From Candidatus Saccharimonadota bacterium (GTDB taxonomy: Bacteria; Patescibacteriota; Saccharimonadia; Saccharimonadales; JACOTW01), in NCBI GenBank assembly GCA_016178135.1, contig JACOTW010000004.1, forward strand, positions 2,681 through 66,680: a stretch of DNA of 64,000 bases, in the 5' to 3' direction. Under the pieces are notes generated by a model. It did no database searches, was not told the DNA's origin, and saw only the letters and a program-made list of their open reading frames with translations. This document shows, piece by piece, positions 1 to 64,000 of the stretch (within the stretch, counting starts at the first letter, position 1; each line of letters begins with the position of its first letter). The position numbers and the translations under genes were made by a program.

Positions 1-89
1 GTACGCCTCGGCCCGTAAAGTAGCAATATCTTGCCAGCAATGAGTTTATCCTCAAGATTAATATATCTAGCTATTTCCATGATTCCCAT
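1..89 (-). CDS. N-terminal fragment of an ORF running off the window start; possible P-loop/AAA-type ATPase
   Basis: Own translation of the minus strand from the ATG at 89 gives MGIMEIARYINLEDKLIAGKILLLYGPRR..., open to position 1. It is too short for the ORF track. The function guess rests only on the LLLYGPRR lead-in. Confidence 0.3.
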   Translation of the reverse strand, partial: MGIMEIARYINLEDKLIAGKILLLYGPRR

Positions 90-195
90 TATACAGATTG
101 TAGCCCATATGTCAATATTTAGGTTACCCACACTGACTTAAATATGTCTATTTGAGTCATAATAGTTTTTGTAGTTGAACATGTACTAGATCAGA

Positions 196-362
196 TATAG
201 CCCCCGCAAAACAAATTCGTGGGTTTTTGAAGCAATGATCTTTGAGTCAAAAACTGACTTTTCCGAGAGAGACATATCCTTAGATACGTTGAACGAAGAA
301 AGGCGGTTTTGGGCCAAAGAGGGTGATTCGAAAAGTCGGGAATTTGTTTTGCGGGGGCTATA
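196..362 (+). mobile_element. Family A palindromic TIR element (MITE-like), copy A1, subfamily 1, 167 bp
   Basis: It is bounded by TATAGCCCCCGCAAAACAAATTC and GAATTTGTTTTGCGGGGGCTATA, a perfect 23-bp inverted repeat. Seven other copies lie in the window. There is no transposase ORF. Confidence 0.85.
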
Positions 363-387
363 CATACGCGAATCAGGCGGAATGGTT

Positions 388-569
388 TATACTGGACTTA
401 CGCAAAATCCCTCGTTCCCAGGGCGAATCAGCTCGAGCGAAAACAGTTTTATCCGAAGGAGAGGTACCAGGGAGGTACATCGAGAGAGGAAAAGCTGTTT
501 GCAGCCGAGATTAGTCGGTCTGGGGATGAGGGAGCTTTGCGTAAGACCTCATATATTAAGTCCAGTATA
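388..569 (+). mobile_element. Family B palindromic TIR element, copy B1 (variant core; 13-bp insertion in the right TIR)
   Basis: The ends are TATACTGGACTTACGCAAA and TTTGCGTAAG[ACCTCATATATTA]AGTCCAGTATA. It lies 25 bp from A1. Confidence 0.75.
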
Positions 570-596
570 CCAATAATTTTAACCATACATTCATTC

Positions 597-615
597 TACT
601 GGACCCATAGCAAAA
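597..615 (+). repeat. Solo family B TIR fragment
   Basis: TACTGGACCCATAGCAAAA matches the CTGGACCTGTCGCAAA / CTGGACCTATCGCAAA TIR variant of copies B3 and B5. Confidence 0.45.
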
Positions 616-681
616 TATGTGAAAAACAAGCCAATTCCAACATTCCAGGGGCACCCCCTGGAATCATAGGTTAATCATTTA

Positions 682-1434
682 TTATATTTTGTATTTACCA
701 TTCGCTCTACGCCAAAATATATACAAAAGTTCAGAAAGTGAAACAAACGCGCTTTTAATTGGGTTATCGACAAAAGTCCCGCCAGCCACCGATTTCCAAT
801 CATTAATCCTAAATGTTGCCATTTTAAATTTGTTGACCCTTGCTATAGTTAAAACCTCCATATCAAACCCCCAGCCCTGGATGGTCATCTTAGAAAAACA
901 AACTTTTTGAGCTTTTTTTGAGAATAATTTAAAGCCACACTGCGAGTCTTCTATCCAGACTCCACAAAGTATTCTAAATAATAAATTACCAAAGTTAGAG
1001 AGCATTCTTCTTAAAATTCCAGGATGATGTCTACGCAAATTTCTAGTTGCAGCCACCACATCTGTTCCCTCTAGATATGTCTTATAAAATTTTGGAATAT
1101 ATTTTAGCGGAGTTGCCAGATCAGCATCCATAAAAAGTACGGCCTGACCTTTGGCCCTAAGCATTCCTGCCCGAACATCACGACCTTTTCCAACTTTTGC
1201 CCCAGATTTTACGAACACGAAATTACTAAAAAGCTTCGCTTTCTGCTGGACTATTTCATGTGTTTTATCTGGCGAATCAGCAGAAACAACCATAACTTCA
1301 ACGTTTATATGACTCAAAATCTTGTCTTTTTGAATGAATAAAGAAAGCTCGTCCAAAGTTTTACCTATCCTCTTTTCTTCACGATAAGCAGGTATGAGTA
1401 TGGTCAGGTCAGGTTGTTTCGGGGTCTTCTTCAT
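682..1434 (-). CDS. GT2 glycosyltransferase, polyprenyl/dolichyl-phosphate beta-glycosyltransferase-like
   Basis: 250-aa ORF with LTILIPAYREEKRIGKTLDEL and a DAD motif (FMDADLATP), typical of GT-A family 2. It overlaps the downstream GtrA-like gene. Confidence 0.8.
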   Translation of the reverse strand: MKKTPKQPDLTILIPAYREEKRIGKTLDELSLFIQKDKILSHINVEVMVVSADSPDKTHEIVQQKAKLFSNFVFVKSGAKVGKGRDVRAGMLRAKGQAVLFMDADLATPLKYIPKFYKTYLEGTDVVAATRNLRRHHPGILRRMLSNFGNLLFRILCGVWIEDSQCGFKLFSKKAQKVCFSKMTIQGWGFDMEVLTIARVNKFKMATFRINDWKSVAGGTFVDNPIKSAFVSLSELLYIFWRRANGKYKI

Positions 1435-1909
1435 AAAGTTTTTTATCCTTAAAAACCAACAACCTGTATCCGTTATAGTTCCATACCATAGCCAAAATCG
1501 CCCCTATAACCGTACTAACATTTATATCCACAAAATCACGAGATAAGCTAATTCCTGCCACGGCCTTTATGAGATCGATCAAGCCTTGTTCGTGGTTGTC
1601 TATAGCCGAAAGTGTTAAAGCATAGGCGACGTTATGAATTAGGAGCATGCCGGTCAGCGTAACGACTACAAAAAGAGCAATCTGTCTGACAGCCCGAGTG
1701 CTTTTATCGGCAAAAACAAAGTTGCGATTCAGTACAAAACTAAATGCAACCGCACACACCGTAGCAATAATACTAGACATTAGTTTACTTTGATTAAGCA
1801 CGTAAAAAGATGCGTTCAGGATGCTAAAATGTAGCGTTGCGTTAGCAACACCGACAACTATAAATCTCGCTACACGGTGATGTCTTATCTGTTTTAGGAG
1901 TCGCATCAT
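1409..1909 (-). CDS. GtrA-family membrane protein
   Basis: 166 aa with four predicted TM segments and an RFIVVGVANATLHF N-terminus typical of GtrA-like proteins. It is paired with the GT2. Confidence 0.7.
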   Translation of the reverse strand: MMRLLKQIRHHRVARFIVVGVANATLHFSILNASFYVLNQSKLMSSIIATVCAVAFSFVLNRNFVFADKSTRAVRQIALFVVVTLTGMLLIHNVAYALTLSAIDNHEQGLIDLIKAVAGISLSRDFVDINVSTVIGAILAMVWNYNGYRLLVFKDKKLYEEDPETT

Positions 1910-2643
1910 TTTTCTTTACGCAATACCGCAACTACTGAAGTTCCGGCCGGAAATGATATATTTTTATGAGCCCTAGCCTCCACGTAAAGAAGGTTGGTAA
2001 AAAATTGATTAATCCAATTTGGTACGTTAACGTATGAAGTTTCTGAATCAGCCTTGCGTCCTAACAACTTATTTATAAACCGAAAACTAACCACCAACGG
2101 CAGAGAAAAAACTATTGCATAGGACTTTTTCTCTGGCTTAAGACCAGCCTCTTTGGCCACCTGCTTTAAACGACGAGTCGTATAGCGTCGTTTATGATGC
2201 AGGGACACATCATGCTCACTCCACAACCATTGATAAGCAGGAACTGTAATAATAATAGCGCCTGTATCTTTTAGCACTCGCCTCCACTCCTTTAATGCCC
2301 CTACTTGATCTTCAATATGTTCAAGAACATCAAAAGCCCCAACCATATCATAGGTCTTATCTTGGTATGGTAATTTTATATCCTTAACTTTAGTAATGCG
2401 TTTGTAACCACTTTTTTTCATGAAATCTATAGCATCTTGTGAAATATCAACATTATCTACTATGCCCAAACCTTCAAGCATGTCTATGGTACCGCCAGTG
2501 CCGCAGCCAACATTAAGAATCTTTGATTTTTTGCCATGGCCCAGTGCTTTCTGGGCGTATGTCTGAATAATACGCAAACGCCCTAAATGCCACCAATAAG
2601 TTTTTTCACGCTCCGCCATACGAGCATATTCAGTCTTTTTCAT
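1906..2643 (-). CDS. Class I SAM-dependent methyltransferase
   Basis: 245 aa with motif I ILNVGCGTGG and an acidic loop (VDNVDIS). Confidence 0.75.
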   Translation of the reverse strand: MKKTEYARMAEREKTYWWHLGRLRIIQTYAQKALGHGKKSKILNVGCGTGGTIDMLEGLGIVDNVDISQDAIDFMKKSGYKRITKVKDIKLPYQDKTYDMVGAFDVLEHIEDQVGALKEWRRVLKDTGAIIITVPAYQWLWSEHDVSLHHKRRYTTRRLKQVAKEAGLKPEKKSYAIVFSLPLVVSFRFINKLLGRKADSETSYVNVPNWINQFFTNLLYVEARAHKNISFPAGTSVVAVLRKEK

Positions 2644-2757
2644 AATTTATAATTCCCTTGTAATACTAAACACTATTGTACCAACATTTTAAGAAGTTTG
2701 GGAGTAAGTACATAAGTATTTACAAAATAACGATTTTTTGCTATCCTAAAAGAGGTT

Positions 2758-3288
2758 ATGGTAAAAACAAAAAAATCATTTTTAAACAAAGTTATTCTAG
2801 CAGTTGTCGTAGGATTACTTGTAGTTGTCGGGGTTTACGCATACAAAAACCGCTACAAGGAAAAACCTCAAACTGGTAGTCAATACGGACCCACCATGGA
2901 ACAGCAGAAACAAGAAGCCGATATCAATGCCCAGGCCAAAAAACAAGCTATTGAGAACGGTAACGGTTCATCCCAAGGAACAGAAATACCAGCTACTCCA
3001 AATTCTTCAGCTAACATAACTCTGTCAGCCCAAAAAGAATCCAACAACACCGTAACAATATTTACCAAGCTTGCAAAAATCAGTAACGGAACGTGCGAAC
3101 TTGCGGTTACTAACGGTACTAAACAAACCTCACAAACTGCTGAAGTTATTTACCAATCAGAATATTCCAGTTGCGCGGGATTTAGTGTTCCGATTGAAAG
3201 TGTTGGTTTGGGCATTTGGACTATCAAGCTGACCGTTACCTATGGCGGACAGTCAATATCAAACAGTATTACCTATGAGGTAAAATGA
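2758..3288 (+). CDS. Hypothetical membrane-anchored or secreted protein
   Basis: 176 aa with an N-terminal TM segment (VILAVVVGLLVVVGVYAY). Its stop overlaps the next start (ATGA). I recognised no motif. Confidence 0.5.
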   Translation: MVKTKKSFLNKVILAVVVGLLVVVGVYAYKNRYKEKPQTGSQYGPTMEQQKQEADINAQAKKQAIENGNGSSQGTEIPATPNSSANITLSAQKESNNTVTIFTKLAKISNGTCELAVTNGTKQTSQTAEVIYQSEYSSCAGFSVPIESVGLGIWTIKLTVTYGGQSISNSITYEVK

Positions 3289-5369
3289 TGTTGAAAAGAC
3301 TTTGCCTTTTTGCTGTACTAACTATAGTGGTCTCGGCCAGTTCTATTGTCGTTTTGGGGTCAAAAGCTGGTGCCGTCACTGCTACTGGCTGGAAAGCAGG
3401 CAGAATTATTGACGATATGGTCTTCACCAATAAAAATGCCATGAGCCTTAATGAAGTCCAGGATTTCTTGAATCAAAAAGTCGGCACCAACAGGGGCAAT
3501 TCATATTCAGTTCCAGGTGTATGCGATACAAATGGTACAAAAACCTCCGAGCTCGGTGGTGGGATAAGAGCACAATACGGAGCCTCTCGTGGTAATCCTG
3601 CGCCTTTCACCTGTCTCAAAGATTACTGGGAAGTACCCAAAACCGACCCAGCACCGGGCGTACCGGCCAGTAACTATGGTGGTGTGGCGATACCGACTGG
3701 AGCTAAAAGTGCTGCTCAACTTATATGGGAAGCTGGACAGCGCTATAACATCAGCCCTAAAGTCCTTTTGATAATGATCCAGAAAGAATCGGCTGGACCA
3801 CTTATTACGGATGATTGGCCATTTAGATCACAATACACCTATGCTATGGGGGCTCACTGTCCAGATAGTGGCCCAGGTGGCTCTGCTAATTGTGACCAAA
3901 ACTATGCTGGTTTTTCTATGCAAATTAACGAAAGTGCCCGTTTACTCCGCTACTATTTAGACAATATGAGTCAACCTTGGTGGAGCTATAAAAAACCTGG
4001 TATAAATAATATTTTATGGAATGTAGAGCCAACTGGTTGTGGCGGTGCAAACGTTAATATCGAAAACAAATCTACGGCAGCACTTTATACATACACCCCT
4101 TATCAGCCAAACCAAGCAGCTCTAAATAACATGTATGGCACTGGTGATGGTTGTAGTGCCTACGGTAATAGAAACTTCTGGCGAATGTATAACGATTGGT
4201 TCGGTCCTACCTTAGGTAGCCCACCAAATATCAATTGGAATTTTGAAACTCTTGATGGAACCGCTCAAAGTATAAGTACGGTTATAGGCTCAACAGGAAA
4301 CTACCCTTACACATTAACAGTAGGTGGCTGGTTGCATGTGTTTTATTATGATGTAGCTGGCGGTAATTTACGCCACGCTTGGATCGATCCAGCTGGTTGG
4401 CATTTTGAAACCATAGATGGTGCTGGTGGAGCTAATGGGCAAATTGATGCTGATGTTGGCGGAATGTCTAAAGCTATTGTATACAACAATCAGCTATATG
4501 TTATGTATCATGACTTCCAAAACAATAGTTTAAGAATCGCTTCATTAAGCGGAGGCATCTGGACGGCACAAACCCTAGATGGTACAGGTGGTACTAATGG
4601 ACGACTATCCGGCAATATGGGCTTAGATATTACAGCTATAACCAATGGAGATAGTCTACATCTATTTTATTCTGACGCTACCCAAGGCAATTTACGACAT
4701 GCATGGCACGATGGTTCGATATGGCGTTTTGAGAATCTTGATGGTACCCCAGCATCTATTGCTAGTAAAGACGGCAACATAGGTCAAGGCATTAAAGCCG
4801 AATTTATAGGCAATTCTATCCATGCTTTTTATTACGACGGTACTGCTGGTAATCTTAGGCATGCTTGGACTGACGCAAATGGTTGGCACTTTGAAGATTT
4901 AGATGGAAGCGGTAGCTCTGTTTCACGATATAACAGTACCCTAGGCTCCTCCCCTGAATTCGCTATATGGCAAGGCAGTTTGCATGTTTACTACCATGAT
5001 ATAGCCTACGGCACACTTAGGCATGCTTGGACTGACGCAAATGGTTGGCACTTTGAAGATTTAGATGGAAGCGGTAGCTCTGTTTCACGATACATCTCTA
5101 ACGTTGGGCTTCGTAGTAGTATAGTGATTGCTGGTAGCACTATGAATATTTTTTATGATGACGCTCCCACCAGATCCATAAGGCAGGCTTGGTTCGATGC
5201 TTATGGGTGGCATTTTATAAATATTGATGGTGAGTCAAATGCGGTATCTGGTACGGCCGGTCAATTTGGAGAATATTTATCTGCGACGTTGTTCATGCAA
5301 GATGTACAAGTATTTTACTTTAATGCTAGCGATTCCTCACTAAAGCATGCTTGGGGACCCCTGCGTTAA
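3285..5369 (+). CDS. Secreted protein: lysozyme/SLT-like N-terminal region plus about seven beta-propeller-like repeats
   Basis: 694 aa with a signal peptide. The IMIQKESAGP segment resembles the catalytic Glu-Ser region of lytic transglycosylases. The C-terminal half has a ~54-aa repeat, LH.FYYD...GNLRHAW.D..GWHFE.LDG, present about seven times. Confidence 0.6.
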   Translation: MMLKRLCLFAVLTIVVSASSIVVLGSKAGAVTATGWKAGRIIDDMVFTNKNAMSLNEVQDFLNQKVGTNRGNSYSVPGVCDTNGTKTSELGGGIRAQYGASRGNPAPFTCLKDYWEVPKTDPAPGVPASNYGGVAIPTGAKSAAQLIWEAGQRYNISPKVLLIMIQKESAGPLITDDWPFRSQYTYAMGAHCPDSGPGGSANCDQNYAGFSMQINESARLLRYYLDNMSQPWWSYKKPGINNILWNVEPTGCGGANVNIENKSTAALYTYTPYQPNQAALNNMYGTGDGCSAYGNRNFWRMYNDWFGPTLGSPPNINWNFETLDGTAQSISTVIGSTGNYPYTLTVGGWLHVFYYDVAGGNLRHAWIDPAGWHFETIDGAGGANGQIDADVGGMSKAIVYNNQLYVMYHDFQNNSLRIASLSGGIWTAQTLDGTGGTNGRLSGNMGLDITAITNGDSLHLFYSDATQGNLRHAWHDGSIWRFENLDGTPASIASKDGNIGQGIKAEFIGNSIHAFYYDGTAGNLRHAWTDANGWHFEDLDGSGSSVSRYNSTLGSSPEFAIWQGSLHVYYHDIAYGTLRHAWTDANGWHFEDLDGSGSSVSRYISNVGLRSSIVIAGSTMNIFYDDAPTRSIRQAWFDAYGWHFINIDGESNAVSGTAGQFGEYLSATLFMQDVQVFYFNASDSSLKHAWGPLR
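4854..5092 (+). repeat. Exact 77-bp direct repeat pair (4854-4930 and 5016-5092) inside the propeller-repeat CDS
   Basis: CTTAGGCATGCTTGGACTGACGCAAATGGTTGGCACTTTGAAGATTTAGATGGAAGCGGTAGCTCTGTTTCACGATA occurs twice. The offset is 162 bp, one repeat unit. Confidence 0.9.
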
Positions 5370-5383
5370 TCTAGGATACCTAA

Positions 5384-7126
5384 CTAAAATAATCTTTTCA
5401 CGATATGGCTGATTGTAGGGAGTTCTACGACGATAACTTGTTTATTTACCGCGCCTGGTATATTAATAAGCAAACGCGGATCGTCCTCTCTTCTAAAGCT
5501 GGGTATTTCTTTACTGCTCTCTAGGTCAATAATTTTAGATAGTCTGTTATAGCTGACTGGCAAGGCAACAGTAGCCAGACCAGCGCATGTAACGGAAAAC
5601 TTTATGGTCTTTTGTTCAAACTCTTTGCGTGGGAGACTATATATTTGACATGAACCATTAATCACGCTTGTTTGCTTGCCACTAGAATAGTATGAGGTAT
5701 ATAGCTCGAGGGTCTCTTTAGACGTAAAAATATGGCCGTCTTGGTGCACATTAGGTAAATACTCGCCTATTCCTAACAAATCGCCTTCCAGCCCACTGCT
5801 TCTAATAGAATGACGACCGGTAATGAAACTACTACTAAAAAAATCGTACTTAAAGTGATTGGATATCGGTGAAAATACTAAAAAACTACCAAGCCATATA
5901 ATAACAAATATTCTTAAATAAAGTCCTCCCTTGAACTTTGATAATGCCAGTGCTATGAGAAGTATACTAAGTGGTGCAATATAAGATAATAACCTCCACG
6001 GAAACTGTAAAAACTCAAGTGGTGGTAATGCTTGATACACTGGCTTGGCTATTTTGAGTTGAAGCACTATAAGAACTAATAGTGAACCTATAAAAAACAA
6101 TGAACTAGGGTCCAAAAACCTTTTTACAGATACTATACCTTTACGAACCCTAAATATAATAAACGTAAAAATTGCCAGCATGGCTATAGCAACCAATACC
6201 GATATACTCAAATCAATTTGCGTATTTAGTTGTTGCCAATTATTCAACCAAACATATTTACTATCATAAAAATATAATTTAGGGTCCCTGAAGTTCTCGC
6301 TAGCCAAATATCCCGATTGTGTTATTTTGCCCGGATTATAGTCTTTCAAAAAGACTGCTTGCAAAGCAAATTGCGGTACCAATAACAAAATTAACATCCC
6401 CCCTGCGATCACGGCACGTTTCCAGACTAAATTTACTCCTCCTTTTGTAGAAATAAGGAATATACACAGAGCTAAAAATAAAAGAACGGTTCCGAATAAG
6501 GCCGTAACATTATGTGCCTCTACCAACAAAAACATCACCGGAACAATCCAAAGGGTAAATTTTTTGTCCTTAACCAAAATCAAACACCACAACAGTAACC
6601 ATGGTATAAGCATCATTGCCGAAAATTCAGCCATGGCACCCCTAACAAGCCAATTACTAAATGTGTAGTTAGAAAATAATAGTAGTTGCGGTACTATTAG
6701 CAGAACCAGCTTATCGCGGTTACCAAGTTTTCTTACACAAAAACGCATACCATATACACCGACAAGCATGAATAGTGCCATAGAAGATACGATAGCTAAT
6801 TTTATTGATTGTAGAATTATAAAAAGTAGACCAGAAACGTAATAGAACGTCTTATGATAAAAAAGCGGTAGGGGCGTCCCCATGCCATAAGCGTCCGATG
6901 ATGACCAAATAGGCACAAAATCTCCTTGGCGAAAATGATCGGCATAAATATATGTGCGCTCCACAAAAGCTAGCCCCTCATGATTTTGAGGTAAACCAGA
7001 ATGCCGTAAAATGGGTGATAAACACGCAATAATAGCAATAATCGTAACCATAAAAAATACGGCCTCAAAAAGCTTCTGATTTTTATTAAAACGTTTTATT
7101 TTAAATAATTGCTTTATTTGTCCCAT
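5384..7126 (-). CDS. Polytopic integral membrane protein, possible GT-C-type glycosyltransferase or polymerase
   Basis: 580 aa with more than 10 hydrophobic segments followed by a soluble C-terminal domain. It lies in the polysaccharide locus. The function is inferred from topology and context only. Confidence 0.55.
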   Translation of the reverse strand: MGQIKQLFKIKRFNKNQKLFEAVFFMVTIIAIIACLSPILRHSGLPQNHEGLAFVERTYIYADHFRQGDFVPIWSSSDAYGMGTPLPLFYHKTFYYVSGLLFIILQSIKLAIVSSMALFMLVGVYGMRFCVRKLGNRDKLVLLIVPQLLLFSNYTFSNWLVRGAMAEFSAMMLIPWLLLWCLILVKDKKFTLWIVPVMFLLVEAHNVTALFGTVLLFLALCIFLISTKGGVNLVWKRAVIAGGMLILLLVPQFALQAVFLKDYNPGKITQSGYLASENFRDPKLYFYDSKYVWLNNWQQLNTQIDLSISVLVAIAMLAIFTFIIFRVRKGIVSVKRFLDPSSLFFIGSLLVLIVLQLKIAKPVYQALPPLEFLQFPWRLLSYIAPLSILLIALALSKFKGGLYLRIFVIIWLGSFLVFSPISNHFKYDFFSSSFITGRHSIRSSGLEGDLLGIGEYLPNVHQDGHIFTSKETLELYTSYYSSGKQTSVINGSCQIYSLPRKEFEQKTIKFSVTCAGLATVALPVSYNRLSKIIDLESSKEIPSFRREDDPRLLINIPGAVNKQVIVVELPTISHIVKRLF

Positions 7127-7243
7127 ATTGCCCTAATTCATTACAAAGTATACAAGATACTAACACACTGTCAGCAAATTTCTTATGTTAATAATTATAA
7201 CCTCTTGTTTAGTTAATACTTATTACTCTATACTTTTTGTTTA

Positions 7244-9079
7244 GTGACTTTGAATTTTATAACTAAATTATTACAAGAAGGCGAACAAGCGCTAATTAGC
7301 TTATACAAAAAACATAAGTTAGTTTTTATTATCTTATTTTCTTCTGTTGCGGTCGCCTCGCAATGGCAACTTCTTGCTAATTTTGGACGTACTACTACAG
7401 GAGATTTCGATTATTTCGCACAAGCTTATGAAGCTATAAGACAAACAATTGTTAATTATCATCAGTTTCCCTGGATGAATGCTTGGGTAGGTGGTGGAGT
7501 GCCTTTGTATGCTAATCCACAAATTGGTGTTTTTTCTATACAAACAATATTGGTTGTACTATTTGGGACTCTAGCGGGACTAAAACTAAGCCTACTTTTT
7601 TACAGTTTAGCTGGTTTTTGGGCAATGTTTTATCTTTTAAAGATAGTATTCAAAACAAACCTATTGATATGTTTAGCATTATCAACGATATGGATTACGA
7701 ATGGATTTTTCACTGCGCACGCAATTGGCCACTACACCTTTGCCTTGTTTCAATTGTTCCCCCTTCTATTGCTACTAATGGTCAAAATAAAACAAAGACG
7801 TTATTGGCTTTACTTTGGCCTAGTACTTTCTGTGATAGCCCTATCGTCTTTCCATTACGCAGCCATACAATCAATGTTTATATTGGGGTTTGTTGCCTTT
7901 TATCAAATAGTCAGCAATAGTCAGCAATCTAAGGCTTATATGTGGCTCTACCTAAAAGCAGGGGCAGTCTTTTTTGTATTATCTATTCATAGGATTTACT
8001 ACACCTTTGATTACGCTATGGATTTTCCACGAACTTTTAAGGATCCGGTCAATAGATTGGGTGTCATATTAAAAACTTTTGTGATTCCTACAGATCAAAA
8101 TAAATGGTTTTATGACGTATTCCAAAATCCCGTCAAGCCAAACGAAGTCGCCCCTTACTCTTGGGGAGAATATAACGCTTTTGTTGGATATTTTTTCGTC
8201 ATAACTTTTATTGCCAGTATGATAGCGTTGTTATATCTTATTAAAAAAGCTAAGCTCAATACTAAACAAAAAACAACATTGGTACTTCTTGGCTTAGTGC
8301 CAATTACCGTAATATTAGTTGCTTTGGGTGATTTTTTTCCTTTAAGTCCGTATTCTATAATTCACATTCTTCCTGGTATATCAGGAATGCGAATACCTAG
8401 TAGGTGGCTAATTTGGGCAATATTTTCTGCTATCGTGTTTGTAGGTGCAATACATAAATACCTACCAAAACCTTCGTTTCAACCAATCATAGTCATATTA
8501 ATAGTTCTGGGGGGAATTGAAACATTTGCCGTTAGTTTTTCACCACTTAATAGATTCACTATAGGAGTTAATGATTTTAGAAATTCAACTAGCACCTTCC
8601 AGCAGTTTGAAAATTACGACCATTTTAACCCACCAAAAAACCCTGCGCATTATAACCCAAGACTTTCATTGGATAGAAAATACGAGTCCTACGATTACGA
8701 GGCAACCCTGAATAACTACGGAGAGGCGAAAGGCTACGAACCATTGGCCGATACTCGTTTTGAGCCCACATTGCGTTGTGGTATATTGCAGGGCTGTGAA
8801 TTAATAAAAAGTAGAAATGCTAAAATCTTGAAATGGTCTCCAAATGAAATAGTGCTTAAACGTAGTGATGATAAGCCCATAGAGCTCAATATGAATCTAT
8901 CAAATTACTGGACAATTAACGGTAATCGAGAATTTGCTTATCTAAAAACTGTGGATGTCCTGCATCCGTTTATCATTCAGAACAAGTCACAAATCATCAC
9001 GCTTAAAGCAAGACCCAGAACAATTATTGAAGTAGGTATTCGCTCGCTTAAAACCGTAAAGAATAAAGCAATGAATTAG
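7244..9079 (+). CDS. Polytopic integral membrane protein, possible GT-C-type glycosyltransferase
   Basis: 611 aa with a GTG start and many TM segments plus a C-terminal soluble domain. It is divergent from 5384-7126. Confidence 0.55.
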   Translation: MTLNFITKLLQEGEQALISLYKKHKLVFIILFSSVAVASQWQLLANFGRTTTGDFDYFAQAYEAIRQTIVNYHQFPWMNAWVGGGVPLYANPQIGVFSIQTILVVLFGTLAGLKLSLLFYSLAGFWAMFYLLKIVFKTNLLICLALSTIWITNGFFTAHAIGHYTFALFQLFPLLLLLMVKIKQRRYWLYFGLVLSVIALSSFHYAAIQSMFILGFVAFYQIVSNSQQSKAYMWLYLKAGAVFFVLSIHRIYYTFDYAMDFPRTFKDPVNRLGVILKTFVIPTDQNKWFYDVFQNPVKPNEVAPYSWGEYNAFVGYFFVITFIASMIALLYLIKKAKLNTKQKTTLVLLGLVPITVILVALGDFFPLSPYSIIHILPGISGMRIPSRWLIWAIFSAIVFVGAIHKYLPKPSFQPIIVILIVLGGIETFAVSFSPLNRFTIGVNDFRNSTSTFQQFENYDHFNPPKNPAHYNPRLSLDRKYESYDYEATLNNYGEAKGYEPLADTRFEPTLRCGILQGCELIKSRNAKILKWSPNEIVLKRSDDKPIELNMNLSNYWTINGNREFAYLKTVDVLHPFIIQNKSQIITLKARPRTIIEVGIRSLKTVKNKAMN

Positions 9080-9134
9080 CACTTTACTAGCGCATGTATT
9101 TGTTATAGATCTATATATTAGTTAGAATACATTT

Positions 9135-10292
9135 ATGCCAAAAAGGAAATTAAAAGTTTTTGTGGATGCTGAAGTCTTAATCGCTCCACATTTTAGTGGC
9201 ATCGGCCATTACACACTAGAGCTACTAAGAGCTCTGGACGGATTGATAGAAGATCGGTCAGATATAGAAATATCGCTTGGCGTTTATTATAAAAGGGTTG
9301 CCCAGATTAGAGCTTATGGATTCAGGAATTTCAAAATACGCAGATCGCCTTTTCCCTTAAGACTTTCAAACGCAATGAAAATTCGTGGCTGGCAACCATT
9401 CTATGATCTTTTTTTTGGTAAAAAAATCTATTTGTTTCCCAATTACACGTCTTGGCCATTATTATTCTCTAAATCAATTTCCATCGTATATGATCTTTCG
9501 TTTGAGTATTTTCCGCAGTACGTCGAGCCCCGCAATCAAAAATTTCTTAGTGATAATGTCAAAAAATCCGTAAAACGTTCAACAAAAATCATAACCATAT
9601 CAACAAATAGCCAAAAGGAAATCGTGAAATTCTATGGTATACCAAAAGGAAATGTTTCTATTGTATACCCAGGAGTTGACCAAAAAGAATTCTACAGACG
9701 ACCAGATAGCGAGATAAAAGACGTTATGGCACGTTATGGTATTCATGGTAAATATATTTTGTTTGTGGGTAATATCGAGCCAAGAAAGAACCTTAAAGGC
9801 TTGCTACTGGCCTATGAAAAACTAAGTGCCGACAGTCGCAAGCAATATTCACTATTACTTGTAGGTGCCAGAGGTTGGCTAGATGATGAAATCTTTGAAA
9901 TCATTGGACGCTTAAGAAAAAATGGCAACCACATCCAACAACCACTTGAATATGTCAATGACCATGACAGACCAGCAATATTTAGTGGGGCTTCGTTGTT
10001 CGTTTATCCCAGTCTTTATGAGGGTTTTGGTATTCCACCAATTGAAGCCATGGCCTGCGGAGTACCGGTAATTACCAGCAACAACTCATCCTTGCCGGAA
10101 GCCGTTGGCAAAGCGGCCACGATGGTAGATATCAAATCTATAGGTGATCTAGCCAATGCTATGAAATCCGTTTTAGGCAACCCAAAACTACAAGCAAATA
10201 TGATACAAGGCGGTTACCAGCAAGCAGATAAGTTCTCTTGGGACAATGAAGCCAAAAAATTACTGCGAATATTAGAGGATACAAACAATTGA
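9135..10292 (+). CDS. GT4 (GT-B) glycosyltransferase
   Basis: 385 aa with the EGFGIPPIEAMACGVPVITS motif (E-x7-E region) of family 4 transferases. Confidence 0.85.
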   Translation: MPKRKLKVFVDAEVLIAPHFSGIGHYTLELLRALDGLIEDRSDIEISLGVYYKRVAQIRAYGFRNFKIRRSPFPLRLSNAMKIRGWQPFYDLFFGKKIYLFPNYTSWPLLFSKSISIVYDLSFEYFPQYVEPRNQKFLSDNVKKSVKRSTKIITISTNSQKEIVKFYGIPKGNVSIVYPGVDQKEFYRRPDSEIKDVMARYGIHGKYILFVGNIEPRKNLKGLLLAYEKLSADSRKQYSLLLVGARGWLDDEIFEIIGRLRKNGNHIQQPLEYVNDHDRPAIFSGASLFVYPSLYEGFGIPPIEAMACGVPVITSNNSSLPEAVGKAATMVDIKSIGDLANAMKSVLGNPKLQANMIQGGYQQADKFSWDNEAKKLLRILEDTNN

Positions 10293-11623
10293 AAACTATT
10301 TGCTTTGACCTACGAGCCCTACAGATAGGCCATGAAAACCGCGGTATCGGAATGTATATAAAAAGCGTTCTCGAGAACATGCCAATAGATAAAAATAAAT
10401 ATATTTTCTACGCATTCGACAAAAATGATCCTATAAAAACTCTTGATATTAAATTTCAAAACACCTACGAGCTGATCCAAACACCTACAATAAAAACCGC
10501 CCTTGGTTCTCCCCGCGACATAATAGGGCTTATCAAACTTATCAATCATCGTTTTTACCCTCTTAAAAAAATAAATCCTGATGTATTTGTACAGTTTGAT
10601 TTCACACTTGGCATACCTAGGTGGAAAAAGACGAAAACAATAGTTGTTGGTTATGATTTGATACCGTTGATTATGAAGAACGAGTATCTACCCAGTGTAT
10701 CTTTTGCCCTAAAACACTCGGCACCACAACATCAAGGAATGCTGAAACATTTTGTGCGATCAATAGTTTTTAGATTGAAACATAAGTCTTTCGCTATCAA
10801 AAAGCCATCAATCATATTGCGTAAGCCCTTTATTGCCATGGTTCGCTCTATTTATTACCGCTTAAAATATCGGTTGCATTACAAAGTTTTTAAACGTGCT
10901 GACCGAATTGTCGCTATTTCTGAATCAACCGCAGAGGATTTCATCAATATCCTCGGAGTAAGCAGAAAAAAGGTGTCAAGCATTCCTCTTGCCCCAGTAT
11001 TGCCTGACGGCTCTCCGGACTTTTCCATTTCAAGGAAAATTTCTAAACCGTACGTTTTTTATATAGGTGGTACCGACAGCCGCAAAAAAATCCAAGATAT
11101 TATCTATGCTTTTAACATAGCTAAGGGACGCGGAGCGGATATCGCACTAGTACTTGCCGGAAATGAATTCAGTAAATTAGAGAGCCTACCAAACGTAGAG
11201 GGCAGGAACGCGATACTGAAAAGTCCTTACAGGCAAGATATACACCTTGTCGGATTTGTTAGCGACGCTCAAAAGATGGGTCTATATAAATCTGCCCACG
11301 CTTTCATATTCTGCACCATATACGAAGGTTTTGGCTTGCCAATAATAGAGGCTATGAGTGCCTCATGCCCAGTTATTAGCTATAATAATTCATCAATACC
11401 CGAAACTGCCGGTAACGCAGCCCTACTGGTTGACACGGGAGATTACGTAGCCATAGCCAATAAAATAATCGCCCTGGAAGATAAAAAATTAAAACAGGTA
11501 ATTATAGAAAAAGGCATAAAACAAGCAAATAAGTTTAACTGGAAGATTTATGTGACAGAATTTAAAAAAGTTCTGACAGGTATAGCCCCCGCAAAACAAA
11601 TTCGGGGGTTTTGGAGCCGATGA
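10289..11623 (+). CDS. GT4 glycosyltransferase whose last ~13 codons and stop lie inside element A2
   Basis: 444 aa with YEGFGLPIIEAMSASCPVISY. The C-terminus ...VLTG-IAPAKQIRGFWSR* is read from the A2 TIR. Confidence 0.8.
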   Translation: MKTICFDLRALQIGHENRGIGMYIKSVLENMPIDKNKYIFYAFDKNDPIKTLDIKFQNTYELIQTPTIKTALGSPRDIIGLIKLINHRFYPLKKINPDVFVQFDFTLGIPRWKKTKTIVVGYDLIPLIMKNEYLPSVSFALKHSAPQHQGMLKHFVRSIVFRLKHKSFAIKKPSIILRKPFIAMVRSIYYRLKYRLHYKVFKRADRIVAISESTAEDFINILGVSRKKVSSIPLAPVLPDGSPDFSISRKISKPYVFYIGGTDSRKKIQDIIYAFNIAKGRGADIALVLAGNEFSKLESLPNVEGRNAILKSPYRQDIHLVGFVSDAQKMGLYKSAHAFIFCTIYEGFGLPIIEAMSASCPVISYNNSSIPETAGNAALLVDTGDYVAIANKIIALEDKKLKQVIIEKGIKQANKFNWKIYVTEFKKVLTGIAPAKQIRGFWSR

Positions 11624-11747
11624 TCTTCGAGTCAAAAACTGGCTCTTCTGAGGGAAGCATATCATTAGATAAGGTGAGTGAGGAAAGACAGTTTTTGGCC
11701 GGAGAGGGCGGTTCAAAAAGCCGTTAATTTGTTTTGCGGGGGCTATA
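11581..11747 (+). mobile_element. Family A element, copy A2, subfamily 2, 167 bp
   Basis: It has the same TIRs as A1. The core is GGAGCCGATGATCTTCGAGTCAAAAACTGGCTCTTCTGAGGGAAGC... Confidence 0.85.
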
Positions 11748-11764
11748 ATTAGCAAGAGTTATCC

Positions 11765-11799
11765 GGTTTGCCCCCCTAGAGTCACAAGTAGGGCAAGCC
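11765..11799. terminator. Hairpin between convergent genes (possible bidirectional terminator)
   Basis: GGTTTGCCC pairs with GGGCAAGCC (9 bp, one G-U) around a 17-nt loop, followed by AATTTT. The loop is long, so support is weak. Confidence 0.3.
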
Positions 11800-11823
11800 A
11801 ATTTTCCGACAAACCCAGATGTC

Positions 11824-12720
11824 TTATTTTTTAGATTTTATACTTTTCTTATACTTAAACCAATCCACAGTTAGACCGTACAAGGCTCTTTTTAGCCGTC
11901 GTGGCCAAGATTGTTGCATCATACTTAATTGCATTAATAACTCTGTCTTATGCTTCAGATGATCTATTTCTAGTTTCTGCGCTTCTGCCATATTGTTTAA
12001 GACAGTTAATAGCCCGGAATCTTCCGTCCATGATTGCCATTGGTGTTGTTTCAGGGCATGATAGTCAAGTTTGATGACGCGTTCAGCAAATCCTTCAGTT
12101 CTGTGCCAACTTTCTTTTGCTACATAATACTCGTTGAGACCATCAGCTAAAAACAACTTATAATCGTTCTTTGTAAGGATAGGACGCCAATCTTTAGACA
12201 CATGATTTGCCTCAATACAAATAACTTCGGGTCTAAATTTATTCCAATTATTTCCAATTATGACTTGGTATTCAAAACCCTCTACATCTATTTTCAGAAA
12301 ATGAATGTGCTCAACTTTGTGCTCAATAAATATGTCTTTTAGTGGCTTTACGTCTACTGTGTAGTCTATATAGTCATCAATCTCATCGTGCTGCTGCTTC
12401 TGATGAATGTTGAAAGTTGAATGACCCGAGCTGTCTCTGTATTCTCGAAAAACTTCTTTGTAAACCTTATCGCCTATACCAATCTGCAACGTGATGTCCT
12501 TGGGACGATCCTTAATAAGCTGCTCACACAAACTCTTAATAGGCTCTATATTAATGCCATGCCAACCCTTTTCATAAAACAGTTTTGTTACTGAATCAAT
12601 AACTGAATAATTGGCCCCTACATCGACGTAGAATCCCTTTTGAGTATCATGTAGCAGCGCTAGGAGTATTATGTCTTCGTTGTATTGAGCGTATGTGGTT
12701 ATTGCTTTTGGGTCAATCAT
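11824..12720 (-). CDS. FkbM-family methyltransferase
   Basis: 298 aa with FYVDVGANYSVIDS and FLKIDVEGFEYQVI, typical of FkbM-type methyltransferases. Confidence 0.75.
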   Translation of the reverse strand: MIDPKAITTYAQYNEDIILLALLHDTQKGFYVDVGANYSVIDSVTKLFYEKGWHGINIEPIKSLCEQLIKDRPKDITLQIGIGDKVYKEVFREYRDSSGHSTFNIHQKQQHDEIDDYIDYTVDVKPLKDIFIEHKVEHIHFLKIDVEGFEYQVIIGNNWNKFRPEVICIEANHVSKDWRPILTKNDYKLFLADGLNEYYVAKESWHRTEGFAERVIKLDYHALKQHQWQSWTEDSGLLTVLNNMAEAQKLEIDHLKHKTELLMQLSMMQQSWPRRLKRALYGLTVDWFKYKKSIKSKK

Positions 12721-12722
12721 TA

Positions 12723-13709
12723 TTATTTATTTGCCGCCTCTTGGGCAATCCCTATCATCAAAGCAATATCTTCCTCGTATGGTCTAAAGAGTGAGTTGTC
12801 ACTATGATTTAACGAAACATCGACCTTGAAATCCTTATCCCGCTTATCAAAAGAGGCAACAATAAGACCATCTCCACTAAAAGATTCTAATATATTATGA
12901 GATGAAATTATGTAGGCACCATTATCCAATAAAAATTGTTTGCATTTTTGATGAGTCATTGGGTCATGTGAAAAAGTGTAGTGATGAGTTGATATGAAAA
13001 TAAATCTAACTTTATCTTCTTTTATGCTTTCTATCGCACCCTGAAGTGCATTAAGCTCAACCCCCTGTACATCCATGTGCAATATATCAATTTTTTTTAT
13101 ATGCTTCTCTTTTACCAACGAGTCAACCGACCTAATTATGGATTGCTTTTTTTGGCTGGGGTCTGAATCAAGAGTAAACTCTATCTTTTTGCCATCTTCA
13201 TTTCCTGCAGCACTATCAATGAAAGTAATTCTATCTGCAAGACCGTTAATAGCCGCGTTAGCTTCTCCGATTTTCCTGTTTACAGGATCAGGCTCACAAG
13301 CCAGTGCCCTACTATTTTTAAATTGATAGAGTAACCAAAGGCTATAGTAAGACCAGAAACTGCCAAGCTCCAAAATCGTAGGTGCGCCTTTAAGTCTCTT
13401 TAGTACTTCGTAATAAAGTTTTTCTTCTTGTGGTTCATGATGACCGTTCAATTTAGTAATAATTTCTTTCATCCAGTCGCCGTGGTAACCGCCAGAAATA
13501 ACTTTTAACCCATTGTGTAGTATTTGCACCTCTTTGCCCTTGCATACCTCTACATTGCCCGCATATTTAACTTTCGGTATATAGTCACAATCATGGCATG
13601 AAATTGTCATTTCTATTCTTTGCGCAATATCCTTGCGCCAAGGATTTATTGCGTTAAGTTGAGCGATTGGATCAATTGGAGTACGTGATTTGCGCCTAGA
13701 TATTTTCAT
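12723..13709 (-). CDS. FkbM-family methyltransferase
   Basis: 328 aa with ILELGSFWSYYS and ILHMDVQGVELNAL. Confidence 0.7.
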   Translation of the reverse strand: MKISRRKSRTPIDPIAQLNAINPWRKDIAQRIEMTISCHDCDYIPKVKYAGNVEVCKGKEVQILHNGLKVISGGYHGDWMKEIITKLNGHHEPQEEKLYYEVLKRLKGAPTILELGSFWSYYSLWLLYQFKNSRALACEPDPVNRKIGEANAAINGLADRITFIDSAAGNEDGKKIEFTLDSDPSQKKQSIIRSVDSLVKEKHIKKIDILHMDVQGVELNALQGAIESIKEDKVRFIFISTHHYTFSHDPMTHQKCKQFLLDNGAYIISSHNILESFSGDGLIVASFDKRDKDFKVDVSLNHSDNSLFRPYEEDIALMIGIAQEAANK

Positions 13710-14896
13710 TTTATTCCTATACTTAAGTGAATATTAGGCGTTACGATATATGGTGAAATATAATCTTTTTTTATTGAAAAACTTATAGCGTCAGACCACC
13801 AGTCAACGACACTATTACCATCCTCTTTCAATAACGCTAGATCTACTGTGTACTGGCCATCGGATAATATATTCTCAAATATTACTTGAAAATTATATTT
13901 CGATTCTCTGGAAATTTTGGGTATTTTTACTTTTAACATATGGCTGTTTGCCCCAAGAACCGATAGCCCTTCAGCGTTTTTTATCAAAAAACCGAATATT
14001 GGATGAGTTAATTCTAAGCTTGATATGATATTACCTTTTATGGAAACTTCTATATTATTAACACTAACACCTATATCCTGTATTGTCATTGGAGTTTCGC
14101 CCCAACGATTTTGTGATTCAGCGACTGTCGCTACACCTGGATCTCCTCCTATAAATAATTCGGTGTAAGCTTGTGCGATTTGATCTGTATCTCCTTGTGA
14201 TTGAATCATACCACCATCTATCAATAGTGCTTTATTACAAAATTGTCTAATTGCGTTCATGTCGTGACTCACAAACACCACTGTTTTTTTATCTTTTTTC
14301 AGTTTCTTGAAATAATTGAAGCATTTGCGCTGGAAGTCGGCGTCTCCTACAGCTAGAACTTCATCAATAAGTAAAATGTCAGCTTTGGCGCGAATAGCCA
14401 TTGAAAAAGCTAAACGAACTTGCATGCCAGACGAATAGTTTTTGAGCTTTTGATCCATAAATTTTTCCAACTCGGCAAATTCAACTATGTCATCATACTG
14501 ATCGTCAATTTCTTTTTTACTGAAGCCTAGTAGCGCGCCGTTTAGATAAACGTTCTCACGGCCAGTTAGCTCTGGACTAAAACCAACACCTAGTTCAATA
14601 AACGGCACTAGCTTGCCGGTTACCTGAATCGATCCTTTGGTTGGCTGGTAAATGCCTGCTAACATTTTTAAGAGGGTGCTTTTGCCACTACCGTTACGTC
14701 CGACGATGCCAAAAAATTCGCCTTTTTTTACTTCAAAACTTACATTTTTTAGAGCATGTTGAGTTTCATAAGAACGATTTTTACGGATAAGTCTAAATAT
14801 GCCCGTGAAAACGTTTTTTATTGATCCTATCTTTTCGTGCGGTAAACGAAAGTTTTTGGAAACACCACTAACCTTTATAGCAATATCGTCCGACAT
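13706..14896 (-). CDS. wzt: Polysaccharide-export ABC transporter ATP-binding protein (Wzt/TagH-type) with a C-terminal extra domain
   Basis: 396 aa with Walker A GRNGSGKST, signature YSSGMQVRL and Walker B ILLIDEV. A ~150-aa C-terminal domain resembles the glycan-terminus-binding domain of Wzt proteins. Confidence 0.85.
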   Translation of the reverse strand: MSDDIAIKVSGVSKNFRLPHEKIGSIKNVFTGIFRLIRKNRSYETQHALKNVSFEVKKGEFFGIVGRNGSGKSTLLKMLAGIYQPTKGSIQVTGKLVPFIELGVGFSPELTGRENVYLNGALLGFSKKEIDDQYDDIVEFAELEKFMDQKLKNYSSGMQVRLAFSMAIRAKADILLIDEVLAVGDADFQRKCFNYFKKLKKDKKTVVFVSHDMNAIRQFCNKALLIDGGMIQSQGDTDQIAQAYTELFIGGDPGVATVAESQNRWGETPMTIQDIGVSVNNIEVSIKGNIISSLELTHPIFGFLIKNAEGLSVLGANSHMLKVKIPKISRESKYNFQVIFENILSDGQYTVDLALLKEDGNSVVDWWSDAISFSIKKDYISPYIVTPNIHLSIGIK

Positions 14897-14999
14897 CTAT
14901 AGACCCATCCCTTGACAAGTGAATAGAACACATGTTACTATGTACGTACAATGCCTTAGGGCTCCGAGGATCTCGCGCAAGTGGGGTCCGATTTTTTTA

Positions 15000-15401
15000 T
15001 CAGACATTCCGTACTCCGTCCAGTTCTTTATGTAACCTACCTATTACCTTTTCAAATTCTGTTTTACTAATTTTATACATTTTTCTTTGTAGCCTCTTTG
15101 AATCATATAATCTTAACTGGGATATTATAGCCGAATAGTCTTGGTTGTCATGTCTAAGTTGTAGGTAGTGGAGATTTTCGGGTTTTATTTTTGTCGATAA
15201 TGGCACACCCCAAAAGACAAATTTATTAAACTTACGTGCCACCAAAACAGGACGTTCAAAGAGTTCGTTTTTGCCATCCTGTTCAAAACCAACATTCAAC
15301 CCTAGTGAGCACCACCATACTTCAGCATTCTTGCAAAAAGCATTATTTGTATTTTCTTCAATGATTTTCTTGATACCATTCCAGCTGTCAAAATCTTTCA
15401 T
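15000..15401 (-). CDS. PemK/MazF-like toxin-fold protein
   Basis: 133 aa. AEVWWCSLGLNVGFEQDGKNELFERPVLV matches the G.E..G.RP.LV core of PemK/MazF-family proteins. Confidence 0.55.
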   Translation of the reverse strand: MKDFDSWNGIKKIIEENTNNAFCKNAEVWWCSLGLNVGFEQDGKNELFERPVLVARKFNKFVFWGVPLSTKIKPENLHYLQLRHDNQDYSAIISQLRLYDSKRLQRKMYKISKTEFEKVIGRLHKELDGVRNV

Positions 15402-15403
15402 CG

Positions 15404-16027
15404 TTACAGGTTCTCCTTGGGCTTCTTGGGCATGTGCCCGGGTTCGAGGTTGACTTTTGTAGTCTTTTTTGCTATATTTAGCCTATCACCATTGCCAGAT
15501 ACGCCTAAGGTTTCGACCGACCGCCGAGTCTGGCTCTTTTTATACTCTATAGCATTCCTAATCTGTTCCGCCTTAATAATATGTTGATAGAACGGCTGCA
15601 ATAACTGAGAGTACTTGTGGGTCGGTGTAATGATTTTAAGAAGCTTCTTATTATCCAAAAGATACTCCACTAGGCAGGCAAAGTCCCCATCACCCGTCAC
15701 TATGATGGCTCTATCGTAATGCTTGTACTCTATTGCTGCCGCATGCAGGACAAGCTCAGCATCAACGTTACCTTTTACTGTTTCTTTGCCATTCTCAAAA
15801 TAACGCACTGTGGGCTTAAAAATAAGAATAAATCCTGCGCTCTGTAGTTGTGTATAAAGTTTCTGGTTATTTGCAACCAGACCAATAAACATAAAAGCCT
15901 TCTCGATATCATGTTTATTCTTTAGGTAGAGACGTAACTTTTTATAATCTAACCGCCAGCCAAGTGAACGAACCCCTAGGTTTAAGTTCTGGCTATCTAT
16001 GAAGGCGTAATTCTTCCCCTTAGTCAT
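15404..16027 (-). CDS. NYN (LabA-like) domain protein, predicted RNase fold
   Basis: 207 aa with YAFIDSQNLN and IVTGDGDFACLVEYL, typical NYN/LabA motifs. Its start codon overlaps the wzm stop by one base. Confidence 0.7.
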   Translation of the reverse strand: MTKGKNYAFIDSQNLNLGVRSLGWRLDYKKLRLYLKNKHDIEKAFMFIGLVANNQKLYTQLQSAGFILIFKPTVRYFENGKETVKGNVDAELVLHAAAIEYKHYDRAIIVTGDGDFACLVEYLLDNKKLLKIITPTHKYSQLLQPFYQHIIKAEQIRNAIEYKKSQTRRSVETLGVSGNGDRLNIAKKTTKVNLEPGHMPKKPKENL

Positions 16028-16839
16028 TACACATTCTCCGCAAAGCTAGGAGCTTGTTTTTTGAAATATACAGTAGATACAAGAACGACAGTTGCTACGA
16101 TTCCAAGCGGAACCAAGTACGCCAGCTTACTGCCAAAGACCGAGCCAACCGTAGCTGTTTGATTGGTAATCAACCCATACCGAGCATCTTGAATGATTTG
16201 AGCCAGGGGATTTAACATCATTATTTTGCCCAACATCTCGCTCTTGCCACTGACGAACGAAAAAGCGTAAAGAATAGGAGTAGCGTAAAAAGCCGCCTGA
16301 ATTAATACTTCCCATATGTAATTTATATCTCTAAAGCGAACAAAAGCGGCACTCAAGAAAAATCCTATTGCCAATGAAAATATAAAAAGTTCGCCTATTA
16401 GCAAAGGCAGAAAAATCAAATTCTGATTGGGTTCTGCTTTGCCCAGCCACATAAACAACGACACAACTAGAAGATTCAGGGAAAGATTTATTAGTGCCGA
16501 GAAGGAGCTAGCCAATACAATAACATAGCGTGGAAAGTTTACTTTACGCATAATATCGCCCTTACCAACTATAGCGCCGACACTCCCAGTAGTAACTTCC
16601 ACGAAGTAGTTCCATAAAATTATTCCGAGTAATAGGTAAATACCAAAATGCGGAACGTCGCCACCGGTTTTTAGAACCTGAACAAAAACCACGTATAGAA
16701 TCATGAATAAAAACAGTGGCCTTAGTAATGTCCACAGATATCCAAGCACGGAATTTTGGTACCGTAGTTTGAAGTCAGTTTTTACCATCTGCTTGAGTAA
16801 AATTATGGAATATCTGTAGCGTGCGCTTAATTTTTTCAC
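16027..16839 (-). CDS. wzm: ABC-2 type polysaccharide-export permease (Wzm/TagG-type)
   Basis: It has KTDFKLRYQNSVLGYLW and six TM segments. The track ORF extends to a TTG at 16908, but that extension is read from a family B TIR fragment. I prefer the GTG at 16839. The start is uncertain. Confidence 0.75.
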   Translation of the reverse strand: MKKLSARYRYSIILLKQMVKTDFKLRYQNSVLGYLWTLLRPLFLFMILYVVFVQVLKTGGDVPHFGIYLLLGIILWNYFVEVTTGSVGAIVGKGDIMRKVNFPRYVIVLASSFSALINLSLNLLVVSLFMWLGKAEPNQNLIFLPLLIGELFIFSLAIGFFLSAAFVRFRDINYIWEVLIQAAFYATPILYAFSFVSGKSEMLGKIMMLNPLAQIIQDARYGLITNQTATVGSVFGSKLAYLVPLGIVATVVLVSTVYFKKQAPSFAENV

Positions 16840-16860
16840 GTTCTTCCATTTTATAGTTTT

Positions 16861-16893
16861 TACTGGACTTACGCAAAGCTCCCCATTCCCAGC
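16861..16893 (-). repeat. Family B terminal fragment
   Basis: TACTGGACTTACGCAAAGCTCCCCATTCCCAGC matches one end of family B. Confidence 0.6.
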
Positions 16894-16950
16894 AATTTTA
16901 TACAACAACTTAGATTTTGGTTTTTAACAGAGGTAGTGTAGGCTGAAAAT

Positions 16951-18051
16951 ATGCCGAAAATTATGGTAACAGGAGTGAATGGATTTGTGGGCAAGCATCT
17001 GGTCCGTGAACTAGTGGCTCGAAAATGTACGGTTACTGGAGTTGGTCGTGATAAAAACGTCGATAAATCTTTGGAGAATATCGTATCGAACTATTATTCG
17101 TGTGATTTAACTGATAAATCCGCAGTAGCAATACTCCCGCTTGATTCAATTGATGCTGTTATAAACCTGGCTGGCCTGGCAAGAGTCGGAGAGTCTTTTG
17201 ATAAGCCAGATTTTTACAAACATGTTAATGTTGGCGTTTTATCTGTTCTATCGGAACGTCTATTGGCTTTATCTTCTGGGGCTCGTGTGATTGCCGTTAG
17301 CACAGGGGCGGTTTATGATCCTAGGCAACCTATGCCACTTAACGAAGGATCTATTCTACTGGACTTACGCAAAATCGCCCGTTCCCAGGGCAAATCAGCT
17401 CGAGTTGAGAGTGGTTTGACTGAAGGAGAGGTAGCCTTAGCTACATCGAAAGAAGACAGACCGCTACCGCTTGAGATTAGTTGGTCTGGGGATGGGGGAG
17501 CTTTGCGTAAGTCCAGTCTAATAACTTCTGGTTCTCCTTACGCACTTAGTAAGATTGATATGGAAATAGTAGTTTCGGATTTGAGAAGTAGAGGTTTGGA
17601 TTGTATTATAGCGCGACCATTTAATCATATAGGGCCAGGCCAAGACATCGGCTTCTTAGTCCCCGATTTATACACCAAAATCCTAAGGGCTAATCAGTCT
17701 GGTGGCACAATAGCCGTAGGTGACTTAACGACCAGACGGGATTATACCGACGTCCGAGATGTGGTGCGAGCATATGCGGACCTCGCAGTCGCCCCCACAT
17801 TGCAACATGCTGTTTATAACGTTTGTAGTGGCCGTAGCGTGTCAGGGGGAAAGATCCTGGAATTACTACTAAAAGAAACTGGTCAAGTGGGGAAAATTAA
17901 TGTTACCACCGATTCTGCTTTTATAAGGCCGAATGATCCCGAGGACTTATTTGGCAGCAATGAGCGCCTGCATAATGAAACTGGCTGGCAACCAACAATC
18001 CCGCTTGAGCAGACAATTACAGATTTTGTGAACTCTAAAAGCACTTATTAA
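16951..18051 (+). CDS. NAD-dependent sugar-nucleotide reductase/epimerase (extended SDR; Rmd-like by context), carrying in-frame element B2
   Basis: 366 aa with the Rossmann motif VTGVNGFVGKHL, a VSTGAVY segment and the catalytic PYALSK (YxxxK). About 53 codons between them come from the family B element. Confidence 0.7.
   Translation: MPKIMVTGVNGFVGKHLVRELVARKCTVTGVGRDKNVDKSLENIVSNYYSCDLTDKSAVAILPLDSIDAVINLAGLARVGESFDKPDFYKHVNVGVLSVLSERLLALSSGARVIAVSTGAVYDPRQPMPLNEGSILLDLRKIARSQGKSARVESGLTEGEVALATSKEDRPLPLEISWSGDGGALRKSSLITSGSPYALSKIDMEIVVSDLRSRGLDCIIARPFNHIGPGQDIGFLVPDLYTKILRANQSGGTIAVGDLTTRRDYTDVRDVVRAYADLAVAPTLQHAVYNVCSGRSVSGGKILELLLKETGQVGKINVTTDSAFIRPNDPEDLFGSNERLHNETGWQPTIPLEQTITDFVNSKSTY
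17357..17517 (+). mobile_element. Family B element, copy B2, full length, inside a CDS and in frame
   Basis: It runs TACTGGACTTACGCAAAATCGCCCGTTCCCAGGG...GTAGCCTTAGCTAC...GGGGAGCTTTGCGTAAGTCCAGT. The host ORF stays open through it. Confidence 0.85.
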
Positions 18052-19028
18052 CTTTCGAGTTTTAGATCGTGGTCGACCATCATTTTTACCAAACCCGGGA
18101 AGTCTACTTGACGTTTCCAGCCTAGCACTTTCTCGGCCTTAGTTGGGTTGCCGAGTAATATATCCACCTCGGCAGGACGCATGAAAGCAGGGTTTTGTTT
18201 GACGTAAGGCTTCCAATCATCAATGCCAATTTCTTTAAACGCAAGGTCTAGAAATTCACCAATAGTGTGTGTTTCACCTGTTGCTAGCACGTAATCATCT
18301 GGCTTGTCCTGTTGTAGTATCCGCCACATGCCCTCTACGTAATCACCAGCATAGCCCCAATCACGTTTGGGGTCCAAACTACCCAGCTCAATGTAGTCTT
18401 GCTTACCGAGCTTGATCCTTGCAACTGCATTACTAATTTTTCGCGTCACAAATTCTAAGCCTCTGCGCTCGCCCTCGTGATTGAACAAAATGCCACAGCT
18501 GGCGTGCATATCATAACTTTCACGGTAGTTTTTGGTAATCCAGTGGCCATATAGCTTGGCAACACCATACGGGCTTCGTGGATGGAACAGGGAGTCTTCA
18601 TCATAGCCTTTGCCGGGGCGATTGTAATCAAGTCCGCCGAACATTTCCGAGGTAGACGCCTGATAAAACCGCACCGATTTCTCTCCACCACTTAGTCTTA
18701 TGGCTTCTAGCATGTTTAGAACGCCCTTGCCTGTAACGTCAACGGTTAGTTGCGGGTTCTTAAACGAATATCCTACATGGCTTACAGCCGCGAGGTTATA
18801 GACCTCATCTGGCTTAGAAACTTCCATGGCGCGAATCAGAGATGATTGATCTGTTAGATCTGCTTCAATTATTGTGACATATGGAAATTCAGCCTCTGTT
18901 ATTTGGCGGCGTGGGTTATGCTGACCACGAATTATCCCAAAGACTTTGTAGCCTTTTTCATGCAACAGTTTTGCCAAATGCCCGCCATCCTGCCCAGTAA
19001 TACCCGTGATAAGTGCGTTCTTTGCCAT
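18048..19028 (-). CDS. gmd: GDP-mannose 4,6-dehydratase
   Basis: 326 aa. ALITGITGQDGGHLAKLLHEKGYKVFGIIR and SPYGVAKLY are characteristic of Gmd. Confidence 0.9.
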   Translation of the reverse strand: MAKNALITGITGQDGGHLAKLLHEKGYKVFGIIRGQHNPRRQITEAEFPYVTIIEADLTDQSSLIRAMEVSKPDEVYNLAAVSHVGYSFKNPQLTVDVTGKGVLNMLEAIRLSGGEKSVRFYQASTSEMFGGLDYNRPGKGYDEDSLFHPRSPYGVAKLYGHWITKNYRESYDMHASCGILFNHEGERRGLEFVTRKISNAVARIKLGKQDYIELGSLDPKRDWGYAGDYVEGMWRILQQDKPDDYVLATGETHTIGEFLDLAFKEIGIDDWKPYVKQNPAFMRPAEVDILLGNPTKAEKVLGWKRQVDFPGLVKMMVDHDLKLES

Positions 19029-19099
19029 TCCTCTCCCTTTGATTTATGCTGTTGTATATAACCATTCTAACAAACTAGGAATAAACGCGCTGGTGTAAT

Positions 19100-20197
19100 A
19101 TGAAAAAAATCGTTATTGACGCAAGAGAATTCGGAGGCACAGGCGGTGGGACATATCTCAAACATCTTCTTCAAAAACTTCAAGAAATAGACAATAATCA
19201 CAAATATGTGGTGCTACTAAAGCCCAAAGATATGGATAGCTGGAAGCCTGTTAATCGCAAGTTCGAAAAGCTACAATGTAATTACAAAGAGTTTACATTT
19301 GCCGAGCAAATTGGATTATTCAAACAACTTCGTAGTCTAAAAGCTGACCTCGTACACTTCCCTATGACCCAACAACCTGTGCTTTACCGCGGAAAAGTCG
19401 TAACAACAATAAACGATCTTACTACTGTGCGATTCCGTAATCCTAGCAAAAACTGGCTTATTTTTACTATAAAACGTTGGGTATATAAATGGGTTGCCTT
19501 GGTAGCTGCGCGAAAATCTAAAGCATTGTTAACATATACTGAATTCGTCAAAAACGATGTTGCCAAATTTGCCCACGTTAATAGTAGAAAAATTACCGTT
19601 ACTTATTTGGCGGCAGATAAAATTACCGAAGAACCTAGACCCGTAGAAAACTTGGAAAATGTGCAGTTTATTATGTACGTTGGGCGTCCCCAGCCACATA
19701 AAAACCTGGACCGTTTAGTAGAAGCTTTTACGTTGATAAAGCAAACCCACCCCGAGTTGAAATTAGTGCTGGCCGGCAAAAAAGATGTCTTGTACCGTCG
19801 CATAGCCACAAAGATTAAATACCGGAAAATTCCAGATATTATTTTTACTGGGTTTGTCGACGAAGGCCAATTACGTTGGCTGTACGAACATACAGCTTGC
19901 TATGTTTTTCCATCCTTGAGCGAGGGCTTTGGGCTGCCAGGCCTAGAGGCCATGAATCATGGAGCACCAGTAGTATCCAGCAACGCCACTTGTCTGCCAG
20001 AGGTCTATGGCGATGCTGCTGAATATTTCGACCCACTAAATGTTGAAGAAATGGCACAAGCTATAGCCAAAGTTATCGACAAACCAAAACGCCGCGATGA
20101 ATTAGTCGCCTTGGGCAAGAAACAAGCTAATAAATACTCCTGGCAGCGCATGGCCGAACAAACCCTGGCCGTCTACAAAGAAGCCTTAGGCGATTAA
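19100..20197 (+). CDS. GT4 glycosyltransferase
   Basis: 365 aa with SEGFGLPGLEAMNHGAPVVSS. Confidence 0.85.
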   Translation: MKKIVIDAREFGGTGGGTYLKHLLQKLQEIDNNHKYVVLLKPKDMDSWKPVNRKFEKLQCNYKEFTFAEQIGLFKQLRSLKADLVHFPMTQQPVLYRGKVVTTINDLTTVRFRNPSKNWLIFTIKRWVYKWVALVAARKSKALLTYTEFVKNDVAKFAHVNSRKITVTYLAADKITEEPRPVENLENVQFIMYVGRPQPHKNLDRLVEAFTLIKQTHPELKLVLAGKKDVLYRRIATKIKYRKIPDIIFTGFVDEGQLRWLYEHTACYVFPSLSEGFGLPGLEAMNHGAPVVSSNATCLPEVYGDAAEYFDPLNVEEMAQAIAKVIDKPKRRDELVALGKKQANKYSWQRMAEQTLAVYKEALGD

Positions 20198-20763
20198 GAA
20201 CTATGGTCTTTGAGCCATTTGGTAATCTCGTCGATGCCCAGGTGCTCAACAGCGACCTGAACTGCAAAGTCTTCGAGTTCACTTGGTTTGGCGGTAAGTT
20301 TTTTATGATTTCTCACTAAGAAAATTCCAACTATCGTAACGGCAGCCCGTTTATTGCCGTCAACGAAGGGATGATCACCAATTATATTTCGCAGATATAC
20401 CGCTGCTTTTTCTAAAACTGTGGGGTACTGTTCTGAGCCAAAAACTGTTTGCTGTGGGGCAGCCACAACAGACAATAACCGACCCTCGTCTCTAACGCCA
20501 TGAGAGCCCCCAAAATCTTCGATTATCCGGAAGTGCAACTTCAATATCTCTTCAGGGCTTAGATATAGCCCCCGCAAAACAAATTCCCGACTTTTCGAAT
20601 CACCCTCTTTGGCCCAAAACCGCCTTTCCTCGTTCAACGTATCTAAGGATATGTCTCTCTGGGAAAAGTCAGTTTTTGGCTCAAAGATCATTGCTTCAAA
20701 AACCTCAAAGATCATTGCTTCAAAAACCCACGAATTTGTTTTGCGGGGACTATAAGTTATCAT
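20194..20763 (-). CDS. doc: Doc/Fic-family toxin with a 63-codon in-frame family A insertion after codon 3
   Basis: It has the Doc-type Fic motif HPFVDGNKRAA. The N-terminus reads MIT-[YSPRKTNS...EFVLRGL]-YLSPEEILKLH. Its ATG overlaps the antitoxin stop (ATGA). Confidence 0.8.
   Translation of the reverse strand: MITYSPRKTNSWVFEAMIFEVFEAMIFEPKTDFSQRDISLDTLNEERRFWAKEGDSKSREFVLRGLYLSPEEILKLHFRIIEDFGGSHGVRDEGRLLSVVAAPQQTVFGSEQYPTVLEKAAVYLRNIIGDHPFVDGNKRAAVTIVGIFLVRNHKKLTAKPSELEDFAVQVAVEHLGIDEITKWLKDHSS
20564..20754 (-). mobile_element. Family A element, copy A3, subfamily 1, 191 bp (24-bp internal tandem duplication)
   Basis: Both TIRs are present. TCAAAGATCATTGCTTCAAAAACC is duplicated in tandem. 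The copy lies inside doc. Confidence 0.85.
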
Positions 20764-20975
20764 CTATCAGCAAGGTTTTTTAGAGTTTGGCCATATTCTT
20801 TGACAAACTTATTGTAATCTTCCATGAGCTTGTCATGGTCATCCTTTTTTAGGGACTCAACCATAACCTTGACTTCATCCCCATAAGAAATACCTTGGCG
20901 TTTCATCTCCTTTGCAGGGATAGTAACGCCACCGCTTGAACCTATTTTGATGACTTTTTGGATACTTTCAATCAT
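20760..20975 (-). CDS. AbrB/SpoVT-type antitoxin (Phd-role partner of Doc)
   Basis: 71 aa. KIGSSGGVTIPAKEMKRQGISYGDEV is a swapped-hairpin AbrB/MazE-like motif. It is translationally coupled to doc. Confidence 0.7.
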   Translation of the reverse strand: MIESIQKVIKIGSSGGVTIPAKEMKRQGISYGDEVKVMVESLKKDDHDKLMEDYNKFVKEYGQTLKNLADR

Positions 20976-21005
20976 ACAAACATTATAACAATATTATAAT
21001 AAAAG

Positions 21006-23831
21006 TCAATTGTCGGTCTTTTTCGCTATTGCCAAAATTGCCGCAACTACCCCGCCCCCGACGACAAGAACAATTAGTAAATATGGTGGCTGCTGGCTTG
21101 CTTCTGAATTGCTCGGGATAGGTTGCGTAGCGGCTACTGAGTCACTGGCCAAAGCAGGGCTTGCCGTTCGGCTAAGTACTTGGCTGCCACTTACCACATT
21201 TTCAGCTAGAACATTCGGTGTTGTGGCTAAGCCCGGGGTTTGGATTGCCGTAGTAGAGGCGGCTTGTACGACTTCCGCCGTGTTAGTATTTAAAATCTCG
21301 TTACCTGCTACAGTTTCGCCAGGGCTCAAACCATTAAATTTCACAAACTCCAGATCCTCTTGGTTCACTACCTCGATGGGTAGCTGCTCAACCTCTAAAG
21401 TTTGTGGTTTAGAACTAGCGTCCTCTGTCACTGCCAGGGCAAGTAATGCGTCACCCGAAAAATAACTGTTTGGGATTGTAATGCTGCCGTTGCTCCCAGG
21501 GACGCTCACTATCGGCAGGCCGGTTTCTGGGTCTTTGATAACCACAAATATTTCGCCGTCGGGGTCCCAAGTAACTTCGATCTCTCCGTTTGCGGTCACC
21601 TTGGCTTGCAGATTAGTGGGTAGCTCGGGCGAAGTGTAGTCAGGTAGCGGGCCGTCATACTGCTCGACAGTCAGTGGCAATGTTGTTCTTGCCTGTTCTT
21701 CTTCGCCAGCGTAGGCTGCGACTTGCACAAAGTTATCTGTGGTCGGTACGGTAAAAGTATGTTCTATATTTGGCGACTCGGTTTCTTTGTCCCAGGTACC
21801 ATCACCATTGAAATCCCATTTATACTCATCGGCCGTAATCGGACTCTCGGAAACATCAAGCGTGATCGGCACATTGGTACGAGCTTTAATCTGGTCGCTT
21901 ACCCCTAGTACTTGGTTTGGTCCCAAAATCTCCAGCGCGTCTTTGTACGCCAAAGCTATTTGTTTTGGCTGATGATTTAGTACCCGCCAAAGCATGTCGG
22001 TGTAATCCGCCTTACCAAACACGTCATATTTCAGGTAAAGCCCGCCAGTGGCCTTGGCAAAATATTCCAAGCGCTTCTCGGCCGCCGGTTTATCGGTAAC
22101 CGTAGCCGTTAGCCCATGCGGTATAACTACCGTGACGTCCGTACGTTGTGTTTGAGCGACTTTTATTGCATCGTCAAAGGTTCGGGTGATGTTGTGGACA
22201 AAGCCCGGGCTGGCCATATTTAGGCTGCAGGTTTCTTCGGTGATAGCTAGCCAGACTTTGTCACAAAGCTCTGGGTGCTTATAACTCAGGGCACTTACCT
22301 GCTCTGGGTTGGTATAACAGTTGGGTGGGTTCGGCAGATTAAATTGAGTCCAGATGCTGGCGTTGCAGATATTATAAGTGAAGCTTTCTTTGAACGGACG
22401 ATCGGTAATCAGCACGATGTGTTTTATGGCTTTTGGATCCCAGTAGGTACCCAGACTGGTTTTTTCTACCATTATCCCGTGAGGATCAGGGACATCAGCT
22501 CCGCCTCCGCTAGTTGCGTCGCCCCAGGCTAACTTATTTATCAAATTTGATGTGAGGGGCGTGGAGTAAATTGGACTGTTTACTGGTTGATATGGCGCGG
22601 GCTGTTGCCCGATAACGTATCTGGGTAACATCGTGCCATACTGGTCAAGTTCATTATAGTAGGCAAATCCGTATCGAACGCCGTTAAAGAATCCTTGCAT
22701 GGGACCGGTTACGCTATCTGTTTGGGTGCGTAATGTGCCCATAACATCGTTGACGTTATAGCTCACGTCTATGAGAAACATAACGTCAATCGGTTTGGTA
22801 TTTGGAACGTACGGTACTGTCTGCGTTGGCCCGGCTCCTTTATCTATGCCGCCCCGCGACTTATTAAGCGCATATAGTGTAGGCGACATCAGCTGAACTA
22901 TTTCACTCGCCGCCTGGGGCACACCAAAACTCGGGTAGCGCGAATGACCTGCACCAAGTGACTTTCCCTCTGAAGCCCAATCAACGAGCCCACCGGCAAA
23001 TGTTTTTGTCCCGGTACAAATAAAGTCGTCATCAAAACACCAACTCTGCACTCTTTTTTTCATATCATCCGGAATATAGGGTTTGCGCGGATCAAGCATC
23101 CCGGTTTTATATAGAGGTGCATGCCCTCGTCTCCATGGTTGCTCCTGATAATTTCCTTGTGAATCTTTGTATGAAGCATTGTATTTAGGGTCGCCGAAAA
23201 ACGCCACTCCCGCGATGCTCTTACGTTCATCTTCAGTCAGCTTGAACAAACCATTGCCCACAACCTCAGCTCCTTGGGAATAGCCGCCCAGTACAATCTG
23301 CTGGTTCGGACAACGTGCAGCTTCATCTCGCACAAATCCAGAAACCTCGCTTACTCCACCATATACACTGTCCCGATATTCGCCTGGAATAACGCTCCAT
23401 TCAGAGTTCAGCGTGTTTCGGTCTATAAATTGCGGTGCTGGCGCAAAAGCATGAACTGCTTTATATCCGACTGGGCTATATTTGTTTGGAAAATCATGTA
23501 CAGATACAGCTTTGTAGGTTACGTGCGGGTAATCCTGGTCAAGAATGTTCTGAAACTTTTGAAAAAATGTTCCAGCCTCCGGTTCACTCCCTAGGAATGG
23601 CGGCTCGAAAGGCTCATCTAGATTTAGACCTGCGTTATTGGAAGAAGAACCTCTTGCAAAAATCAATAGCACATCCGAACACTCTGTTGACCAGTTATCG
23701 ACTTTTTTGGCTTGTACGCTAGCAGTTAAAATGAGCAAAAAGAGCATAAGAAAAAGAACTGATAAGGGGCGTAAAGCTCTATGAACGAGCTGCGAAATAG
23801 AGTTCTTGTTTTCTCTCATTATATGACCCAT
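21006..23831 (-). CDS. Large secreted, C-terminally anchored multidomain protein (cutinase-like hydrolase + vWA-like + PKD-like)
   Basis: 941 aa with a signal peptide. GGYSQGA is a cutinase-type nucleophile elbow. MFLIDVSYNV resembles a vWA MIDAS motif. YKWDFNGDGTWD is PKD-like. A C-terminal TM segment (LLIVLVVGGGVVAAILAIA) follows. Confidence 0.6.
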   Translation of the reverse strand: MGHIMRENKNSISQLVHRALRPLSVLFLMLFLLILTASVQAKKVDNWSTECSDVLLIFARGSSSNNAGLNLDEPFEPPFLGSEPEAGTFFQKFQNILDQDYPHVTYKAVSVHDFPNKYSPVGYKAVHAFAPAPQFIDRNTLNSEWSVIPGEYRDSVYGGVSEVSGFVRDEAARCPNQQIVLGGYSQGAEVVGNGLFKLTEDERKSIAGVAFFGDPKYNASYKDSQGNYQEQPWRRGHAPLYKTGMLDPRKPYIPDDMKKRVQSWCFDDDFICTGTKTFAGGLVDWASEGKSLGAGHSRYPSFGVPQAASEIVQLMSPTLYALNKSRGGIDKGAGPTQTVPYVPNTKPIDVMFLIDVSYNVNDVMGTLRTQTDSVTGPMQGFFNGVRYGFAYYNELDQYGTMLPRYVIGQQPAPYQPVNSPIYSTPLTSNLINKLAWGDATSGGGADVPDPHGIMVEKTSLGTYWDPKAIKHIVLITDRPFKESFTYNICNASIWTQFNLPNPPNCYTNPEQVSALSYKHPELCDKVWLAITEETCSLNMASPGFVHNITRTFDDAIKVAQTQRTDVTVVIPHGLTATVTDKPAAEKRLEYFAKATGGLYLKYDVFGKADYTDMLWRVLNHQPKQIALAYKDALEILGPNQVLGVSDQIKARTNVPITLDVSESPITADEYKWDFNGDGTWDKETESPNIEHTFTVPTTDNFVQVAAYAGEEEQARTTLPLTVEQYDGPLPDYTSPELPTNLQAKVTANGEIEVTWDPDGEIFVVIKDPETGLPIVSVPGSNGSITIPNSYFSGDALLALAVTEDASSKPQTLEVEQLPIEVVNQEDLEFVKFNGLSPGETVAGNEILNTNTAEVVQAASTTAIQTPGLATTPNVLAENVVSGSQVLSRTASPALASDSVAATQPIPSNSEASQQPPYLLIVLVVGGGVVAAILAIAKKTDN

Positions 23832-24216
23832 TAATACTCAGCCCCTTTACCGAGCACTCTAAGCTAACTGTTTTGTTGCCACTCGTTGACTCAGACTCTT
23901 TAGTCGAAACGGCTGGACACTCAGATTGTTTAAGAATCTCCTCTATTTTTGCAATATCAATGCTTTCAACTCTAAATGTCCTACTTTTATGAAAGCACCA
24001 GCTTTCCGATTCTACAGGACAGGCACGGCCGGCAATGCCGCGGTTCTCGGAGTCGCTAATCTGTTGCCAGTCCGAAGGGAATTGCATCTTGTTGAAAACC
24101 CGCTCCACGTCAGAAAAGTTTGGATGCTGTGTCCTAAAAGGATAGATGGCCAGGTTTATATAACCTAAAGCCAGCATGCCAACCACGACCAGCCCGATAA
24201 TTATTTTCTTCTTCAC
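23779..24216 (-). CDS. Hypothetical membrane-anchored protein
   Basis: 145 aa with an N-terminal TM segment. I recognised no motif. Its 3' end overlaps the next ORF start by 53 nt. Confidence 0.4.
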   Translation of the reverse strand: MKKKIIIGLVVVGMLALGYINLAIYPFRTQHPNFSDVERVFNKMQFPSDWQQISDSENRGIAGRACPVESESWCFHKSRTFRVESIDIAKIEEILKQSECPAVSTKESESTSGNKTVSLECSVKGLSINGSYNERKQELYFAARS

Positions 24217-24275
24217 AGCTCCCCCTAATTCCTAGGCCTATTCTACCTTCTAAAATAAACTCCAACAACTAAATT

Positions 24276-25016
24276 TTACACTACCAACAGAAAATAGAAG
24301 GTTGCGACCACACTTCCAACCAGGCTAGAAAGGCGGTCAACAAATCCGCCGTGGCCCGGAATATTATTACTCCAGTCTTTGATGCCCAACTTCCTTTTTA
24401 CATAACTATTAGCCAGATCACCAGTGGCCGCACCAACTCCGATTGGTATAAAAATCCAAAGGTGAACCACTGATTGCACAAAAATATTCACAAGCAACAC
24501 ACCAATACCAGCCCCGATAATCTGCCCGGCGACTCCCTCCCAGCTTTTGTTCGGGTTCAACGCCCTTGGTAACTTATTCTTGCCTAGATAGTTTCCAAAA
24601 AAGAAAGCCGTCACGTCTGATAAAACAGAAGCAAAGCTAATGGTAATAAGTAGCCTTATGAACTCGTCTGCGAAGCGGATATTTAATAAGGAAAAGTGAA
24701 CCAACCCTATGGTGAGAAATAAAAAGTACACCGCTGGTGTCAATTTGTCTTTGGCCTTTTCGGTTATCCGTACAACTTCAATGAAGCTGGCTAAAAACAG
24801 ACCGATTAAAATTAATGAGCGCAAGGGATTGCTCGCATAAAGCACGCCAAGGAAAACTACAAAAATCGGTATCCAGAACAGTATCTTTACAAACAAGCTG
24901 GAGCGTAAGAATTTGGATAGATCAAACTTGAATAATGGAATAGTTAGGGCAAGCCCTAGGATCATAAGACGTCCAAAAAGTAGTACGATCGAATGCAGCG
25001 GAATATAGCTATCCAC
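24276..25016 (-). CDS. cdsA: Phosphatidate cytidylyltransferase
   Basis: 246 aa with the signature SYVKRKLGIKDWSNNIPGHGGFVDRLSS. Confidence 0.8.
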   Translation of the reverse strand: MDSYIPLHSIVLLFGRLMILGLALTIPLFKFDLSKFLRSSLFVKILFWIPIFVVFLGVLYASNPLRSLILIGLFLASFIEVVRITEKAKDKLTPAVYFLFLTIGLVHFSLLNIRFADEFIRLLITISFASVLSDVTAFFFGNYLGKNKLPRALNPNKSWEGVAGQIIGAGIGVLLVNIFVQSVVHLWIFIPIGVGAATGDLANSYVKRKLGIKDWSNNIPGHGGFVDRLSSLVGSVVATFYFLLVV

Positions 25017-25584
25017 TCTGAGCCCTCTCAGACAGCATGACTCTGATATTGTTGCGGTGTGTCCAGACAGTCACAAATGCAAGCACCAGGTAAAAATAGG
25101 TGTACTTTGGATATAATGCCAGACAAAAGAGCGGCAGACTCCAGGCTGCAGTGATTGAAGAGGGGGCCGATTTTCTAAAGAAATAGAAGCTGACTAAATA
25201 CACAGCTGGCGCCAAACAGCCAATGACTGGGTTAATAACCAGTGTTACCCCTAGGCCAGTGGCTATGCCTTTGCCGCCCTTAAACTTCAGCCAAATCGGG
25301 AAAATATGTCCCAAAATGGCGAACAGGGCTACAATCATCACCAGGTTTGTATCCAGATATTTTGTGGCTAACAATGTGGGTGCAGTGCCTTTCAGTACAT
25401 CTCCAGGCAAGACCATAAAACCAGCCTTCCAGCCCAAAACCCTGACGGTATTAGCAAAACCAATATTGCCACTACCGTGTTTCTGTATATCAATACCGTA
25501 CATTTTGCCAACTATTTTTGCAAAAGGCACTGATCCACATAAGTAAGCAAGGGCTACTAGCCACCAAAATGTTGTGTCCATCAA
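25009..25584 (-). CDS. plsY: Glycerol-3-phosphate acyltransferase PlsY
   Basis: 191 aa with the GSGNIGFANTVR motif and multiple TM segments. Confidence 0.85.
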   Translation of the reverse strand: MMDTTFWWLVALAYLCGSVPFAKIVGKMYGIDIQKHGSGNIGFANTVRVLGWKAGFMVLPGDVLKGTAPTLLATKYLDTNLVMIVALFAILGHIFPIWLKFKGGKGIATGLGVTLVINPVIGCLAPAVYLVSFYFFRKSAPSSITAAWSLPLFCLALYPKYTYFYLVLAFVTVWTHRNNIRVMLSERAQSG

Positions 25585-25633
25585 TTCAAGTATATGCTAA
25601 ACTCTTATTAGTAGTCTATAGGAGGGGCAAAAT

Positions 25634-26308
25634 ATGTTAGCGGCTTTGGGGTTTACCACTACTGGAATTCTGTTTGGCATCTTTGCCTACCGTTTAAGGG
25701 TCTTACAACAAAAACAAAACTTATCCGTTATCAATAATTTTGCCGCTGCATATATTCTACTTGGTTTGGCTTTCTTAATTTGGGGTGCTGTGAGTATAGT
25801 TGGTGATTTAGATTTATTGGCTCTATCTGTTATTGCTGGTGATGCCTTACTCTTGGCTGCCACTATACTGATGTCGAACATACTGTTCGCCAAACACCGA
25901 CGCAAACACCTTTTTGTCTACGGGCTAGCTGCTGCTGGCGTCTCTCTGTTTTTAGTCCGAGCCTTTTTCTTTTATCCCATGCCATTCATGACTGATGGGA
26001 TTCTATTCTTTAATTCTCAGCGGCTAGTATCGTTTACTATTACTTTTGCCTTTTTAATGATATGGCTGCCAGTTAATTTGCGCATGGCAACAATGCTGAC
26101 ACAAAAAACACCTTCACTGGCAAAGCTTTATTCTTATATGTACACCACAGCTACTCTGGCCGCTGTCATATTCATACTGGCCAAGGCACCTATGACTGTA
26201 GCCCTATCCTTCACAGCTATCTCGGTTTCTTTCTTGATGCTTATAATTTCTAATGAGTTTCTCATAACTATGAAAGGTGCTCATGGAAGACAACGAACAG
26301 AATCATAA
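25634..26308 (+). CDS. Hypothetical polytopic membrane protein
   Basis: 224 aa with about 7 hydrophobic segments and no recognised motif. Confidence 0.45.
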   Translation: MLAALGFTTTGILFGIFAYRLRVLQQKQNLSVINNFAAAYILLGLAFLIWGAVSIVGDLDLLALSVIAGDALLLAATILMSNILFAKHRRKHLFVYGLAAAGVSLFLVRAFFFYPMPFMTDGILFFNSQRLVSFTITFAFLMIWLPVNLRMATMLTQKTPSLAKLYSYMYTTATLAAVIFILAKAPMTVALSFTAISVSFLMLIISNEFLITMKGAHGRQRTES

Positions 26309-26747
26309 TTATCCACCCACCCCTGTTGTCCAGCCACAAGCCGTTTACCCAACGGCGACTGTCGGGGTTTTTGCCGACCAACCTTCACCATCTGTAGCTT
26401 CAGCGGAGTCCAACCAACTACAGGATAGCTCCACAGGGACTTCAAAGACCACTAACTATACAAGCTTCGTAATACTTGCGCTGCTTGTACTCACGTTTTT
26501 TACTCCGCTTGGAGCGTCTTTATTTTTGCCCCTGGTAGTGGTCGCGATATTCTACGCCTATAACCATACCAGACAGTCTGTGCAGACGAGCACAACACCG
26601 GCCAGCACCGGAAAAGTTGTAGTACACACCATATTTAAACTGATAATGGTCGCTTGTATGATTTTTGGTCTTGGTATTTTGGCGCTTACTGGAATCTTAT
26701 TTCTGTTAGTTAGTACCGGCTGGGGCGATTTTCGTATGGGCTCGTAA
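26283..26747 (+). CDS. Hypothetical membrane protein
   Basis: The ATG at 26283 is preferred; the track starts at a GTG at 26277. It has a P/Q/S-rich N-terminus followed by three TM segments. Confidence 0.4.
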   Translation: MEDNEQNHNYPPTPVVQPQAVYPTATVGVFADQPSPSVASAESNQLQDSSTGTSKTTNYTSFVILALLVLTFFTPLGASLFLPLVVVAIFYAYNHTRQSVQTSTTPASTGKVVVHTIFKLIMVACMIFGLGILALTGILFLLVSTGWGDFRMGS

Positions 26748-26754
26748 TCGTTAG

Positions 26755-27642
26755 ATGGGCTCCAGTAAAACTATCAAGGAAGCTGTCGCAGCTGCGAGTT
26801 ACTTTATTGATCTTGCCCGCCCCTACAATGCTCCTGCGGCACTATTGCCGTTTTTTATAAGTTACTTCTTTTATGATCCCGTCGTTAATTGGCAGGATAT
26901 TATAGTTGGCTTTCTATTAATCGTCATACTACATTCTGTCTTTACAATTCAGAACGATATTCTTGATCTGGAAATAGATAAATCTAACCATAGATCAACG
27001 CCCTTGACTAATGGTTTGGTTAGCTCGCAGTCATTACGGCAAACTATGATTAATCTTTACATTGTGTCCGTGTTTATAGCTTCGTTTGGCTCCAATAAAG
27101 AACTAAACATTGGATTTGTGCTGCTCTACTCTGCATTGGCCTGGGCTTATAACTCTCCTCCGATTCAAGCCTCTAGACGGCCAATACTCTCTATCACACT
27201 TTTAGGATTTTTATATTCTGCTTTGCTGTTAGCATTTGGTTTTTTACTAAGTGGGCGAGGAATTAATGTTTTAATCTTGGTGCTTTTCATGCTTGCTCGC
27301 ATGTCGATATCAATTTTGAAAGATTTTAAAGACGCGCCCGGAGATAAGAAAAACAACAAACGAACTTTTTATTTGGTTTATGGGCAAACTGCCACTAAGA
27401 CCTTTAGTTTACTCATGGCAGCTATATGTTATCCGCTAATCATCTGGCTAATTGTAAGCCACTTAGAGCTTGGTGGGCTAGCGATTTCCGCTCTGGTATT
27501 TATTGGTTTTGTAAATATCTACAATAGGTTATTACTCCTAAAAACTGATTCAGAAAGTCAGCTTGCTAAGATATTCAGAAAAAGCTTTTGGCTTGAAAAT
27601 TATTATGAGACTATGGTCCTGGTATGTTTGGTGATTTATTAA
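26755..27642 (+). CDS. UbiA-family prenyltransferase
   Basis: 295 aa with NDILDLEIDKSN (NDxxDxxxD), a second acidic motif KDFKDAPGDKKNNKRT, and about 8 TM segments. Confidence 0.75.
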   Translation: MGSSKTIKEAVAAASYFIDLARPYNAPAALLPFFISYFFYDPVVNWQDIIVGFLLIVILHSVFTIQNDILDLEIDKSNHRSTPLTNGLVSSQSLRQTMINLYIVSVFIASFGSNKELNIGFVLLYSALAWAYNSPPIQASRRPILSITLLGFLYSALLLAFGFLLSGRGINVLILVLFMLARMSISILKDFKDAPGDKKNNKRTFYLVYGQTATKTFSLLMAAICYPLIIWLIVSHLELGGLAISALVFIGFVNIYNRLLLLKTDSESQLAKIFRKSFWLENYYETMVLVCLVIY

Positions 27643-28331
27643 GGATAGTTGGGGACTACGTTTTAATTCTAGCTTTGATCCTTCTATTTATGTTGCCATT
27701 TTATCTTGTCTATTATCTTAGGCGTAATAGGGATGGCGAGGTAAAATTAAACCTAAGTCGCCACTTAGAGAACTTTTTTCTTAGCCGCCAGGCAAATTAC
27801 CTGATCTTCTTTTGGGCTATGGGCGAAGCATTGATTTGGTTTGTCATTCCAGAGTTTTTACTACTACTCATGGTCTTTATGAGGATTAGGAGAAAACGAG
27901 AATTGCTGGTATATGACCTAGGCGGTACTATGGCCGGGACAATCGTCGCTTTTTTTATTCATGCCTCACCAGCCACTATCGCGGGCTTACCCTACGTCCA
28001 GCCAGCAATGGTCGAGCAGACTATGGCTTGGTATGACAAGCTCGGCGTATGGGGATTAATCTACCAGCCTTTTTCTGGTGTGCCGTACAAGGTTTTTACG
28101 TTGACAGCTACAGCCGCAGGATTGTCACTAGTAACGTTTGTAGTTATTGCCGTGCTCGTTAGGATGAGTCGCTATTTGGTGGCATTTGGGTTGTTTGTCG
28201 CACTTTATCCTGGCCTACACAGACTAGTTTCACGAAATTACGTAAAGCTTTTCTTGGTTGCCGTGTTTATTTTCTCTCTACTGCTACTCAGGGTCTCCAA
28301 CATATTTGGACCTGGTTACCAAGTTCACTAG
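27624..28331 (+). CDS. Hypothetical membrane protein
   Basis: 235 aa, multi-TM. It overlaps the 3' end of the UbiA gene. Confidence 0.45.
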   Translation: MFGDLLRIVGDYVLILALILLFMLPFYLVYYLRRNRDGEVKLNLSRHLENFFLSRQANYLIFFWAMGEALIWFVIPEFLLLLMVFMRIRRKRELLVYDLGGTMAGTIVAFFIHASPATIAGLPYVQPAMVEQTMAWYDKLGVWGLIYQPFSGVPYKVFTLTATAAGLSLVTFVVIAVLVRMSRYLVAFGLFVALYPGLHRLVSRNYVKLFLVAVFIFSLLLLRVSNIFGPGYQVH

Positions 28332-28390
28332 TCGTTTTATTTTGTTCCTTCGGAGATAGCGTCATTAATCGGGGATGATGCCCCGGGTAT

Positions 28391-28579
28391 TATAGCCCCC
28401 GCAAAACAAATTCGTGGGTTTTTGAAGCAATGATCTTTGAGTCAAAAACTGACTTTTCCGAGAGAGACATATCCTTAGATACGTTGAACGAGGAAAGGCG
28501 GTTTTGGGCCAAAGAGGGTGATTCGAAAAGCCAAAGAGGGTGATTCGAAAAGTCGGGAATTTGTTTTGCGGGGGCTGTA
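28391..28579 (+). mobile_element. Family A element, copy A4, subfamily 1, 189 bp (22-bp internal tandem duplication)
   Basis: CCAAAGAGGGTGATTCGAAAAG is duplicated. The right TIR ends CTGTA and runs directly into a family B half element. Confidence 0.85.
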
Positions 28580-28663
28580 GCTAAGGCTACCTCTTCTTCA
28601 GTCAAACCACTCCCAACTCGAGCTGATTTGCCCTGGGAACGGGCGATTTTGGGTAAGTCCAGT
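28577..28663 (-). repeat. Family B half element (from the central palindrome to one TIR)
   Basis: GTAGCTAAGGCTACCTCTTCTTCAGTCAAACCACTCCCAACTCGAGCTGATTTGCCCTGGGAACGGGCGATTTTGGGTAAGTCCAGT is the reverse complement of the left half of B2. Confidence 0.8.
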
Positions 28664-28762
28664 TTATTCTCAATAGGTGCATTGACTAATGTAATGTAAA
28701 ACCCCACCCCGTAATAGCCCTCCATTATTATAAATACCCAGCTATAGCTTATTATATATAAT

Positions 28763-29335
28763 ATGCCGATTAGAAATAAAACTAGTGAAATTATCGATTT
28801 GTTTGTTGTTGGTGTCGCTACCGCTGGCGTAGTTGGCCTAACCATCATGGCGCCGAATAGTTTAGTGGCGCTAGAGAAGATATTGGACAATTTTCTAACC
28901 GGACGGGACAAAAAGCATGAAGCAAAAAGGATAGCTAAGTACCTGAAGCAGCGCAAGCTGGTTTCTGTAGAGGAACAAGTGGATGGTGATTATCGAGTAA
29001 CTTTGACAGATGGCGGCTCAAAACGAAGCCAAATTGCTTCTTTCGAACGTCTTGAACTTCCTAACATTAGGTGGGATGGCAAGTGGCGTATTGTAACATT
29101 TGATATCCCTGAACAGCACAAACAAGTTAGGGATTATTTATCCAGACATATGAAAAGGGTTGGGTTCAAGCAGCTGCAACGTAGTGTATTTGTTTATCCA
29201 TATGGTGTGGAGGAGTTTGTGGCAATCTTGTTCGATATTTATCCAGAAGTAAAAAAATACTTCGTCTATGCCGTGGCCGAAGATGTGAGTAATCACAATC
29301 AGCTAGTCAAACAATTCAAAAACATCCTCAGATAG
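28763..29335 (+). CDS. PaaX-like (winged-helix plus Cas2-like fold) putative regulator
   Basis: 190 aa. WDGKWRIVTFDIPEQHKQVRDYLSRHMKRVGFKQLQRSVFVYP resembles the PaaX-family C-terminal pattern. The start is uncertain. Confidence 0.5.
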   Translation: MPIRNKTSEIIDLFVVGVATAGVVGLTIMAPNSLVALEKILDNFLTGRDKKHEAKRIAKYLKQRKLVSVEEQVDGDYRVTLTDGGSKRSQIASFERLELPNIRWDGKWRIVTFDIPEQHKQVRDYLSRHMKRVGFKQLQRSVFVYPYGVEEFVAILFDIYPEVKKYFVYAVAEDVSNHNQLVKQFKNILR

Positions 29336-29346
29336 TTGTTATATAT

Positions 29347-29366
29347 AACGCGCTATAGCGTTTTTT
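29347..29366 (+). terminator. Weak intrinsic terminator between convergent genes
   Basis: AACGC-GCTATA-GCGTT forms a 5-bp stem followed by TTTT. Confidence 0.35.
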
Positions 29367-29403
29367 ATATATATGTTTATTCATTATGGGGGTTTGGTGG
29401 AAA

Positions 29404-30036
29404 TTATTCTTCTGGGTTATTTTCAGAAGTGTTGGCCTCAGAAGATTTGATTTCGGGGGTGGTCGCTCCGGGGATGTTGGCCTCAGGGATGTTGGTTTCG
29501 AATGTGTTATTTTCGGAGGTGTTGGTAACTTCATCTACAGGTTTGTCTTTGGTACTAGAATCTTCATTTGCAGAATGGCCTTCACCGCCGGGTTTTAGGA
29601 CGATATGGCGGTCGCGGCCTTCACCTACTGATTCCGTTTCAAGGCCCTGTCCACTGGCTAGTTTGTGTACTACACGACGGTCAGCAGCATTCATGGGGGG
29701 CAAATTCATAGGCTTACCCGACTTCTTCACGGCGTTAACCCATTCCATGGCACGGTCTTCCAGGCGACTGGCGCGTTGCTTTTTATAATCTGCTACGTCT
29801 ATATTGACGCGAGTAAATTCAAATTCGTTACTTCTAAGCGCATTACTGACCATAAATTGCAGAGCACGCACCGTCTCACCACGCTGACCAATCAAAAATC
29901 CGTTCAAATGAGTACTCGGAACATTCAGTTCGATAACTTCATTATCTTCTGTAGTAGCATAAACATCCGTGTTCAGCCCAAAAAAAGACAATAGATCTTC
30001 AAGATATTTTTTGGCGTACTGAATAGATTCTTCCAT
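29404..30036 (-). CDS. jag: Jag/KhpB RNA-binding protein (Jag-N, KH, R3H) with a low-complexity C-terminal tail
   Basis: 210 aa in the conserved position after yidC. GFLIGQRGETVRALQ is KH-like and the NAADRRVVHKL segment is R3H-like. The tail SENNTFETNIPEANIPGATTPEIKSSEANTSENNPEE is encoded by ~15-bp periodic repeats. Confidence 0.8.
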   Translation of the reverse strand: MEESIQYAKKYLEDLLSFFGLNTDVYATTEDNEVIELNVPSTHLNGFLIGQRGETVRALQFMVSNALRSNEFEFTRVNIDVADYKKQRASRLEDRAMEWVNAVKKSGKPMNLPPMNAADRRVVHKLASGQGLETESVGEGRDRHIVLKPGGEGHSANEDSSTKDKPVDEVTNTSENNTFETNIPEANIPGATTPEIKSSEANTSENNPEE

Positions 30037-30992
30037 TACTTTTTCCTCCGCTTCTTTTTATAGGATGCTTTGGTTTTGTTGGGGTTTGTTGGTTTTTTAA
30101 TAACAACTTCACCATCAATAATATTTTTCTTGGGTGGCTGATCAGCTATTGCTTCCAGTTCTGTTTCGTCCTGCTTGAGCACACTAGATTGTTGGATGAA
30201 CGCAGTTAGGCCACTAATTAGCCAATACAAGCTAAGGGCTGAAGCAATATTGACGGTAAAGATAAAAATCATACCTGGTATAAGATATTTAGTATTCCGG
30301 CCGATAGCCGCATTAACTTCGGCCTGATCAGCCTCCTTGCCACCACCGGCATCTTTGAGTATTTGGCGTAATTTACGTCCATCTTTATTCTGTGGCATAA
30401 GTTGCTTGCTCTGATAATACTGGGCTACAGCACTGCCAATTACAATGAACATAGCCGGCCAGTATATACCACCATTCCCGAGTGCCGCTCTTTTAAGATC
30501 TATAACCCCAAATAGTGAGGCATCAAAACGGTTTATATCAACTGCCAGATCTTTCATCCAACCAAAATTATGTAACCAAGAATAAGAGAAGTCGATAATA
30601 GCTTGTGGATCATCAATAACCCGACGTAGTCCACTATAAAGCGCAATAAGAATAGGAATTTGCAAGATCAGAATACCGATTGATGAAAATGGACTAATCT
30701 GACGCTCTTTGTAAAGTTCCATGAGCATCATTGATTCTTTCTGACGATTACCCTTGGTGGCCTGTTTGATACGTTTTAACTCCGGCTGCAGTTCCCGCAT
30801 AGCCTTGGCGTGATGCAGTTGCTTCCTGATCAGTGGCCACATCAAAAGACGCACAACAATAGTGAATATAATAATAGCTAGGCCAAAATTATGTCCTGGC
30901 AGTATGGCATAGATAAAAACCAGCAGGTTGAAAATCGGTTGAATAATAAGAGTATTAAAAAAAGATGCGAACATAATTTCCCTTTCTTGCAT
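30036..30992 (-). CDS. yidC: Membrane protein insertase YidC
   Basis: 318 aa in the rnpA-yidC-jag order, multi-TM with a basic C-terminal tail KKKRRKK. The start may be the internal M at 30974. Confidence 0.85.
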   Translation of the reverse strand: MQEREIMFASFFNTLIIQPIFNLLVFIYAILPGHNFGLAIIIFTIVVRLLMWPLIRKQLHHAKAMRELQPELKRIKQATKGNRQKESMMLMELYKERQISPFSSIGILILQIPILIALYSGLRRVIDDPQAIIDFSYSWLHNFGWMKDLAVDINRFDASLFGVIDLKRAALGNGGIYWPAMFIVIGSAVAQYYQSKQLMPQNKDGRKLRQILKDAGGGKEADQAEVNAAIGRNTKYLIPGMIFIFTVNIASALSLYWLISGLTAFIQQSSVLKQDETELEAIADQPPKKNIIDGEVVIKKPTNPNKTKASYKKKRRKK

Positions 30993-31515
30993 CTATAATA
31001 TCACGCCTGTTGGGGAAAAAGCGTGAAAGCCCTATATATAGCCCCCGCAAAACAAATTCACGGCTTTTTGAACCGCCCTCTTCGGTCAAAAGCTGTTTTT
31101 CCTCACTCACCTTATCTAAGGATATGCTTCCCTCGGAAAAGCCAGTTTTTGACTCGAAGATCATCGGCTCCAAAACCACGTTGGCCTGCTTTAGCTGTGC
31201 CCTAACCAATCTATCAAGATCATCGAACGAAAGTTCAGCGACTTGCTCATGAAAAACGGTTATTACCAAATCGTATGGTTCAATTATTTTAGACTCGTAT
31301 TGACGAACGGCCTCATATAAACGACGACGAATACGATTACGCGTAACTGCCGATTTATTAACTTTTTTACTAACCACTATTGCTAAACGATATGTTTGCC
31401 GTCGATCATTGTGGGTATATTTTAGTGATGTCAGTGGACCACGTACAGTTTGCCCATGCCTGTAAACGTACTTTAGCGATCCGTAGCCATGAAAACGATG
31501 TTTGCGGCTAATCAT
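30955..31515 (-). CDS. rnpA: RNase P protein component, C-terminally extended by read-through into truncated element A5
   Basis: The first ~115 aa (RLAIVVSKKVNKSAVTRNRIRRRLYEA) look like a normal RnpA. A further 71 aa (LEPMIFESKTGFSEGS...EFVLRGLY...) are read from the family A element and the yidC leader. Confidence 0.8.
   Translation of the reverse strand: MISRKHRFHGYGSLKYVYRHGQTVRGPLTSLKYTHNDRRQTYRLAIVVSKKVNKSAVTRNRIRRRLYEAVRQYESKIIEPYDLVITVFHEQVAELSFDDLDRLVRAQLKQANVVLEPMIFESKTGFSEGSISLDKVSEEKQLLTEEGGSKSREFVLRGLYIGLSRFFPNRRDIIDARKGNYVRIFF
31037..31177 (-). mobile_element. Family A element, copy A5, subfamily 2, truncated (one TIR missing)
   Basis: One TIR is intact at 31037. The copy ends at ...GGCTCCAAAACC, about 25 bp short of the other TIR, where it is fused to rnpA coding sequence. 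Confidence 0.8.
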
Positions 31516-31583
31516 AAATACAGATTACAGGAAATATATGACAGATGACAGAAATTTATCATATTCAGATTTTGGGCGAATTA

Positions 31584-31721
31584 TTACGCAGACAAACGGT
31601 TGCGACCTTTTAGTCGGCGACGAGCTAAAACAGCACGACCAGCCTTGGTAGCCATTCGTTTCATAAAACCATGCTCACGAGCACGTTTGCGTTTTTTTGG
31701 TTGGTAGGTTCTTTTTGGCAT
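31584..31721 (-). CDS. rpmH: 50S ribosomal protein L34
   Basis: Own translation gives [45 protein letters not shown] (45 aa). It is below the ORF-track length cutoff and sits in the canonical position upstream of rnpA. Confidence 0.92.
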
Positions 31722-31760
31722 AGACTACAATTATCGCATAAAATCCTTGTTTTTCCAAGG

Positions 31761-31804
31761 AAACATTTTCGCTCGAGATAATTCACTCTGGGAACAGACG
31801 GTTT
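31761..31804 (-). repeat. Family B partial (variant half)
   Basis: AAACATTTTCGCTCGAGATAATTCACTCTGGGAACAGACGG matches the variant half seen at 51760-51800 and 53487-53515. Confidence 0.55.
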
Positions 31805-31968
31805 TACTGGACCTGTCGCAAAGCTCCCCCCATCCCGAGACCAATTCATCTCGGCTGGTAGCGGTCTGTCTTCTCTCGATGTAGCTAAGGCTACCTCCCC
31901 TTCAGTCAAACCACTCCCAACTCGAGCTGATTTAGCCTGGGAACGGGCGATTTTGCGATAGGTCCAGT
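31805..31968 (-). mobile_element. Family B element, copy B3 (TIR variant CTGGACCTGTCGCAAA), in the rpmH-dnaA spacer
   Basis: It runs TACTGGACCTGTCGCAAAGCTCCCCCCATCCCGAGACC...GTAGCTAAGGCTAC...GGGCGATTTTGCGATAGGTCCAGT. Confidence 0.8.
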
Positions 31969-32047
31969 TTATGTAAGTCGAGTTTACTCTTATTTGTTGG
32001 GCTTAATGAGTGAAATTAACAATATTTACCCCTCTATTATTTAGTGG

Positions 32048-32173
32048 TTATCCACGACTATATAACCATTTTCCACAGTTTTGCAGGGACGGTTTTTGGG
32101 TGTGTACAACTTTCTATCTGTTCGGGGTAGGTATCGTGATTGTAGGCTTTATTCTTTATAAAGTTGTGGAAAA
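32048..32173. promoter_or_regulatory. DnaA-box cluster upstream of dnaA (candidate oriC part or dnaA autoregulation)
   Basis: TTATCCACG lies at 32048-32056, TTTTCCACA at 32069-32077 and TGTGGAAAA at 32165-32173. Each has 1 mismatch to TTATCCACA. Confidence 0.55.
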
Positions 32174-32231
32174 GTCCTGGGTTATTGACTATACTGATTA
32201 TTGGCAAGATTGAGAAGTGTGAGGGAAACAT

Positions 32232-33599
32232 ATGCAGGATAGTTTGTGGCAAGCAGTGCTCGGCGAAATTGAACTTACTGTTTCAAGGGGTAGTTTTGTT
32301 ACGTGGTTTAAAAATACTCGTTTGCTACGACATAAAGACAACATTTTGGTGATTGGTGTGCAAAACGTCTTTGTTAAACAACAATTAGAAAGAAAATATA
32401 ATCAACTAATTGCCGATACACTTAAAAAGAACGGCGCGGAGCCAGAACGCATTGAATATAAGATTTACTCTGGGGCAACACTCCATAAAAAAACTGATGA
32501 TGACCCGATAGTCCTAGAATCCGCACAGTCTGGAGCTCGAACAGCTAATCGTCCCTCGCCAACAACACTAACTCATACTTATAGACAGGGACTCAATGAA
32601 CGTTACACGTTTGAAAACTTCGTAGTTGGGTCTGGTAATGAATTAGCCTATGCCGCTTGTCAAGCCATAGCTAGTAACCCTGGTACAAAATATAATCCTC
32701 TTTTTGTATATGGTGGGGTTGGTATCGGGAAAACTCATTTGATTCAGGCAGTCGGTAACGCCATAGCATCTAATAATCCTGGAGCGCATGTAGTTTATAT
32801 ATCTACCGAGCAATTTGTACAAGAATTTCTAGACGCTATACGTTACAAGAAAAATACTGATTTTGCGGGATATTACCGTAGTGCCGATGTTTTGATTGTT
32901 GATGATGTTCAAATTATAGCCGGAAAAGAAAAGACTCAAGAAGAATTTTTCCATACATTCAACGCCCTACATCAAGCCAATAAGCAAATAATAATTAGTA
33001 GTGATAGACCACCTAAAGATATACCAACACTAGAGGAACGCCTACGTAGTAGATTTGCATGGGGGATGAGTATAGATATGCAGACTCCGGATTTTGAAAC
33101 GCGCTGTGCTATTGTCCAGACCAAGGCCCACGCCCACTCTATAGACCTACCGCAGCCAGTAGTCGAGTTTCTGGCCAATCTTATTCAGACCAATATTCGA
33201 GAGCTTGAAGGGGCGCTAAATCAATTATTAGCATTTTGTGAAATGCGCGAACTAGATCCAGATATTAGTATAGCTATTGGTTTACTTGGTTCTGCAAAAA
33301 ATCGTCCAAAACACATTAACCCCAAACAAATTGTTGAACGTACCGCCAAATATTTTCATATACCGCTTGATGAAATTGTTGGCCCTAAGCGCGACAAAGA
33401 CATAGTAGTGCCACGTCAGATAGCAATGCACATATTACGAAGTGAGCTACATCTAAGTTTCCCTAAAATAGCCAGGGAGTTGGGCCGCAAAGACCATACA
33501 ACTGCTATTCATTCTGTAGAAAAAATAGATAAAGAGATGGCTCTAGATGCTGATATACGTTTAGCCATTAGTGAGATAAGGGCACACCTTTATGCATAA
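32232..33599 (+). CDS. dnaA: Chromosomal replication initiator DnaA
   Basis: 455 aa with Walker A GGVGIGKTHL, Walker B LIVDDVQ and a C-terminal DNA-binding signature KDHTTAIHSVEKI. Confidence 0.95.
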   Translation: MQDSLWQAVLGEIELTVSRGSFVTWFKNTRLLRHKDNILVIGVQNVFVKQQLERKYNQLIADTLKKNGAEPERIEYKIYSGATLHKKTDDDPIVLESAQSGARTANRPSPTTLTHTYRQGLNERYTFENFVVGSGNELAYAACQAIASNPGTKYNPLFVYGGVGIGKTHLIQAVGNAIASNNPGAHVVYISTEQFVQEFLDAIRYKKNTDFAGYYRSADVLIVDDVQIIAGKEKTQEEFFHTFNALHQANKQIIISSDRPPKDIPTLEERLRSRFAWGMSIDMQTPDFETRCAIVQTKAHAHSIDLPQPVVEFLANLIQTNIRELEGALNQLLAFCEMRELDPDISIAIGLLGSAKNRPKHINPKQIVERTAKYFHIPLDEIVGPKRDKDIVVPRQIAMHILRSELHLSFPKIARELGRKDHTTAIHSVEKIDKEMALDADIRLAISEIRAHLYA

Positions 33600-33689
33600 A
33601 AGCCAAATCCAAAACTCATCATCACACGTGGTTGGTTGTGTACGAGTTGTGCAAAAATACAAGGTAAACCTGTGCGTAACTGGGGGTGA

Positions 33690-33890
33690 TTTTACACGGA
33701 TGGGTTTTGGACTTTTGGTTACTGGGTATAAAACTATGGACTTTCCATTTTTTATACATTTTTTATACACCAACATTCCCACATATTTAGTACGGCTAGT
33801 TCTTGATGTGCGGTTAGGTTTTTACACACTTTCCACAATACCTATTAAAGAAACTACTAATTAAGATATTTAAATAAAAGGAGTATTTAT
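33690..33890. promoter_or_regulatory. Candidate oriC: relaxed DnaA-box cluster plus an AT-rich stretch in the dnaA-dnaN spacer
   Basis: The 9-mers are TTTTACACG 33690, TTTATACAT 33751, TTATACACC 33763, TTCCCACAT 33776, TTTTACACA 33820 and CTTTCCACA 33829. The AT-rich run AATTAAGATATTTAAATAAAA follows. Confidence 0.45.
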
Positions 33891-34985
33891 ATGAAATTAC
33901 AAGTAACCCAGGAAAACCTATCTCGTGCCCTTAATACTGTTGCTCGTATAGCAACCACTCGTGGCACCCTCCCTATTTTATCGAATGTACTACTTAAGGT
34001 TATTGATAATCGTCTAAGTATATCCGCTACTAACCTCGATATAGCCATGACTAATTTTATTGGTTCAAAAGTTAGTAAAGAAGGAGCTATTACTGTTCCG
34101 GCTAGGTTAATGCAGGATTTTGTAAGTAGTTTACCTAGTGACATAATTAGTCTTGAATTAGATAATAATAAATTAAAAATATCTTCAGGAAAGTATCAAT
34201 CAGTAATTAATGGTATTAGTGCTGAAGATTTTCCGATTATGCCGGCCATCACCGAAGGTAAAAACTGGGTGATACCAGCACCAATACTTAAAAAAGGACT
34301 GCAACAAGTCATTATAGCAGCATCTTCAGATGAAGCTCGTCCAGTGCTAACAGGCGTATATCTACACACCTTTAATAACAGTCTTTATGCCGTAGCTACC
34401 GATAGTTATCGTTTGGCAGAGAAGAATCTAATAAACACAAAAGAAACCATAGATTTACTAATCCCCTGCTCTGCTATGCAGGACTTGCTAAGGATTATTG
34501 GTGATTTTGATGGAGATATTGAGGTTACCAGTGATGATCAACAAGTTCTTTTTCGGGTTGGTGAAATTGAGCTTATTACCCGACTAATAGAAGGTAAATA
34601 CCCAGATTACCGGAAACTTATCCCCGAAAAATTTGCGGTAACAGCTACCTTGCCACACAGTGAACTACTTAATATCACTAAAGTATCGAGTCTGTTTGCC
34701 CGCGAAAGTGCCGGTAGTATTACTATAAATGTTGATGATAAAGATCAACAAATCAACATCCATTCTATAGCCTCCCAGCTTGGAGAAAATACTGCCGCAG
34801 CTGAAGCAAAAGTAACTGGCGATGGCAATATAACACTTAACTCTCGTTATTTATTAGATGCTTTGCATATAATTGGCAGTGAAAACGTAAGCTTGTCTTT
34901 TAATGGCAAACTTGAACCAAGTGTATTGCGCGAATCAGGAAAAACCACCGATTATACTCATATAATCATGCCCCTAAAAAGCTAA
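33891..34985 (+). CDS. dnaN: DNA polymerase III beta sliding clamp
   Basis: 364 aa in the position after dnaA. The N-terminus is MKLQVTQENLSRALNTVARIATTRGTLPILSNVLL. Confidence 0.9.
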   Translation: MKLQVTQENLSRALNTVARIATTRGTLPILSNVLLKVIDNRLSISATNLDIAMTNFIGSKVSKEGAITVPARLMQDFVSSLPSDIISLELDNNKLKISSGKYQSVINGISAEDFPIMPAITEGKNWVIPAPILKKGLQQVIIAASSDEARPVLTGVYLHTFNNSLYAVATDSYRLAEKNLINTKETIDLLIPCSAMQDLLRIIGDFDGDIEVTSDDQQVLFRVGEIELITRLIEGKYPDYRKLIPEKFAVTATLPHSELLNITKVSSLFARESAGSITINVDDKDQQINIHSIASQLGENTAAAEAKVTGDGNITLNSRYLLDALHIIGSENVSLSFNGKLEPSVLRESGKTTDYTHIIMPLKS

Positions 34986-35000
34986 GCTACAATTAGAAGC

Positions 35001-36059
35001 ATGATAACGGACATCAGGTTACAAAACTTTCGTTCATACAAAGACGAGTCTTTTGAACTTGGTTTGGGTGTGAATATTATTGTGGGGCCTAATACCAGCG
35101 GTAAAACTAACTTGCTCGAAGCTATACAAATACTCTGTAACGGGAGTTCTTATAGAGCCAAAGATAACCAATTAGTTAGATATAAAAAACCATGGGCAAG
35201 GCTAGATGCTCATACCAAAAATGGTCAACGAACAGTCAAATTAGAACGGAGTGGAGATGGGGTTAAAAAATCATTCGAGATTGATAAACAGATTTTTGTA
35301 AGATTGGGTTTTGTAAAGACCTTGCCAGTAGTTTTATTTGAACCCAACGACCTACAGCTTTTTCATGGCTCGCCAGAGCTACGGCGTAATTTTATGGACG
35401 ATTTACTAGAGCAAACAATTCCTGATTTTGGGCAAGTCAGGCGTCAATATCGTAGAGTGTTGACGCAACGCAATTCGTTATTAAAACGTGCCCAAAACAC
35501 CACACAGCAACAACTATTTGTTTGGGATGTGCGTTTAAGTGATTTGGGCGGCCGAATCGCGACTTACCGGCAACAACTAGTGCAAAACCTAAACGAAAAA
35601 ATGAGCGAGCTTTATAGTACAATCGCAAACTCAAAGACTCAAATAGAAGTTAACTATGATTCAGCTTGCTCTGTTGATAATTACAGTACCTCACTGCTTA
35701 AAAAATTAGAGGCTAGTACTAATTTGGATTTTGTCCGAGGCTTTACGTCACATGGCCCGCACCGTGACGACTTCAAGATACTATTAAACAACCATCCAGC
35801 CGAAGATTCAGCTTCTCGTGGTGAAACTCGCACACTACTACTGGCACTCAAAATAGTTGAATTAAGCCTAATAGAAGTTGCTCGTAATAAAAAACCAATC
35901 TTACTACTGGATGATGTGTTTAGTGAGCTGGACGGCAAACGCCGCCGTTCTCTAACCGAGTTTCTAGACAGCTACCAAACCTTCATCACCACCACCGACG
36001 CCGACGTAGTGGTCCAGCATTTTCTAAACAACTGCACCATCATCCCCACCAACAATTAA
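35001..36059 (+). CDS. recF: DNA replication and repair protein RecF
   Basis: 352 aa with Walker A GPNTSGKTNLLEAI, an SRGETRTLLLALK signature-like motif and Walker B LLLDDVFSELD. Confidence 0.9.
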   Translation: MITDIRLQNFRSYKDESFELGLGVNIIVGPNTSGKTNLLEAIQILCNGSSYRAKDNQLVRYKKPWARLDAHTKNGQRTVKLERSGDGVKKSFEIDKQIFVRLGFVKTLPVVLFEPNDLQLFHGSPELRRNFMDDLLEQTIPDFGQVRRQYRRVLTQRNSLLKRAQNTTQQQLFVWDVRLSDLGGRIATYRQQLVQNLNEKMSELYSTIANSKTQIEVNYDSACSVDNYSTSLLKKLEASTNLDFVRGFTSHGPHRDDFKILLNNHPAEDSASRGETRTLLLALKIVELSLIEVARNKKPILLLDDVFSELDGKRRRSLTEFLDSYQTFITTTDADVVVQHFLNNCTIIPTNN

Positions 36060-36093
36060 ACCAACTCACGTGAATTTTAATGATGGGCTGGGA

Positions 36094-36510
36094 TTAATGG
36101 TTTTGGGTGGGCAGGATGTGCAGTTGTTTGCCGAGGATTTCTTCAAAAACCACAAAGTCTTTATCAAGAGTCACCAGAGGCAAGCCGGTTTCCTTGGCTA
36201 GGGCGGCGATCCAAAGGTCATTATGCGACAATGCCCGCCCGCGTCGCTCGGCGTAAACGTAGAGTTCTGCGTAATGGGCGGCCGTTTCAACTCGAGCCAA
36301 TTCAACGCGCACATACGGCTGGGACAGAAACTGTTCCAGTGTTTGTTCATTATGCTCCCGACGCGAACCCTTAAGGTATCCGTACTTTAGTTCGCCAATA
36401 ACTACAAAAGGCATGACAAGCTCCTTAGCCGAATTGATTACCTCCACTACCGTTTTATTGCCTTCTAGAAGCGCATTGTAGGCAACTGTGTCCAGAATCA
36501 CTTGCGCCAC
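36094..36510 (-). CDS. vapC: PIN-domain toxin VapC
   Basis: 138 aa with acidic residues in VILDT and LVTLDKDF. It overlaps the upstream antitoxin gene by 13 nt. Confidence 0.8.
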   Translation of the reverse strand: MAQVILDTVAYNALLEGNKTVVEVINSAKELVMPFVVIGELKYGYLKGSRREHNEQTLEQFLSQPYVRVELARVETAAHYAELYVYAERRGRALSHNDLWIAALAKETGLPLVTLDKDFVVFEEILGKQLHILPTQNH

Positions 36511-36770
36511 TCTCTCTCGGCCATATAGCGCTTTTGCAAACGGTCTTCTTCATCAAGTACTGCAATAGTCTCATTATCTACACCGCGTCCAATAAACCAG
36601 TCCAACATCTCACTCAAACTCTCATTTGTATTATTTGGGAGATGATTATGGGCAACCAGATCACCCAAAACAATTTGGTTCAAGCTTTTGCCAGTGATCT
36701 TTGCCCTTTTTCTTAGAGCCTTATCTAGGGCTGGGGGGATATTTCGTAATGTATATTGTATTGTAGGCAT
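36498..36770 (-). CDS. vapB: Antitoxin (FitA/VapB-like, RHH-type N-terminus)
   Basis: 90 aa. IQYTLRNIPPALDKALRKRAKITGKSLNQIV resembles RHH/FitA-type antitoxins. Confidence 0.6.
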   Translation of the reverse strand: MPTIQYTLRNIPPALDKALRKRAKITGKSLNQIVLGDLVAHNHLPNNTNESLSEMLDWFIGRGVDNETIAVLDEEDRLQKRYMAEREWRK

Positions 36771-36797
36771 GCCTACAATATACGCCTACATGCCTAC
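36762..36797. promoter_or_regulatory. Palindromic operator candidate at the vapB start
   Basis: TGTAGGCATGCCTACA is a perfect 16-bp palindrome overlapping the ATG at 36770. GCCTACATGCCTAC (36784-36797) repeats the half-site. Confidence 0.45.
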
Positions 36798-36858
36798 GCT
36801 GTCAATAACTCATAACCACCCCATAGTTATTCGGCACCTAACTAAAACTTGCAATATA

Positions 36859-37482
36859 TCAAAACGAAAATGGTTTGTTGATATAGATAATTTCCATATT
36901 ATCAGGGTTATAACCCTTAAATCGTATCCAATCAATAGCCTGTTGTTTGCCACTTTCTGAATAATACGTTATGACAATCGCTAAAGCCTGTGGATTATCA
37001 GGCTCTTTTTTGGATTTTCCGTAGTCTATGCGATACTCTTGATCAATAAGTGGCAGGTTAGTAATGATTGGAAATTTAGCTTGAAGTTCTTGGGATGCTT
37101 GGTCCATGCTTTTGCCTGTGATTCCCTCGCCCTTCAATGCATCCTCCGGATGGGTATCAAACCAGTTATTGGTACTAAGAGAACTGGGATCCAGAACGAC
37201 ACCAACATAGACATCCTGATTTTTGGATATAGTTATAGATTTTGATCCTGTGGTAAAACCATCATGACTAACTTTAATGGTATATGAGCCAGGGCGAACT
37301 TTTTTAGTGCCCTCTTTGATTCCTTTATCGTTGAGCTTAATGGTTGAGCCGGAGGGGGACACCTCTATTGTTATTTTTGCCGTCATGCGCGATCGATTAA
37401 TACCTGAAAAGATCAGTAATACTGCGGTGGCTATAAATACAACGATAGCTATAAACAAAAATCTCCTAGGTATATTATTCAT
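36859..37482 (-). CDS. Membrane-anchored PEGA-domain protein
   Basis: 207 aa with an N-terminal TM segment. SGSTIKLNDKGIKEGTKKVRPGSYTIKVSHDGF is a PEGA-like pattern. Confidence 0.5.
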   Translation of the reverse strand: MNNIPRRFLFIAIVVFIATAVLLIFSGINRSRMTAKITIEVSPSGSTIKLNDKGIKEGTKKVRPGSYTIKVSHDGFTTGSKSITISKNQDVYVGVVLDPSSLSTNNWFDTHPEDALKGEGITGKSMDQASQELQAKFPIITNLPLIDQEYRIDYGKSKKEPDNPQALAIVITYYSESGKQQAIDWIRFKGYNPDNMEIIYINKPFSF

Positions 37483-37486
37483 AAAT

Positions 37487-38758
37487 TTACTTTATCCTCG
37501 CGACTATATAATCACCGGCTCTACCATTATATGTAATTGAGGCAATTGCAGACGAAGCTTGTGGAACATGACCACCAAGAGAGGCAGATACTGAATCGCC
37601 CTTATAGCCCTGTTGACTGCCTGTAAAAATAAACGTATGTCCAATACCGGATCCCTTGCTATATATCAGTATATCTCCTGGCTGAAGCTGGGAAGTATCA
37701 CCAATATTTTCAATAATATAATACTTTTCCGTGTGATTTCTGACGTAGTTTTCCTGGATACTGGTACCTCGCTTTGGGTAGTTTGGATCAGCGCCAGTAG
37801 CGATCATCACAGTAGAAGTAAATACGCCACAATCACTATAGGGTTGGCTACCAGTACTGCCATTGTATTGTGGCATAGCGGTACGGTATTCTGGCTTGGC
37901 ATCATTTTGATCTGGGCCATGTCCTCCGGTTTCCCAAGCAAAATTTAGGGCAGTCTGCACGATACTGCCGGTAACCACCCCACCTGAACACTGTGTTGAA
38001 GAGTTGATGGCCGAGGTTGATGGTGGCGTACTGCTAGTAGGTGTGGGATATTTACCTCCGCCACTGGTAAAACCGCTAGATATCAGACTGTATACATTTT
38101 GCATATAATTCTGGGTTTCCGGTGGCGCCACGGATATAGGGGAAGTATCAGTAGTCTTTTTTGATACATTACCTCCCCCCCAGTTATAAACAGCTGCCTG
38201 AAAAATTAACGTTCCTCTGGCAAAAGGTGTGTTTATATCTCCTAAGGGGGTGTTAGTATCAACACCATTTGCGGCTGCCATATTGGCGGCGGCAAAAGCT
38301 GAATCGTAGATGTTCATCACATCGGCTTGACCATCGTTATTACCGTCAACCTTATAAGCCGCCCATGTACCAGGCATAAACTGGAATGGCCCACTTGCTC
38401 CTTTAGGTGATGTTGCCCAGCGCGAATCAAAAGGTGCCCAGTTATTGGCATGCTCCGACAGGAATAAGGACGCAATATAAGTAGGATTGGTTTTGTATGC
38501 GGCGGCGGCCTGGGCGAACAGTGTTTTGTGAGGCTCGGGAATAGCTCCCGATAGCTTACTGGTATCAACATCTACCATACAGCCCGTAGAGGTTTCTTCG
38601 ATATCGAAATAATATACGCCACTATTTAAGACGCGTTTTTGTTCAGGGCTTAGTGCTAAAACCGACAAGCCAGTTTGAGTGAAGCAAAATATAAATATAA
38701 TAGAAAACCAAAAAAGTTTTCTTGGGATACTATTCATAATTAGCCGTTTCTTTGCCAT
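37487..38758 (-). CDS. Secreted bifunctional peptidoglycan hydrolase (SLT lytic transglycosylase + NlpC/P60- or CHAP-like), VirB1-role
   Basis: ASGPFQFMPGTWAAY is an SLT motif. The C-terminal DCGVFTS (Cys) and GIGHTFIFTG (His) resemble a cysteine peptidase. The start is either 38758 or 38737; the track ORF to 38887 overlaps the upstream gene. Confidence 0.75.
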   Translation of the reverse strand: MAKKRLIMNSIPRKLFWFSIIFIFCFTQTGLSVLALSPEQKRVLNSGVYYFDIEETSTGCMVDVDTSKLSGAIPEPHKTLFAQAAAAYKTNPTYIASLFLSEHANNWAPFDSRWATSPKGASGPFQFMPGTWAAYKVDGNNDGQADVMNIYDSAFAAANMAAANGVDTNTPLGDINTPFARGTLIFQAAVYNWGGGNVSKKTTDTSPISVAPPETQNYMQNVYSLISSGFTSGGGKYPTPTSSTPPSTSAINSSTQCSGGVVTGSIVQTALNFAWETGGHGPDQNDAKPEYRTAMPQYNGSTGSQPYSDCGVFTSTVMIATGADPNYPKRGTSIQENYVRNHTEKYYIIENIGDTSQLQPGDILIYSKGSGIGHTFIFTGSQQGYKGDSVSASLGGHVPQASSAIASITYNGRAGDYIVARIK

Positions 38759-41093
38759 TAAATCCAATCGATGAACACGCTTGTCCGTTACCGGCATAGC
38801 AATCAGTAAGTGTGGATATGGAAGAATCAAAGACAAATATTGTGGTTCTTGCCCAGTTCTCATCACTAAAGTCATTACATTTCGCATTTATATAATTATC
38901 ATCAACAGGATTTATCTCCTCGGTCTTAACGGCATCCCATCCTTCAGGACCACGACTAATATCAACACCAAAACAATTCTTGGCCCTGTCAATGTACTGA
39001 TGTTTTTCGAATAATGGCGCCACAGTATTGGCATTATCGTAGGGATCTTCATATTTAGTATTATTGAGAATTTGTCGGGGTATCCCATACTCTGGAAAGC
39101 CCCAGTCATATGGTTGTTCGGTGGCTTTTACTTTGGGTGTCCATACCGAAAACAAATTAGATACTAGCTTTAAGGGGTTTAATATACTAACGGCTAAGTC
39201 GGATATATTGTTAATTGGGTTTTTGCTTGGCATCCGCATGGCTTTAGCTGTCAATGATCGGTAATCGTTCGGGTCAAATGTTCGGGTAAAAAAGCTCTTT
39301 TCTTGAAAATCGCTTAGATCCTGCTCGTTAAGTTCTTTGTTTATAGCGAGACTATCCGCTTTACTAAGCTCAACACCTCCCATTGATATAGCATTTAGAT
39401 TGCTAGATGCCCTGGCACCATAAGCAAGAAGATTCCCTCCTTGAGGTCCAGAAAAATATTTTACTGGGTCTTGGGTCAAGTGATCTATGGCGCCTTTTTC
39501 GATAAAATGTATAGCTGCTGAGATGGCAACCGTCGATACGGCAGCTTGGCTAGATTTTGCAGCCCAACCTCCAGGGCCTACGGCCAACAAGACCAGACCG
39601 GCAATGCCTTGAACGGCAAAACCAAGGGGACTGCATACGGCACCACTAACTCGATTATCGCCGATTCCATTAACAGTACTTACCACAGCGCTACTGGTAG
39701 TATTGATAGAAAATGCCTGTTTGTAGCCATCTTCAATATCTTCACCCTGACCGGGACCTTCTGTGGCCATGGCATTAAGTACCTTCCCTTCCCATACGGT
39801 TTTGCCATTCTCATCTTTGAGGCTCTCGGTAATATCTCCTATCTGATTCAAAGAAGGGACATCATTGTACTGTGTCTGGGAGCCTAATGCCTGCTTATCT
39901 GTGGACGCTATCATAGCCGGCACCACCACATTAGCATAATTTACTAGCGGTATAGCTTTTGAGATGCTCTTAACAACACAAAGACCAGCCGCTACGAATA
40001 GAGTGGCGTTTACTGCCTTTCTGTAGGGCGATACTGCCTCGTTTATACTGGTTTTGGCCTCCTCGTATTTAGTCTTTAGTTTTGCGCGCTTAGTTTCTTG
40101 GCGGCTTGTTTCTCTGGCAAGTCGAGCACTTCTAATGGATAATTTATTTTCTATGCCAGATGTTATTTTGCGCAAGGGGTGGAATAGACTGGGTAGATTA
40201 AAGTATTTTGACATAACACGTTTATTCATACCGTTAAGAATTTTACCGTCTTCTATATGTTCTAAGCTGGTAAAGGTCATTTGTCTCACACTACGATCGC
40301 TGTAATCACGCCAATTGATACTAAATTTATGGCCACCAGCATTCTCAACCGCACTCCCTGGTATTTTATGATCTTCAGCTATGGCGCGAATGGCTTCGGT
40401 TCGTGACATGCCTTGATATTTTGGATGTTTTGATATGTCTATTGATTGAGAAAGAGGCCGGCCAGTCTTTGGGTCTCTCTGAAACTCCACCCCAATATTC
40501 TTGAGTTGAGCTTCTACTCTCTTATAGACTCGGTTACCAGCATAGCCTACGCGAGTTTGTCCAACATCAGTAGTTAATCCTCCGCGGTAATGGATAAAAT
40601 GTTTCTTCAGGCGAGTTGAGATTGAACTGTCTGTTCCTCGGGAGAACTTACTAAGAATTTGTCCCAAATGGATTAGCTGAAAAGGTCCTTGTAAAATACT
40701 AAAAATTGCAAAAGTGGCGATTGCCCCGCCTAGACCTCCGCCAACAAGCCAACGTCCCTTACCGCCAATAGCCCCAACAATCTTGCCCGGCACATTATTG
40801 CCAGATCCAGAGGGGATTTTACCTGCCTGATGAGCCAGCTCGTTTACTAAGCCTAACTCTTTAGCGGAGGTGGTGTCTAGTGCATCGGAGGCACCGGATA
40901 TTCCGGATTCCGCGTTAGCTAGTTGTTCTGGGGTCTTGCCACGGCTAGGATGGTTTGGCGGCAGGTCGTTGTTACCGGCACTTGGAGCGGCAAAAGAATC
41001 CTCCAAATTATCAGCATCGGGCTTGTACCAACCTAGGTTGCCGTCATCGTAAGGACTATCCTGATCTGGTTTGTTATCAAGTTTAAGAGCCAT
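38730..41093 (-). CDS. Large membrane protein of the T4SS locus, function unknown
   Basis: 787 aa with an acidic or disordered N-terminus, TM segments near residues 115-135 and 355-395, and a Gly/Ala-rich hydrophobic region. I recognised no motif. Confidence 0.5.
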   Translation of the reverse strand: MALKLDNKPDQDSPYDDGNLGWYKPDADNLEDSFAAPSAGNNDLPPNHPSRGKTPEQLANAESGISGASDALDTTSAKELGLVNELAHQAGKIPSGSGNNVPGKIVGAIGGKGRWLVGGGLGGAIATFAIFSILQGPFQLIHLGQILSKFSRGTDSSISTRLKKHFIHYRGGLTTDVGQTRVGYAGNRVYKRVEAQLKNIGVEFQRDPKTGRPLSQSIDISKHPKYQGMSRTEAIRAIAEDHKIPGSAVENAGGHKFSINWRDYSDRSVRQMTFTSLEHIEDGKILNGMNKRVMSKYFNLPSLFHPLRKITSGIENKLSIRSARLARETSRQETKRAKLKTKYEEAKTSINEAVSPYRKAVNATLFVAAGLCVVKSISKAIPLVNYANVVVPAMIASTDKQALGSQTQYNDVPSLNQIGDITESLKDENGKTVWEGKVLNAMATEGPGQGEDIEDGYKQAFSINTTSSAVVSTVNGIGDNRVSGAVCSPLGFAVQGIAGLVLLAVGPGGWAAKSSQAAVSTVAISAAIHFIEKGAIDHLTQDPVKYFSGPQGGNLLAYGARASSNLNAISMGGVELSKADSLAINKELNEQDLSDFQEKSFFTRTFDPNDYRSLTAKAMRMPSKNPINNISDLAVSILNPLKLVSNLFSVWTPKVKATEQPYDWGFPEYGIPRQILNNTKYEDPYDNANTVAPLFEKHQYIDRAKNCFGVDISRGPEGWDAVKTEEINPVDDNYINAKCNDFSDENWARTTIFVFDSSISTLTDCYAGNGQACSSIGFNGKETANYE

Positions 41094-41115
41094 TCACCTA
41101 CCTTATGTCTATCAT

Positions 41116-41274
41116 ACACGAATTTCGCACTTTTCCATCGCTCCAGATGACACCTGACAGGCTACAGTCGCTCATTCCTCACTCAACATAACAATGGTTA
41201 TGTCTCCCTCGGATTGAACAACCGTAACCAGCCAGTTGCCACCTGGCATCAATGGCTAAGTGCGAAACTCGTGT
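41116..41274 (+). mobile_element. Family C palindromic TIR element, copy C1, 159 bp
   Basis: It is bounded by ACACGAATTTCGCACTTTTCCATCGC and GGCTAAGTGCGAAACTCGTGT. It fills the virB4-downstream gene spacer and abuts the virB4 stop. Confidence 0.8.
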
Positions 41275-43187
41275 CATACACCAGGAGTTAGTCGGTTGCT
41301 AAGATCAATAGTGCCTTGTGGTTGATCAATAGCCTCCTGTCGCTCTATTTGTCGGACTTGTTCAGGATTGGTAGTAATTAGTCCGGTTTCTGTTGGGCTG
41401 GCGGTAATTTGGATATGAACGTGGTTTTGACCGGCAAAGAATAAGCCCTGTCCTACCGGAAATTGACTAAGCCGTTTTTTTTCCTCACTGGTTAACTTAA
41501 ACACATCCGCCAGTACGTCTACGGCCGATGGAGACTGCTTGAGGAGTATTTGCATTGAAGCATTAGCCACAATTGCCCGTCCCATACGGCTACCCATAAA
41601 ATCTTCTACGTCTTGGGTTATGGTTGTAATGCCCAGATTGTATTTTCGTGATCTTTTAGCTAGAGAGAATAAGAAATTAGCCGAATCTTCATACTTCATA
41701 AGTTGCCAGGCTTCATCAACCACCAAGATGCGTTTTTTCTTTTCGGCTTTCGTCTTATTCCAGATAAAATTCAAGACTATATACATGGCTACCGGACGGA
41801 GTTCGTCTTCTAGGTCACGAATATTGAAAACAACCATAGGATTATTTATGTCTATATTGGATTGTTGAGAAAAAATACCGGCAAAGGTACCCGTAGTGTA
41901 TTTTCGCAAACGTTGAGCCAGCTGCGGGCCCGTTCCTCCCATATGAAGTAATGTATCGTAGAGATCGTTTATTGTGGGCGGTTGGGACCTGTGCGTTAAC
42001 GGATCATTGGTGATACCGGCCTTGGCGTAGGTTTCAATAAGCGCCGCGTCTAAATCGGCCTCTTCTACGGGGGATAGAGCGGGCATGGCAGCTGCGGTAC
42101 CGCCCATCATTTGGGCTTGAGCACCGCCCATCATTAAGCGTAATAGACCATGTAGTGTAATAAGATTGCTTCTAAGAGCATTGTCGGCTTCTTCGGTATC
42201 AACGACTTGAGGCAAATCGAAAGGATTAATTCGCGTGGCAGAGCTTAGGCTCAAACGCACATAAGCACCGCCCACGGCTTCAGCCATGCGCTGGTATTCA
42301 TTTTCTGGGTCAATAATAAACACGTCAATGCCAAACATCATGCTACGTAAAACCTCGAGTTTGACAGTAAACGATTTACCAGCACCGGCTTTGGCAAAAA
42401 CCACCGAGTTACCATTTTCCAGCGTAAAGCGATCAAAAATAACCAACCCAGAATTATGCATATTAATGCCGTACAAAATACCGTTATCCTGACTTAGATC
42501 GGCTGATGTGAACGGGAAACTAGTACTAAGTGCTCCGGTAGAGAAATTGCGTTTGATTTGCAACTGGTCGGTAAATTGCGGGACAGTGCTATTAAAGCCT
42601 TGTTCTTGTTGAGAAGAGGCTGCTTTGGAATAAATCAGTTGTTGTCCCAAAATCGATTCTATTTTATGGGAAACAAACTCGAGCTCATCAATATTGTTGG
42701 CATAAATTGTGAAGTACAATCCAAAACGGAAAAAACGTTCCTCGCCAACCTGTAATTTGTCCCGCATTTCCTCGGCATCTGTGATAGCCGCCTGTTTGCC
42801 TGGATCGCGAACTCGACCTTTTTCGGAATCAATCATGATGCCCGCTTCCAGCTGACCGACCTTCTTACGTAAATTTTCTAATACTACCTGGCTCTCAACA
42901 GGATATATGACCATCGACAAATCGATTATTTCGTCAATATTAACCATGCTACTCAACCATCCGGTAAATATCTGTCGGGGGTATCCATAAACATAATATG
43001 TTCTGGCGTAGCGGGTGCCGAGCTGGAAGTGTGTGCCAAAAAACTCTATTGAACTTGGGGCAATAAAATCACGTAGAGCGGTAATGCCTTTTTGGAAAGC
43101 AGTATTGACTTCCACTTCTTCTCTGGCACGTTGTTGCTGGGCAAGAGTTACTGGATCTAGCGGTGGCTTCTTTTTAAATAAGGCCAT
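41274..43187 (-). CDS. virB4: VirB4/TrbE/PrgJ-type T4SS ATPase
   Basis: 637 aa with Walker A AKAGAGKSF and Walker B ILVVDEAWQL. The YARTYYVYGYPRQIFTGWL region is typical of VirB4-family proteins. Confidence 0.85.
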   Translation of the reverse strand: MALFKKKPPLDPVTLAQQQRAREEVEVNTAFQKGITALRDFIAPSSIEFFGTHFQLGTRYARTYYVYGYPRQIFTGWLSSMVNIDEIIDLSMVIYPVESQVVLENLRKKVGQLEAGIMIDSEKGRVRDPGKQAAITDAEEMRDKLQVGEERFFRFGLYFTIYANNIDELEFVSHKIESILGQQLIYSKAASSQQEQGFNSTVPQFTDQLQIKRNFSTGALSTSFPFTSADLSQDNGILYGINMHNSGLVIFDRFTLENGNSVVFAKAGAGKSFTVKLEVLRSMMFGIDVFIIDPENEYQRMAEAVGGAYVRLSLSSATRINPFDLPQVVDTEEADNALRSNLITLHGLLRLMMGGAQAQMMGGTAAAMPALSPVEEADLDAALIETYAKAGITNDPLTHRSQPPTINDLYDTLLHMGGTGPQLAQRLRKYTTGTFAGIFSQQSNIDINNPMVVFNIRDLEDELRPVAMYIVLNFIWNKTKAEKKKRILVVDEAWQLMKYEDSANFLFSLAKRSRKYNLGITTITQDVEDFMGSRMGRAIVANASMQILLKQSPSAVDVLADVFKLTSEEKKRLSQFPVGQGLFFAGQNHVHIQITASPTETGLITTNPEQVRQIERQEAIDQPQGTIDLSNRLTPGV

Positions 43188-43230
43188 TAAACGTCTCCCC
43201 TGGAGTTATTTCTGACATCTGATCCACACA

Positions 43231-43397
43231 TATAGCCCCCGCAAAACAAATTCGGGGGTTTTGGAGCCGATGATCTTCGAGTCAAAAACTGGCTTTTCCG
43301 AGGGAAGCATATCATTAGATAAGGTGAGTGAGGAAAGACAGCTTTTGACCGGAGAGGGCGGTTCAAAAAGCCGTGAATTTGTTTTGCGGGGGCTATA
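43231..43397 (+). mobile_element. Family A element, copy A6, subfamily 2, 167 bp, inside the T4SS operon
   Basis: Both TIRs are intact. It lies between 43477-44388 and virB4. Confidence 0.85.
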
Positions 43398-43476
43398 GTT
43401 ACGAATTTTATACCTAGTCGTTTATACCAGATTGCAGCTGAATGAGCGAAACTTGTGATAGGTAGTGGGTCGTGAT

Positions 43477-44388
43477 TCACTGTAATTCCTTGTCTAGGTT
43501 GGGCTGTGGGGCTAGCCCTTCGCCCTTTACTACTACGGGTGCCGTGAGGTCATCAAAATTCTTGAGTTGTTGGCGCGTTGCAGTTTCTGGGTTGTAGGTA
43601 TCATAAAACAGCTCAATCAATTCCTGGGTATCTAGCGGAATACCCTGGATTCCGCATTGTTGCATACCACCCAGCACAGACTGTACGCGATTACGTAGTT
43701 CGTCTTTGGCCTTGTTGAGATCGGCCTCATTGATCACTACATGTTGTTCTTTGGAATTAAATAGACTGGCTAGTCCAGAAAAGAAATTTTTACTGGAAGT
43801 TAGGGCGCGCTGCACATCAAGAGTTGAATAATAAGGGATAATTATATAAAAGCGCTTGTCCATGATGTTGGTTTGTTGGGCTAGATCACTCATAAACGTC
43901 AGATAATCTTCCATGAGAAGTGCCAAGAGCATATTGTCATGTTCAGAACGTATTTTATCAAGTTTTTCAATGTATGGACCTAAATCAACCTTTTGCGAAC
44001 GAATAAATATCTGGATCGGAAAATATAAAGAATTCAAAAAACCCTGATAGCTGTACTCAACGGCTTCACGTTCCTGGGGGCTCATAAGGTCAAAATTGAT
44101 AGATTTTACCATTACGACCGACCTGAATGAGCCATCATTCATTATTACAATACCATCACGGATTTCGGCTATTTGCAGGCTGTTTTGGGTACTGTTTGGA
44201 TTGGTTTTGACGGGTACGGTCTGTCGCGTTACTGGCGATCCACCAATCATGGGGGTTTGTTGGGAATTTGCCGCTGACAGGGGTGGATAGCCAGCACCGC
44301 CAGCAACCGCCGGCTGCGGCCCATAGGGCCCATAACCGTTTTCCGGAAGTTGTGGCGTCTGTGATTGATTATATGAATTTGGGTCCAT
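43477..44388 (-). CDS. Hypothetical T4SS-locus protein (P/Q/G-rich N-terminus)
   Basis: The ATG at 44388 (MDPNSYNQSQ...) is preferred. The track ORF start at 44550 lies inside element C4. The core reads DGSFRSVVMVKSINFDLMSPQEREAVEYSYQGFLNSL. Confidence 0.5.
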   Translation of the reverse strand: MDPNSYNQSQTPQLPENGYGPYGPQPAVAGGAGYPPLSAANSQQTPMIGGSPVTRQTVPVKTNPNSTQNSLQIAEIRDGIVIMNDGSFRSVVMVKSINFDLMSPQEREAVEYSYQGFLNSLYFPIQIFIRSQKVDLGPYIEKLDKIRSEHDNMLLALLMEDYLTFMSDLAQQTNIMDKRFYIIIPYYSTLDVQRALTSSKNFFSGLASLFNSKEQHVVINEADLNKAKDELRNRVQSVLGGMQQCGIQGIPLDTQELIELFYDTYNPETATRQQLKNFDDLTAPVVVKGEGLAPQPNLDKELQ

Positions 44389-44435
44389 TAGCAAATTTGT
44401 CCACCCTTTAATTTGTGGTCGTGTATAGATTGAAT

Positions 44436-44590
44436 AGGACTTTCGCACTTTTTCATCGCAACAGACCACAGCTGATTGACTACAAATTGTCTGTATTTTC
44501 TCGGTGTACCTATTGGTACTCCTCAAGAATCCAAACAGTTTTCGTACCAATCATCTCTACTCTGTTATCAATGCAAAAGTGCGAAAGTTC
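44436..44590 (+). mobile_element. Family C element, copy C4 (divergent core)
   Basis: Its ends are GGACTTTCGCACTTTTTCATCGC and GCAAAAGTGCGAAAGTTC. Confidence 0.65.
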
Positions 44591-44657
44591 TATTAAAGTA
44601 TAGCCGAAACAAACGTAACCGGAAAGCCCGTGGGGAATTTTGTGACTCTTACACTTA

Positions 44658-44800
44658 ATCACGAGTTTCGGACTTAGCCGTCGATGCCAGGTTGCACCAA
44701 ACCGAGCGAAAACAGTTTTATCTGGCGGAGAGGTAGCTGTAGCTATAGTCCCCGCATATGCGGGATGAACTGGGGCGATGGAAAAGTCCGAAACTCGTGT
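44658..44800 (-). mobile_element. Family C element, copy C3, chimeric (interior carries family B and family A fragments)
   Basis: The ends are ATCACGAGTTTCGGACTTAGCCGTCGATGCCAGG and GCGATGGAAAAGTCCGAAACTCGTGT. The interior GAGCGAAAACAGTTTTATC is identical to 435-453 of B1. CTATAGTCCCCGCA is a family A TIR stub. Confidence 0.7.
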
Positions 44801-44803
44801 TAA

Positions 44804-45892
44804 TTACCGAAGGGATATTACTACTTCATCTTGGGGTGGTTCTTTTTTGTTGGCTTTATCAGCCTGACGAGCTATGGTTGCTATGTTTAGGTCGTCATTG
44901 TTGGCAAATTCTATTATGGATGAGTTGGTAACGGTGCCAGAAGCGGTCTTGGATGGCTTATTTTGTTCAGAAAGGGGTTTTATAGTGCGCATGTGCCCAT
45001 AGGCAGGGCTGGGCTTACTGTTCATATGAATCTTCTCAAGAATTTTTTGGTCGTCGGCCGTAGGTTGAGCTTGGGTGTGTGATGCAGCATCGTCAGCCCC
45101 AGGAATGACTACCTGCGACTTTTGAAAAACAGCCTGTCCTGCAGGGATTTTGGCGGTGCTTGCAGGGTCGCCACGCATAAACCAGTAGTCTGGCGGTGGG
45201 CCGTTGGCAATGGGATTATTGTTGTTTTGTAGTTGAGTAAATTGTTTCATTTGGTCGGTGATTTGCTGTTTATGTGTCTGTGCCGAGGCGGCAATCATCT
45301 GATCAAAATGTTGTGCAGTTGGACTGGTATGTTCGTCTAATATGTCATCAGTGTCATGGATATCCACAGCTACGACATTTCGTGGCAAGCTAGATAAGGC
45401 AACAAGCCGATCAGATTCCCCGATGATCGTTTCATAGCCTGGCTGGCTATATAGATTTACATTAACATTTTTAACAGCCCAACCGCGACTATCAATGGTG
45501 TTGGCAAGAGCCTCTAGGCGACTGCGAACTTCTGTTTCGGAAAAATTTTTAGACAGTATTCTTTCAATTTTTTTCGGGACGGTTATAGTTACCATTTCTT
45601 TAACGCCACTTTGATTCCAGATGCGACGGTGAGGTTTTAACATAAAGCGAATCTTAGCTAGTGCCCAAATCTCTGTTGGCTGATCTCGACTCCATGGCCA
45701 GGCAAAAAAACCAGTAATTATTATAAAGGGTAGAAATATAAACGTTATATAGCCAACACCTCTACTGATAGCCAAAAAGCTCAAATAAGCACAAATAGCG
45801 GCGATTGCCGCGTAAATAAACTGCTTAAGTGTTAGTGGCCCGAGAAATTTGTCCTCTGCCTCAATATCTTGTAGTACTTTATATGTTGCCAT
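44804..45892 (-). CDS. PrgI-family / VirB3-like T4SS membrane protein
   Basis: 362 aa. The N-terminus MATYKVLQDIEAEDKFLGPLTLKQFIYAAIAAICAYL followed by two TM segments matches the PrgI-family pattern. Confidence 0.55.
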   Translation of the reverse strand: MATYKVLQDIEAEDKFLGPLTLKQFIYAAIAAICAYLSFLAISRGVGYITFIFLPFIIITGFFAWPWSRDQPTEIWALAKIRFMLKPHRRIWNQSGVKEMVTITVPKKIERILSKNFSETEVRSRLEALANTIDSRGWAVKNVNVNLYSQPGYETIIGESDRLVALSSLPRNVVAVDIHDTDDILDEHTSPTAQHFDQMIAASAQTHKQQITDQMKQFTQLQNNNNPIANGPPPDYWFMRGDPASTAKIPAGQAVFQKSQVVIPGADDAASHTQAQPTADDQKILEKIHMNSKPSPAYGHMRTIKPLSEQNKPSKTASGTVTNSSIIEFANNDDLNIATIARQADKANKKEPPQDEVVISLR

Positions 45893-45898
45893 ATGTAT

Positions 45899-48547
45899 TT
45901 ATCCCTGGGAACCAGTATAGCCCCTTGGCGGAATAATGATACCACTACCGTTGCCGCCACTACCGCCGCCACCATTAGGGGGTTGTGTGGGTGGATGTAC
46001 TGTTTCATAAAAGCGTATAGCGGCATCTCGCACTTCAACAGGGGCATTACTGACGCCACCGTAACCCGATACTTGTGGTTCTGTTCCTTCGCCTGATCCA
46101 GGAATAATTTGTGGTCTACCTTGGGCTTGATTGGGATTAAGTGAACCAGCAATGCTTTTAAGTCTATTTTGTGTATCTCGTAATTGCCCAACTGACCGCC
46201 CATTAAAATCACCACCCTGAACTATCGCATCGTCGCTTACGTTAGCATCATAGTTTGCAAGCGTTGCAGAAACCCTCGTGTAACCGTCAGACATCGCATT
46301 ATATGTAGAAACATCTTGTTTGCTCATACCATAAGTATCAATGTTGTGGGAAACTTCCTTGGTCATGCCTACCACATCTGTTTTCCAGCCCCAGTTTCCG
46401 TTACTATCTGACTTAAAAGCACTGTACTTAGAATAAAGTGACTGGCCCTGATGTCTGAAGCCAACACCTTTCATCATGCCAGTACCTTCTTGGTTGGTAA
46501 ATCCGTGCTCGGCAATAATGTCACCGTACTGACTTTCGATCCTTCGCATCTGCGTGGGCTCAAATCCAGTTTTCTTCCACTCATAATAAAGAGCATCTTG
46601 GGCGGCGGACGTATCTCCACCATACAAGCTCATTGATTTGGCGTGTGCCATTTTACCCGTCTTATAATCGCCGTAAATCGATGATGCACCAGCAACCGCA
46701 TGACCGTTCTCCATATCCATTCTTCGATACCAGCCTGCTTCATTACCCGAAGAGCCATCATCCCAAGCTATAAACAAATCACGAATATTGCTATCATCGC
46801 CTGTGGCAATTTGAGATTGAAGCATCTCCGAACGTTGTTTGTTGAACCCAGAACGACGTGCTTGGAGGTTGCCATAATTCATACCTCTTGCAATCAGTCT
46901 TTCCCGACGAGACGCGCCGTTGGCTAGCCCTGCTGCAACGCCACGTTCACGTTGCCGAGTTGTTTTATCTGCTACATTGTACTTAGTACGGTTTCTTAGG
47001 CTGTTTGGATCGTTGACGTTGCCCTTAATGGCTTCGGAACCTCGGTTGCCAAATCCACTAATGGTCGTATAAAGACTGCCGATTGCCCCGCCGGCGAATT
47101 TGAAAGCAAAAGGAATCAACACGAGGGGCAGGAATTGTAGTACAAACGCTATTAGGGCGGCCAAGATGCTTGAAAAACTTTGGGCGGTTTGCTGGAGTAA
47201 AGGCTCGTTATTAGTAACCCCGTTAGCTTTCATGATAGTTACGGTCATGATGTCGGCTATCGCGAAAATGCCGATTACTATTGGATAAACCAGGAGCGAT
47301 TTAAATAATAACTCCCACCATTTTTTAAAGTATTTTTCAGTATTAGGCAAACAATACAATGCAAATGCCACGGGGCTGATGAGCACTAGGAACAATATCA
47401 AGCCGTTTCTAATGACTAGAGTTACAAACGCACCAATCAACCCAAGAACGGCAGGTAGCAATACAAACAAACCCACAAAGGATGCCGCCGCCCCTAAAGC
47501 TCCGGTTGAAAATAAAATACCACTTGCACCACCCAAATATGCCGCTATCAGTCCCGTCCCCGCCCCTCCTGCTATCCCAGCTATTTGAATACCACTTGGG
47601 CTGAATTTGAATTGGGCCGATTCTTTTATTGGCGCTATCATGAGCTGCCCCAGTCCACCCCCAATAACGTTGGTTATATCAACCAAAAGGGCAACAATAT
47701 AAACTGACAGATTGATCAAAATAGCCGCGGCTAGCAATCTGGGCATCATTTTTTTGACAGTGTAGGCATCAATTAGCCCGCCTCCGATAGCCTGCCCAAA
47801 AACCAGTACCAACAACGCTATGATCAATAGAATATTGCCGTAAATGCGAAAACTGGACCATATCTTGTACGAATCATTATTAGGATCCGTACTGATGGGT
47901 GGCGTTTTGAGCATTGGCTCTACAAGGTTACTGAACAGCCAATCCGAAAAGTCCGCAACTCCGTTAAAAACAGGACATAAAATCCAGTTCAACGTAGCAC
48001 CCGATGCTTCACAGGTCGCATTACTATCACCATTTTGATCACTACTTGCGGTACCGGCGGTAGTTGTGGGCAAGAATCCAACTGTTGCCTCGCCTGAATC
48101 CAGGTAATCCACCAGTGCACGGCTAAGCTCATTTGTGCAATCGCCAGGAGGAGTAAATTTACCGGATGTTATAGGGGTAGGCGTAGGATTAGCAGTAGCT
48201 AATGTTAACCAAGGAATAGAATTATAGGCTACGTCATTTATAACAAAACCTATACCGCGCTCACCCTTACATTTACTATTGGCCTGAGGAAAGGTCATAA
48301 CACCTTCAAAGTTTACGTCTCCCTTTTGTTGGGCCTCCGCCGGCGTTAGGCTCTTATCCTGAAGTACATTACCCTTAAAATTTGTAATTTGTCCGGTTCC
48401 AGTATTAGTTGCCTGGATCGTTAGATTATCTACCCAATGAAAAATCCAAGTTTTATTGGATATATGTGTCGCCGATACTTTAATTGGTATAAAAACAGAA
48501 AGAGCGAGTATAAACAACAGTGTCAGGACCGAAATTTTTTTCATCAA
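45899..48547 (-). CDS. VirB6/TrbL-like polytopic T4SS channel protein
   Basis: 882 aa with a signal peptide, an extracytoplasmic N-domain, about 8 TM segments (residues ~230-500), a soluble C-domain and a Gly-rich tail. Confidence 0.6.
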   Translation of the reverse strand: MMKKISVLTLLFILALSVFIPIKVSATHISNKTWIFHWVDNLTIQATNTGTGQITNFKGNVLQDKSLTPAEAQQKGDVNFEGVMTFPQANSKCKGERGIGFVINDVAYNSIPWLTLATANPTPTPITSGKFTPPGDCTNELSRALVDYLDSGEATVGFLPTTTAGTASSDQNGDSNATCEASGATLNWILCPVFNGVADFSDWLFSNLVEPMLKTPPISTDPNNDSYKIWSSFRIYGNILLIIALLVLVFGQAIGGGLIDAYTVKKMMPRLLAAAILINLSVYIVALLVDITNVIGGGLGQLMIAPIKESAQFKFSPSGIQIAGIAGGAGTGLIAAYLGGASGILFSTGALGAAASFVGLFVLLPAVLGLIGAFVTLVIRNGLILFLVLISPVAFALYCLPNTEKYFKKWWELLFKSLLVYPIVIGIFAIADIMTVTIMKANGVTNNEPLLQQTAQSFSSILAALIAFVLQFLPLVLIPFAFKFAGGAIGSLYTTISGFGNRGSEAIKGNVNDPNSLRNRTKYNVADKTTRQRERGVAAGLANGASRRERLIARGMNYGNLQARRSGFNKQRSEMLQSQIATGDDSNIRDLFIAWDDGSSGNEAGWYRRMDMENGHAVAGASSIYGDYKTGKMAHAKSMSLYGGDTSAAQDALYYEWKKTGFEPTQMRRIESQYGDIIAEHGFTNQEGTGMMKGVGFRHQGQSLYSKYSAFKSDSNGNWGWKTDVVGMTKEVSHNIDTYGMSKQDVSTYNAMSDGYTRVSATLANYDANVSDDAIVQGGDFNGRSVGQLRDTQNRLKSIAGSLNPNQAQGRPQIIPGSGEGTEPQVSGYGGVSNAPVEVRDAAIRFYETVHPPTQPPNGGGGSGGNGSGIIIPPRGYTGSQG

Positions 48548-48673
48548 TTTCTATTGTATAAGCAGATTAAATAAATCGCTATACTGGATTTATGCAAAAT
48601 CGCTCATTCCTAGAGTAAATCGGTCATCAATGTCTAAGGTGTGCAATGCGTGTACGATAAGCTGCGCATTAGT

Positions 48674-48829
48674 TATAGTCCCCGCAAAACAAATTCGTGG
48701 GTTTTTGAAGCAATGATCTTTGAGCCAAAAACTGACTTTTCCGAGAGAGACATATCCTTAGATACGTTGAACGAGGAAAGGCGGTTTTGGGCCAAAGAGG
48801 GTGATTCGAAAATCAAAAACGAGGCTATA
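48674..48829 (+). mobile_element. Family A element, copy A7, subfamily 1, with a degenerate right TIR
   Basis: The left TIR is TATAGTCCCCGCAAAACAAATTC. The right end is reduced to AATCAAAAACGAGGCTATA. It ends 10 bp before the first pilin ATG, in a divergent promoter region. Confidence 0.75.
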
Positions 48830-48839
48830 GTTATAGAAA

Positions 48840-49451
48840 ATGTATTATAAAAAAACTAAAACACCCCCCCGTCTTACCAAAAACATTTTTCATGTAACAA
48901 TTTTGTTCGTTGTTTTTATTATCTCTCTGCTTGCGGTGAATTATGTAAGTAGCGTGCGAGTATTTGCGGCCGCCAGGTGCTATGAAGCAGTCCCCAATAG
49001 CCAAGTTACTGACTGTAGTAATTACGAGGCTAATTTTTTCCCGGGGGGCCAGATGCCTACGGAGGGATGCTACGTTATCGAAACAGATATACAGGAGGTT
49101 TCGTGTGGTCGTTCACCTTTTTTTAATACAGGGGCTCCAGAGGCTAACGGTGATGAGTGTGGGGCACCAGGTGATGCGGTTAAGGTGTCTATAAATGTTG
49201 GTTGCCGTGGTCAAGGTAACCCCATCGTCGACATGCTGTTCGCATTTATCCGGTTCTTGTCTGCCGGTGTGGGAATAGTCGTTATAGGCTCAATCGTGGT
49301 AGCCGGCATCCAGTACACTACCTCGCAAGGCGATCCTAATGCTACGGCTAAAGCGCTTGGGCGAATCAATAGCTCGGGCATTGCCCTACTTATTTATATT
49401 TTTGCGGCGGCACTTTTGAACTTTATAATACCAGCGGGAATATTTAAATGA
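48840..49451 (+). CDS. VirB2/TrbC-like pilin paralog 1 (long N-terminal domain)
   Basis: 203 aa. The C-terminal module is GVGIVVIGSIVVAGIQYTTSQGDPNATAKALGRI plus a second TM segment. Confidence 0.6.
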   Translation: MYYKKTKTPPRLTKNIFHVTILFVVFIISLLAVNYVSSVRVFAAARCYEAVPNSQVTDCSNYEANFFPGGQMPTEGCYVIETDIQEVSCGRSPFFNTGAPEANGDECGAPGDAVKVSINVGCRGQGNPIVDMLFAFIRFLSAGVGIVVIGSIVVAGIQYTTSQGDPNATAKALGRINSSGIALLIYIFAAALLNFIIPAGIFK

Positions 49452-49807
49452 TCCAAGGTCTATTAATACGTTTTGCGGCCAGTTGTGATGGAGGTGGATT
49501 TTTTGGCCTGCCAAAATGGTACAAATATTTAGATGGTGTTCCTCAATCAAGTGGTTGTGTTCCCAAGATCAGTGGCATTAGTGATGTGTGGTTGATCGTA
49601 GCCGCGATAATAGAGATATTGTTGCGTATCGCGGCATTGGTGGCGATTGGATTTGTAGTCTGGGGTGGTATTCAGTTTATCAGTAGTCAGGGCGAGCCTG
49701 ACAAAACCAGCAAAGCGCGTAATATTATTATTAATGCCCTTGTCGGACTGGTTATTACCATTGGTGCGTCTACAGTAGTATCATTTGTAGCCGGGAGTAT
49801 TAATTAA
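49448..49807 (+). CDS. VirB2/TrbC-like pilin paralog 2
   Basis: 119 aa with the module GFVVWGGIQFISSQGEPDKTSKARNIIINALVGLVI. Confidence 0.6.
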   Translation: MIQGLLIRFAASCDGGGFFGLPKWYKYLDGVPQSSGCVPKISGISDVWLIVAAIIEILLRIAALVAIGFVVWGGIQFISSQGEPDKTSKARNIIINALVGLVITIGASTVVSFVAGSIN

Positions 49808-49809
49808 AA

Positions 49810-50136
49810 ATGGACTTTTTAACTCAAAAACTACTTTATCTGGCAGCAGCAATACCTTGCCCTGCCGACAACCCAAGCGTTGACGGTTTCGAGACAGGCT
49901 TACCTTCCACTTGTGCCGATTCGAATGCCCTTAGAAGTATTTTGCAAATTGTCTTTGGTGTTATTGCGGTTACGACGGTTATATTTATTATCATCAGTGC
50001 CATTCGCTATTCGACCAGTATTGGCAACCCTCAAGCTACCGAAAAAATCCGTAATTCCATTGTTTTCGCGGCGATTGGCCTGGCTATTGCTATGTCGGCT
50101 GAAATCATTGTAACGTTTGTATTGGGACGGGTATAA
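49810..50136 (+). CDS. VirB2/TrbC-like pilin paralog 3
   Basis: 108 aa with the module IIISAIRYSTSIGNPQATEKIRNSIVFAAIGLAI. Confidence 0.6.
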   Translation: MDFLTQKLLYLAAAIPCPADNPSVDGFETGLPSTCADSNALRSILQIVFGVIAVTTVIFIIISAIRYSTSIGNPQATEKIRNSIVFAAIGLAIAMSAEIIVTFVLGRV

Positions 50137-50137
50137 C

Positions 50138-50545
50138 ATGCGAGCGATTTTTGTGGCAATACTTTTCATCACTACTTTGCTTTTTGGATTTGGAATGGTT
50201 AACAGGACTTGGGCGGTAGACGTTACCAACCCCGCTTGCGTGGATCAAGACGGACATCCATTGCCGGCAGATAGATTACCACTTGTTTGTAGGCCTGACC
50301 CTCCAAAAAATGCGTTGTTTGGTCCTGACGGTATTCTGACAACCGCTGTAAATATTTTATCTCTAGTAGCCGGTATCGCGGCTGTATTTGTTATTATGAT
50401 AGGTGGCGTTAAAATGATTACTAGCACCGGAGATAGTAATTCGGTCAAAGAGTCTCGCAACACCGTGCTTTATGCTGTTATTAGTCTGGCCATTGTAGTA
50501 TCGGCCCAGATTATCGTAAGATTTATATTAACTAAGCTTGAATAG
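50138..50545 (+). CDS. VirB2/TrbC-like pilin paralog 4
   Basis: The ATG at 50138 gives the signal peptide MRAIFVAILFITTLLFGFGMVNRTWA. The module is VIMIGGVKMITSTGDSNSVKESRNTVLYAVISLAI. Confidence 0.65.
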   Translation: MRAIFVAILFITTLLFGFGMVNRTWAVDVTNPACVDQDGHPLPADRLPLVCRPDPPKNALFGPDGILTTAVNILSLVAGIAAVFVIMIGGVKMITSTGDSNSVKESRNTVLYAVISLAIVVSAQIIVRFILTKLE

Positions 50546-50558
50546 GCAATATCATAAA

Positions 50559-51113
50559 ATGAATCAAATTATCAAACGAATAACTGGACTGGGTGGCTTA
50601 CGCAAAACTTCCCCATCTCCAGATCAACCAATCTTGGCTGGTAGTGGCCTGTCTTCTGGCGATGTAGCTATGGCTTCTTCGGTCAAGCCACTCCCAATTC
50701 GAGCTGATTTAGCCTGGGAACGGGCGATTTTGCGTAAGTCCAGTCTACTGATAAGTTGTCTGGTGATTCTTGGAGGATTTTTCGCTTCCGCGCCACCCGC
50801 TTTTGCCCTATTTGAAAACGCCGCCAAAGAGGCCTGTAGTGGCGTGACCCTTAATGAAAACACGACTGATTGCCCGGACAGTTCAGGCAAAGTTAATAAT
50901 TTGCTTACGACAGTTATAAATATATTTTCCGTGGCTATAGGTTTTATCGCAGTAATTATGATTATTATTTCTGGACTTCGTTATGTTACTTCTGCTGGCG
51001 ACAGTAATGCCACATCCGGAGCCAAGAACACCCTGTTATATGCCGTTGTAGGCTTGGTAATAGTGGTGTTGGCGCAGGTTATTGTTCGATTTGTGCTTAG
51101 TAAGACTGGTTGA
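50559..51113 (+). CDS. VirB2/TrbC-like pilin paralog 5, with family B element B4 in frame inside the signal peptide
   Basis: The ATG at 50559 gives MNQIIKRI-[54 element-derived aa]-LISCLVILGGFFASAPPAFA. The module is MIIISGLRYVTSAGDSNATSGAKNTLLYAVVGLVI. Confidence 0.6.
   Translation: MNQIIKRITGLGGLRKTSPSPDQPILAGSGLSSGDVAMASSVKPLPIRADLAWERAILRKSSLLISCLVILGGFFASAPPAFALFENAAKEACSGVTLNENTTDCPDSSGKVNNLLTTVINIFSVAIGFIAVIMIIISGLRYVTSAGDSNATSGAKNTLLYAVVGLVIVVLAQVIVRFVLSKTG
50583..50744 (-). mobile_element. Family B element, copy B4, inside a CDS and in frame
   Basis: It runs ACTGGAC[TGGGTGGC]TTACGCAAAACTTCCCCATCTCCAGATC...GTAGCTATGGCTTC...GGGCGATTTTGCGTAAGTCCAGT. One TIR carries an 8-bp insertion. 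Confidence 0.8.
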
Positions 51114-51168
51114 AAATATTAAGGCGAGTGTGGTATAAATAAATAAGAATTCTAAGAAAGGCAATTAA

Positions 51169-51594
51169 ATGATCAAAATTATCAAAAAACTACTAATGAG
51201 CGTTTCAATGAGTGTCCTGTTCGCTGTACCGGTTTTGGCAACTCCGGCAATTGTCCATGCTGCAACAAATCTTACAAATAAAGTTAACTGTGGCGTTGAG
51301 CTCAATGTTGACCCAAATTGTGATCAAGCTCCGGATGATGCTGGATCAACCCAAGCAGTTAATGACATAGTCAAACTAGTCATTAACCTATTCTCAATAA
51401 TCGTTGGTGTTATTTCGGTTATCATGATTATTATCGGAGGTCTTAAATACATTACTTCCGGAGGCGATTCTGCCAACGTTACTGGCGCCAAAAACACCAT
51501 ACTTTATGCTGTTATCGGTTTGGTAGTCGTTGCTCTTGCTCAATTTATCGTTCGTTTCGTACTTGCCAAAGTAAGTCCAGCTACTGGTCCGTAA
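51169..51594 (+). CDS. VirB2/TrbC-like pilin paralog 6
   Basis: 141 aa with the signal peptide MIKIIKKLLMSVSMSVLFAVPVLATPAIVHA. The module is VIMIIIGGLKYITSGGDSANVTGAKNTILYAVIGLVV. Confidence 0.65.
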   Translation: MIKIIKKLLMSVSMSVLFAVPVLATPAIVHAATNLTNKVNCGVELNVDPNCDQAPDDAGSTQAVNDIVKLVINLFSIIVGVISVIMIIIGGLKYITSGGDSANVTGAKNTILYAVIGLVVVALAQFIVRFVLAKVSPATGP

Positions 51595-51603
51595 GACCCA
51601 GCC

Positions 51604-51859
51604 CGGATTTACGTAAAAAGCTCCCTTGTCCCCCAGACTGAATCGGCTCGAGCTATACTGGACCTGTCGCAAAGCTTCCCCATCCCCAGACCAAATAATC
51701 TCGGCTGGTAGCAGTCTGTCTTCTCTCGATGTAGCTATGGCTACCTCTCCTTCAGACAAAACAGTTTTCGCTCGAGATAATTCACTCTGGGAACGGACGA
51801 GTTTTCGTAAGTCCAGTCGAGCTGATTTAGCCTGGGAACGGGCGATTATCGCGTAAGTT
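51604..51859 (-). repeat. Cluster of family B sequences: partial + full copy B5 (51654-51817) + partial
   Basis: The full copy runs TATACTGGACCTGTCGCAAAGCTTCCCCATCCCCAGACC...GTAGCTATGGCTAC...GAGTTTTCGTAAGTCCAGT. It is flanked by GGATTTACGTAAAAAGCTCCCTTGTCCCCCAGAC... and CGAGCTGATTTAGCCTGGGAACGGGCGATTATCGCGTAAGTT. Confidence 0.75.
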
Positions 51860-52327
51860 CTATAAAATTTGGATCTTTTTTACGGTATCTTGTTTGACTT
51901 TTGTGAATGAAATAGTCAAAACCCCATCTTTTAGAACGGCTTCAATTTCATCTTCTTTAACTGGTACTGGCAAAGATATACTGCGAGAGAACTCGCCCCA
52001 ATAACATTCCTGAACAAAATAGTTTTCTACATCTTCTTCGTTGCCAGCGGAAAGTGTACCGCGAATGCTTAGAGTATTGTCGGCAATGCTGACATCCAGG
52101 TCGCTTTTGTTAACTCCGGCAGTTCGTGCCTTTACAACAAGCTTCTCTTTGGTTTCATACACATCAATAGCCAGCTGACCTGGTATGGCGTCTTCTTCGT
52201 CCCATTCTTCGGCCGGCATTGATGTTGCTTGGGCATCATCAGTTGCTATCGGTCCGTCATCACCAAGAAAGGCGGCCGTTAGCTCGTCTTCCATCAATAA
52301 ATCTTCGTCGTGGCCTCTTCGAGCCAT
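51860..52327 (-). CDS. Hsp20/alpha-crystallin small heat-shock protein
   Basis: The ATG at 52327 is preceded by GGAGGG. The alpha-crystallin core reads IDVYETKEKLVVKARTAGVNKSDLDVSIADNTLSIRG...AVLKDGVLTISF. The track start at 52462 is a TTG inside element A8. Confidence 0.85.
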   Translation of the reverse strand: MARRGHDEDLLMEDELTAAFLGDDGPIATDDAQATSMPAEEWDEEDAIPGQLAIDVYETKEKLVVKARTAGVNKSDLDVSIADNTLSIRGTLSAGNEEDVENYFVQECYWGEFSRSISLPVPVKEDEIEAVLKDGVLTISFTKVKQDTVKKIQIL

Positions 52328-52448
52328 AGTTGCTACCCTCCATATCGGTTTAATAGACTTTTTTGGAGATTTGTAATTTTTGTTATTCATTAGTATAACG
52401 TATCTTTTGGAATAGAAGCAAATACCTCTGGAATATTTACAACATAAA

Positions 52449-52576
52449 TATAGCCCCTGCAAAACAAATTCGGGGGTTTTGTCAGGCTCTTAGGATATGC
52501 CTCAGTCGTTTAGGCAGCTTTTGGATTACTTGGATCATCAGACTGAAAAATGCCATTTTGTTTTGGGATGGCTATA
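52449..52576. mobile_element. Family A-related element, copy A8, divergent short form (128 bp)
   Basis: Its ends are TATAGCCCCTGCAAAACAAATTCGGGGGTTTTG and TTTTGTTTTGGGATGGCTATA. It lies in the hsp20/comF divergent promoter region. A family C TIR-like stub (GCGCAAAACTCGTGTT) follows at 52578-52593. Confidence 0.65.
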
Positions 52577-52604
52577 GGCGCAAAACTCGTGTTAAATTGT
52601 ATCC

Positions 52605-53279
52605 ATGCCTTTACTGGATAGAATTCTGTCTGTTATAGCTCCGCATGCTTGTCTTGTGTGTGGGGATGAAGGGTCTTTGCTTTGCGTTTGGTGCCGACCG
52701 GATGCTTGCTCTGTCGTGCCAGAGGTGTGTTATGGTTGCCACAAACTAAGTATGGATAGCGCAGTATGTGAATCGTGTAGACACAAGAGCCCGCTAAGGC
52801 ATGTCTGGATACGCACAGACTACAAGACGACAGCTAAACAGCTTATACAGTTGTTTAAATTTGAACGAACCCAAGCCGTGGCCCCGATATTAGCAGCACT
52901 AACAGGAGAGTCGCTCCCCTATCTACCAGAAAACACACTGATTACTCATATACCTGCTGCCACAAGTCGCGTACGAGACAGAGGCTATGATCAAGCAAAA
53001 TTACTCGCCAGATATCTTGCAGGTAGTCAGGGGCTACCATACGTTACTGTGCTGGCTCGTTCAGGACAAGCGCGCCAAGTAGGCTCAAGCCGTTCGGTAC
53101 GTTTAAGACAAATAGAAGGAGTTTTTCGTCCAGTTAGAGGATATCTAATCAAAGGAGCGGAAGTTTTATTGGTTGATGACGTCATGACTACCGGAGCAAC
53201 ATTAGAGGAGGCGGCCAGAACACTCAAAAAAGCTGGCGCCAAGCGCGTCAACGCAGTAGTTTTCGCTCATAAACAATAA
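52605..53279 (+). CDS. comFC: ComF-family phosphoribosyltransferase-like protein
   Basis: 224 aa with N-terminal Cys pairs (CLVCGDEGSLLCVWC) and the PRTase motif VLLVDDVMTTGATL. Confidence 0.8.
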   Translation: MPLLDRILSVIAPHACLVCGDEGSLLCVWCRPDACSVVPEVCYGCHKLSMDSAVCESCRHKSPLRHVWIRTDYKTTAKQLIQLFKFERTQAVAPILAALTGESLPYLPENTLITHIPAATSRVRDRGYDQAKLLARYLAGSQGLPYVTVLARSGQARQVGSSRSVRLRQIEGVFRPVRGYLIKGAEVLLVDDVMTTGATLEEAARTLKKAGAKRVNAVVFAHKQ

Positions 53280-53309
53280 CAGGTCTTTAAGGGATTTTAA
53301 GCATATTCT

Positions 53310-53400
53310 TGGCGGAGGAGGCGAGATTCGAACTCGCGATACCGCATGACGATATACTGCTTTTCGAGAGCAGCGCCTTCAACCACTCGGCCACTCCTCC
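53310..53400 (-). tRNA. tRNA-Ser (anticodon CGA)
   Basis: Hand-folded. Acceptor stem GGAGGAG/CTCCTCC, anticodon stem CTGCT/AGCAG with loop CTCGAAA, a long variable arm, T-arm GCGAG-TTCGAAT-CTCGC, and an encoded CCA. Confidence 0.9.
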
Positions 53401-53416
53401 ATGCCCATTAATTCTA

Positions 53417-53533
53417 TCAGCTACAAACAGTTTTTCTTCACTCTATGTAGCTATGGCTACCTCTCCTTCAGTCAAACCACTATCAGCTCGAGATAATTCA
53501 CTTTGGGAACGGACGATTTTGTGTAAATCGAGT
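53417..53533 (-). repeat. Family B partial copy B6 (one terminus missing next to the tRNA)
   Basis: It reads ...CTCTATGTAGCTATGGCTACCTCTCCTTCAGTCAAACCACTATCAGCTCGAGATAATTCACTTTGGGAACGGACGATTTTGTGTAAATCGAGT. It abuts the GNAT stop codon. Confidence 0.7.
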
Positions 53534-53962
53534 TTATCTCTCAAACTTCAGATAACCTTCTGGTGTATAGCCAGTCTTTAAAAAGTTGTTGTTTATTAGG
53601 GTTCGTTGAGCGGCAGAATTGTCAGACGTTGTTGAGGCAGACAGTTTTCCTAAGTTGTTTACAAAGGGGTCCTTGAGAATATTGGCAACCACGTAATCAC
53701 CAATACCTTGCCGTCTTTCAGATGGCTTAACGGCAAAATCCAGATAGCCATCATTTTGTTCGTCGACATCAATAGTTACAACTGCCACGATATTATCGCC
53801 ATCAAGGGCTACCCATCCCTGAAACCTGCTTCCCAAATAACCAAAATCAAAAGAAGACAATTGGGGCACCTTAAAAAGAGTACTAGCCGCATCAGTATTA
53901 AACCATTCGCTAATTTGACTCAAATGGCTAGGTTCAAGCTTTTTAATGGTAATTGTGTCCAT
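53534..53962 (-). CDS. GNAT-family N-acetyltransferase
   Basis: The ATG at 53962 (MDTITIKKLEP...) is preferred. RRQGIGDYVVANIL is a motif-A-like segment. The track start (GTG at 54034) lies inside element C2. Confidence 0.65.
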   Translation of the reverse strand: MDTITIKKLEPSHLSQISEWFNTDAASTLFKVPQLSSFDFGYLGSRFQGWVALDGDNIVAVVTIDVDEQNDGYLDFAVKPSERRQGIGDYVVANILKDPFVNNLGKLSASTTSDNSAAQRTLINNNFLKTGYTPEGYLKFER

Positions 53963-53973
53963 ATTCTGACTAT

Positions 53974-54134
53974 ACCACGAGTTTCGCACTTTTTCATCGC
54001 TCCAGATGACACCTGACAGGCTACAGCCACTCACTCCTCACTCAACATAACAATAGCCCAAGCTTCCCTCGGATTGAACAACTGTAACCAGCCAGCTACC
54101 ACCTGGCATCAATGGCTAAGTGCGAAACTCATGT
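53974..54134 (+). mobile_element. Family C element, copy C2, 161 bp
   Basis: It is near-identical to C1: ACCACGAGTTTCGCACTTTTTCATCGCTCCAGATGACACCTGACAGGCTACAG...GGCATCAATGGCTAAGTGCGAAACTCATGT. Confidence 0.8.
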
Positions 54135-54186
54135 ACAACAGCAATTTGGTACAGCATTATTAACGAAGGTAGAACCGCAATGATAG

Positions 54187-54792
54187 CTAATAACTTTGAA
54201 TACTTTTGAATAAATCCGCAGTCTCTGATAGTTCAGGGCAAGCCTTTTCGAGGTAGAGGTACAAAGTTTGTCCGTTGTTAAGCTGAACTTTGTGTTTAAG
54301 CTCATTATCGACATCACTTGCTGGAAATTGGTTATGAACTAACTTAATGCCTCTCGAGCATGCTTGCAATTTTGGTACGGTCGCAAATAAGCTTGCTTGA
54401 GTTCTTGCGGTATACAATGCCTCCGTGCCTCGAACAGGGTAAGTACTAATACTAAGTTCGCCTTGCGAGTTGGTTATATCGCCCTTGTCGTATAGGTATG
54501 TTAAAGGTAATGCTACCCCTGGGTTAGGTAAATATAACTTACTTTCAGGAAAATATATATCACCGGTTCGTGGTTCAACAGGAGCATCCTTTTTTAAGCC
54601 TCTAACAGCTAAAAGTATCAGTTCCCTAATCTGTACCAAACCTGCCTGACTGGCCGCATCATTGTAATAACGAACTTTATATATTCCTAAAACTGTTCCA
54701 ATGACTACGAGAACTGCTATCACTATTAAAACGGCAGTAGTAATCAGTTTCTTTTCGGTCTTCCCGGTAGCTTTTTTTGATTTTTTTGTCAT
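54187..54792 (-). CDS. Hypothetical membrane-anchored protein
   Basis: The ATG at 54792 follows AAGGA. It has a basic N-terminus, one TM segment and no recognised motif. Confidence 0.4.
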   Translation of the reverse strand: MTKKSKKATGKTEKKLITTAVLIVIAVLVVIGTVLGIYKVRYYNDAASQAGLVQIRELILLAVRGLKKDAPVEPRTGDIYFPESKLYLPNPGVALPLTYLYDKGDITNSQGELSISTYPVRGTEALYTARTQASLFATVPKLQACSRGIKLVHNQFPASDVDNELKHKVQLNNGQTLYLYLEKACPELSETADLFKSIQSY

Positions 54793-54864
54793 AAAATCCT
54801 TGATTATTATATTAAGCAAAACTATACATTTTAAGTATTAGAAACACAATAAACATTAACGAAT

Positions 54865-54941
54865 TGGTACACCCGGCAGGATTTGAACCTACGACCTTTG
54901 GCTCCGCAAGCCAACGCTCTATCCAGCTGAGCTACGGGTGC
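54865..54941 (-). tRNA. tRNA-Arg (anticodon read as GCG)
   Basis: Hand-folded. Acceptor GCACCCG/CGGGTGT (G1-U72), D-arm GCTC...GAGC, anticodon stem TTGGC/GCCAA with loop TTGCGGA, T-arm GTAGG-TTCAAAT-CCTGC, and an encoded CCA. Confidence 0.85.
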
Positions 54942-55011
54942 ATATTTCCTAATAATGACGTGATTACTAATTTAACAGAAAACAGGGGTAAAGCCAAGTG
55001 GGCGATAGAGA

Positions 55012-55809
55012 TTAGAAGCGAACTTTGCGCATTAAGTTATCAATAACGTCGAGTTGACGTTCTTCATGTGGCAAATAAGTACTTAATATGTCCACTATTT
55101 GATCCTCTTGTTCAGGCGGATAATAGATTGATGCACCAGGTACAAAACGCTTAATAGGCATAAAGACAATAGACGAAATAGCTCCCTCTGCTACGATCGA
55201 GAAAGACTTAAACGATTCGTATGGATAAAATTTCTGGCCAATACCAACCCCCTGGCTACTTATAGCATATGATAGAGTACGTGGTTTTCTGGCGCCAAAA
55301 ATACCAAAAATAATAGCTACAAGTACCACCATGCCGGTAGAAATTTTATCTCTAGTAAAAAGAAACACCACTAAAGCCACGACAGTCGTACCGCCAAATA
55401 AGCTCACATACCATCTGTTATTTTTTTCATGAGCAATAAATTCTGATGCCGACCAGCTTATTTCATCTGAAACAGGATTTTCATACGTGAATGACGGATC
55501 TGACATATTGGATTCGGGTGAAACTTCTTGTTCTTGGGGTAAGTCAGCTCGAGCAACAACAGCTTCATTTGAACGAGTTGTATTTGTAGGCACATCGGTC
55601 GAAAGAGAACTGTTTGTAGCCGAGGTAGTTTGGGTTGGGGGTGGAGGAGCTTCGTGCGTATATGGCACAGGCACCTGTTCTATTGGCTGAACAATTTTAG
55701 TCGATTCATTGTTTTGTTGTGCGTTGTCGGCTTGAGAGGGAGGAGTATTGGTTGAATTTTCAGGTTGGATAAGTTGCCCTGGCTGATTTTGATTACTCCC
55801 ATTTTCCAT
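55012..55809 (-). CDS. Hypothetical membrane protein with a low-complexity N-terminus
   Basis: 265 aa with a Q/N/P/T-rich first ~100 aa, two TM segments and a C-terminal globular part. I recognised no motif. Confidence 0.4.
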   Translation of the reverse strand: MENGSNQNQPGQLIQPENSTNTPPSQADNAQQNNESTKIVQPIEQVPVPYTHEAPPPPTQTTSATNSSLSTDVPTNTTRSNEAVVARADLPQEQEVSPESNMSDPSFTYENPVSDEISWSASEFIAHEKNNRWYVSLFGGTTVVALVVFLFTRDKISTGMVVLVAIIFGIFGARKPRTLSYAISSQGVGIGQKFYPYESFKSFSIVAEGAISSIVFMPIKRFVPGASIYYPPEQEDQIVDILSTYLPHEERQLDVIDNLMRKVRF

Positions 55810-55833
55810 AAGCGTATTGTAGCATAAGGTAGT

Positions 55834-55922
55834 TATACTGGACCTGTCGCAAAATCCCTAATTCACTGTCTCTACGGATATGCTTCTCTTGCGAAATGAC
55901 AATTTTTGATTCGTAAATCCAT
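55834..55922 (+). repeat. Short family B derivative (B7, ~89 bp)
   Basis: Its ends are TATACTGGACCTGTCGCAAAATCCC and TTTGATTCGTAAATCCAT. It lies 25 bp upstream of the 55809 start codon. Confidence 0.5.
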
Positions 55923-55984
55923 GGCCTAAAAAAGATATGTTTTGTTTTGGGATTGCTATATCTGTTATAATTGCACTCTGTTAC

Positions 55985-56077
55985 GGAGGAGTACCCAAGT
56001 GGCTGAAGGGGATGGTTTGCTAAATCATTAGGGGGGAGCAATCTCCCGCGAGAGTTCGAATCTCTCCTCCTCCGCCA
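55985..56077 (+). tRNA. tRNA-Ser (anticodon GCU)
   Basis: Hand-folded. Acceptor GGAGGAG/CTCCTCC, anticodon stem ATGGT/ATCAT with loop TTGCTAA, a long variable arm, T-arm GAGAG-TTCGAAT-CTCTC, and CCA. Confidence 0.9.
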
Positions 56078-56245
56078 TAATCCAGGATACAGACCTGGCG
56101 ATTTTTCTTATCGCATCGGCAAAATGGAAGATATTTTGGCGGGTTGTTATGAGGGTGGCAAGACGAGCGAAATCATAGACTCCCAGTGCCCAATAAGATG
56201 TATAATGTGATAGTAGCCACTCGTCATTAATGCTAAGGAGAAGTA

Positions 56246-56434
56246 ATGAAAATCAATGGAATCACAAAAGTTATATTTGTTATTTTTGTAATTGTAGTTG
56301 CAATTTTTGGCTCGCTTGTCGCGCTTGACGTTATGGCAGTAGAGACATTCAAGGATAGTACTCTAAAAGTTGGAGTTGTGAGTTTGATTATGATTGCAAC
56401 TTCGGCTGTAATTTCGCTCGTAACCAGAAAATAG
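56246..56434 (+). CDS. Small two-TM membrane protein (hypothetical)
   Basis: 62 aa with a strong SD (AAGGAGAAGTAATG) and two hydrophobic segments. It lies between two tRNA genes. Confidence 0.4.
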   Translation: MKINGITKVIFVIFVIVVAIFGSLVALDVMAVETFKDSTLKVGVVSLIMIATSAVISLVTRK

Positions 56435-56443
56435 AGTAAATAG

Positions 56444-56533
<90 letters not shown>

Positions 56534-56567
56534 AACATAAACCCCGTTTCATACGGGGTTTATGTTT
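56534..56567 (+). terminator. Long hairpin immediately after tRNA-Ser(UGA)
   Basis: AAACATAAACCCCG-TTTCATA-CGGGGTTTATGTTT forms a 14-bp perfect stem. Confidence 0.55.
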
Positions 56568-56671
56568 GGCTAAATGGTTGTGAATTCGAACGACAATGCC
56601 CTGTGGGCATTGACCGCCTTTAGCCCCGTAAGGGGTTTCCTTGGCAAAAGTATATTTCTTTTGCCGGAAAG

Positions 56672-56693
56672 TCGAATCCCTCCCTCTCCGCCA
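56672..56693 (+). repeat. Direct repeat of the 3' end of tRNA-Ser(UGA) (att-like scar)
   Basis: TCGAATCCCTCCCTCTCCGCCA is identical to 56512-56533, 160 bp upstream. Confidence 0.85.
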
Positions 56694-56753
56694 GATAAAA
56701 AGTGGAACTTTTACAGAGGTCAGCGTAGGGGCAAGAACAATCAAAGAGGACAA

Positions 56754-56773
56754 AAGGCTCCGTTAGGAGCCTT
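56754..56773. terminator. Bidirectional hairpin terminator downstream of the recombinase gene
   Basis: AAGGCTCC-GTTA-GGAGCCTT forms an 8-bp stem. It is flanked by CAAAA upstream and AATTTT downstream. Confidence 0.55.
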
Positions 56774-56879
56774 AATTTTGTCTCAAGGGTCTAGTTTAGC
56801 CTGACCCCACCTGGGACTGGAACTACCGGGTAACTCCTTAAAGCCCAAAGTTTCTGGAACTTTACTCCTTGGTTACTTT

Positions 56880-58154
56880 TTAGATCTGAGTGGTTAGTTC
56901 TTTGTCTTTAAGATAAATCGTTTGATTAAGACAGGCTATTAGATCTCGTTTTTCGCTCCTGGTGCCTTCTGTAAGAACATATTTAGCGAAGTTATGTAGG
57001 CTAATCTCAGGCTGACCCTCGCTGTCGTTGAATCCTAGTACGGCAGATGATAAGCGCCTGAATCTATCAAGCTCAGCCCTTAATCCTTCTTTAGCTTCAA
57101 TTTCTTCGATTGTTATCTTAGCCAGTAGTCTAACAAAGGCTTCGGCCAAGCTTTCTTCCCGGATATAAGCTTGCGGACAGTCAAAGTTCCTTGATTGGGT
57201 GCAGTGATAGTACACATACCGACTAGCAGTTCCGTTTTTATGCTTTTTAAGCTTCTCTTGAGCTGTAACGCCGGATTCGCATCCACCGCATCTAAGCAGT
57301 TTAGTGAAGTCAAACTGTTTGGTGCCTGGCTTACTCTTTGGGTTCACTTCCATTTGCTTTTGAACAGCGTCAAATAGCTCTCTTGAAATTATCGGTGTAT
57401 ACGAGCCTTTGTACCATTTGCCGCTGCCCATCGGGAACTCGAAGATGCCACAGTAGTAAGGGTTATTCAGCATGCGGTAGACACCGCTCAGAGTCAGAAG
57501 CTTGCCGCTTTTGGTTCTAAAGCCTGTTTCCTTCATCCAATCATAGATTTCTCGACCGCTAGCTCCGGCGGCCATTTTCTCAAAGGCTTGTTTTATCGCA
57601 GGCGCTCTGGCCTCGTCAACAAATACCTTCTTCATACCTTTGCCCGAATAATGATCGTTAAGATAGCCTAACGGCGTCATATTAGGCCTAAAGCCAAGCT
57701 CACACTTGGTTTTCATACCTCGTTTAACATTGATGCCTCTATTGTCATTCTCTAGCTTGGCTTGAGAGCACAGAATCATTAGTAAAAACTTGTCATTTGG
57801 TGAATTAGTGAATACCTGACCATGTGTTCTGATCTCAACCAACCTGCCTTGATCCATTAAGTCCACCAGGACACCTAAGTCGCCAGCATTTCGTGAGAGC
57901 CTATCTGGTGCCCAGCTTAGTATGCCAGTGAACAAGCCTCTCCGCACGTCAGCTATTATCCCCTCGAAAACCGGCCTTTGTCCTGATTGTTTAGCAGAGT
58001 GGCTCTCTTTCCTGATCTCGGTGGCCCGAAGCCCTTGCTTTTCGGCTTGGATCGCCATTTCTTTTAGTTGCGAGTCAATTGAGAGGGCTTGTCTCTCGTC
58101 ATCTTCACTTGATTTTCTTGCATAAAGACAGTATTCAACTCGTTCTGCCTTTAT
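56880..58154 (-). CDS. Large serine recombinase (resolvase domain + recombinase + zinc-ribbon); no canonical start codon upstream of the catalytic motif
   Basis: The track ORF starts at ATG 58058. The frame is open up to a stop at 58248-58250 and encodes ...KAERVEYCLYARKSSEDDERQALSIDSQLKEM..., the catalytic Ser region. No ATG, GTG or TTG occurs in that stretch. Downstream motifs include DRLSRN and CGGCESG...YYHC. Confidence 0.75.
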   Translation of the reverse strand: MKAERVEYCLYARKSSEDDERQALSIDSQLKEMAIQAEKQGLRATEIRKESHSAKQSGQRPVFEGIIADVRRGLFTGILSWAPDRLSRNAGDLGVLVDLMDQGRLVEIRTHGQVFTNSPNDKFLLMILCSQAKLENDNRGINVKRGMKTKCELGFRPNMTPLGYLNDHYSGKGMKKVFVDEARAPAIKQAFEKMAAGASGREIYDWMKETGFRTKSGKLLTLSGVYRMLNNPYYCGIFEFPMGSGKWYKGSYTPIISRELFDAVQKQMEVNPKSKPGTKQFDFTKLLRCGGCESGVTAQEKLKKHKNGTASRYVYYHCTQSRNFDCPQAYIREESLAEAFVRLLAKITIEEIEAKEGLRAELDRFRRLSSAVLGFNDSEGQPEISLHNFAKYVLTEGTRSEKRDLIACLNQTIYLKDKELTTQI

Positions 58155-58301
58155 ATCGATGCCCTGGACTGGTTTGCCATTGGCAATTGGAAGGCTGAGG
58201 TATTGGTGAGCTGTATTTCTGATGGGTTCATCAAGGACAAAGGTACTCTACAGGGGGTGGAAGTCTAGCCCAAATCCAAAGAGACTTTGAGAAAATAAAT
58301 A

Positions 58302-59204
58302 TTAGGCCTTATTGGTGCAAAATGCTTCAACAATCGCCATTCTTACATACAGCCCATGTTCATTTTGGATAAAGTAGTGAGCTTGAGGCAAGTTGTCTAC
58401 GGCAACAGCAATCTCATCTATCCGTGGCAGTGGATTCAGGATAATACAGTCTTCGCTTAAAGTCTTAGCATTGATCTCGGTAATTATATATTTACGAATA
58501 ATTTTCTGGGAGAATGTCCCTGACGGATTTACGGGTGGGAAACCAGCACTGTAGAGCACTTGCTCTTTGCCCAAGTCAGTCTTTTCTAGGCGCATCAGTA
58601 CGTTTTTCTTTTCGAAGGCTTCTTTATATTTGCGCTCTAGTACTAACTCGTCTGGGGCAATTTCATTAACAGTATTACCTGAGAATTTAGCCAACAGCAG
58701 TATGAGCGAATGCACTGAACGAGAGTATTTTAAGTCGCCGATTATAGTAATCGTTAGATTATCAAGGCGACCAAATTTTGACCAAATTGCGTAAGCATCA
58801 ATCAGCGCTTGTGTTGGGTGCTCATCATTTCCATTGCCGCAGTTAATTACTGGGTACTTAGTATAAGGAGTGATTTGATCAAAAATAGCACTATTGGGGT
58901 GTCGAATGAAATAAAAGTCTACGTATGCATTCATTGTGCGGATAGTATCAGCAATACTTTCTGACCAACCCTCTGAAACGCTTGGTTTTGTTTCATCAAG
59001 CAGGATAGTTTTATAACCTAATTTCCAAGAAGCCGCCTCAAAACCCACACGGGTACGGGTCGACGGTGTAAAAAAGAGCAGACCGCCCATCTTTAAAGTA
59101 TTGATTTTATATGCAGTTAGCTGGTCGTTGCGAAATTTTTCTGCCCGTCTAAACAGATCCAGTACTTCTTTTTTGGTGATATCTTTTATGCTAAGAAAAT
59201 TCAT
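58302..59204 (-). CDS. Aspartate/ornithine carbamoyltransferase-family protein (PyrB-like)
   Basis: 300 aa with STRTR (carbamoyl-phosphate site), HPTQ and NPLPRIDEI, which resembles the HPLPRxxEI motif of ATCases. Confidence 0.75.
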   Translation of the reverse strand: MNFLSIKDITKKEVLDLFRRAEKFRNDQLTAYKINTLKMGGLLFFTPSTRTRVGFEAASWKLGYKTILLDETKPSVSEGWSESIADTIRTMNAYVDFYFIRHPNSAIFDQITPYTKYPVINCGNGNDEHPTQALIDAYAIWSKFGRLDNLTITIIGDLKYSRSVHSLILLLAKFSGNTVNEIAPDELVLERKYKEAFEKKNVLMRLEKTDLGKEQVLYSAGFPPVNPSGTFSQKIIRKYIITEINAKTLSEDCIILNPLPRIDEIAVAVDNLPQAHYFIQNEHGLYVRMAIVEAFCTNKA

Positions 59205-59391
59205 GGCTAGTTAAACTTATTATACCGAGTGAATGGACTATACAATAACGTAGAATAATTTTTTTGCATAAGTACTTTCTAGGTATACAATGAAAATTAG
59301 ACAAACTGCTCCGTGGCCACTGTATCCTTAGGCAGGAAATATCGCTAGCTGGTAATGCTTGTCTATCAGAGAGTAAAGGAAATATTTAGCG

Positions 59392-60096
59392 ATGAGTATA
59401 GAGACCGAAAGATTATTACCTCGTCATGATAATCCACATCAGCTAGGGAGGGCTGTACTGGACCTCATACAATCTCGTCGCAGCTTACGTGAGGGCTTTA
59501 TTGACAAACCTATCCCAACTGAAGTTATTGATGAGATAATCCAAAGTGGCCTAAGAGCACCCTCGTCCAAGAATGCACAACCTTGGCGAGTTCACGTACT
59601 CGAACGCGGTGAACGACTAGCTGGTATTGCTGACACTGTTCAATTTGCTAAGAACGCCAGAGACTACGCACCTATAGATCCTGCAACAGGTCAATTGCGC
59701 CAATGGGAGTCAACAGTGGCCGAATCTGCCCAAGTACTCCGCGCGGTAGGGGTCGGCTTGTTTGTTGAGAATCGGGGGGCTTTTAGTGGTGGGCGCCAAT
59801 CGGTGGCTAATGCTAACAATTCTGTTCGTGGTAATGGAATTGTAGGGTATAGCTTTGAGATGATCGGATTAGGAGCTATGGTCGAAAATATGTGGTTGAG
59901 TGCGCATGCTCAAGGCTTAGGCGGTGTTTTCATGGGTGATGTGCTAGTTGCCGAAGAAGAAATTCAAGCAGAGTTAGCCTTTAGCGGAGATTTGGTTGGA
60001 GTTTTGGCGTTGGGTTATACCGATTTACAGCCATTCGAGAAAGCCTTAAAAGCTGATACGGTTGTTTATCATGATCCCAGCAAGGGAGCCCTGTAG
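59392..60096 (+). CDS. Nitroreductase-family flavoprotein
   Basis: 234 aa. RRSLREGF...LRAPSSKNAQPWRVHVL is typical of the nitroreductase fold. Confidence 0.75.
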   Translation: MSIETERLLPRHDNPHQLGRAVLDLIQSRRSLREGFIDKPIPTEVIDEIIQSGLRAPSSKNAQPWRVHVLERGERLAGIADTVQFAKNARDYAPIDPATGQLRQWESTVAESAQVLRAVGVGLFVENRGAFSGGRQSVANANNSVRGNGIVGYSFEMIGLGAMVENMWLSAHAQGLGGVFMGDVLVAEEEIQAELAFSGDLVGVLALGYTDLQPFEKALKADTVVYHDPSKGAL

Positions 60097-60100
60097 AACT

Positions 60101-61306
60101 ATGGCACAAAATGGATTCGAACAGACGGGTTTAACTAATTTTGCTGATGTCGCGGCGGCACAACAGCTAAAAGTCGAACTAATTACAGAGGGATTATTTA
60201 TTGACCCAGAGACTCAAAGGGCACTTGTCGAATCTGACGATACTCCATTAACAATGGCTGACTATGCATCAACATCCGGAGTTACCCTCAAATTACCTGG
60301 CGATGTATGGGTGAATGCACCTATTAATGAATTTAATCCTAACTTTGTAGAAGCTCCTCTAAGCCATTTAATAATTGAGGATGGAAAGACATATGTTGTA
60401 AATGGGGGTGATTCTCAAGAAGTTGAGTTTATACCAGTACCCTCCTATAACGACAAAAAACTTGAAGACGGTAGTCCGGTTAAATGGATAGCTATCACTC
60501 ATTCAGATAGAGTACGATTGTCTCCTGTTAAGGGGTGCACTGTGCAGTGCGATTTCTGCGATATCCCATTTGATCGTAGAGAGGGTGAACCCCGTTATGG
60601 TGGTAGAAAGTTAATAGGTAATATATTAGAGGCAGCTGGCGTGGCTTTAAGCGATCCTGTATTACCGGCTCAACACGTTCTGATTTCGGGAGGCACTCCG
60701 AGCAAGAGGGACTACGGTTACGAAAATGAAGTCTATGAACGAGTGGTGACTGAAAATCCTGGGGTAGATGTCGATATCATGATGGTGCCCATGCCTGGGC
60801 TGTTAGATGTTAAGCACTTAGGCAAGCTTGGTGTCCATGGGCTGAGTATTAATCTTGAGCTTTGGAATAAAGAAATAGCTGTTCGAACTATGCGAAGCAA
60901 AGTTAAATCATCCCGTGAGCTATACTTTGATTTCATTGAAGAAGCAACTGAAGAATTTGGTCCTGGTAGAGTTCGGTCACTCCTTATGGTCGGTATTGAA
61001 CCCATTGAGGACACTTTAAGAGGTGTTGAGGCACTTGCTCAGCGTGGCTGTGATCCAGTTTTAAGTCCATTTCGCCCCGACCCAATGACTCCATTAAGAG
61101 ACATGGCGCCACCGACCTCTGCTCATCTCCTTGAAGTCTGGCAAAGAAGTCAGGAAATTGTTGCAAGGTACGACGGTGTAAAGCTTGGCCCACGCTGTAT
61201 CCCGTGTATGCACAACACCTTAACTTTTCCAGATGGAACTGAGGATTATTACCATTCAAAACAGACTCCTCGAGATTTGATCACTACCCAACATGATCAA
61301 ATCTAA
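60101..61306 (+). CDS. Radical SAM enzyme
   Basis: The ATG at 60101 is preferred; the track TTG at 60062 overlaps the previous gene. It has the CxxxCxxC cluster GCTVQCDFCDI, a glycine-rich ISGGTPS motif and an extra CIPC pair near the C-terminus. Confidence 0.75.
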   Translation: MAQNGFEQTGLTNFADVAAAQQLKVELITEGLFIDPETQRALVESDDTPLTMADYASTSGVTLKLPGDVWVNAPINEFNPNFVEAPLSHLIIEDGKTYVVNGGDSQEVEFIPVPSYNDKKLEDGSPVKWIAITHSDRVRLSPVKGCTVQCDFCDIPFDRREGEPRYGGRKLIGNILEAAGVALSDPVLPAQHVLISGGTPSKRDYGYENEVYERVVTENPGVDVDIMMVPMPGLLDVKHLGKLGVHGLSINLELWNKEIAVRTMRSKVKSSRELYFDFIEEATEEFGPGRVRSLLMVGIEPIEDTLRGVEALAQRGCDPVLSPFRPDPMTPLRDMAPPTSAHLLEVWQRSQEIVARYDGVKLGPRCIPCMHNTLTFPDGTEDYYHSKQTPRDLITTQHDQI

Positions 61307-62633
61307 ACTTTCGCCAACCTTGGAAACTGATGAGTACAGCTACTTCTTTACGATGCTTTCCGATAGATTTATCCCACTCAATAAAAAGTGGCAGAATAGT
61401 TTAGAAAAGCGGTTCAAGAAACCTTTTAAACCTATCTACATCCTGCCCTTTTACCATAATCACTATTTTGAAGAGGAAAATTATATCGTTCTAAACGAAT
61501 GGCTGGAAGATATCCATAAAAAGATGGGTCGTAAGGATATCATGAACTTAATTTATCCAGAAGATATCAATAAACAATTTTCCCAGTCGGAATTTATAGA
61601 GAATCTAACAAAAAAACTCATTAAAAAGCAGGGCAAAGTTTTTGTCTTGAGTTTTACTAGTGTTTGGCTCGATATCGACAATCCTAACGTAGTAGTACTT
61701 GGCCCGGAAGGCTCTGTAGCATCTCGTTATGATGCCAAGATAGAGCATATTAGAACCTTTAAAAAACTAGGAATGGATACGATTCAATCGACTGTCTATA
61801 AAAGTATTGAGGAGCTACGTAAGAAACAGACTGAGTATCCTTTTTTTATTTCAGCAATGTATTCTTCGGGCGGTATTGAAAGCAGAGCCATCTTCACGTC
61901 CGAAGACCTAGAAGCCTATTACTCTAAATTGAGACCTATTAATCAAGCAGAGCCTCTTATCGCTGCACGGTTTGTTGATGATATTGTACTAGCCCCGAAT
62001 TCAAACGCCATAGTAACCGGCCTAAATAAGACAACTATGGTATGTGTTTCCGACCAAATTTTGCGGAACAATCAATATATGGGCAACATCTACCCTTCGC
62101 AAGCATCTAAGGCTCATCAAAAACAGATCCACGAAATGACAATCAAAGTAGGAGATTACTTGTCGGGGCAAGGCTTTAAGGGTTTATTTGGTCTGGATTT
62201 CTTAATTACCAAGTCTGGCCATTGTTATCCAATTGACCTAAACCCAAGACGACAAGGCGGGTACTATTGCAACGTTATGTCGTCTCCGTTTGACTTAATT
62301 GATTTAGAACTTGCAGTAATACTCAATGAACCATTGCCAAAATTTTCATATAGCGACTTTCAGGTTGGCTATTGTTGGGCACATAGTAAACTCACACCCT
62401 ATTTCCCAAACATGAAGATTAGGGACGAAATTAATGAAGGCGATCCGATCGAGCCGTTTAAAAAGCTGGGAGCGACCTTTAAGGCGATCTATTACCCAAA
62501 AGGTTATACCTTAATGGTTGGTAACCCAGGTTTTTATCTTACAAGCGGAACGTCCTATCAAGAAGTGAAGCTAAGACTTTACGAGGAGACCGAAAAGTTA
62601 ATCTCAAAAAACTATGAACTGTACGAAGGATAA
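61293..62633 (+). CDS. ATP-grasp-fold ligase-like protein
   Basis: 446 aa. GFKGLFGLDFLITKSGHCYPIDLNPRRQGG matches the ATP-grasp C-terminal pattern (G.D.....g....EiNPR). Its start overlaps the radical SAM stop region. Confidence 0.6.
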   Translation: MIKSKLSPTLETDEYSYFFTMLSDRFIPLNKKWQNSLEKRFKKPFKPIYILPFYHNHYFEEENYIVLNEWLEDIHKKMGRKDIMNLIYPEDINKQFSQSEFIENLTKKLIKKQGKVFVLSFTSVWLDIDNPNVVVLGPEGSVASRYDAKIEHIRTFKKLGMDTIQSTVYKSIEELRKKQTEYPFFISAMYSSGGIESRAIFTSEDLEAYYSKLRPINQAEPLIAARFVDDIVLAPNSNAIVTGLNKTTMVCVSDQILRNNQYMGNIYPSQASKAHQKQIHEMTIKVGDYLSGQGFKGLFGLDFLITKSGHCYPIDLNPRRQGGYYCNVMSSPFDLIDLELAVILNEPLPKFSYSDFQVGYCWAHSKLTPYFPNMKIRDEINEGDPIEPFKKLGATFKAIYYPKGYTLMVGNPGFYLTSGTSYQEVKLRLYEETEKLISKNYELYEG

Positions 62634-62735
62634 GTATCGGTTTGTAGCTTACAAATTTGTCACCCTCCCAATATAATGAACACACTGTCTCATCAATTGA
62701 ACAGTATAATCATATAAATAAGGAGATGTTAGTAT

Positions 62736-63718
62736 ATGCCAGTAGGATATCATGTTACCCCATAAATTAAAGCAACAATAATTCAAAAAGTACGCCATGA
62801 AGGTATGAGTGTCAGCGATGCAGCTCAGTTATACAAAGCTAGCCCCAAATCTATCTATCGTTGGTTACGCGAAGGCGTAGTAGATGGTGACCGTAACCTC
62901 ATACTTGAACTTAATCGTCTGAAAAAAGAGAACGAACAATTGTATAAGTTGCTCGGTAGAGCAACTGCAGAAATACAAGGCCCAAAAAGTTAGCCATTCT
63001 GGATGAGGTCGAACCAGGATGGCGCAAACACTTTGCGGTTGTGCTGGGTGTATCCAGGACAAGTTGGTACGTTAGACCAAACAAACAGACCAGCAAAGAC
63101 AAGGCTGAGGTGAAGCAGTTACAAGCCGCCCATCTGCAACATCCGTTTTACGGCGTCTACCGCTTGGCCCTACATCTCGGCTGGAACCAAAAGAAAGCTA
63201 GGAGGATACGTATTCTCGTTGGCGTACACATCTCACGTCCTGGAAAAAAGTACAAATACGGCAGATCAGCTACTGCAGAGATATCTGCTCCGCAGAACAT
63301 CTTGCACAGATATGCCCAGTTCAAAGATGAACTACGCCCATAAGACGGTATGGACTACAGCGATATGGTTAACGCTGAAGCCTGGATGCAAGACTTTACC
63401 CATCTATGGTTCCAGCAAAATCATCTATACCTAGCAGTTGTTATGAGCCTTAAAACTAGAGAAGTAGTGGGCTGGAGGCTTGGACTCCGCCATACTTCCG
63501 AGCTAACCCACGAAACACTCACCGACGCATTGAGTCGACATACCTCCCTAGCTATTCTTCATAGCGATCAAGGTAGCGAATATCTTAGCTACAAACACCA
63601 ATTGCTCTGCCAGTACATGGAGATACAGCTTAGTTGCTCAAACAAGAGCAGTCCCTGGCAAAATGGCTTCATGGAACGTTGATTTGGAGGCTTCAAGCGT
63701 GAATTTAAAGCCAGTTAA
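62736..63718 (+). mobile_element. Decayed IS3-family insertion sequence (orfA/orfB with a -1 frameshift architecture, three in-frame stops, 3' truncated)
   Basis: orfA starts at ATG 62736 after AAGGAG, has an in-frame TAA at 62763 and carries the HTH MSVSDAAQLYKASPKSIYRWL. orfB is in the -1 frame from about 62984 across CCCAAAAAG. It has the rve core HSDQGSEYLS, an in-frame TAA at 63341 and a TGA at 63680, and ends early. Confidence 0.8.
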
Positions 63719-63756
63719 TTCGGCTTCGGCTTGGAGTAGACAGCCCCTGTAGATTT

Positions 63757-64000
63757 TTATAAATTAGGGGGAAGTTCCTCTATGGGTTGTTCAGGTTGTT
63801 CAGGTTGGAGATTATGGAACTTTGGACGAGTCCAGTATAAATACAATAATACTGCGCCACCAAGTACAATGAAGACAACGCTAAAGCTCAAGAGTACGTT
63901 ATCTATAGAATTAGCAATAGATTTGCCCAAGCCAATAAGAGCGGATTGCAAATCAGGATTGGCATTTTTGATGAGATCTTTATTGGAACCGACCCAGTAC
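63757..64000 (-). CDS. 3' part of an ORF entering from beyond the window end; hypothetical membrane protein
   Basis: The frame is open from 63999 down to the stop at 63757. It has one TM segment (VLLSFSVVFIVLGGAVLLYLY) and a PEQPEQP tail. Confidence 0.4.
   Translation of the reverse strand, partial: YWVGSNKDLIKNANPDLQSALIGLGKSIANSIDNVLLSFSVVFIVLGGAVLLYLYWTRPKFHNLQPEQPEQPIEELPPNL

What the first reader, a model, noticed from the sequence alone, without database searches (positions are those of the whole stretch)
196..362. Family A: a 167-bp TIR-bounded palindromic element in 8 copies, stop-free in one frame of each orientation
Seen: copies lie at 196-362, 11581-11747, 20564-20754, 28391-28579, 31037-31177 (truncated), 43231-43397, 48674-48829 (degenerate end) and 52449-52576 (divergent, 128 bp). 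The ends are TATAGCCCCCGCAAAACAAATTC and its exact complement. There are two clear sequence subfamilies. Subfamily 1 cores contain ...GAAGCAATGATCTTTGAGTCAAAAACTGACTTTTCCGAGAGAGAC...; subfamily 2 cores contain ...GGAGCCGATGATCTTCGAGTCAAAAACTGGCT.TTC.GAGGGAAGC.... Two copies carry internal tandem duplications of 24 bp and 22 bp. No copy encodes a transposase.

If the flanking TA is a duplicated target, the net insertion is 165 bp, or 55 codons. In both subfamilies one frame per orientation has no stop. These read YSPRKTNSWVFEAMIFESKTDFSERDISLDTLNEERRFWAKEGDSKSREFVLRGLY and IAPAKQI...NLFCGGY.

Established: a TIR, a TA target and a ~150-bp non-autonomous architecture resemble the Correia elements of Neisseria. 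In-frame residence in genes resembles the Rickettsia palindromic elements.

Inference: this is a mobile, translatable palindromic element family. I know of no such family described for this kind of genome.
Basis: partly seen in the sequence, partly recalled or inferred. Interest (0 to 1): 0.85.

Follow-up and report, generated by a model that had tools for sequence, protein, structure and literature searches.

The report
IS630-derived miniature transposon in Saccharibacteria genes
This repeat is a 167-bp miniature transposon left by an IS630-type insertion sequence in an ultra-small Saccharibacteria (candidate phyla radiation) genome; because it adds exactly 55 codons and is stop-free in three reading phases it can sit inside genes without breaking them, which is a known behaviour of such elements but apparently unreported in this bacterial group.

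Summary
The 23-bp terminal inverted repeat (TIR) occurs 13 times where 0 are expected, and all 8 listed copies exist, in two subfamilies that are 83% identical.

It is a MITE, a non-autonomous miniature transposon. A roughly 1.1-kb insertion sequence with the same TIR and an IS630-family transposase (NCBIfam NF033545, 202 bits) is common in Patescibacteria contigs. No copy of it lies in the ~85 kb of this genome that I could read.

Mobility is shown by an empty site. A related contig reads AACT-TA-TCTAA where the window has AACT-TA[element]TA-TCTAA. So TA is duplicated, and the net insert is 165 bp (189 bp in that copy).

The element folds into a full-length hairpin (-81 to -89 kcal/mol, z about -10.8). 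Canonical copies are stop-free in three of six frames.

Copies sit in frame in a Doc toxin gene (+63 aa after codon 4), fused to rnpA, and at the end of a glycosyltransferase. Elsewhere they lie in a nadD-like gene and in a VanY stop codon.

ORF-carrying, in-frame MITEs are already known (RPE, ERIC, YPAL; RUP derives from IS630). Verdict: a new member of a known kind, of moderate interest.

The parts
196..362 (+). Family A copy, subfamily 1. Full 167 bp with perfect 23-bp TIRs, in an intergenic position, followed directly by a Family B element.
   Evidence: Hairpin of -80.8 kcal/mol, z = -10.7.
11581..11747 (+). Family A copy, subfamily 2, 167 bp. It was inserted two codons before the stop of a GT4 glycosyltransferase gene. 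The gene now ends in 13 element-encoded residues (IAPAKQIRGFWSR) and a stop inside the element, in frame fwd1, which is closed. The reconstructed pre-insertion end is ...KKVLTGN*.
   Evidence: The record's own gene call also ends at 11623.
10289..11623 (+). GT4 glycosyltransferase ORF whose 3' end lies in the element at 11581.
   Evidence: Pfam Glycos_transf_1, 4.5e-24.
20564..20754 (-). Family A copy, subfamily 1, 191 bp, with a 24-bp internal tandem duplication (20681-20728). It is inserted in frame (fwd0) after codon 4 of a Doc toxin gene. The net gain is 189 bp, or 63 codons.
   Evidence: The empty site in L041 is shown.
20194..20763 (-). Doc/Fic toxin ORF of 189 aa. It reads MITY + 63 element-encoded aa + LSPEEILKLHF... 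Uninterrupted homologues are 125-131 aa and start MITYL/MINYL.
   Evidence: Pfam Fic 1.7e-18 at residues 67-149. Homologues.
20760..20975 (-). 71-aa antitoxin-like ORF upstream of Doc. Its stop overlaps the Doc start (ATGA).
   Evidence: Read. The same 71-aa gene is called in L041.
28391..28579 (+). Family A copy, subfamily 1, 189 bp, with a 22-bp tandem duplication (28509-28552). It is intergenic and abuts a Family B copy. The 188-aa ORF 28390..28956(-) that covers it has no Pfam hit and is not called as a gene in the public record.
31037..31177 (-). Family A copy, subfamily 2, lacking its first 26 nt (one TIR is gone, so it is immobile). It is read in frame fwd0 as a continuation of rnpA.
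30955..31515 (-). rnpA ORF of 186 aa. The RNase P protein domain occupies residues 4-111. It is followed by 47 element-encoded residues and 27 more before a stop.
   Evidence: Pfam Ribonuclease_P 6.1e-19. Translation.
43231..43397 (+). Family A copy, subfamily 2. Full 167 bp with perfect TIRs, lying between two minus-strand genes.
   Evidence: Hairpin of -89.2 kcal/mol, z = -10.9.
48674..48829 (+). Family A copy, subfamily 1, with its right TIR mostly deleted. It lies in a divergent intergenic region.
52449..52576 (+). 128-bp relative that shares about 33 bp of the left end and a decayed right end with Family A and the IS. Its core is unrelated. The net length would be 126 bp, and only one frame is open.

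Best explanation
Family A is a MITE, a non-autonomous deletion derivative that keeps only the ends of an IS630/Tc1-mariner-family insertion sequence circulating in Patescibacteria (CPR).

**Shown**
- Its 23-34-bp ends are identical to those of a 1.10-1.14-kb IS. That IS encodes a 345-348-aa HTH+DDE transposase.
- It inserts at TA and duplicates it.
- The unit is TA + 163 bp + TA, so each insertion adds 165 bp.
- It occurs at 11 places in about 85 kb of this Saccharibacteria genome, and in at least two other Saccharibacteria assemblies, with 97-99% identity within a subfamily.
- The whole unit is an imperfect palindrome.

**Inferred from the IS630 family (ISY100 biochemistry, PMC2170065)**
- A transposase supplied in trans binds the TIRs through its N-terminal HTH domains.
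- It cuts the element out and pastes it into a new TA.

**Consequence for host genes (shown at the sequence level)**
- The insert is 3n long and free of stops in three of six phases.
- An insertion into a coding sequence in those phases adds 55 residues without truncating the host protein.
- In the other three phases translation stops at once (the terminal TAG) or after 13 codons.
- Surviving copies inside genes fit this. Insertions well inside a gene (Doc codon 4; nadD-like, 9 codons from the end) are in open phases. The one closed-phase insertion is 2 codons from a stop. One copy sits in the TA of a TAG stop codon, which the right-hand TA+G regenerates.

**Moderately supported (about 0.4)**
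The open frames and 3n length persist because, in a gene-dense genome, copies and lineages that keep host ORFs intact are the ones not purged.
For: **TIR and copies**
- The TIR occurs 13 times against 0 expected.

**Autonomous partner**
- 14 full-length elements with both TIRs were found in genome and metagenome contigs.
- Their ORF matches Pfam DDE_3 plus HTH_29/32/33.
- It also matches NCBIfam NF033545 'IS630 family transposase', an equivalog model, at 202 and 185 bits against a cutoff of 100.
- A source names it 'IS630 family transposase [Patescibacteria group bacterium]'.

**TA duplication and empty site**
- L041 reads GATAGATGATAACT-TA-TCTAAAC. The window reads GATAGATGATAACT-TA[...]TA-TCTAAGC.
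- The flanks are 93% and 86% identical, and the alignments break exactly at the element ends.
- About 1300 Doc homologues are 125-131 aa long, and the closest start MITYL.

**Hairpin**
- The folds are -80.8 and -89.2 kcal/mol, with z = -10.7 and -10.9.
- 98.4% of cells are paired across 9 copies, and 3 pairs show compensatory changes between subfamilies.

**Open frames**
- Frames fwd0, rev0 and rev1 are open in both subfamilies and in the copies from L003, L039 and L040.
- P(at least 3 open frames) is 0.005 in whole-element dinucleotide shuffles, 0.02-0.03 in core-only shuffles, and 0.003-0.011 in palindrome-preserving shuffles.

**In-frame residence**
- In the window: Doc and rnpA.
- Outside the window: the nadD-like protein P0001 and VanY P0002.

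**Exclusions**
- No Rfam family matches.
Against: - **No partner in this genome so far.** No transposase copy was found in the window, L040, L003 or L039. A partner in the same genome is therefore not demonstrated, and the copies could be relics.
- **The core is not traced to the IS.** The roughly 100-bp core has no counterpart in the sampled IS copies. Derivation from the IS rests on the ends only.
- **Selection on open frames is not established.**
  - After 28 random substitutions all three frames stay open in 6-15% of simulations.
  - The subfamilies represent only two lineages.
  - The related MITEs at 52449 and in L031 are not open.
  - Single copies have acquired stops.
- **Translation is not shown.** No element-encoded segment has been seen as protein. 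A -80 kcal/mol hairpin 10 nt after the Doc start codon may in fact silence that gene.
Confidence: 0.88

Rival explanations
1. The element is an ordinary IS630-derived MITE, and its three open frames and 3n length are accidents of one successful founder sequence. The founder has low TA content, purine-rich arms and TIRs that are coding in the parent IS. In-frame residence is then just what survives purifying selection on host genes, and the element itself has no adaptation.
For: - The criterion of at least one open frame per orientation is met in 4-20% of shuffles.
- All three frames stay open in 6-15% of substitution simulations.
- Relatives with the same TIRs, 52449 and L031, have 1 and 0 open frames.
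- The TIR part of frame 0 (EFVLR) is the C-terminus of the transposase in the parent IS.
- Family B copies in the same window have only 1-2 open frames and variable lengths.
Against: - Three open frames of six is seen in only 0.3-3% of shuffles under every null tried.
- All three open phases are actually used in host ORFs.
- The net lengths of three different relatives are all multiples of three: 165, 126 and 153. The Doc copy stays in frame despite a duplication, because that duplication is 24 bp.
Confidence: 0.5
2. The repeat is a structured non-coding RNA gene or cis-regulatory hairpin, such as a terminator, an RNase III site or an sRNA. On this view it is dispersed and conserved for its RNA function, not because it is a transposon.
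For: - The hairpin is very stable (z about -10.8).
- Pairing is kept between subfamilies through 3 compensatory changes and about 7 G-U-compatible changes.
- MITE hairpins are known to affect mRNA processing in Neisseria and Yersinia (PMC2229807).
Against: - The ends are identical to those of a transposase-bearing IS, and there is a TA duplication with an empty site.
- Copies occur in both orientations relative to transcription, roughly 5 sense and 4 antisense by my tally.
- Copies lie inside coding sequences.
- No Rfam family reaches threshold. The best hit is the plant miRNA precursor MIR4208 at 32.7 bits against a gathering score of 140.
- A secondary RNA-level effect is not excluded.
Confidence: 0.07
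3. The shared sequence is a mobile protein-coding module: a 55-aa peptide domain spread among proteins by recombination, with the nucleotide repeat as a by-product.
For: Element-encoded peptides are annotated as parts of four or five different proteins.
Against: - The same DNA is read in three different phases and in both orientations in different hosts.
- Most copies are intergenic.
- Identity is at the nucleotide level (97-99%) between unrelated host genes.
- The peptide search of 5.8 billion proteins found only 3 carriers.
- Homologues of the host proteins lack the segment.
Confidence: 0.02

Closest known systems
RUP (repeat unit of pneumococcus), a MITE related to IS630-Spn1
   Same: It is a non-autonomous element of 100-170 bp whose TIRs match those of an IS630-family IS. 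It targets TA and is presumed to be mobilised in trans (PMC2229807; here).
   Different: RUP is 107 bp, intergenic and listed as having no open reading frame (Table 1 of PMC2229807). Family A is 167 bp, open in three phases and found inside genes. The hosts belong to different phyla. I made no sequence comparison with RUP.
Rickettsia palindromic elements (RPE)
   Same: They are palindromic repeats of about 150 bp, in a small genome, that carry an ORF and are found inserted in frame in conserved protein genes (PMC2229807, PMC10969869). Here the hosts are Doc, rnpA, the nadD-like gene and VanY.
   Different: RPEs have short TIRs (about 12 bp), an uncertain TSD and no identified autonomous partner. 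Family A has 23-34-bp TIRs, a proven TA duplication and an identified IS630 partner. The RPE insertions reported number 19-44 genes per genome. Here there are few, and they are mostly near gene ends. For one RPE host, gmk, translation and enzyme activity were shown experimentally. Nothing of that kind is available here.
Correia/NEMIS elements of Neisseria
   Same: They have TIRs of about 24-26 bp, TA at the termini with a TA target duplication, a length of 107-155 bp and long stem-loop transcripts. The 107-bp form has ORFs that are fused to host ORFs (PMC2229807).
   Different: The Correia TIR sequence differs; from my memory the two share only the first few bases (TATAG). Correia elements carry IHF and promoter motifs that I did not look for here. 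No cognate transposase is known for Correia, whereas one is evident here.
ERIC/IRU and YPAL (enterobacterial MITEs with ORFs)
   Same: [quoted passage not shown]
   Different: Their TIRs are short (7 bp), no IS630 partner is known, and their hosts are Gammaproteobacteria.
ISY100/IS630 (autonomous bacterial Tc1/mariner-type IS)
   Same: The partner IS found here has the same architecture: about 1.1 kb, a single HTH+DDE transposase, TIRs and a TA duplication. ISY100 biochemistry provides the mechanism assumed here (PMC2170065).
   Different: Family A itself carries no transposase. The Patescibacteria IS is a distinct lineage whose members share 46-100% amino-acid identity among themselves.

Membership tests
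Bacterial MITE (miniature inverted-repeat transposable element) | Small (under about 300 bp), multicopy, with no transposase gene | tested here: met
   There are 8 copies of 128-191 bp in the window, 3 more in L040 and copies in L003 and L039. tblastn finds no transposase in the window.
Bacterial MITE (miniature inverted-repeat transposable element) | Terminal inverted repeats | tested here: met
   The TIRs are a perfect 23 bp, extending to about 32 bp.
Bacterial MITE (miniature inverted-repeat transposable element) | Target-site duplication demonstrated by comparing filled and empty sites | tested here: met
   The L041 empty site has a single TA, and the window has TA-element-TA. The flanks are 86-93% identical.
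Bacterial MITE (miniature inverted-repeat transposable element) | TIRs shared with an autonomous IS | tested here: met
   14 elements of 1.10-1.14 kb have the same 23-34-bp ends.
IS630/Tc1-mariner-derived element | The partner transposase belongs to the IS630 family (HTH + DDE_3) | tested here: met
   NF033545 equivalog at 202 and 185 bits against a cutoff of 100. Pfam DDE_3 at 2.8e-22 plus HTH_29/32/33.
IS630/Tc1-mariner-derived element | Insertion into TA with a 2-bp TA duplication | tested here: met
   The empty site shows it. All full copies and all IS copies are flanked by TA, and the bases beyond vary.
IS630/Tc1-mariner-derived element | A cognate transposase present in the same genome, giving trans-mobilisation now | tested here: inconclusive
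   None was found in the roughly 85 kb of this genome available (window plus L040), nor in L003 or L039. The rest of the genome could not be read.
IS630/Tc1-mariner-derived element | The transposase binds and mobilises the element | not testable with these tools
   This needs EMSA or a transposition assay, as was done for ISY100 (PMC2170065).
Rickettsia palindromic elements (RPE) | Sequence membership in one of the RPE families of Rickettsia | not tested
   No RPE sequences were compared. The host is a Saccharibacteria MAG, and the element's ends derive from a Patescibacteria IS630 element, so membership is not expected.
Rickettsia palindromic elements (RPE) | In-frame insertion in conserved protein genes with the host ORF preserved | tested here: met
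   Doc gains 63 aa after codon 4. The nadD-like protein gains 55 aa with its last 9 codons retained. VanY is extended by 55 aa through its stop codon.
Rickettsia palindromic elements (RPE) | The inserted segment is translated and the host protein remains functional | not testable with these tools
   No proteomic or biochemical data are available.
Known structured RNA family (Rfam) | A match at the family's gathering score | tested here: not met
   Only tRNAs reach gathering score in the window. The best hit for the element is MIR4208 at 32.7 bits against 140.

The most novel reading that the evidence does not exclude
Family A may be a lineage of 'coding-compatible' selfish DNA. It adds an exact multiple of three bases, it is stop-free in three of six phases, and the remaining phases terminate at once. 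Such an element can colonise the coding sequences of ultra-compact CPR genomes, which have almost no intergenic space. It would then routinely add 55-residue segments to proteins, as a CPR counterpart of the Rickettsia RPEs. Selection would act on the element to keep this property. A second family (B) in the same genome does the same thing in an epimerase gene.
Probability: 0.3. Interest if true: 0.6.

Novelty: new member of a known kind. Interest (0 to 1): 0.42.

Why it matters
CPR/Patescibacteria genomes are about 1 Mb, gene-dense and usually described as streamlined. Here one 64-kb stretch carries 8 copies of one MITE family and at least two further repeat families. Some copies lie inside genes, including the essential rnpA.

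This matters in several ways:
- **An unusually complete case.** It is a clean, sequence-level example of a bacterial MITE with an identified IS630 partner, a proven TA duplication and in-frame residence in genes. That combination is rarely documented together; RPE and Correia lack a known partner.
- **A natural system for an open question.** It could be used to ask whether selfish DNA adapts to compact genomes by becoming translatable.
- **A practical caveat for annotation.** Public annotations already contain chimeric proteins with MITE-encoded tails: a 173-aa Doc, a 186-aa NadD-like protein and a 312-aa VanY.
- **A practical caveat for assembly.** Assemblies break or differ at these repeats.

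Tried and rejected
- **Viral contigs, plasmids and phages.** Neither the TIR nor the element matches anything.
- **Core versus IS.** blastn-short finds only the 23-34-bp ends in the IS copies, so the origin of the core is unknown.
- **Peptide search.** I searched a concatenation of all three open-frame peptides from both subfamilies. Only 3 proteins passed, and only 8000 word-sharing candidates were scored. This is therefore a lower bound, and it missed this window's own Doc and rnpA ORFs.
- **Exact look-ups that found nothing.** The GT4 ORF, P0003 and P0004 were not on record.
- **A second empty site through synteny.** I looked around the Doc homologue P0009, but the locus is not syntenic and belongs to a different organism with chemotaxis genes.
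- **Orientation bias relative to transcription.** None is evident, at about 5 sense and 4 antisense.
- **Substitution simulation as a test of selection on open frames.** It was not significant (P = 0.06-0.15).
- **Family B as a replicate of the pattern.** Its lengths run from 160 to 176 bp and only 1-2 frames are open. It supports in-frame residence but not multi-phase openness.

Full report
**1. The observation**

The 23-mer TATAGCCCCCGCAAAACAAATTC occurs 13 times in the window with at most one mismatch. Dinucleotide-preserving shuffles give none.

- Three are canonical 167-bp units, at 196, 11581 and 43231.
- Two carry exact internal tandem duplications. The copy at 20564 has a 24-bp duplication and the copy at 28391 has a 22-bp one.
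- The copy at 31037 has lost one TIR.
- The copy at 48674 has a degenerate right end.
- The copy at 52449 is a 128-bp relative that shares only the ends.

The copies at 20564 and 31037 are inverted relative to the rest. The two subfamilies differ at 28 of 167 positions. Within a subfamily the copies are 94-99% identical.

**2. What it is**

A scan of one genome per species for the exact TIR returned only Patescibacteria (CPR) assemblies. A metagenome scan returned 31 more contigs.

In 14 of these loci the TIR and its inverted partner lie 1.10-1.14 kb apart and enclose one ORF of 345-348 aa. That ORF was classified as follows:
- It has Pfam DDE_3 plus winged-helix and homeodomain-like HTH domains.
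- It passes the NCBIfam equivalog model for IS630-family transposases by a wide margin, at 202 and 185 bits against a cutoff of 100.
- A public source names it an IS630 family transposase of a Patescibacteria bacterium.

These IS copies are diverse, at 46-100% protein identity, yet they keep the same ends. In every copy the outermost TA is conserved and the next bases vary. This is the signature of the TA target duplication of this family, which has been shown biochemically for ISY100 (PMC2170065).

The MITE shares 23-34 bp with the IS at each end and nothing in its core of about 100 bp. No transposase homologue is present in the window, in the adjacent 20 kb of the same contig, or in the two other Saccharibacteria loci that carry the MITE.

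**3. Source of the window**

An exact protein look-up places the window on NCBI contig JACPYE010000004.1 of assembly GCA_016196105.1. Proteins from it are labelled Candidatus Saccharibacteria bacterium.

The stretch just upstream of the window (L040) holds three more Family A copies. That gives 11 copies in about 85 kb.

Nearly identical subfamily-1 copies occur in two other Saccharibacteria assemblies, L003 and L039. Nothing else in those loci matches at the nucleotide level except Family B.

**4. Mobility**

The copy at 20564-20754 lies inside a Doc (death-on-curing) toxin gene. I removed the element and one TA to reconstruct the protein MITYLSPEEILKLHF... and searched with it.

That search gave about 1300 homologues of 125-131 aa at full coverage. 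The closest, at 87% identity, begin MITYL and MINYL.

The contig encoding the closest homologue (L041) reads ...GATAGATGATAACT TA TCTAAAC.... The window reads ...GATAGATGATAACT TA[TAGTCC...GGGCTA]TA TCTAAGC.... The flanks are 93% and 86% identical, and the alignments stop exactly at the element ends.

This is a filled/empty pair with TA duplicated. The net insert is 165 bp for the canonical unit. It is 189 bp here, because the 24-bp duplication keeps the length a multiple of three.

**5. Structure**

Both subfamilies fold end to end into a single hairpin. The energies are -80.8 and -89.2 kcal/mol against shuffle means of -39 and -44, so z is -10.7 and -10.9.

Across nine copies, 98.4% of pair cells are standard pairs. 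Three pairs show changes on both sides between subfamilies, and about seven more change through G-U. With only two lineages this is consistent with maintenance of the palindrome but is not strong proof.

No Rfam family is matched. The only sub-threshold hit is a plant miRNA-precursor hairpin at 32.7 bits against a gathering score of 140.

**6. Reading frames**

Canonical copies are stop-free in three of six phases, not two:
- fwd0: YSPRKTNSWVFEAMIFESKTDF...EFVLRGL
- rev0: YSPRKTNSRLFESPSLAQNRLS...EFVLRGL
- rev1: IAPAKQIPDFSNHPLWPKTAF...NLFCGGY

The same holds for the copies in L003, L039 and L040. Of the closed phases, fwd2 and rev2 begin with the terminal TAG, and fwd1 stops after 13 codons.

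Against shuffles:

| Test | Null model | Result |
|---|---|---|
| Three or more open frames | whole-element dinucleotide shuffles | 0.5-0.7% |
| Three or more open frames | core-only shuffles | 1.8-3.2% |
| Three or more open frames | palindrome-preserving shuffles | 0.3-1.1% |

An evolutionary test is weaker. After 28 random substitutions with the observed transition/transversion mix, all three frames stay open in 6-15% of trials.

Relatives with the same TIRs but other cores have one open frame (52449) or none (L031). Their net lengths, 126 and 153 bp, are also multiples of three.

The TIR portion of frame 0 (EFVLR) is the C-terminus of the transposase in the parent IS. There the ORF runs into the TIR and stops at a TAG supplied by a TIR variant.

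**7. Where the copies sit**

In the window:
- **196, 28391, 43231, 48674, 52449:** intergenic. The ORFs that cover 196 and 28391 have no Pfam hits. The public record does not call the ORF over 28391 as a gene.
- **11581:** entered a TA two codons before the stop of a GT4 glycosyltransferase, in the closed phase fwd1. It replaced N* with IAPAKQIRGFWSR*.
- **20564:** in phase fwd0 after codon 4 of Doc, adding 63 residues while the rest of the 126-aa protein stays in frame.
- **31037:** lacks one TIR and is read in fwd0 directly after the complete RNase P protein domain of rnpA. This gives a 74-residue tail.

Outside the window:
- **nadD-like adenylyltransferase:** carries the element in phase rev1, nine codons before its stop, and its last nine codons are preserved.
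- **VanY-type carboxypeptidase (another Saccharibacteria genome):** carries the element in phase rev0, exactly in the TA of its TAG stop codon. The right-hand TA plus G regenerates the stop, giving a 55-residue extension.
- **DHH phosphoesterase:** was annotated with a start codon inside a copy.

All three open phases are therefore used in host ORFs. The only closed-phase insertion in a gene is at the extreme 3' end. The numbers are small, and translation has not been observed. In Doc, a hairpin of about -80 kcal/mol begins 10 nt after the start codon and may well silence the toxin.

**8. Mechanism**

*Shown.* This is a non-autonomous element with the ends of an IS630-family IS. It has a TA target duplication and at least one insertion that is absent from a related genome. 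Copies are multiple and near-identical within and between genomes. The unit is 3n long and open in three phases, and it lies in frame in host genes.

*Inferred from the family.* A transposase supplied in trans recognises the TIRs through its HTH domains. It moves the element by cut-and-paste into TA (PMC2170065).

*Inferred, about 0.4.* The open phases and 3n length persist because, in a genome with very little intergenic DNA, only insertions that keep host ORFs intact escape purifying selection. Element lineages with this property therefore leave more surviving copies. The main rival is that this is a founder accident.

**9. Comparison with known elements**

Reviews state that many bacterial MITEs carry contiguous ORFs found fused in frame to host ORFs. 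Examples are RPE, ERIC, YPAL and the 107-bp Correia form. RUP of S. pneumoniae is a MITE tied to IS630-Spn1 by TIR similarity and TA targets (PMC2229807, PMC10969869).

Family A combines the RUP-type origin with RPE-type behaviour. It is not a member of any of those sequence families.

Full-text searches found no paper that combines MITE terms with Saccharibacteria, Patescibacteria or CPR. That library does not include most subscription journals.

**10. Verdict**

The kind of element is known, however. I rate it a new member of a known kind, with moderate interest (0.42). It could rise if a genome-wide census shows selection for translatability.

Noticed in passing
window 17358-17517 (also 390-560, 16861-, 28576-28664, 31805-31968, 48582-, 50597-50745, 51651-51818, 53436-53536; L003 979-1133; L039 20437-20600): There is a second repeat family ('B'), about 160 bp long, with ends ACTGGACTTACGCAAAATC...TTTGCGTAAGTCCAGT. 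The copy at 17358-17517 lies in frame inside the NAD-dependent epimerase gene 16951..18051. It adds 54 residues (LLDLRKIARSQGKSARVESGLTEGEVALATSKEDRPLPLEISWSGDGGALRKSS). It is flanked by CT on both sides, so the net gain is 162 bp. Other copies are 160-176 bp long and have only 1-2 open frames.
   Followed up: partly
window 20704-20797 and 28531-28644: The public record JACPYE010000004.1 (L036) is 100% identical to the window over 21 kb, except that it lacks these two stretches of 94 and 114 bp. Each missing stretch starts exactly at the junction between the two units of the 24-bp or 22-bp tandem duplication inside a Family A copy, and each ends outside the element. Another NCBI protein (P0004, on an 88.8-kb contig) does contain the 24-bp duplication. 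Whether these are real haplotypes, hairpin-driven deletions or assembly differences is unresolved.
   Followed up: partly
window 41117-41283, 53976-54143, 44435-44513: There is a third repeat family ('C'), with two copies about 90-94% identical over about 165 bp and a weaker third copy. I did not characterise it.
   Followed up: no
L002 6226-6248, L004 53-75, L006, L025, L026: In the autonomous IS the transposase ORF runs into the terminal inverted repeat and ends ...PEFVLR*. The TAG stop is supplied by a variant of that TIR, GCTACC in place of GCCCCC. The two TIRs of these IS copies therefore differ by 2 nt for a coding reason.
   Followed up: partly
L037, L038 (Logan contigs equal to window 17491-20590 and 17524-20590): Independent short-read assemblies of the same organism break exactly inside a Family B copy at one end and a Family A copy at the other. 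These MITEs fragment CPR assemblies.
   Followed up: no
window 4854-5107: There is a 92-bp direct repeat, 92% identical and spaced 162 bp apart, inside the 694-aa ORF 3285..5369. It reflects tandem 54-residue protein repeats (LRHAWTDANGWHFEDLDGSGSS...).
   Followed up: no
window 53313-56530: A cluster of four tRNA genes lies here. A truncated Family B copy (53436-53536) sits close to the tRNA gene at 53313-53400.
   Followed up: no

Follow-up and report, generated by a model that had tools for sequence, protein, structure and literature searches.

Two RNase-fold genes inserted between wzm and wzt in a Saccharibacteria genome, each paired with a convergent predicted small RNA gene

In a Saccharibacteria genome, the NYN/LabA-fold gene and the MazF/PemK-fold gene that separate wzm from wzt do not form a pair; each is a separate insertion accompanied by its own predicted and previously undescribed small RNA (sRNA) gene on the opposite strand, an arrangement that recurs across candidate-phyla-radiation (CPR) bacteria. 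Both sRNA genes consist of a near-consensus sigma-70 promoter, a structured RNA of ~50-60 nt, and a terminator-like 3' hairpin (with a U run in the NYN RNA and in the local PemK copy) that abuts or overlaps the nuclease stop codon. Based on this arrangement, the two units are interpreted, with moderate confidence, as independent and apparently mobile cassettes of a putative RNase and a likely RNA antitoxin, type I-like in layout, though a type III-like mode is not excluded.

The wzm-wzt junction and its two insertions

The window analysed is a 64,000-nt stretch of the genome, in which the following features were identified, with transcript boundaries predicted from sequence:

16027..16908 (-): wzm, an ABC-2 permease gene with a likely true start near 16839, because homologues are 270 aa (homologue P0241 is 99% identical and 270 aa)
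16024..16039 (-): left copy of a degenerate direct repeat flanking the NYN cassette, GGAGAATGTGTAATGA
15404..16027 (-): NYN/LabA-like nuclease gene, with a folded core of residues 1 to about 165 (16027 to about 15533) and disordered residues 166-207
15485..15544 (+): NYN-associated sRNA, antisense to NYN codons about 162-181
15450..15478 (+): promoter of the NYN-associated sRNA, TTGACT, 17 nt, TGc-TATATT
15398..15416 (-): right copy of the direct repeat, GGAGAACCTGTAAcgATGA, which supplies the last NYN codons (ENL*) and the PemK-like start codon
15000..15401 (-): MazF/PemK-fold gene with a conserved ~24-aa N-terminal helix (MKDFDxWNxxKK)
14948..14999 (+): PemK-associated sRNA, ending at the base before the PemK-like stop codon (15000-15002)
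14912..14941 (+): promoter of the PemK-associated sRNA, TTGACA, 18 nt, TGt-TACTAT
13706..14896 (-): wzt, an ABC ATPase gene with a Wzt_C domain, displaced from wzm by the two insertions

The preliminary description of this region, which reported two nuclease ORFs and no recognisable antitoxin between wzm and wzt, is correct in its observations. The NYN ATG (16027-16025) shares its A with the wzm TAA stop, and the PemK-like ATG follows the NYN TAA after 2 nt ('CG'). The exporter genes were assigned by Pfam (ABC2_membrane, E 2.2e-12, for wzm; ABC_tran and Wzt_C for wzt) and, for wzm, by NCBIfam (Wzm/RfbD-like), and their usual adjacency was confirmed in relatives with 75-76% identical wzm (loci L167-L169), in which wzt starts within 0-2 nt of the wzm stop.

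The PemK-like protein (133 aa) matches the MazF/PemK family (PF02452) with E 1.2e-6 and 29.1 bits against a gathering cutoff of 23.1, across residues 25-125. Its AF2 model (pLDDT 86) matches solved MazF structures, with the top 50 Foldseek hits all MazF structures at probability 1.0 and target TM 0.65-0.79, in agreement with the MazF/Kid/CcdB SH3-like barrel fold. The family profile hits B. subtilis EndoA in the PDB (E 1.4e-6), aligning the invariant R50 with Arg25 and S69, the S/T of the 'PLST' motif, with Thr48, the catalytic residues of B. subtilis MazF. The NYN protein matches PF01936 (E 1.9e-15) and a PADLOC NYN model (E 1.2e-11), its model matches V. parahaemolyticus VPA0982 (PDB 2qip; Foldseek E 6e-9) and the MARF1 NYN domain, and D11, D89, D113, and D115 are invariant. 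Among defence-system models, PADLOC returned no hit for the PemK-like protein and, for the NYN protein, only the generic NYN model and a sub-threshold HEC-09 match (E 0.002), while NCBIfam returned nothing for either nuclease.

No MazE/PemI, AbrB, or RHH-type antitoxin gene was found. Only NYN lies upstream of the PemK-like gene in the window, where short ORFs are antisense or overlapping, and clustering of the upstream and downstream neighbours of 86 PemK-like copies, from 80 other loci, revealed no recurrent small partner, only housekeeping genes (rpoC, rpoB, dnaG, leuS, pheST, typA, lysS) that vary in size, strand, and family.

The interpretation offered in the preliminary description is only partly supported. 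Both domain calls are right, the genes do interrupt a normally contiguous pair without a protein antitoxin, and something unconventional and RNA-related does ride in the operon, but the proposal that the two genes form one module, with NYN or its basic tail as the antitoxin, is not supported. Conserved co-occurrence, named beforehand as the test of that proposal, is absent: profile searches of ORFs found a PemK-like gene within 4 kb at 0 of 80 NYN loci and an NYN gene within 5 kb at 1 of 80 PemK-like loci, 3.5 kb away on the other strand and belonging to a divergent subfamily.

The site instead occurs in three states: wzm directly followed by wzt (L167-L169), wzm-PemK-wzt without NYN (locus L001, with a 77% identical PemK-like protein), and wzm-NYN-PemK-wzt (the window and L166, a 99%-identical strain). 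The degenerate direct repeat flanking the NYN cassette can be compared to the uninterrupted junction of L001, GGAGAATCTGTAAatcATGA, and analogous ~33-nt repeats ending in ATGA flank the cassette at three further loci (L088, L133, and L089). PemK-like units also occur in multiple and tandem copies (three at locus L049, two at L077), and elsewhere the neighbours of both genes are variable housekeeping genes. The coexistence of empty, single, and double insertion states with flanking repeats offers a tractable handle on how such cassettes move.

Convergent predicted small RNA genes

Downstream of each nuclease gene lies a conserved element with a promoter directed into the nuclease gene. An equivalent promoter was found at 78 of 86 PemK-like copies (TTGACA/T, 16-18 nt, TAnnnT, with an extended TG in 50). 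For the NYN, the same promoter occupies the same position at 61 of 74 loci, and in 45 of these the conserved RNA begins exactly 7 nt after the -10 box. Within the window, a scan called both promoters and one terminator, at the PemK-associated sRNA. That RNA comprises a 5' ACAAUG, hairpin A (GCC-UUAG-GGC), a UCCGAG linker, hairpin B/terminator (14968-14989), and a U7 run, while the NYN-associated RNA comprises a 5' AUCACCAU segment, three nested helices (P1 GCCAGA/UCUGGC, P2, and P3 with a UUUCGA apical loop; the family consensus is written here as a UUCG loop closed by a U-A pair), and a U run.

Covariance models for the PemK-associated (R1) and NYN-associated (R2) RNAs identified the elements at 70 of about 86 PemK-like genes and 77 of 80 NYN genes, and almost nowhere else. 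In the window, R1 scores 42.4 bits (E 1.8e-9) and R2 scores 63.9 bits (E 7.5e-13), the latter being the only R2 hit. R1 hits lie at PemK-like 3' ends, with three extra (orphan) copies in 765 kb, one further hit in 408 kb of control DNA (the PemK-like 3' end of L166 itself), and one weak hit in the window (3526-3564 +, 18 bits) that lies inside a coding region without a promoter and is treated as chance. R2 hit nothing in 701 kb of PemK loci.

Covariation is strong in both RNAs. As MAFFT alignment alone misaligned the variable-length terminator hairpin, the sequences were realigned to the covariance models, a step that biases pair counts toward the model and for which shuffled and slid-partner controls are given. 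In the PemK-sRNA, 94.3% of cells are paired against 72.9% in shuffles, with 150 double-change cells against 40 and compensatory changes in 12 of 13 pairs; in the NYN-sRNA, 88.7% are paired against 72.6%, with 143 double-change cells against 42. Sliding partners by 1-3 columns collapses pairing to 34-61% in both.

A same-strand reading of the element, as a 3' UTR structure or type III-like RNA, was rejected in favour of the opposite strand due to promoter orientation, the U run, G-U asymmetry, and folding energy. G-U against A-C counts are 48:10 and 75:33 in the two RNAs, and the PemK-sRNA of the window folds at -18.6 kcal/mol on the + strand (z -2.6) compared to only -6.5 on the - strand (z +1.2).

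The ~45-aa basic tail of the NYN protein exists but is not a protein domain. It is read-through of the antisense sRNA gene and its promoter, with 'KVN' covering the -35 box and 'IAKK' the -10 box, and has pLDDT below 50 for residues 166-207. Across homologues the NYN ORF crosses the element in two frames or stops before it, with 54 stopping inside (in another frame, ...GRSKP*), 18 upstream, and 9 reading through, consistent with selection at the RNA level. The PemK stop codon lies 4-10 nt from the sRNA 3' end in most loci. Some apparent C-terminal tails in both gene families are read-through of antisense RNA genes, a general annotation trap.

Neither RNA matches a family in Rfam 15. Nothing overlaps 15485-15544, only a 12-bit hit (E 8.1) driven by terminator shape overlaps 14943-14998, and nine other loci gave nothing at the sRNA positions; a mir-90 hit inside wzt (30 bits against a cutoff of 68) and a BjrC68 hit (12 bits) are chance or reflect terminator shape. 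Full-text literature searches found no description of these RNAs or of sRNA-linked NYN or MazF genes in CPR bacteria.

Possible roles of the two cassettes

The favoured explanation, held with moderate confidence, is that two unrelated, independently acquired single-gene cassettes were inserted in tandem into the wzm-wzt junction, with each sRNA acting as the missing antitoxin or regulator of its nuclease. In this view the sRNA would be made constitutively and in excess, and its perfect complementarity to the 3' end or 3' UTR of the nuclease mRNA, extending over the stop-codon region for NYN, would trigger duplex cleavage or decay, such that nuclease protein would accumulate only when sRNA synthesis falls, a type I-like logic with enzyme toxins. 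Beyond the cis complementarity inherent to the arrangement, no extra complementarity was found between the NYN-sRNA and the NYN 5' UTR or start region (mean z -0.25, scattered positions). What the sequence comparisons establish is that both sRNA genes exist, on which strand, with what structure, conservation, and gene linkage, and that the cassettes are independent insertions, all with predicted transcript ends; transcription, nuclease activity, toxicity, the antitoxin role, and the antisense mechanism are inferred.

Several features fit this explanation poorly. The NYN family is very large and highly conserved (more than 7,900 clusters, with top hits 60-80% identical), which fits a housekeeping RNase better than a typical fast-evolving toxin. 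Unpaired nucleotides of both sRNAs are strongly conserved (5' ACAAAUGG and CCGAGA; 5' AUCACNAUG and CCUAAGG...GACCG), which pure cis-antisense action does not require and which points to recognition by a protein or a trans target. The PemK-sRNA overlaps only the 3' UTR and not the ORF, and because the shared hairpin is not followed by a U run on the nuclease strand, the model assumes read-through of the nuclease mRNA.

A tentative alternative, less likely than not, retains the architecture but has the sRNA neutralise the nuclease by binding the protein directly, occupying the RNA-binding groove as a pseudo-substrate. Highly conserved unpaired motifs alongside covarying stems are typical of protein-bound RNAs, and the type III toxins ToxN, AbiQ, and CptN have a Kid/MazF-like fold, where the gene described here has a predicted true MazF fold. 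The conserved 5' UACAAAU resembles MazF recognition sites such as ACA and UACAU, and the PemK-like proteins carry the additional N-terminal helix, of no assigned role. Some NYN loci (L103, L104, and L106) carry two tandem copies of the sRNA core, with duplicated 'RRSVETLG' tails in matching proteins, which echoes repeat-array antitoxins. However, type III antitoxins are tandem repeats upstream of the toxin on the same strand and are processed by it, whereas here the RNA is a single convergent unit with its own promoter, and no NYN or PIN nuclease is known to have an RNA antitoxin.

It is also possible, though unlikely, that these are not toxin-antitoxin systems and that one or both proteins are ordinary RNA-processing enzymes, with the sRNA as an expression-tuning antisense RNA or a dedicated substrate or cofactor. 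NYN is very widespread in CPR bacteria, bacterial NYN proteins, for which functional studies are noted to be lacking, have been linked to tRNA/rRNA processing by gene neighbourhood only (PMC5499597), and both genes sit among housekeeping genes and are often translationally coupled to the upstream gene. Against this, presence/absence polymorphism at the wzm-wzt site, flanking direct repeats, multiple and tandem PemK-like copies, and orphan sRNA copies are all hallmarks of accessory, mobile, or selfish modules, and the PemK-like distribution is patchy (about 585 hits among 185,579 species genomes).

The two-nuclease module is very unlikely, as it rests only on the tight same-strand spacing in the window and in L166 and the lack of a protein antitoxin, against the absence of co-occurrence, the PemK-like gene without NYN at this same site in L001, and a disordered tail that most homologues lack. 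That the elements act as DNA (recombination or attachment sites, or a bidirectional terminator plus a promoter for the downstream host gene) is least likely, as, despite their position at cassette ends, the potential of the hairpins to form in DNA, and the need of insertions for some end-recognition signal, the promoters point into the nuclease gene, the conserved sequence starts at the predicted +1 and ends (in the NYN RNA and the window's PemK copy) with a hairpin plus U run, and strand asymmetry indicates selection on one RNA strand.

A more speculative and doubtful reading is that these would be the first RNA antitoxins to directly bind and neutralise a bona fide MazF-family RNase and an NYN-family RNase, forming new type III-like families with a convergent layout. 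They would ride on a previously unrecognised kind of promoter-less mobile cassette that inserts at or just upstream of a host gene's start codon, the NYN cassette at the start codon itself, borrowing its RBS and ATG and regenerating them through a ~15-35 bp target duplication, and would serve as abundant addiction or abortive-infection modules across CPR bacteria.

If the sRNAs are antitoxins, this would explain why two widespread "orphan" RNase gene families in CPR/Patescibacteria have no antitoxin and would extend RNA-antitoxin control to MazF-proper and NYN nucleases. The analysis adds two well-supported structured RNA families to a superphylum where almost no sRNAs are known. As CPR bacteria mostly lack CRISPR-Cas and are thought to rely on restriction-modification and abortive-infection or TA-type defence (PMC4742961), abundant RNase and sRNA cassettes are obvious candidates for such a role.

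Comparison with described systems

The type I systems txpA/RatA and bsrG/SR4 of B. subtilis and par Fst/RNA II of E. faecalis, along with SymE/SymR and RalR/RalA, which have enzyme toxins, share with the cassettes a small antisense RNA (predicted here) with its own promoter, transcribed toward the toxin gene and sharing or abutting its 3' end and terminator, and the lack of a protein antitoxin. Classical type I toxins are membrane peptides of ~30-60 aa, usually hydrophobic, whereas the candidates here are predicted soluble RNase folds of 133 aa and ~165 aa, for which SymE and RalR are precedents as non-peptide toxins. The sRNAs are only ~50-60 nt and their unpaired sequences are conserved across phyla-level distances.

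The type III systems ToxIN, CptIN, TenpIN, and AbiQ/antiQ likewise pair an endoribonuclease toxin with a structured RNA, and the ToxN-class toxins share the Kid/MazF-like fold with the PemK-like protein. Their antitoxins are repeat arrays separated from the toxin gene by a terminator, while here the RNA is single, downstream, and on the opposite strand, with only a few loci having two tandem cores, and the NYN fold is not known among type III toxins. For the LabA/NYN proteins (COG1432), the fold and conserved acidic residues agree, but the literature that could be searched mentions neither an associated antisense sRNA nor cassette-like mobility. Canonical type II MazEF/PemIK shares PemK_toxin membership, the predicted fold, and the catalytic Arg and Ser/Thr, but no MazE/PemI-type partner occurs at any of the 80 loci and the N-terminal helix is additional. 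By contrast, the same window holds a conventional type II PIN pair at 36094-36770.

Gene content of the wzm-wzt interval and independence of the two nuclease genes

The interval contains four ORFs, all on the minus strand:
16027-16908 (-), wzm
15404-16027 (-), an NYN-domain ORF
15000-15401 (-), a PemK/MazF-like ORF
13706-14896 (-), wzt

The ATG of the NYN ORF shares its A with the TAA stop codon of wzm, the PemK-like ATG follows the NYN stop codon after 2 nt, and a 103-nt spacer precedes wzt. The wzm ORF as listed mechanically (293 aa, TTG start) is probably too long, with 16839-16908 in doubt, as close homologues, including one that is 99% identical, are 270 aa. All four assignments were confirmed with Pfam (NYN, E 1.9e-15; PemK_toxin, 29.1 bits against a cutoff of 23.1; ABC2_membrane; and ABC_tran + Wzt_C), and identical proteins are annotated from Candidatus Saccharibacteria. 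Structure predictions were in agreement, with the PemK-like model (pLDDT 86) matching solved MazF structures only and the NYN model matching the LabA-like protein 2qip and the MARF1 NYN domain, while the C-terminal 42 residues of the NYN protein are predicted to be disordered. The PemK-like family retains the MazF catalytic Arg (R50, invariant) and Ser/Thr and adds a conserved 24-residue N-terminal helix, and the NYN family retains four invariant aspartates. The observation made in the preliminary description, that two nuclease-fold genes without a recognisable antitoxin separate wzm from wzt, is therefore confirmed. A conventional type II-looking pair elsewhere in the window (36094-36770, -) provides a useful internal contrast to these antitoxin-less nucleases, with a PIN-domain ORF (138 aa, Pfam E 4e-16) overlapping an upstream 90-aa ORF by 13 nt and a TTGACA-17-TATATT promoter at 36805-36777.

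To explore whether the two genes form a module, 80 genomic loci encoding PemK-like homologues (44-57% identity, ±5 kb) and 80 metagenomic loci encoding NYN homologues (±4 kb) were collected. A search with an NYN profile identified an NYN gene near a PemK-like gene only once, at a distance of 3.5 kb, on the opposite strand and belonging to a divergent subfamily, and a search with a PemK profile returned nothing in the NYN loci. The neighbors of both genes are variable and mostly housekeeping, including rpoB/C, dnaG, aminoacyl-tRNA synthetases, ychF, and dnaK. The wzm-wzt site itself exists in three states: wzm directly abutting wzt, in relatives with 75-76% identical Wzm (loci L167, L168, and L169, and a JGI contig); wzm-PemK-wzt without NYN (locus L001, in which the PemK-like protein is 77% identical); and wzm-NYN-PemK-wzt (the window and L166, a 99%-identical strain). 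The interpretation offered previously was only partly supported, as both domain assignments held, while the proposals that the two genes are a pair and that NYN acts as the antitoxin are refuted by the lack of conserved co-occurrence, the criterion that had been set for them in advance.

Predicted convergent sRNA genes

Longer PemK-like homologues possess odd C-terminal tails, such as "SDPTCAESSEPEGHC", which matched a translation of the GC-rich DNA just downstream of the stop codon in the window, and extraction of the downstream DNA from all loci exposed a conserved element. Read on the opposite strand, this element is predicted to be a complete small gene, consisting of a promoter (TTGACA/T, 16-18 nt, TAnnnT) found at 78 of 86 copies and TG-extended in 50, followed about 7 nt later by 5'-ACAAAUGG, hairpin A, a (N)CCGAGA linker, and a GC-rich hairpin B with a tail that is a clear U run in this window and variably U-rich elsewhere. 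In the window, this promoter and terminator were called independently by the scanner, and the RNA would end one base before the PemK-like stop codon. The NYN family shows the same design, with a strong promoter at 61 of 74 loci and the conserved RNA starting exactly 7 nt after the -10 box in 45 of them, followed by 5'-AUCAC(C/G)AUG and three nested helices (the innermost capped by a UUCG-type loop) closed by a stem and a U run. The predicted elements in the window are:
14912-14941 (+), promoter of the PemK-associated sRNA (PemK-sRNA)
14948-14999 (+), PemK-sRNA
14968-14989 plus T7 (+), terminator of the PemK-sRNA
15450-15478 (+), promoter of the NYN-associated sRNA (NYN-sRNA)
15485-15544 (+), NYN-sRNA

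Covariance models were built for the PemK-sRNA (R1) and the NYN-sRNA (R2). In the window, R1 matched 14946-14991 (+; 42.4 bits, E 1.8e-9) and R2 matched 15485-15544 (+; 63.9 bits). R1 gave 70 hits at PemK-like 3' ends plus three extra copies in 765 kb and a single hit in 408 kb of control DNA, in the near-identical strain L166, while R2 matched 77 of 80 NYN loci and gave no hit in 701 kb of control DNA. A weak R1 match in the window (3526-3564, +; 18.4 bits, E 0.005) contains ACAAAUGG...CCUCCGAG but lies inside a 694-aa ORF with no promoter upstream and is probably due to chance. For the PemK-sRNA, 94.3% of cells were paired against 72.9% in shuffled alignments, with 150 double-change cells against 40, compensatory changes in 12 of 13 pairs, and a ratio of G-U to A-C cells of 48:10. 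For the NYN-sRNA, 88.7% of cells were paired against 72.6% in shuffled alignments, with 143 double-change cells against 42, compensatory changes in 10 of 12 pairs, and a ratio of G-U to A-C cells of 75:33. As the alignments were fitted to the models, which inflates pairing somewhat, these controls matter, and in both RNAs partners slid by 1-3 columns gave at most 61% paired. The strand assignment rests on the orientation of the promoters, the U run, the G-U/A-C asymmetry, and the folding of the PemK-sRNA of the window, at -18.6 kcal/mol (z -2.6) on the + strand and only -6.5 (z +1.2) on the - strand. Neither RNA matches Rfam 15, and no description of them was found in the literature searched.

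Both sRNAs carry a conserved unpaired CCGA(G/U) motif, immediately 5' of the 3'-terminal stem in the PemK-sRNA and just inside it in the NYN-sRNA, and a conserved 5' single-stranded octamer that starts at the predicted +1. Some NYN loci (L103, L104, and L106) have two tandem copies of the sRNA core, which, when read through, give duplicated 'RRSVETLG...' peptide tails (proteins P0141, P0217, and P0211). The design may extend beyond the family modeled here, as a divergent NYN subfamily (NYN gene at 991-1500, -, of locus L013) has a different convergent element (850-1060, +), composed of a promoter, a hairpin, and U8, that is not hit by R2.

The basic C-terminal tail noted in the preliminary description is explained by the way in which the NYN ORF meets its sRNA gene. 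In 54 loci the stop codon lies inside the sRNA, and in 43 of these it is the TAG of CCUUAGG, giving "...GRSKP*"; in 18 loci the stop codon lies before the structured part; and in nine, including the window, the ORF reads through the whole sRNA gene and its promoter. In the read-through form, "RRSVETLGxSGNGD" is the antisense of the RNA, "IAKK" covers the -10 box, and "KVN" covers the -35 box. The same nucleotides are conserved in two reading frames and in non-coding context, and selection therefore acts on the RNA or DNA and not on a peptide, in agreement with the predicted disorder of the tail.

Possible roles of the sRNAs

The analysis establishes that there are two independent cassettes, each with a nuclease gene that retains an intact catalytic signature and a tightly linked, structured, convergent sRNA gene identified by prediction, and that the 3' end of the sRNA is held within a few nucleotides of, or inside, the end of the nuclease ORF, whereas the activity and toxicity of the nucleases and the role of the sRNA as antitoxin or regulator are inferred. 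With moderate confidence, type I-like antisense control is favored, as the layout is that of the 3'-overlapping type I systems, the promoters are near-consensus, which implies an excess of sRNA, and for NYN the duplex would cover the stop-codon region. No conserved complementarity to the nuclease 5' region was found for the NYN-sRNA. The main alternative, considered possible but less likely, is type III-like binding of the sRNA to the protein, which is supported by the strong conservation of unpaired nucleotides that antisense action does not require, by the MazF-fold precedent of ToxN-class toxins, and by the occasional tandem duplication of the core. A regulatory or housekeeping role outside of toxin-antitoxin systems appears doubtful and is kept alive mainly by the breadth and conservation of the NYN family. 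The anomaly resolves into two new predicted sRNA families and a recurrent "RNase + convergent sRNA" cassette design that is widespread in CPR bacteria and that, on present sequence evidence, is best classed with the RNA-antitoxin systems, as a new form of them.

Signs of mobility and additional copies

The NYN cassette in the window is bracketed by a degenerate direct repeat, which corresponds to the single junction GGAGAATCTGTAAatcATGA in L001:
16039-16024, left copy, GGAGAATGTGTAATGA
15416-15398, right copy, GGAGAACCTGTAAcgATGA

Direct repeats of ~33 nt flank the NYN cassette in L088 (1600-1632 and 2252-2284; 29 of 33 identical), L133, and L089, three of the NYN loci, and in each case the left copy ends exactly at the NYN "ATGA". 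The cassette seems to borrow the RBS and start codon of the host gene and to regenerate them by target duplication, though the length is unusual for a transposase-type duplication and no mobilizing enzyme is evident. Exact direct repeats of 15-19 nt, upstream of the PemK-like start and just beyond the sRNA promoter, flank the PemK cassettes in L021, L006, and L020, suggesting that the PemK cassette is also inserted with a duplication. Most loci show no repeats, presumably because the insertions are old, and the inference of mobility therefore rests on few cases.

Tandem arrays of PemK-like genes occur, with three copies in L049 (1810-3263), a Sulfurovum MAG, and two in L077 (3736-4985). An sRNA element was detected for both copies in L077 and for the middle copy in L049, while the two flanking copies in L049 show only degenerate remnants that neither the promoter scan nor R1 picked up. 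The family also occurs outside of the CPR bacteria, in Sulfuricurvum, Trueperaceae, Saprospiraceae, and gammaproteobacterial and Rickettsiales MAGs. PemK-type sRNA genes are also present as orphan or second copies without an adjacent PemK-like gene, in L031 (1593-1638, -), L042 (5511-5562), and L063 (5552-5602), and in L001 (about 690-790) as a degenerate sRNA-like copy seen by eye that was not hit by R1. The copy in L031 has its own promoter and lies downstream of a cobalamin adenosyltransferase-like ORF, and these copies may be antitoxin-only remnants. Elsewhere in the window, two small ORFs (50117-50545 and 51169-51594, +) have T4SS-pilin (TrbC/VirB2-like) domains and may belong to a CPR pilus or conjugation-like locus.

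Follow-up and report, generated by a model that had tools for sequence, protein, structure and literature searches.

A recent insertion of a family-B MITE lies in frame within the rmd gene of a Saccharibacteria lineage, and its reality is demonstrated by an exact empty site in a closely related strain. The overall account that we consider probable is that of a recent in-frame MITE insertion which is translated together with rmd and is not removed. Family B is a non-autonomous MITE of about 158 bp with IS701-type 15-bp TIRs, and the same element is found in frame in several unrelated proteins of this lineage.

The host gene and its insertion

The open reading frame at 16951-18051 of the window, meaning the whole 64-kb stretch of DNA that was analysed, stays open through the element, which lies between the STGAVY segment containing S117/T118 (codons 17299-17304) and the Y197-x3-K201 motif (codons 17539-17541 and 17551-17553). 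The open frame and the alignments bear out the earlier note, which had proposed an in-frame insertion between the catalytic Ser/Thr region and the YxxxK motif of an Rmd-type reductase. Pfam recognises GDP_Man_Dehyd and Epimerase, both split in two stretches on the insert-bearing protein, and the best PDB sequences by phmmer are those of Rmd 2pk3 (1.6e-34) and 6x3b (3.4e-31), with the alignment interrupted at query residues 132-190. Similarly, the leading structures by Foldseek are 2pk3, 4lw8 and 6x3b. The TGVNGFVG stretch (GxxGxxG, NAD(P)-binding), S117/T118, Y197 and K201 are invariant columns among 119 sequences, and all invariant columns as well as the catalytic STGAVY and YALSK motifs are retained in the insert-bearing protein. 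The fold, the motifs and the pairing with gmd, whose stop overlaps the rmd stop region, identify the host protein as a member of the Rmd type. An AF2 model, which supports the fold and places the insert and says nothing on destabilisation or enzyme activity, has a core with pLDDT >90 and a low-confidence excursion at residues 151-184. The surrounding genes, including the ABC-transporter part of the glycan locus (13706-16908), are listed in Table 1.

The element in rmd is 158 bp long and ends in exact TIRs. Together with the 4-bp duplication it adds 162 bp, or 54 codons, at codon 136/137, six residues N-terminal to the catalytic Tyr; an insertion of about 53 residues had been estimated before, and the refined element boundaries give exactly 54. 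The inserted residues (LLDLRK...LRKSS) are hydrophilic (GRAVY -0.50; 9 of them positively and 8 negatively charged) and have no Pfam match other than the SDR domains. The peptides IARSQGK and VESGLTEGEVALATSK are encoded by the element in the insert-bearing Rmd, and the peptide across the junction of the wild-type (insert-free) protein is GSILITSGSPYALSK, this junction being also given as ...EGSILITSGSPYALSK.

A syntenic contig from another sample (L001) is 98% identical on both sides of the element and carries the empty site, which reads ATTCTAATAAC with one TCTA only; the alignment blocks of the window and L001 overlap by exactly 4 bp. The Rmd of L001 (P0002) is without the insert and 97% identical to the window Rmd (P0001) outside it, and thus provides the insertion-free ortholog that the earlier note had suggested looking for. 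In a third sample with an independent assembly (L002), the same filled left junction is present at 99.3% identity, and rmd is discontinuous after the element. Since the right arm of L002 resembles other family-B copies, it is regarded as a chimera or recombinant, and the differences between the elements of the window and L002 were dropped as mutational evidence. In addition, an identical insert-bearing Rmd protein has been deposited from two assemblies. The other 118 homologs, of 305-326 aa, are insert-free, with an S-to-Y spacing of 25-28 versus 80 in the window Rmd; a similar loop in unrelated homologs, which would have spoken against a repeat-derived insertion, is seen in 0 of the 118. A metagenome scan for further rmd alleles yielded one 48%-identical fragment and no more filled or empty alleles.

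Table 1. Positions in the window of the family-B copies, the parts of the rmd insertion and the genes of the glycan locus.
Feature	Position	Strand	Remarks
Full family-B copy	392-565	+	Intergenic; target-site duplication TATA; extra internal 15-nt segment
wzt	13706-14896	-	ABC-transporter part of glycan locus
PemK-like + NYN pair	15000-16027	-	Between wzt and wzm
wzm	16027-16908	-	ABC-transporter part of glycan locus
Solo family-B TIR fragment	16863-16892	+	Upstream of rmd; overlaps annotated 5' end of wzm ORF
rmd, GDP-4-keto-6-deoxy-D-mannose reductase type, extended SDR, 366 aa including 54-aa insert	16951-18051	+	ORF, Pfam, PDB, Foldseek
Left target-site duplication TCTA, 4 bp	17355-17358		Single TCTA in L001 empty site
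Family-B MITE copy, near-perfect hairpin, read in stop-free phase 0	17359-17516	+	Absent from syntenic L001
Left TIR CTGGACTTACGCAAA	17359-17373	+	Matches ISPlag1 TIR 13/15
Hairpin apex GTAGC-CTTA-GCTAC	17431-17444	+	Conserved family-wide; GC to UA compensatory changes
Right TIR	17502-17516	-	Exact reverse complement of left TIR
Right target-site duplication TCTA, 4 bp	17517-17520		Window versus L001 alignment
gmd, GDP-mannose 4,6-dehydratase, pathway partner of rmd	18048-19028	-	Pfam GDP_Man_Dehyd 2.7e-120
GT4 glycosyltransferase, same glycan locus	19100-20197	+	Pfam-scan gene annotation
Full family-B copy	31807-31967	-	Intergenic, directly upstream of dnaA; target-site duplication TTTA
Full family-B copy	50584-50743	-	Upstream of T4SS pilin gene
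Full family-B copy	51658-51816	-	Intergenic; nested among partial copies 51605-51655 and 51813-51861
Degenerate family-B copy, about 63% identity	55509-55663		Within ORF 55012-55809 (minus), low-complexity N-terminal part

Copies, structure and identity of family B

Copies in the window were called by an nhmmer profile search, which recovered all five full copies previously noticed, with refined boundaries, and gave a total of five full and at least six partial copies. Most of the partial copies named in the earlier note were found again, the one at 55834-55922 weakly and the one at 597-615 not at all, and the profile added copies absent from that list at 55509-55663, 44673-44764 and 48584-48636. 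Besides those of Table 1, the recovered partial copies span 28547-28662, 31762-31805, 53385-53532 and, for the weak one, 55838-55864. The element measures 157-174 bp, and the 4-bp duplications seen across the family (TCTA, TATA, TTTA and TAAA) follow the pattern T-N-N-A. Most copies sit between genes, and no gene split by a copy was found within the 64-kb window. The solo TIR fragment upstream of rmd is ancestral, as it is also found in L001 and L002.

The initial description of family B as an element with TIRs, a central palindrome and a hairpin over its full length is upheld by both the excess of TIRs and the folding. The window contains 10 matches to the TIR with at most two mismatches, against 0.07 expected. 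The segment 17350-17525 is predicted to fold into a single long hairpin of -91.1 kcal/mol (z = -10), a stability that none of 200 shuffles reached. Furthermore, changes at 15 of the 41 hairpin pairs of the family are compensatory, and as far as sequence comparison can tell, it is through such changes that the predicted hairpin is maintained. A promoter and terminator scan gave no signal above shuffle expectation that is attributable to the element.

The assignment of family B to non-autonomous MITEs follows from its TIRs, the duplication seen between filled and empty sites, and its small size and multiple copies with no transposase gene, while the TIR sequence and the 4-bp duplication indicate derivation from IS701. 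A 4-bp target duplication, as made by family B, is a property of the IS701 family (ISfinder). The published TIR of ISPlag1, a Planktothrix element of the IS701 group, is CAGGACTTACGCAAG (PMC2464740). It is identical to the family-B TIR at 13 of 15 positions, whereas family B is a hairpin over its full length with an interior sequence unrelated to ISPlag1. True homologs of family B occur in at least 5 other genomes, namely Saccharibacteria MAGs and one CPR2 genome. A pattern scan of genome contigs with the 15-mer TIR returned 111 loci, most of which are chance matches or unrelated elements that share the TIR; elements with the same TIR also occur in cyanobacteria, Chloroflexi and Betaproteobacteria, and homologs were confined to Saccharibacteria and CPR2. 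A transposase with family-B ends was not found among the scanned ORFs of the window or beside the TIR matches at the 111 loci.

Reading phases and read-through in other proteins

In family-B copies that are free of indels, phase 0 lacks stops whichever way the element is read, and the remaining phases contain 2-6. For the rmd copy, two of the six combinations of phase and orientation are stop-free, and about one in three of its insertions at random would give an open frame by chance. A word-indexed search of proteins for the 54-aa insert returned 7 short ORFs only; because the query's own protein was also missed, this result is no evidence of absence, and it was superseded by an index-free HMMER search of 1.84 billion proteins. 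As a protein-based approach, the latter can detect only gene-internal copies in the translatable phase, and its 43 matches are all either short ORFs or named host proteins. In Saccharibacteria MAGs, short 'hypothetical proteins' (47-143 aa) are often translated family-B copies, which is relevant to annotation.

The named hosts carry the element in phase 0 and comprise DnaX, a GT1-family glycosyltransferase that bears it twice, a TlyA-like (S4+FtsJ) methyltransferase and a lysozyme-like protein with a Phage_lysozyme2 domain, all with intact domains on both sides of the element. In DnaX, where the insertion is known from the protein sequence, the C-terminal domain is conserved in frame beyond the element, and in the methyltransferase both the TIRs and the duplication were confirmed in the DNA. 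Accession numbers suggest that the DnaX, the glycosyltransferase and the Rmd come from one genome. Judging from the predicted proteins, read-through of family B thus extends to a number of unrelated proteins of the Saccharibacteria lineage.

Proposed mechanism and alternative explanations

A family-B copy recently transposed into rmd at codon 136/137 and duplicated TCTA, landing in the phase that is stop-free in both orientations for indel-free copies. With the gain of 54 codons in a stop-free phase, the rmd frame continues. The element most likely stays in rmd, where it would be transcribed and translated without removal, and the product would be a hydrophilic, largely disordered excursion of 54 residues that loops out of the fold and returns to it at the same point. 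Selection would then keep those insertions that leave the host ORF open. More tentatively, and as an idea that we would not yet call probable, family B could be a 'coding-compatible' MITE, its stop-free phase in both orientations and its harmless hydrophilic loop having been shaped for persistence in gene-dense, paralog-poor CPR genomes, which would make it an independent origin of the phenomenon known from Rickettsia palindromic elements (RPE).

The earlier note had offered tolerance or removal of the element as explanations. Tolerance is plausible at the family level, because in-frame translation is also predicted in DnaX, the glycosyltransferase, the methyltransferase and the lysozyme-like protein. 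Removal finds no such support: an Rfam search of the window at gathering thresholds returned 4 tRNAs only, with no intron or ribozyme match, and an intein, with its splicing blocks, would measure about 130 aa or more. Intron, ribozyme and intein readings are ruled out by the Rfam and Pfam results and by the size of 54 aa. A third option, which had been missed, is a young null or hypomorphic allele whose frame is open partly by chance; pressure from phages or the host, for example, could have led to loss or change of the D-rhamnose-containing surface glycan, and decay of the gene would be beginning. This is a serious rival because the dN/dS of rmd is raised, and we hold it to be distinctly possible, if short of probable. 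Between the window and L001, the differences in rmd number 10 nonsynonymous and 5 synonymous (dN/dS about 0.65) versus 12 and 28 in five neighbour genes pooled (dN/dS about 0.12), a contrast with a Fisher p of 0.028 on small counts. Moreover, the changes at R78, R125 and N131 belong to the window lineage and postdate the insertion, since L002 retains the ancestral residues. The invariant S-to-Y loop length of the 118 homologs, the two in six combinations that are open by construction and the disruption of rmd after the element in L002 point the same way. However, rmd has no stop, frameshift, or lost catalytic or invariant residue, and all 10 amino-acid differences between P0001 and P0002 are conservative and fall in variable columns only. 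In the same strain gmd, GT4, wzm and wzt are strongly constrained, and DnaX tolerates the same element with its C-terminal domain in frame.

A reversible DNA switch, in which precise deletion by slippage or by a transposase toggles rmd and L001 could be a revertant, would be in keeping with the exact empty allele with its single TCTA and with filled and empty alleles among strains that are 98-99% identical. In precise excision of Tn5 and Tn10, a hairpin promotes slippage between the flanking direct repeats, and the near-perfect hairpin between direct repeats seen here suits such slippage. A switch is nevertheless improbable, as 4 bp is very little for slippage to be efficient, the two alleles are not known to coexist in any sample, and all 118 more distant homologs lack the insert, which makes an ancestral empty site more parsimonious. 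Skipping of the element by excision from the mRNA, or by ribosomal bypass from CTA 17356-17358 to CTA 17518-17520, would give wild-type Rmd and is very improbable, even though matched Leu CTA codons, a product of the duplication, flank a hairpin of -91 kcal/mol in a geometry that recalls T4 gene 60 and the Magnusiomyces mitochondrial byps. Bypass would not need the insert to be stop-free and in frame, as it is, and the gene-internal copies found are all in the translatable phase, though the search detects only those. Nor is any window gene split by a copy or any intron or ribozyme matched in Rfam, and a gap of 162 nt far exceeds that of any bypass known to us. Misplacement of the repeat into rmd during assembly of the metagenome bin is scarcely credible: the source genome is indeed a MAG and L002 exemplifies an assembly that breaks or chimerises at the repeat, but the 4-bp duplication is clean, both flanks are colinear with L001, an independent assembly has the same left junction and the identical protein was deposited from two assemblies.

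There is about an even chance that this Rmd retains full activity, a loss being quite possible because the insert falls in a loop of near-invariant length in 118 homologs, six residues away from the catalytic Tyr. Expression of rmd may be reduced as well, since a hairpin of -91 kcal/mol in the mRNA could stall ribosomes or recruit RNase III, by analogy with Correia elements.

Comparison with known systems

The inserts of T4 gene 60 and the Magnusiomyces byps measure 27-55 nt and cannot be translated. Family B in rmd is similarly a hairpin insert in coding sequence with identical take-off and landing codons, but at 162 nt it is stop-free and in frame, and bypass is therefore unnecessary.

A close likeness is to the RPE of Ogata et al. 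(2000, 2002; summarised in PMC10969869), palindromic repeats of about 100-150 bp in frame in unrelated genes. Family B resembles them as a palindrome of roughly 150 bp that has an open phase and occurs in unrelated genes, housekeeping genes among them, in a host-dependent bacterium with a small genome. In both, the host ORF and conserved residues are retained and the insert is hydrophilic. A palindrome in frame in several unrelated genes, by which RPE are recognised, is found here in Rmd, DnaX, the glycosyltransferase (twice), the methyltransferase and the lysozyme-like protein. Judging by its host, of a different phylum (Candidatus Saccharibacteria, CPR), and by the matches of the protein search, family B has an apparently unrelated sequence and is not one of RPE-1 to RPE-10 of the genus Rickettsia, and yet it acts like an RPE. 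Unlike RPE, it has explicit 15-bp TIRs that match those of a known IS family, and a duplication established by comparison with an empty site. Family B also shares small size, TIRs or hairpins, occasional in-frame fusions and stable RNA hairpins with the intragenic MITE QMITE1 of Coxiella (PMC5896051), intragenic ERIC, pneumococcal BOX and Neisseria Correia elements. Whereas those occur chiefly in pseudogenes or at the ends of genes, the insertion in rmd interrupts a catalytic domain midway, six residues from the active-site Tyr, and has an exact empty-site allele.

Implications

The in-frame palindromic repeats of Rickettsia have been a curiosity for 25 years and, to our knowledge, neither a transposition mechanism nor a test on a host enzyme has followed. 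For repeats of this kind, family B supplies the hallmarks of a transposon and a candidate IS family, and it extends RPE-like behaviour to the candidate phyla radiation. Because the insertion is recent, natural alleles with and without it exist (about 98% identical, 97% in protein); the host enzyme is simple and assayable, and the insert adjoins its active site.

If family B is a coding-compatible MITE, it would represent an RPE-like phenomenon with identifiable transposition machinery and a natural pair of filled and empty alleles. The finding bears on the survival of mobile DNA in gene-dense reduced genomes, on the entry of new disordered loops into proteins and on possible MITE-driven variation of surface-glycan genes in episymbiotic Saccharibacteria.

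Insertion of a family B element in rmd

The rmd ORF (16951-18051, +) is open over 366 codons, and its product, P0001, matches the Pfam families GDP_Man_Dehyd and Epimerase, each split in two stretches. An identical protein has been deposited as that of a Candidatus Saccharibacteria bacterium, which identifies the host. The closest solved structures are the GDP-4-keto-6-deoxy-D-mannose reductases 2pk3 (1.6e-34) and 6x3b, with an alignment gap at query residues ~132-190. In the AlphaFold2 model, built on 119 sequences, the core is confident (mean pLDDT 87.8, pTM 0.86); the model's top PDB matches in Foldseek are 2pk3, 4lw8 and 6x3b. The gene lies tail to tail with gmd (18048-19028), among wzm, wzt, three GT4 glycosyltransferase genes and FkbM-type methyltransferase genes, a layout resembling the Pseudomonas aeruginosa D-rhamnan (common polysaccharide antigen) locus. 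No second rmd occurs in the window, where the sole paralog is gmd (26% identity).

The nearest homolog is P0002 (308 aa). Outside the insert it shares 97% identity with P0001, and at the insertion point its ...PLHEGSI runs into LITSGSPYALSK with no residues between. It is encoded on L001, a contig from the Logan assembly of SRR25508619 that is ~98% identical to the window and colinear on either side of the insertion, in two blocks overlapping by exactly 4 bp. The empty site reads ATTCTAATAAC and the filled site ATTCTA[CTGGAC...GTCCAG]TCTAATAAC; the event was therefore insertion of a 158-bp element with duplication of TCTA, a net gain of 162 bp or 54 codons (LLDLRK...ALRKSS). Judged from sequence comparison, the insertion is derived and not ancestral, because the other homologs listed are all 305-326 aa and the spacing from the invariant S117 to the catalytic Y197, 80 in P0001, is 25-28 in the remaining 118 of the 119 aligned sequences. 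The earlier note's description of a ~160-bp family B element in frame in rmd is borne out by the open ORF and the empty site; comparison with P0002 and L001 fixes the length, an insertion-free ortholog of the kind it proposed to look for exists, and a similar loop was sought in 118 homologs and is absent from all of them.

An independent assembly (GCA_030841465.1) contains a contig, L002, that matches window 15539-17521 at 99.3% identity and shares the left junction of the element. Right of the element its sequence is unrelated, and the element's right arm is like that of other copies. In L002 1984-2621 (P0025 residues 190-402) the rmd N-terminus and element are followed in frame by 213 aa of an unrelated acidic protein. 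Two readings fit L002: a chimera made in assembly, or recombination across the repeat between two in-frame element copies, which would imply a further host gene.

Other features of the glycan locus were noted. Toxin-antitoxin-like pairs lie between wzt and wzm (15000-16027; PemK-like and NYN-domain genes, kept in L001) and after a GT4 gene (20194-20975; a Doc/Fic-type gene and a small antitoxin). The strains, otherwise 98% identical, diverge over window 11542-14217 (L001 5692-7255), where the window has a family-D1 repeat along with two genes for FkbM-type methyltransferases and L001 has one Methyltransf_23/11-type gene; wzt is also much more diverged (pS ~0.20). The segment resembles a module for glycan termination or export specificity that has been swapped.

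Family B and its relatives

Family B is a MITE. The rmd copy is bounded by the terminal inverted repeat (TIR) CTGGACTTACGCAAA at 17359-17373 and its exact reverse complement at 17502-17516, a motif found 10 times in the window (<=2 mismatches) against 0.07 expected from shuffles. The region 17350-17525 folds into a single long hairpin (-91.1 kcal/mol, z = -10, 0/200 shuffles as stable) with the apex GTAGC-CTTA-GCTAC at 17431-17444. Compensatory double changes affect 15 of its 41 pairs in the 15 family-B copies compared, and the hairpin itself is therefore maintained. Target-site duplications (TATA, TTTA, TAAA, TCTA) fit T-N-N-A, and their 4-bp length agrees with the habit of IS701-family elements, which make 4-bp target duplications.

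A profile built from five full copies and run on the window recovered all five full copies listed earlier and most of the partial ones; 597-615 gave no match, and three further partial copies were added.

Coordinates of family-B copies, other repeats, aligned blocks and element-bearing proteins
Feature	Position	Remarks
Full family-B copy	392-565	profile search
Full family-B copy	17359-17516	profile search; inside rmd
Full family-B copy	31807-31967	profile search; immediately upstream of dnaA
Full family-B copy	50584-50743	profile search
Full family-B copy	51658-51816	profile search
Partial family-B copy	55509-55663	profile search; newly added, degenerate
Partial family-B copy	44673-44764	profile search; newly added
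Partial family-B copy	48584-48636	profile search; newly added
Left block	window 14217-17358	L001 7255-10396
Right block	window 17517-20590	L001 10393-13466
DnaX, P0134, 571 aa	residues 348-401	variable linker; conserved C-terminal domain in frame
GT1-family glycosyltransferase, P0128, 483 aa		two element copies, both clean; homologs 350-360 aa; all invariant motifs kept
S4+FtsJ (TlyA-like) methyltransferase, P0160	residues 149-202	inside FtsJ domain; DNA sequence confirms a TIR variant and TATA/TAGA flanks
Phage_lysozyme2-domain protein, P0161		element internal
Second repeat family	191-366, 11576-11751, 28386-28561, 43226-43401, 48669-48844	
Shorter elements, same TIR		loci L006, L009, L016, L035, L039, L040, L048, L049, L055, L075, L088, L089, L097, L098, L106, L107

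The copy at 55509-55663 (~63% identical, nhmmer E = 1e-6) lies in the low-complexity N-terminal part of ORF 55012-55809 (-), a predicted membrane protein of 265 aa without Pfam match, and may be an older copy that has become part of the coding sequence in another phase. Within window 31807-36059, dnaA-dnaN-recF (32232-36059) likely marks the replication origin region. Another partial copy (53385-53532) adjoins or extends into the end of a tRNA gene (53313-53400). Four tRNA genes (53313-56530) cluster here with a serine recombinase gene (56880-58058), and the cluster suggests an integration hotspot.

Further repeats are also present. A second family (176 nt, five copies, 70-95% identical) has one copy overlapping the 3' end of the GT4 ORF 10289-11623 and another within ORF 43187-43480, which has type IV secretion genes on both sides. 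A third (41117-41283, 53976-54143, 44435-44513) lies close to T4SS genes and to a gene for a GNAT acetyltransferase and consists of two adjoining ~80-nt blocks, 90-94% identical between two copies. A 92-nt direct repeat (4854-4945 and 5016-5107; 92% identical, spacing 162 nt) in the 694-aa ORF 3285-5369 starts with the TIR-like TTGGACTGACGCAAA; it probably represents a repeat domain within the gene and not a MITE.

When one genome per species was scanned for the TIR, true homologs of family B turned up in several Saccharibacteria MAGs, and the CPR2 genome GW2011_GWC2_39_10 yielded diverged copies whose ends are identical. The same TIR bounds shorter hairpin elements (68-135 bp) of unrelated interior in Betaproteobacteria (Extensimonas, Comamonas, others), Chloroflexi and cyanobacteria. 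Its closeness to the published TIR of ISPlag1, an IS701-group insertion sequence of Planktothrix (CAGGACTTACGCAAG...; PMC2464740), amounts to 13 of 15 positions. A search of the window and of the loci retrieved turned up no transposase with family-B ends. The common TIR suggests a phylum-spanning transposase lineage, probably IS701-type, that mobilises many MITE families.

Read-through in host proteins

The rmd copy is stop-free in two of six phase/orientation combinations, and about one in three random insertions would therefore keep an ORF open. Both combinations are phase 0 (start CTG GAC TTA CGC AAA), one per orientation; the other copies without indels, one of them a diverged CPR2 copy, are likewise stop-free in this phase, and the remaining phases have 2-6 stops. 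The open frame of the rmd copy is partly an accident.

An index-free HMMER search with the 54-aa insert as query, covering 1.84 billion representative proteins, gave 43 matches, most of them short ORFs of 47-143 aa that are spurious gene calls on intergenic family-B copies. Dozens of such 'hypothetical proteins' in Saccharibacteria MAGs (P0121-P0127, P0129-P0133 and others) are phase-0 translations, an annotation artefact worth flagging. Several real proteins also contain an internal element, in phase 0 in every case. The NCBI accessions of Rmd, DnaX and the glycosyltransferase fall within a few hundred of one another, in two submissions, which suggests that these copies all belong to one genome.

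Fate of the interrupted reductase

A recent cut-and-paste-type insertion with target-site duplication preserved the frame and catalytic residues of rmd, the stop-free phase is family-wide, and read-through is repeated in other host proteins. The element would not be removed but translated, giving a hydrophilic excursion (GRAVY -0.50) with 9 positively and 8 negatively charged residues. In the model this forms a short helix followed by disordered residues 151-184 (pLDDT <50); it leaves and re-enters the fold at a small beta-bridge immediately ahead of the Tyr197/Lys201 helix. Selection would then retain just those insertions that leave host ORFs open.

On sequence grounds, the chance that Rmd with the insert retains its function is roughly even. 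There is no stop or frameshift, all invariant residues are kept, the ten amino-acid changes relative to P0002 are all conservative and fall at variable columns, and the remainder of the glycan locus is strongly constrained. Set against this are a loop length otherwise invariant among homologs, 10 nonsynonymous to 5 synonymous changes relative to L001 (ratio ~0.65, versus ~0.12 for five neighbouring genes pooled, 12 to 28; Fisher p = 0.028), and the origin of three of these nonsynonymous changes in the window lineage after insertion. The latter observations favour, and the former oppose, a young null allele giving glycan variation, an alternative that the earlier note overlooked and that we consider a serious possibility, if not a probable one. 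Weak reductase activity is known from some Gmd enzymes and could buffer loss of Rmd.

Precise excision between the 4-bp repeats would make the insertion a reversible switch; slippage could be favoured by the palindrome, but no sample is known to hold both alleles and this is improbable. The earlier note had proposed 'tolerance or removal'. Tolerance is plausible, with the element translated in other host proteins, but removal is unsupported: despite the suggestive geometry of duplicated CTA codons (17356-17358 and 17518-17520), RNA removal or ribosomal bypass of an insert that is translatable, 162 nt long and without Rfam match is very unlikely. Misassembly, contradicted by the clean target-site duplication and the independent assembly, is more doubtful still.

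Implications

The same in-frame read-through behaviour has been described for Rickettsia palindromic elements (PMC10969869), and family B behaves as they do, with in-frame insertions in host proteins. Neither Saccharibacteria nor Patescibacteria are mentioned in that review, and literature searches found no description of MITEs in Saccharibacteria. In-frame MITE insertion in this phylum seems undescribed so far, and the case offers an unusually clean filled/empty allele pair beside an active site, together with a candidate IS family.
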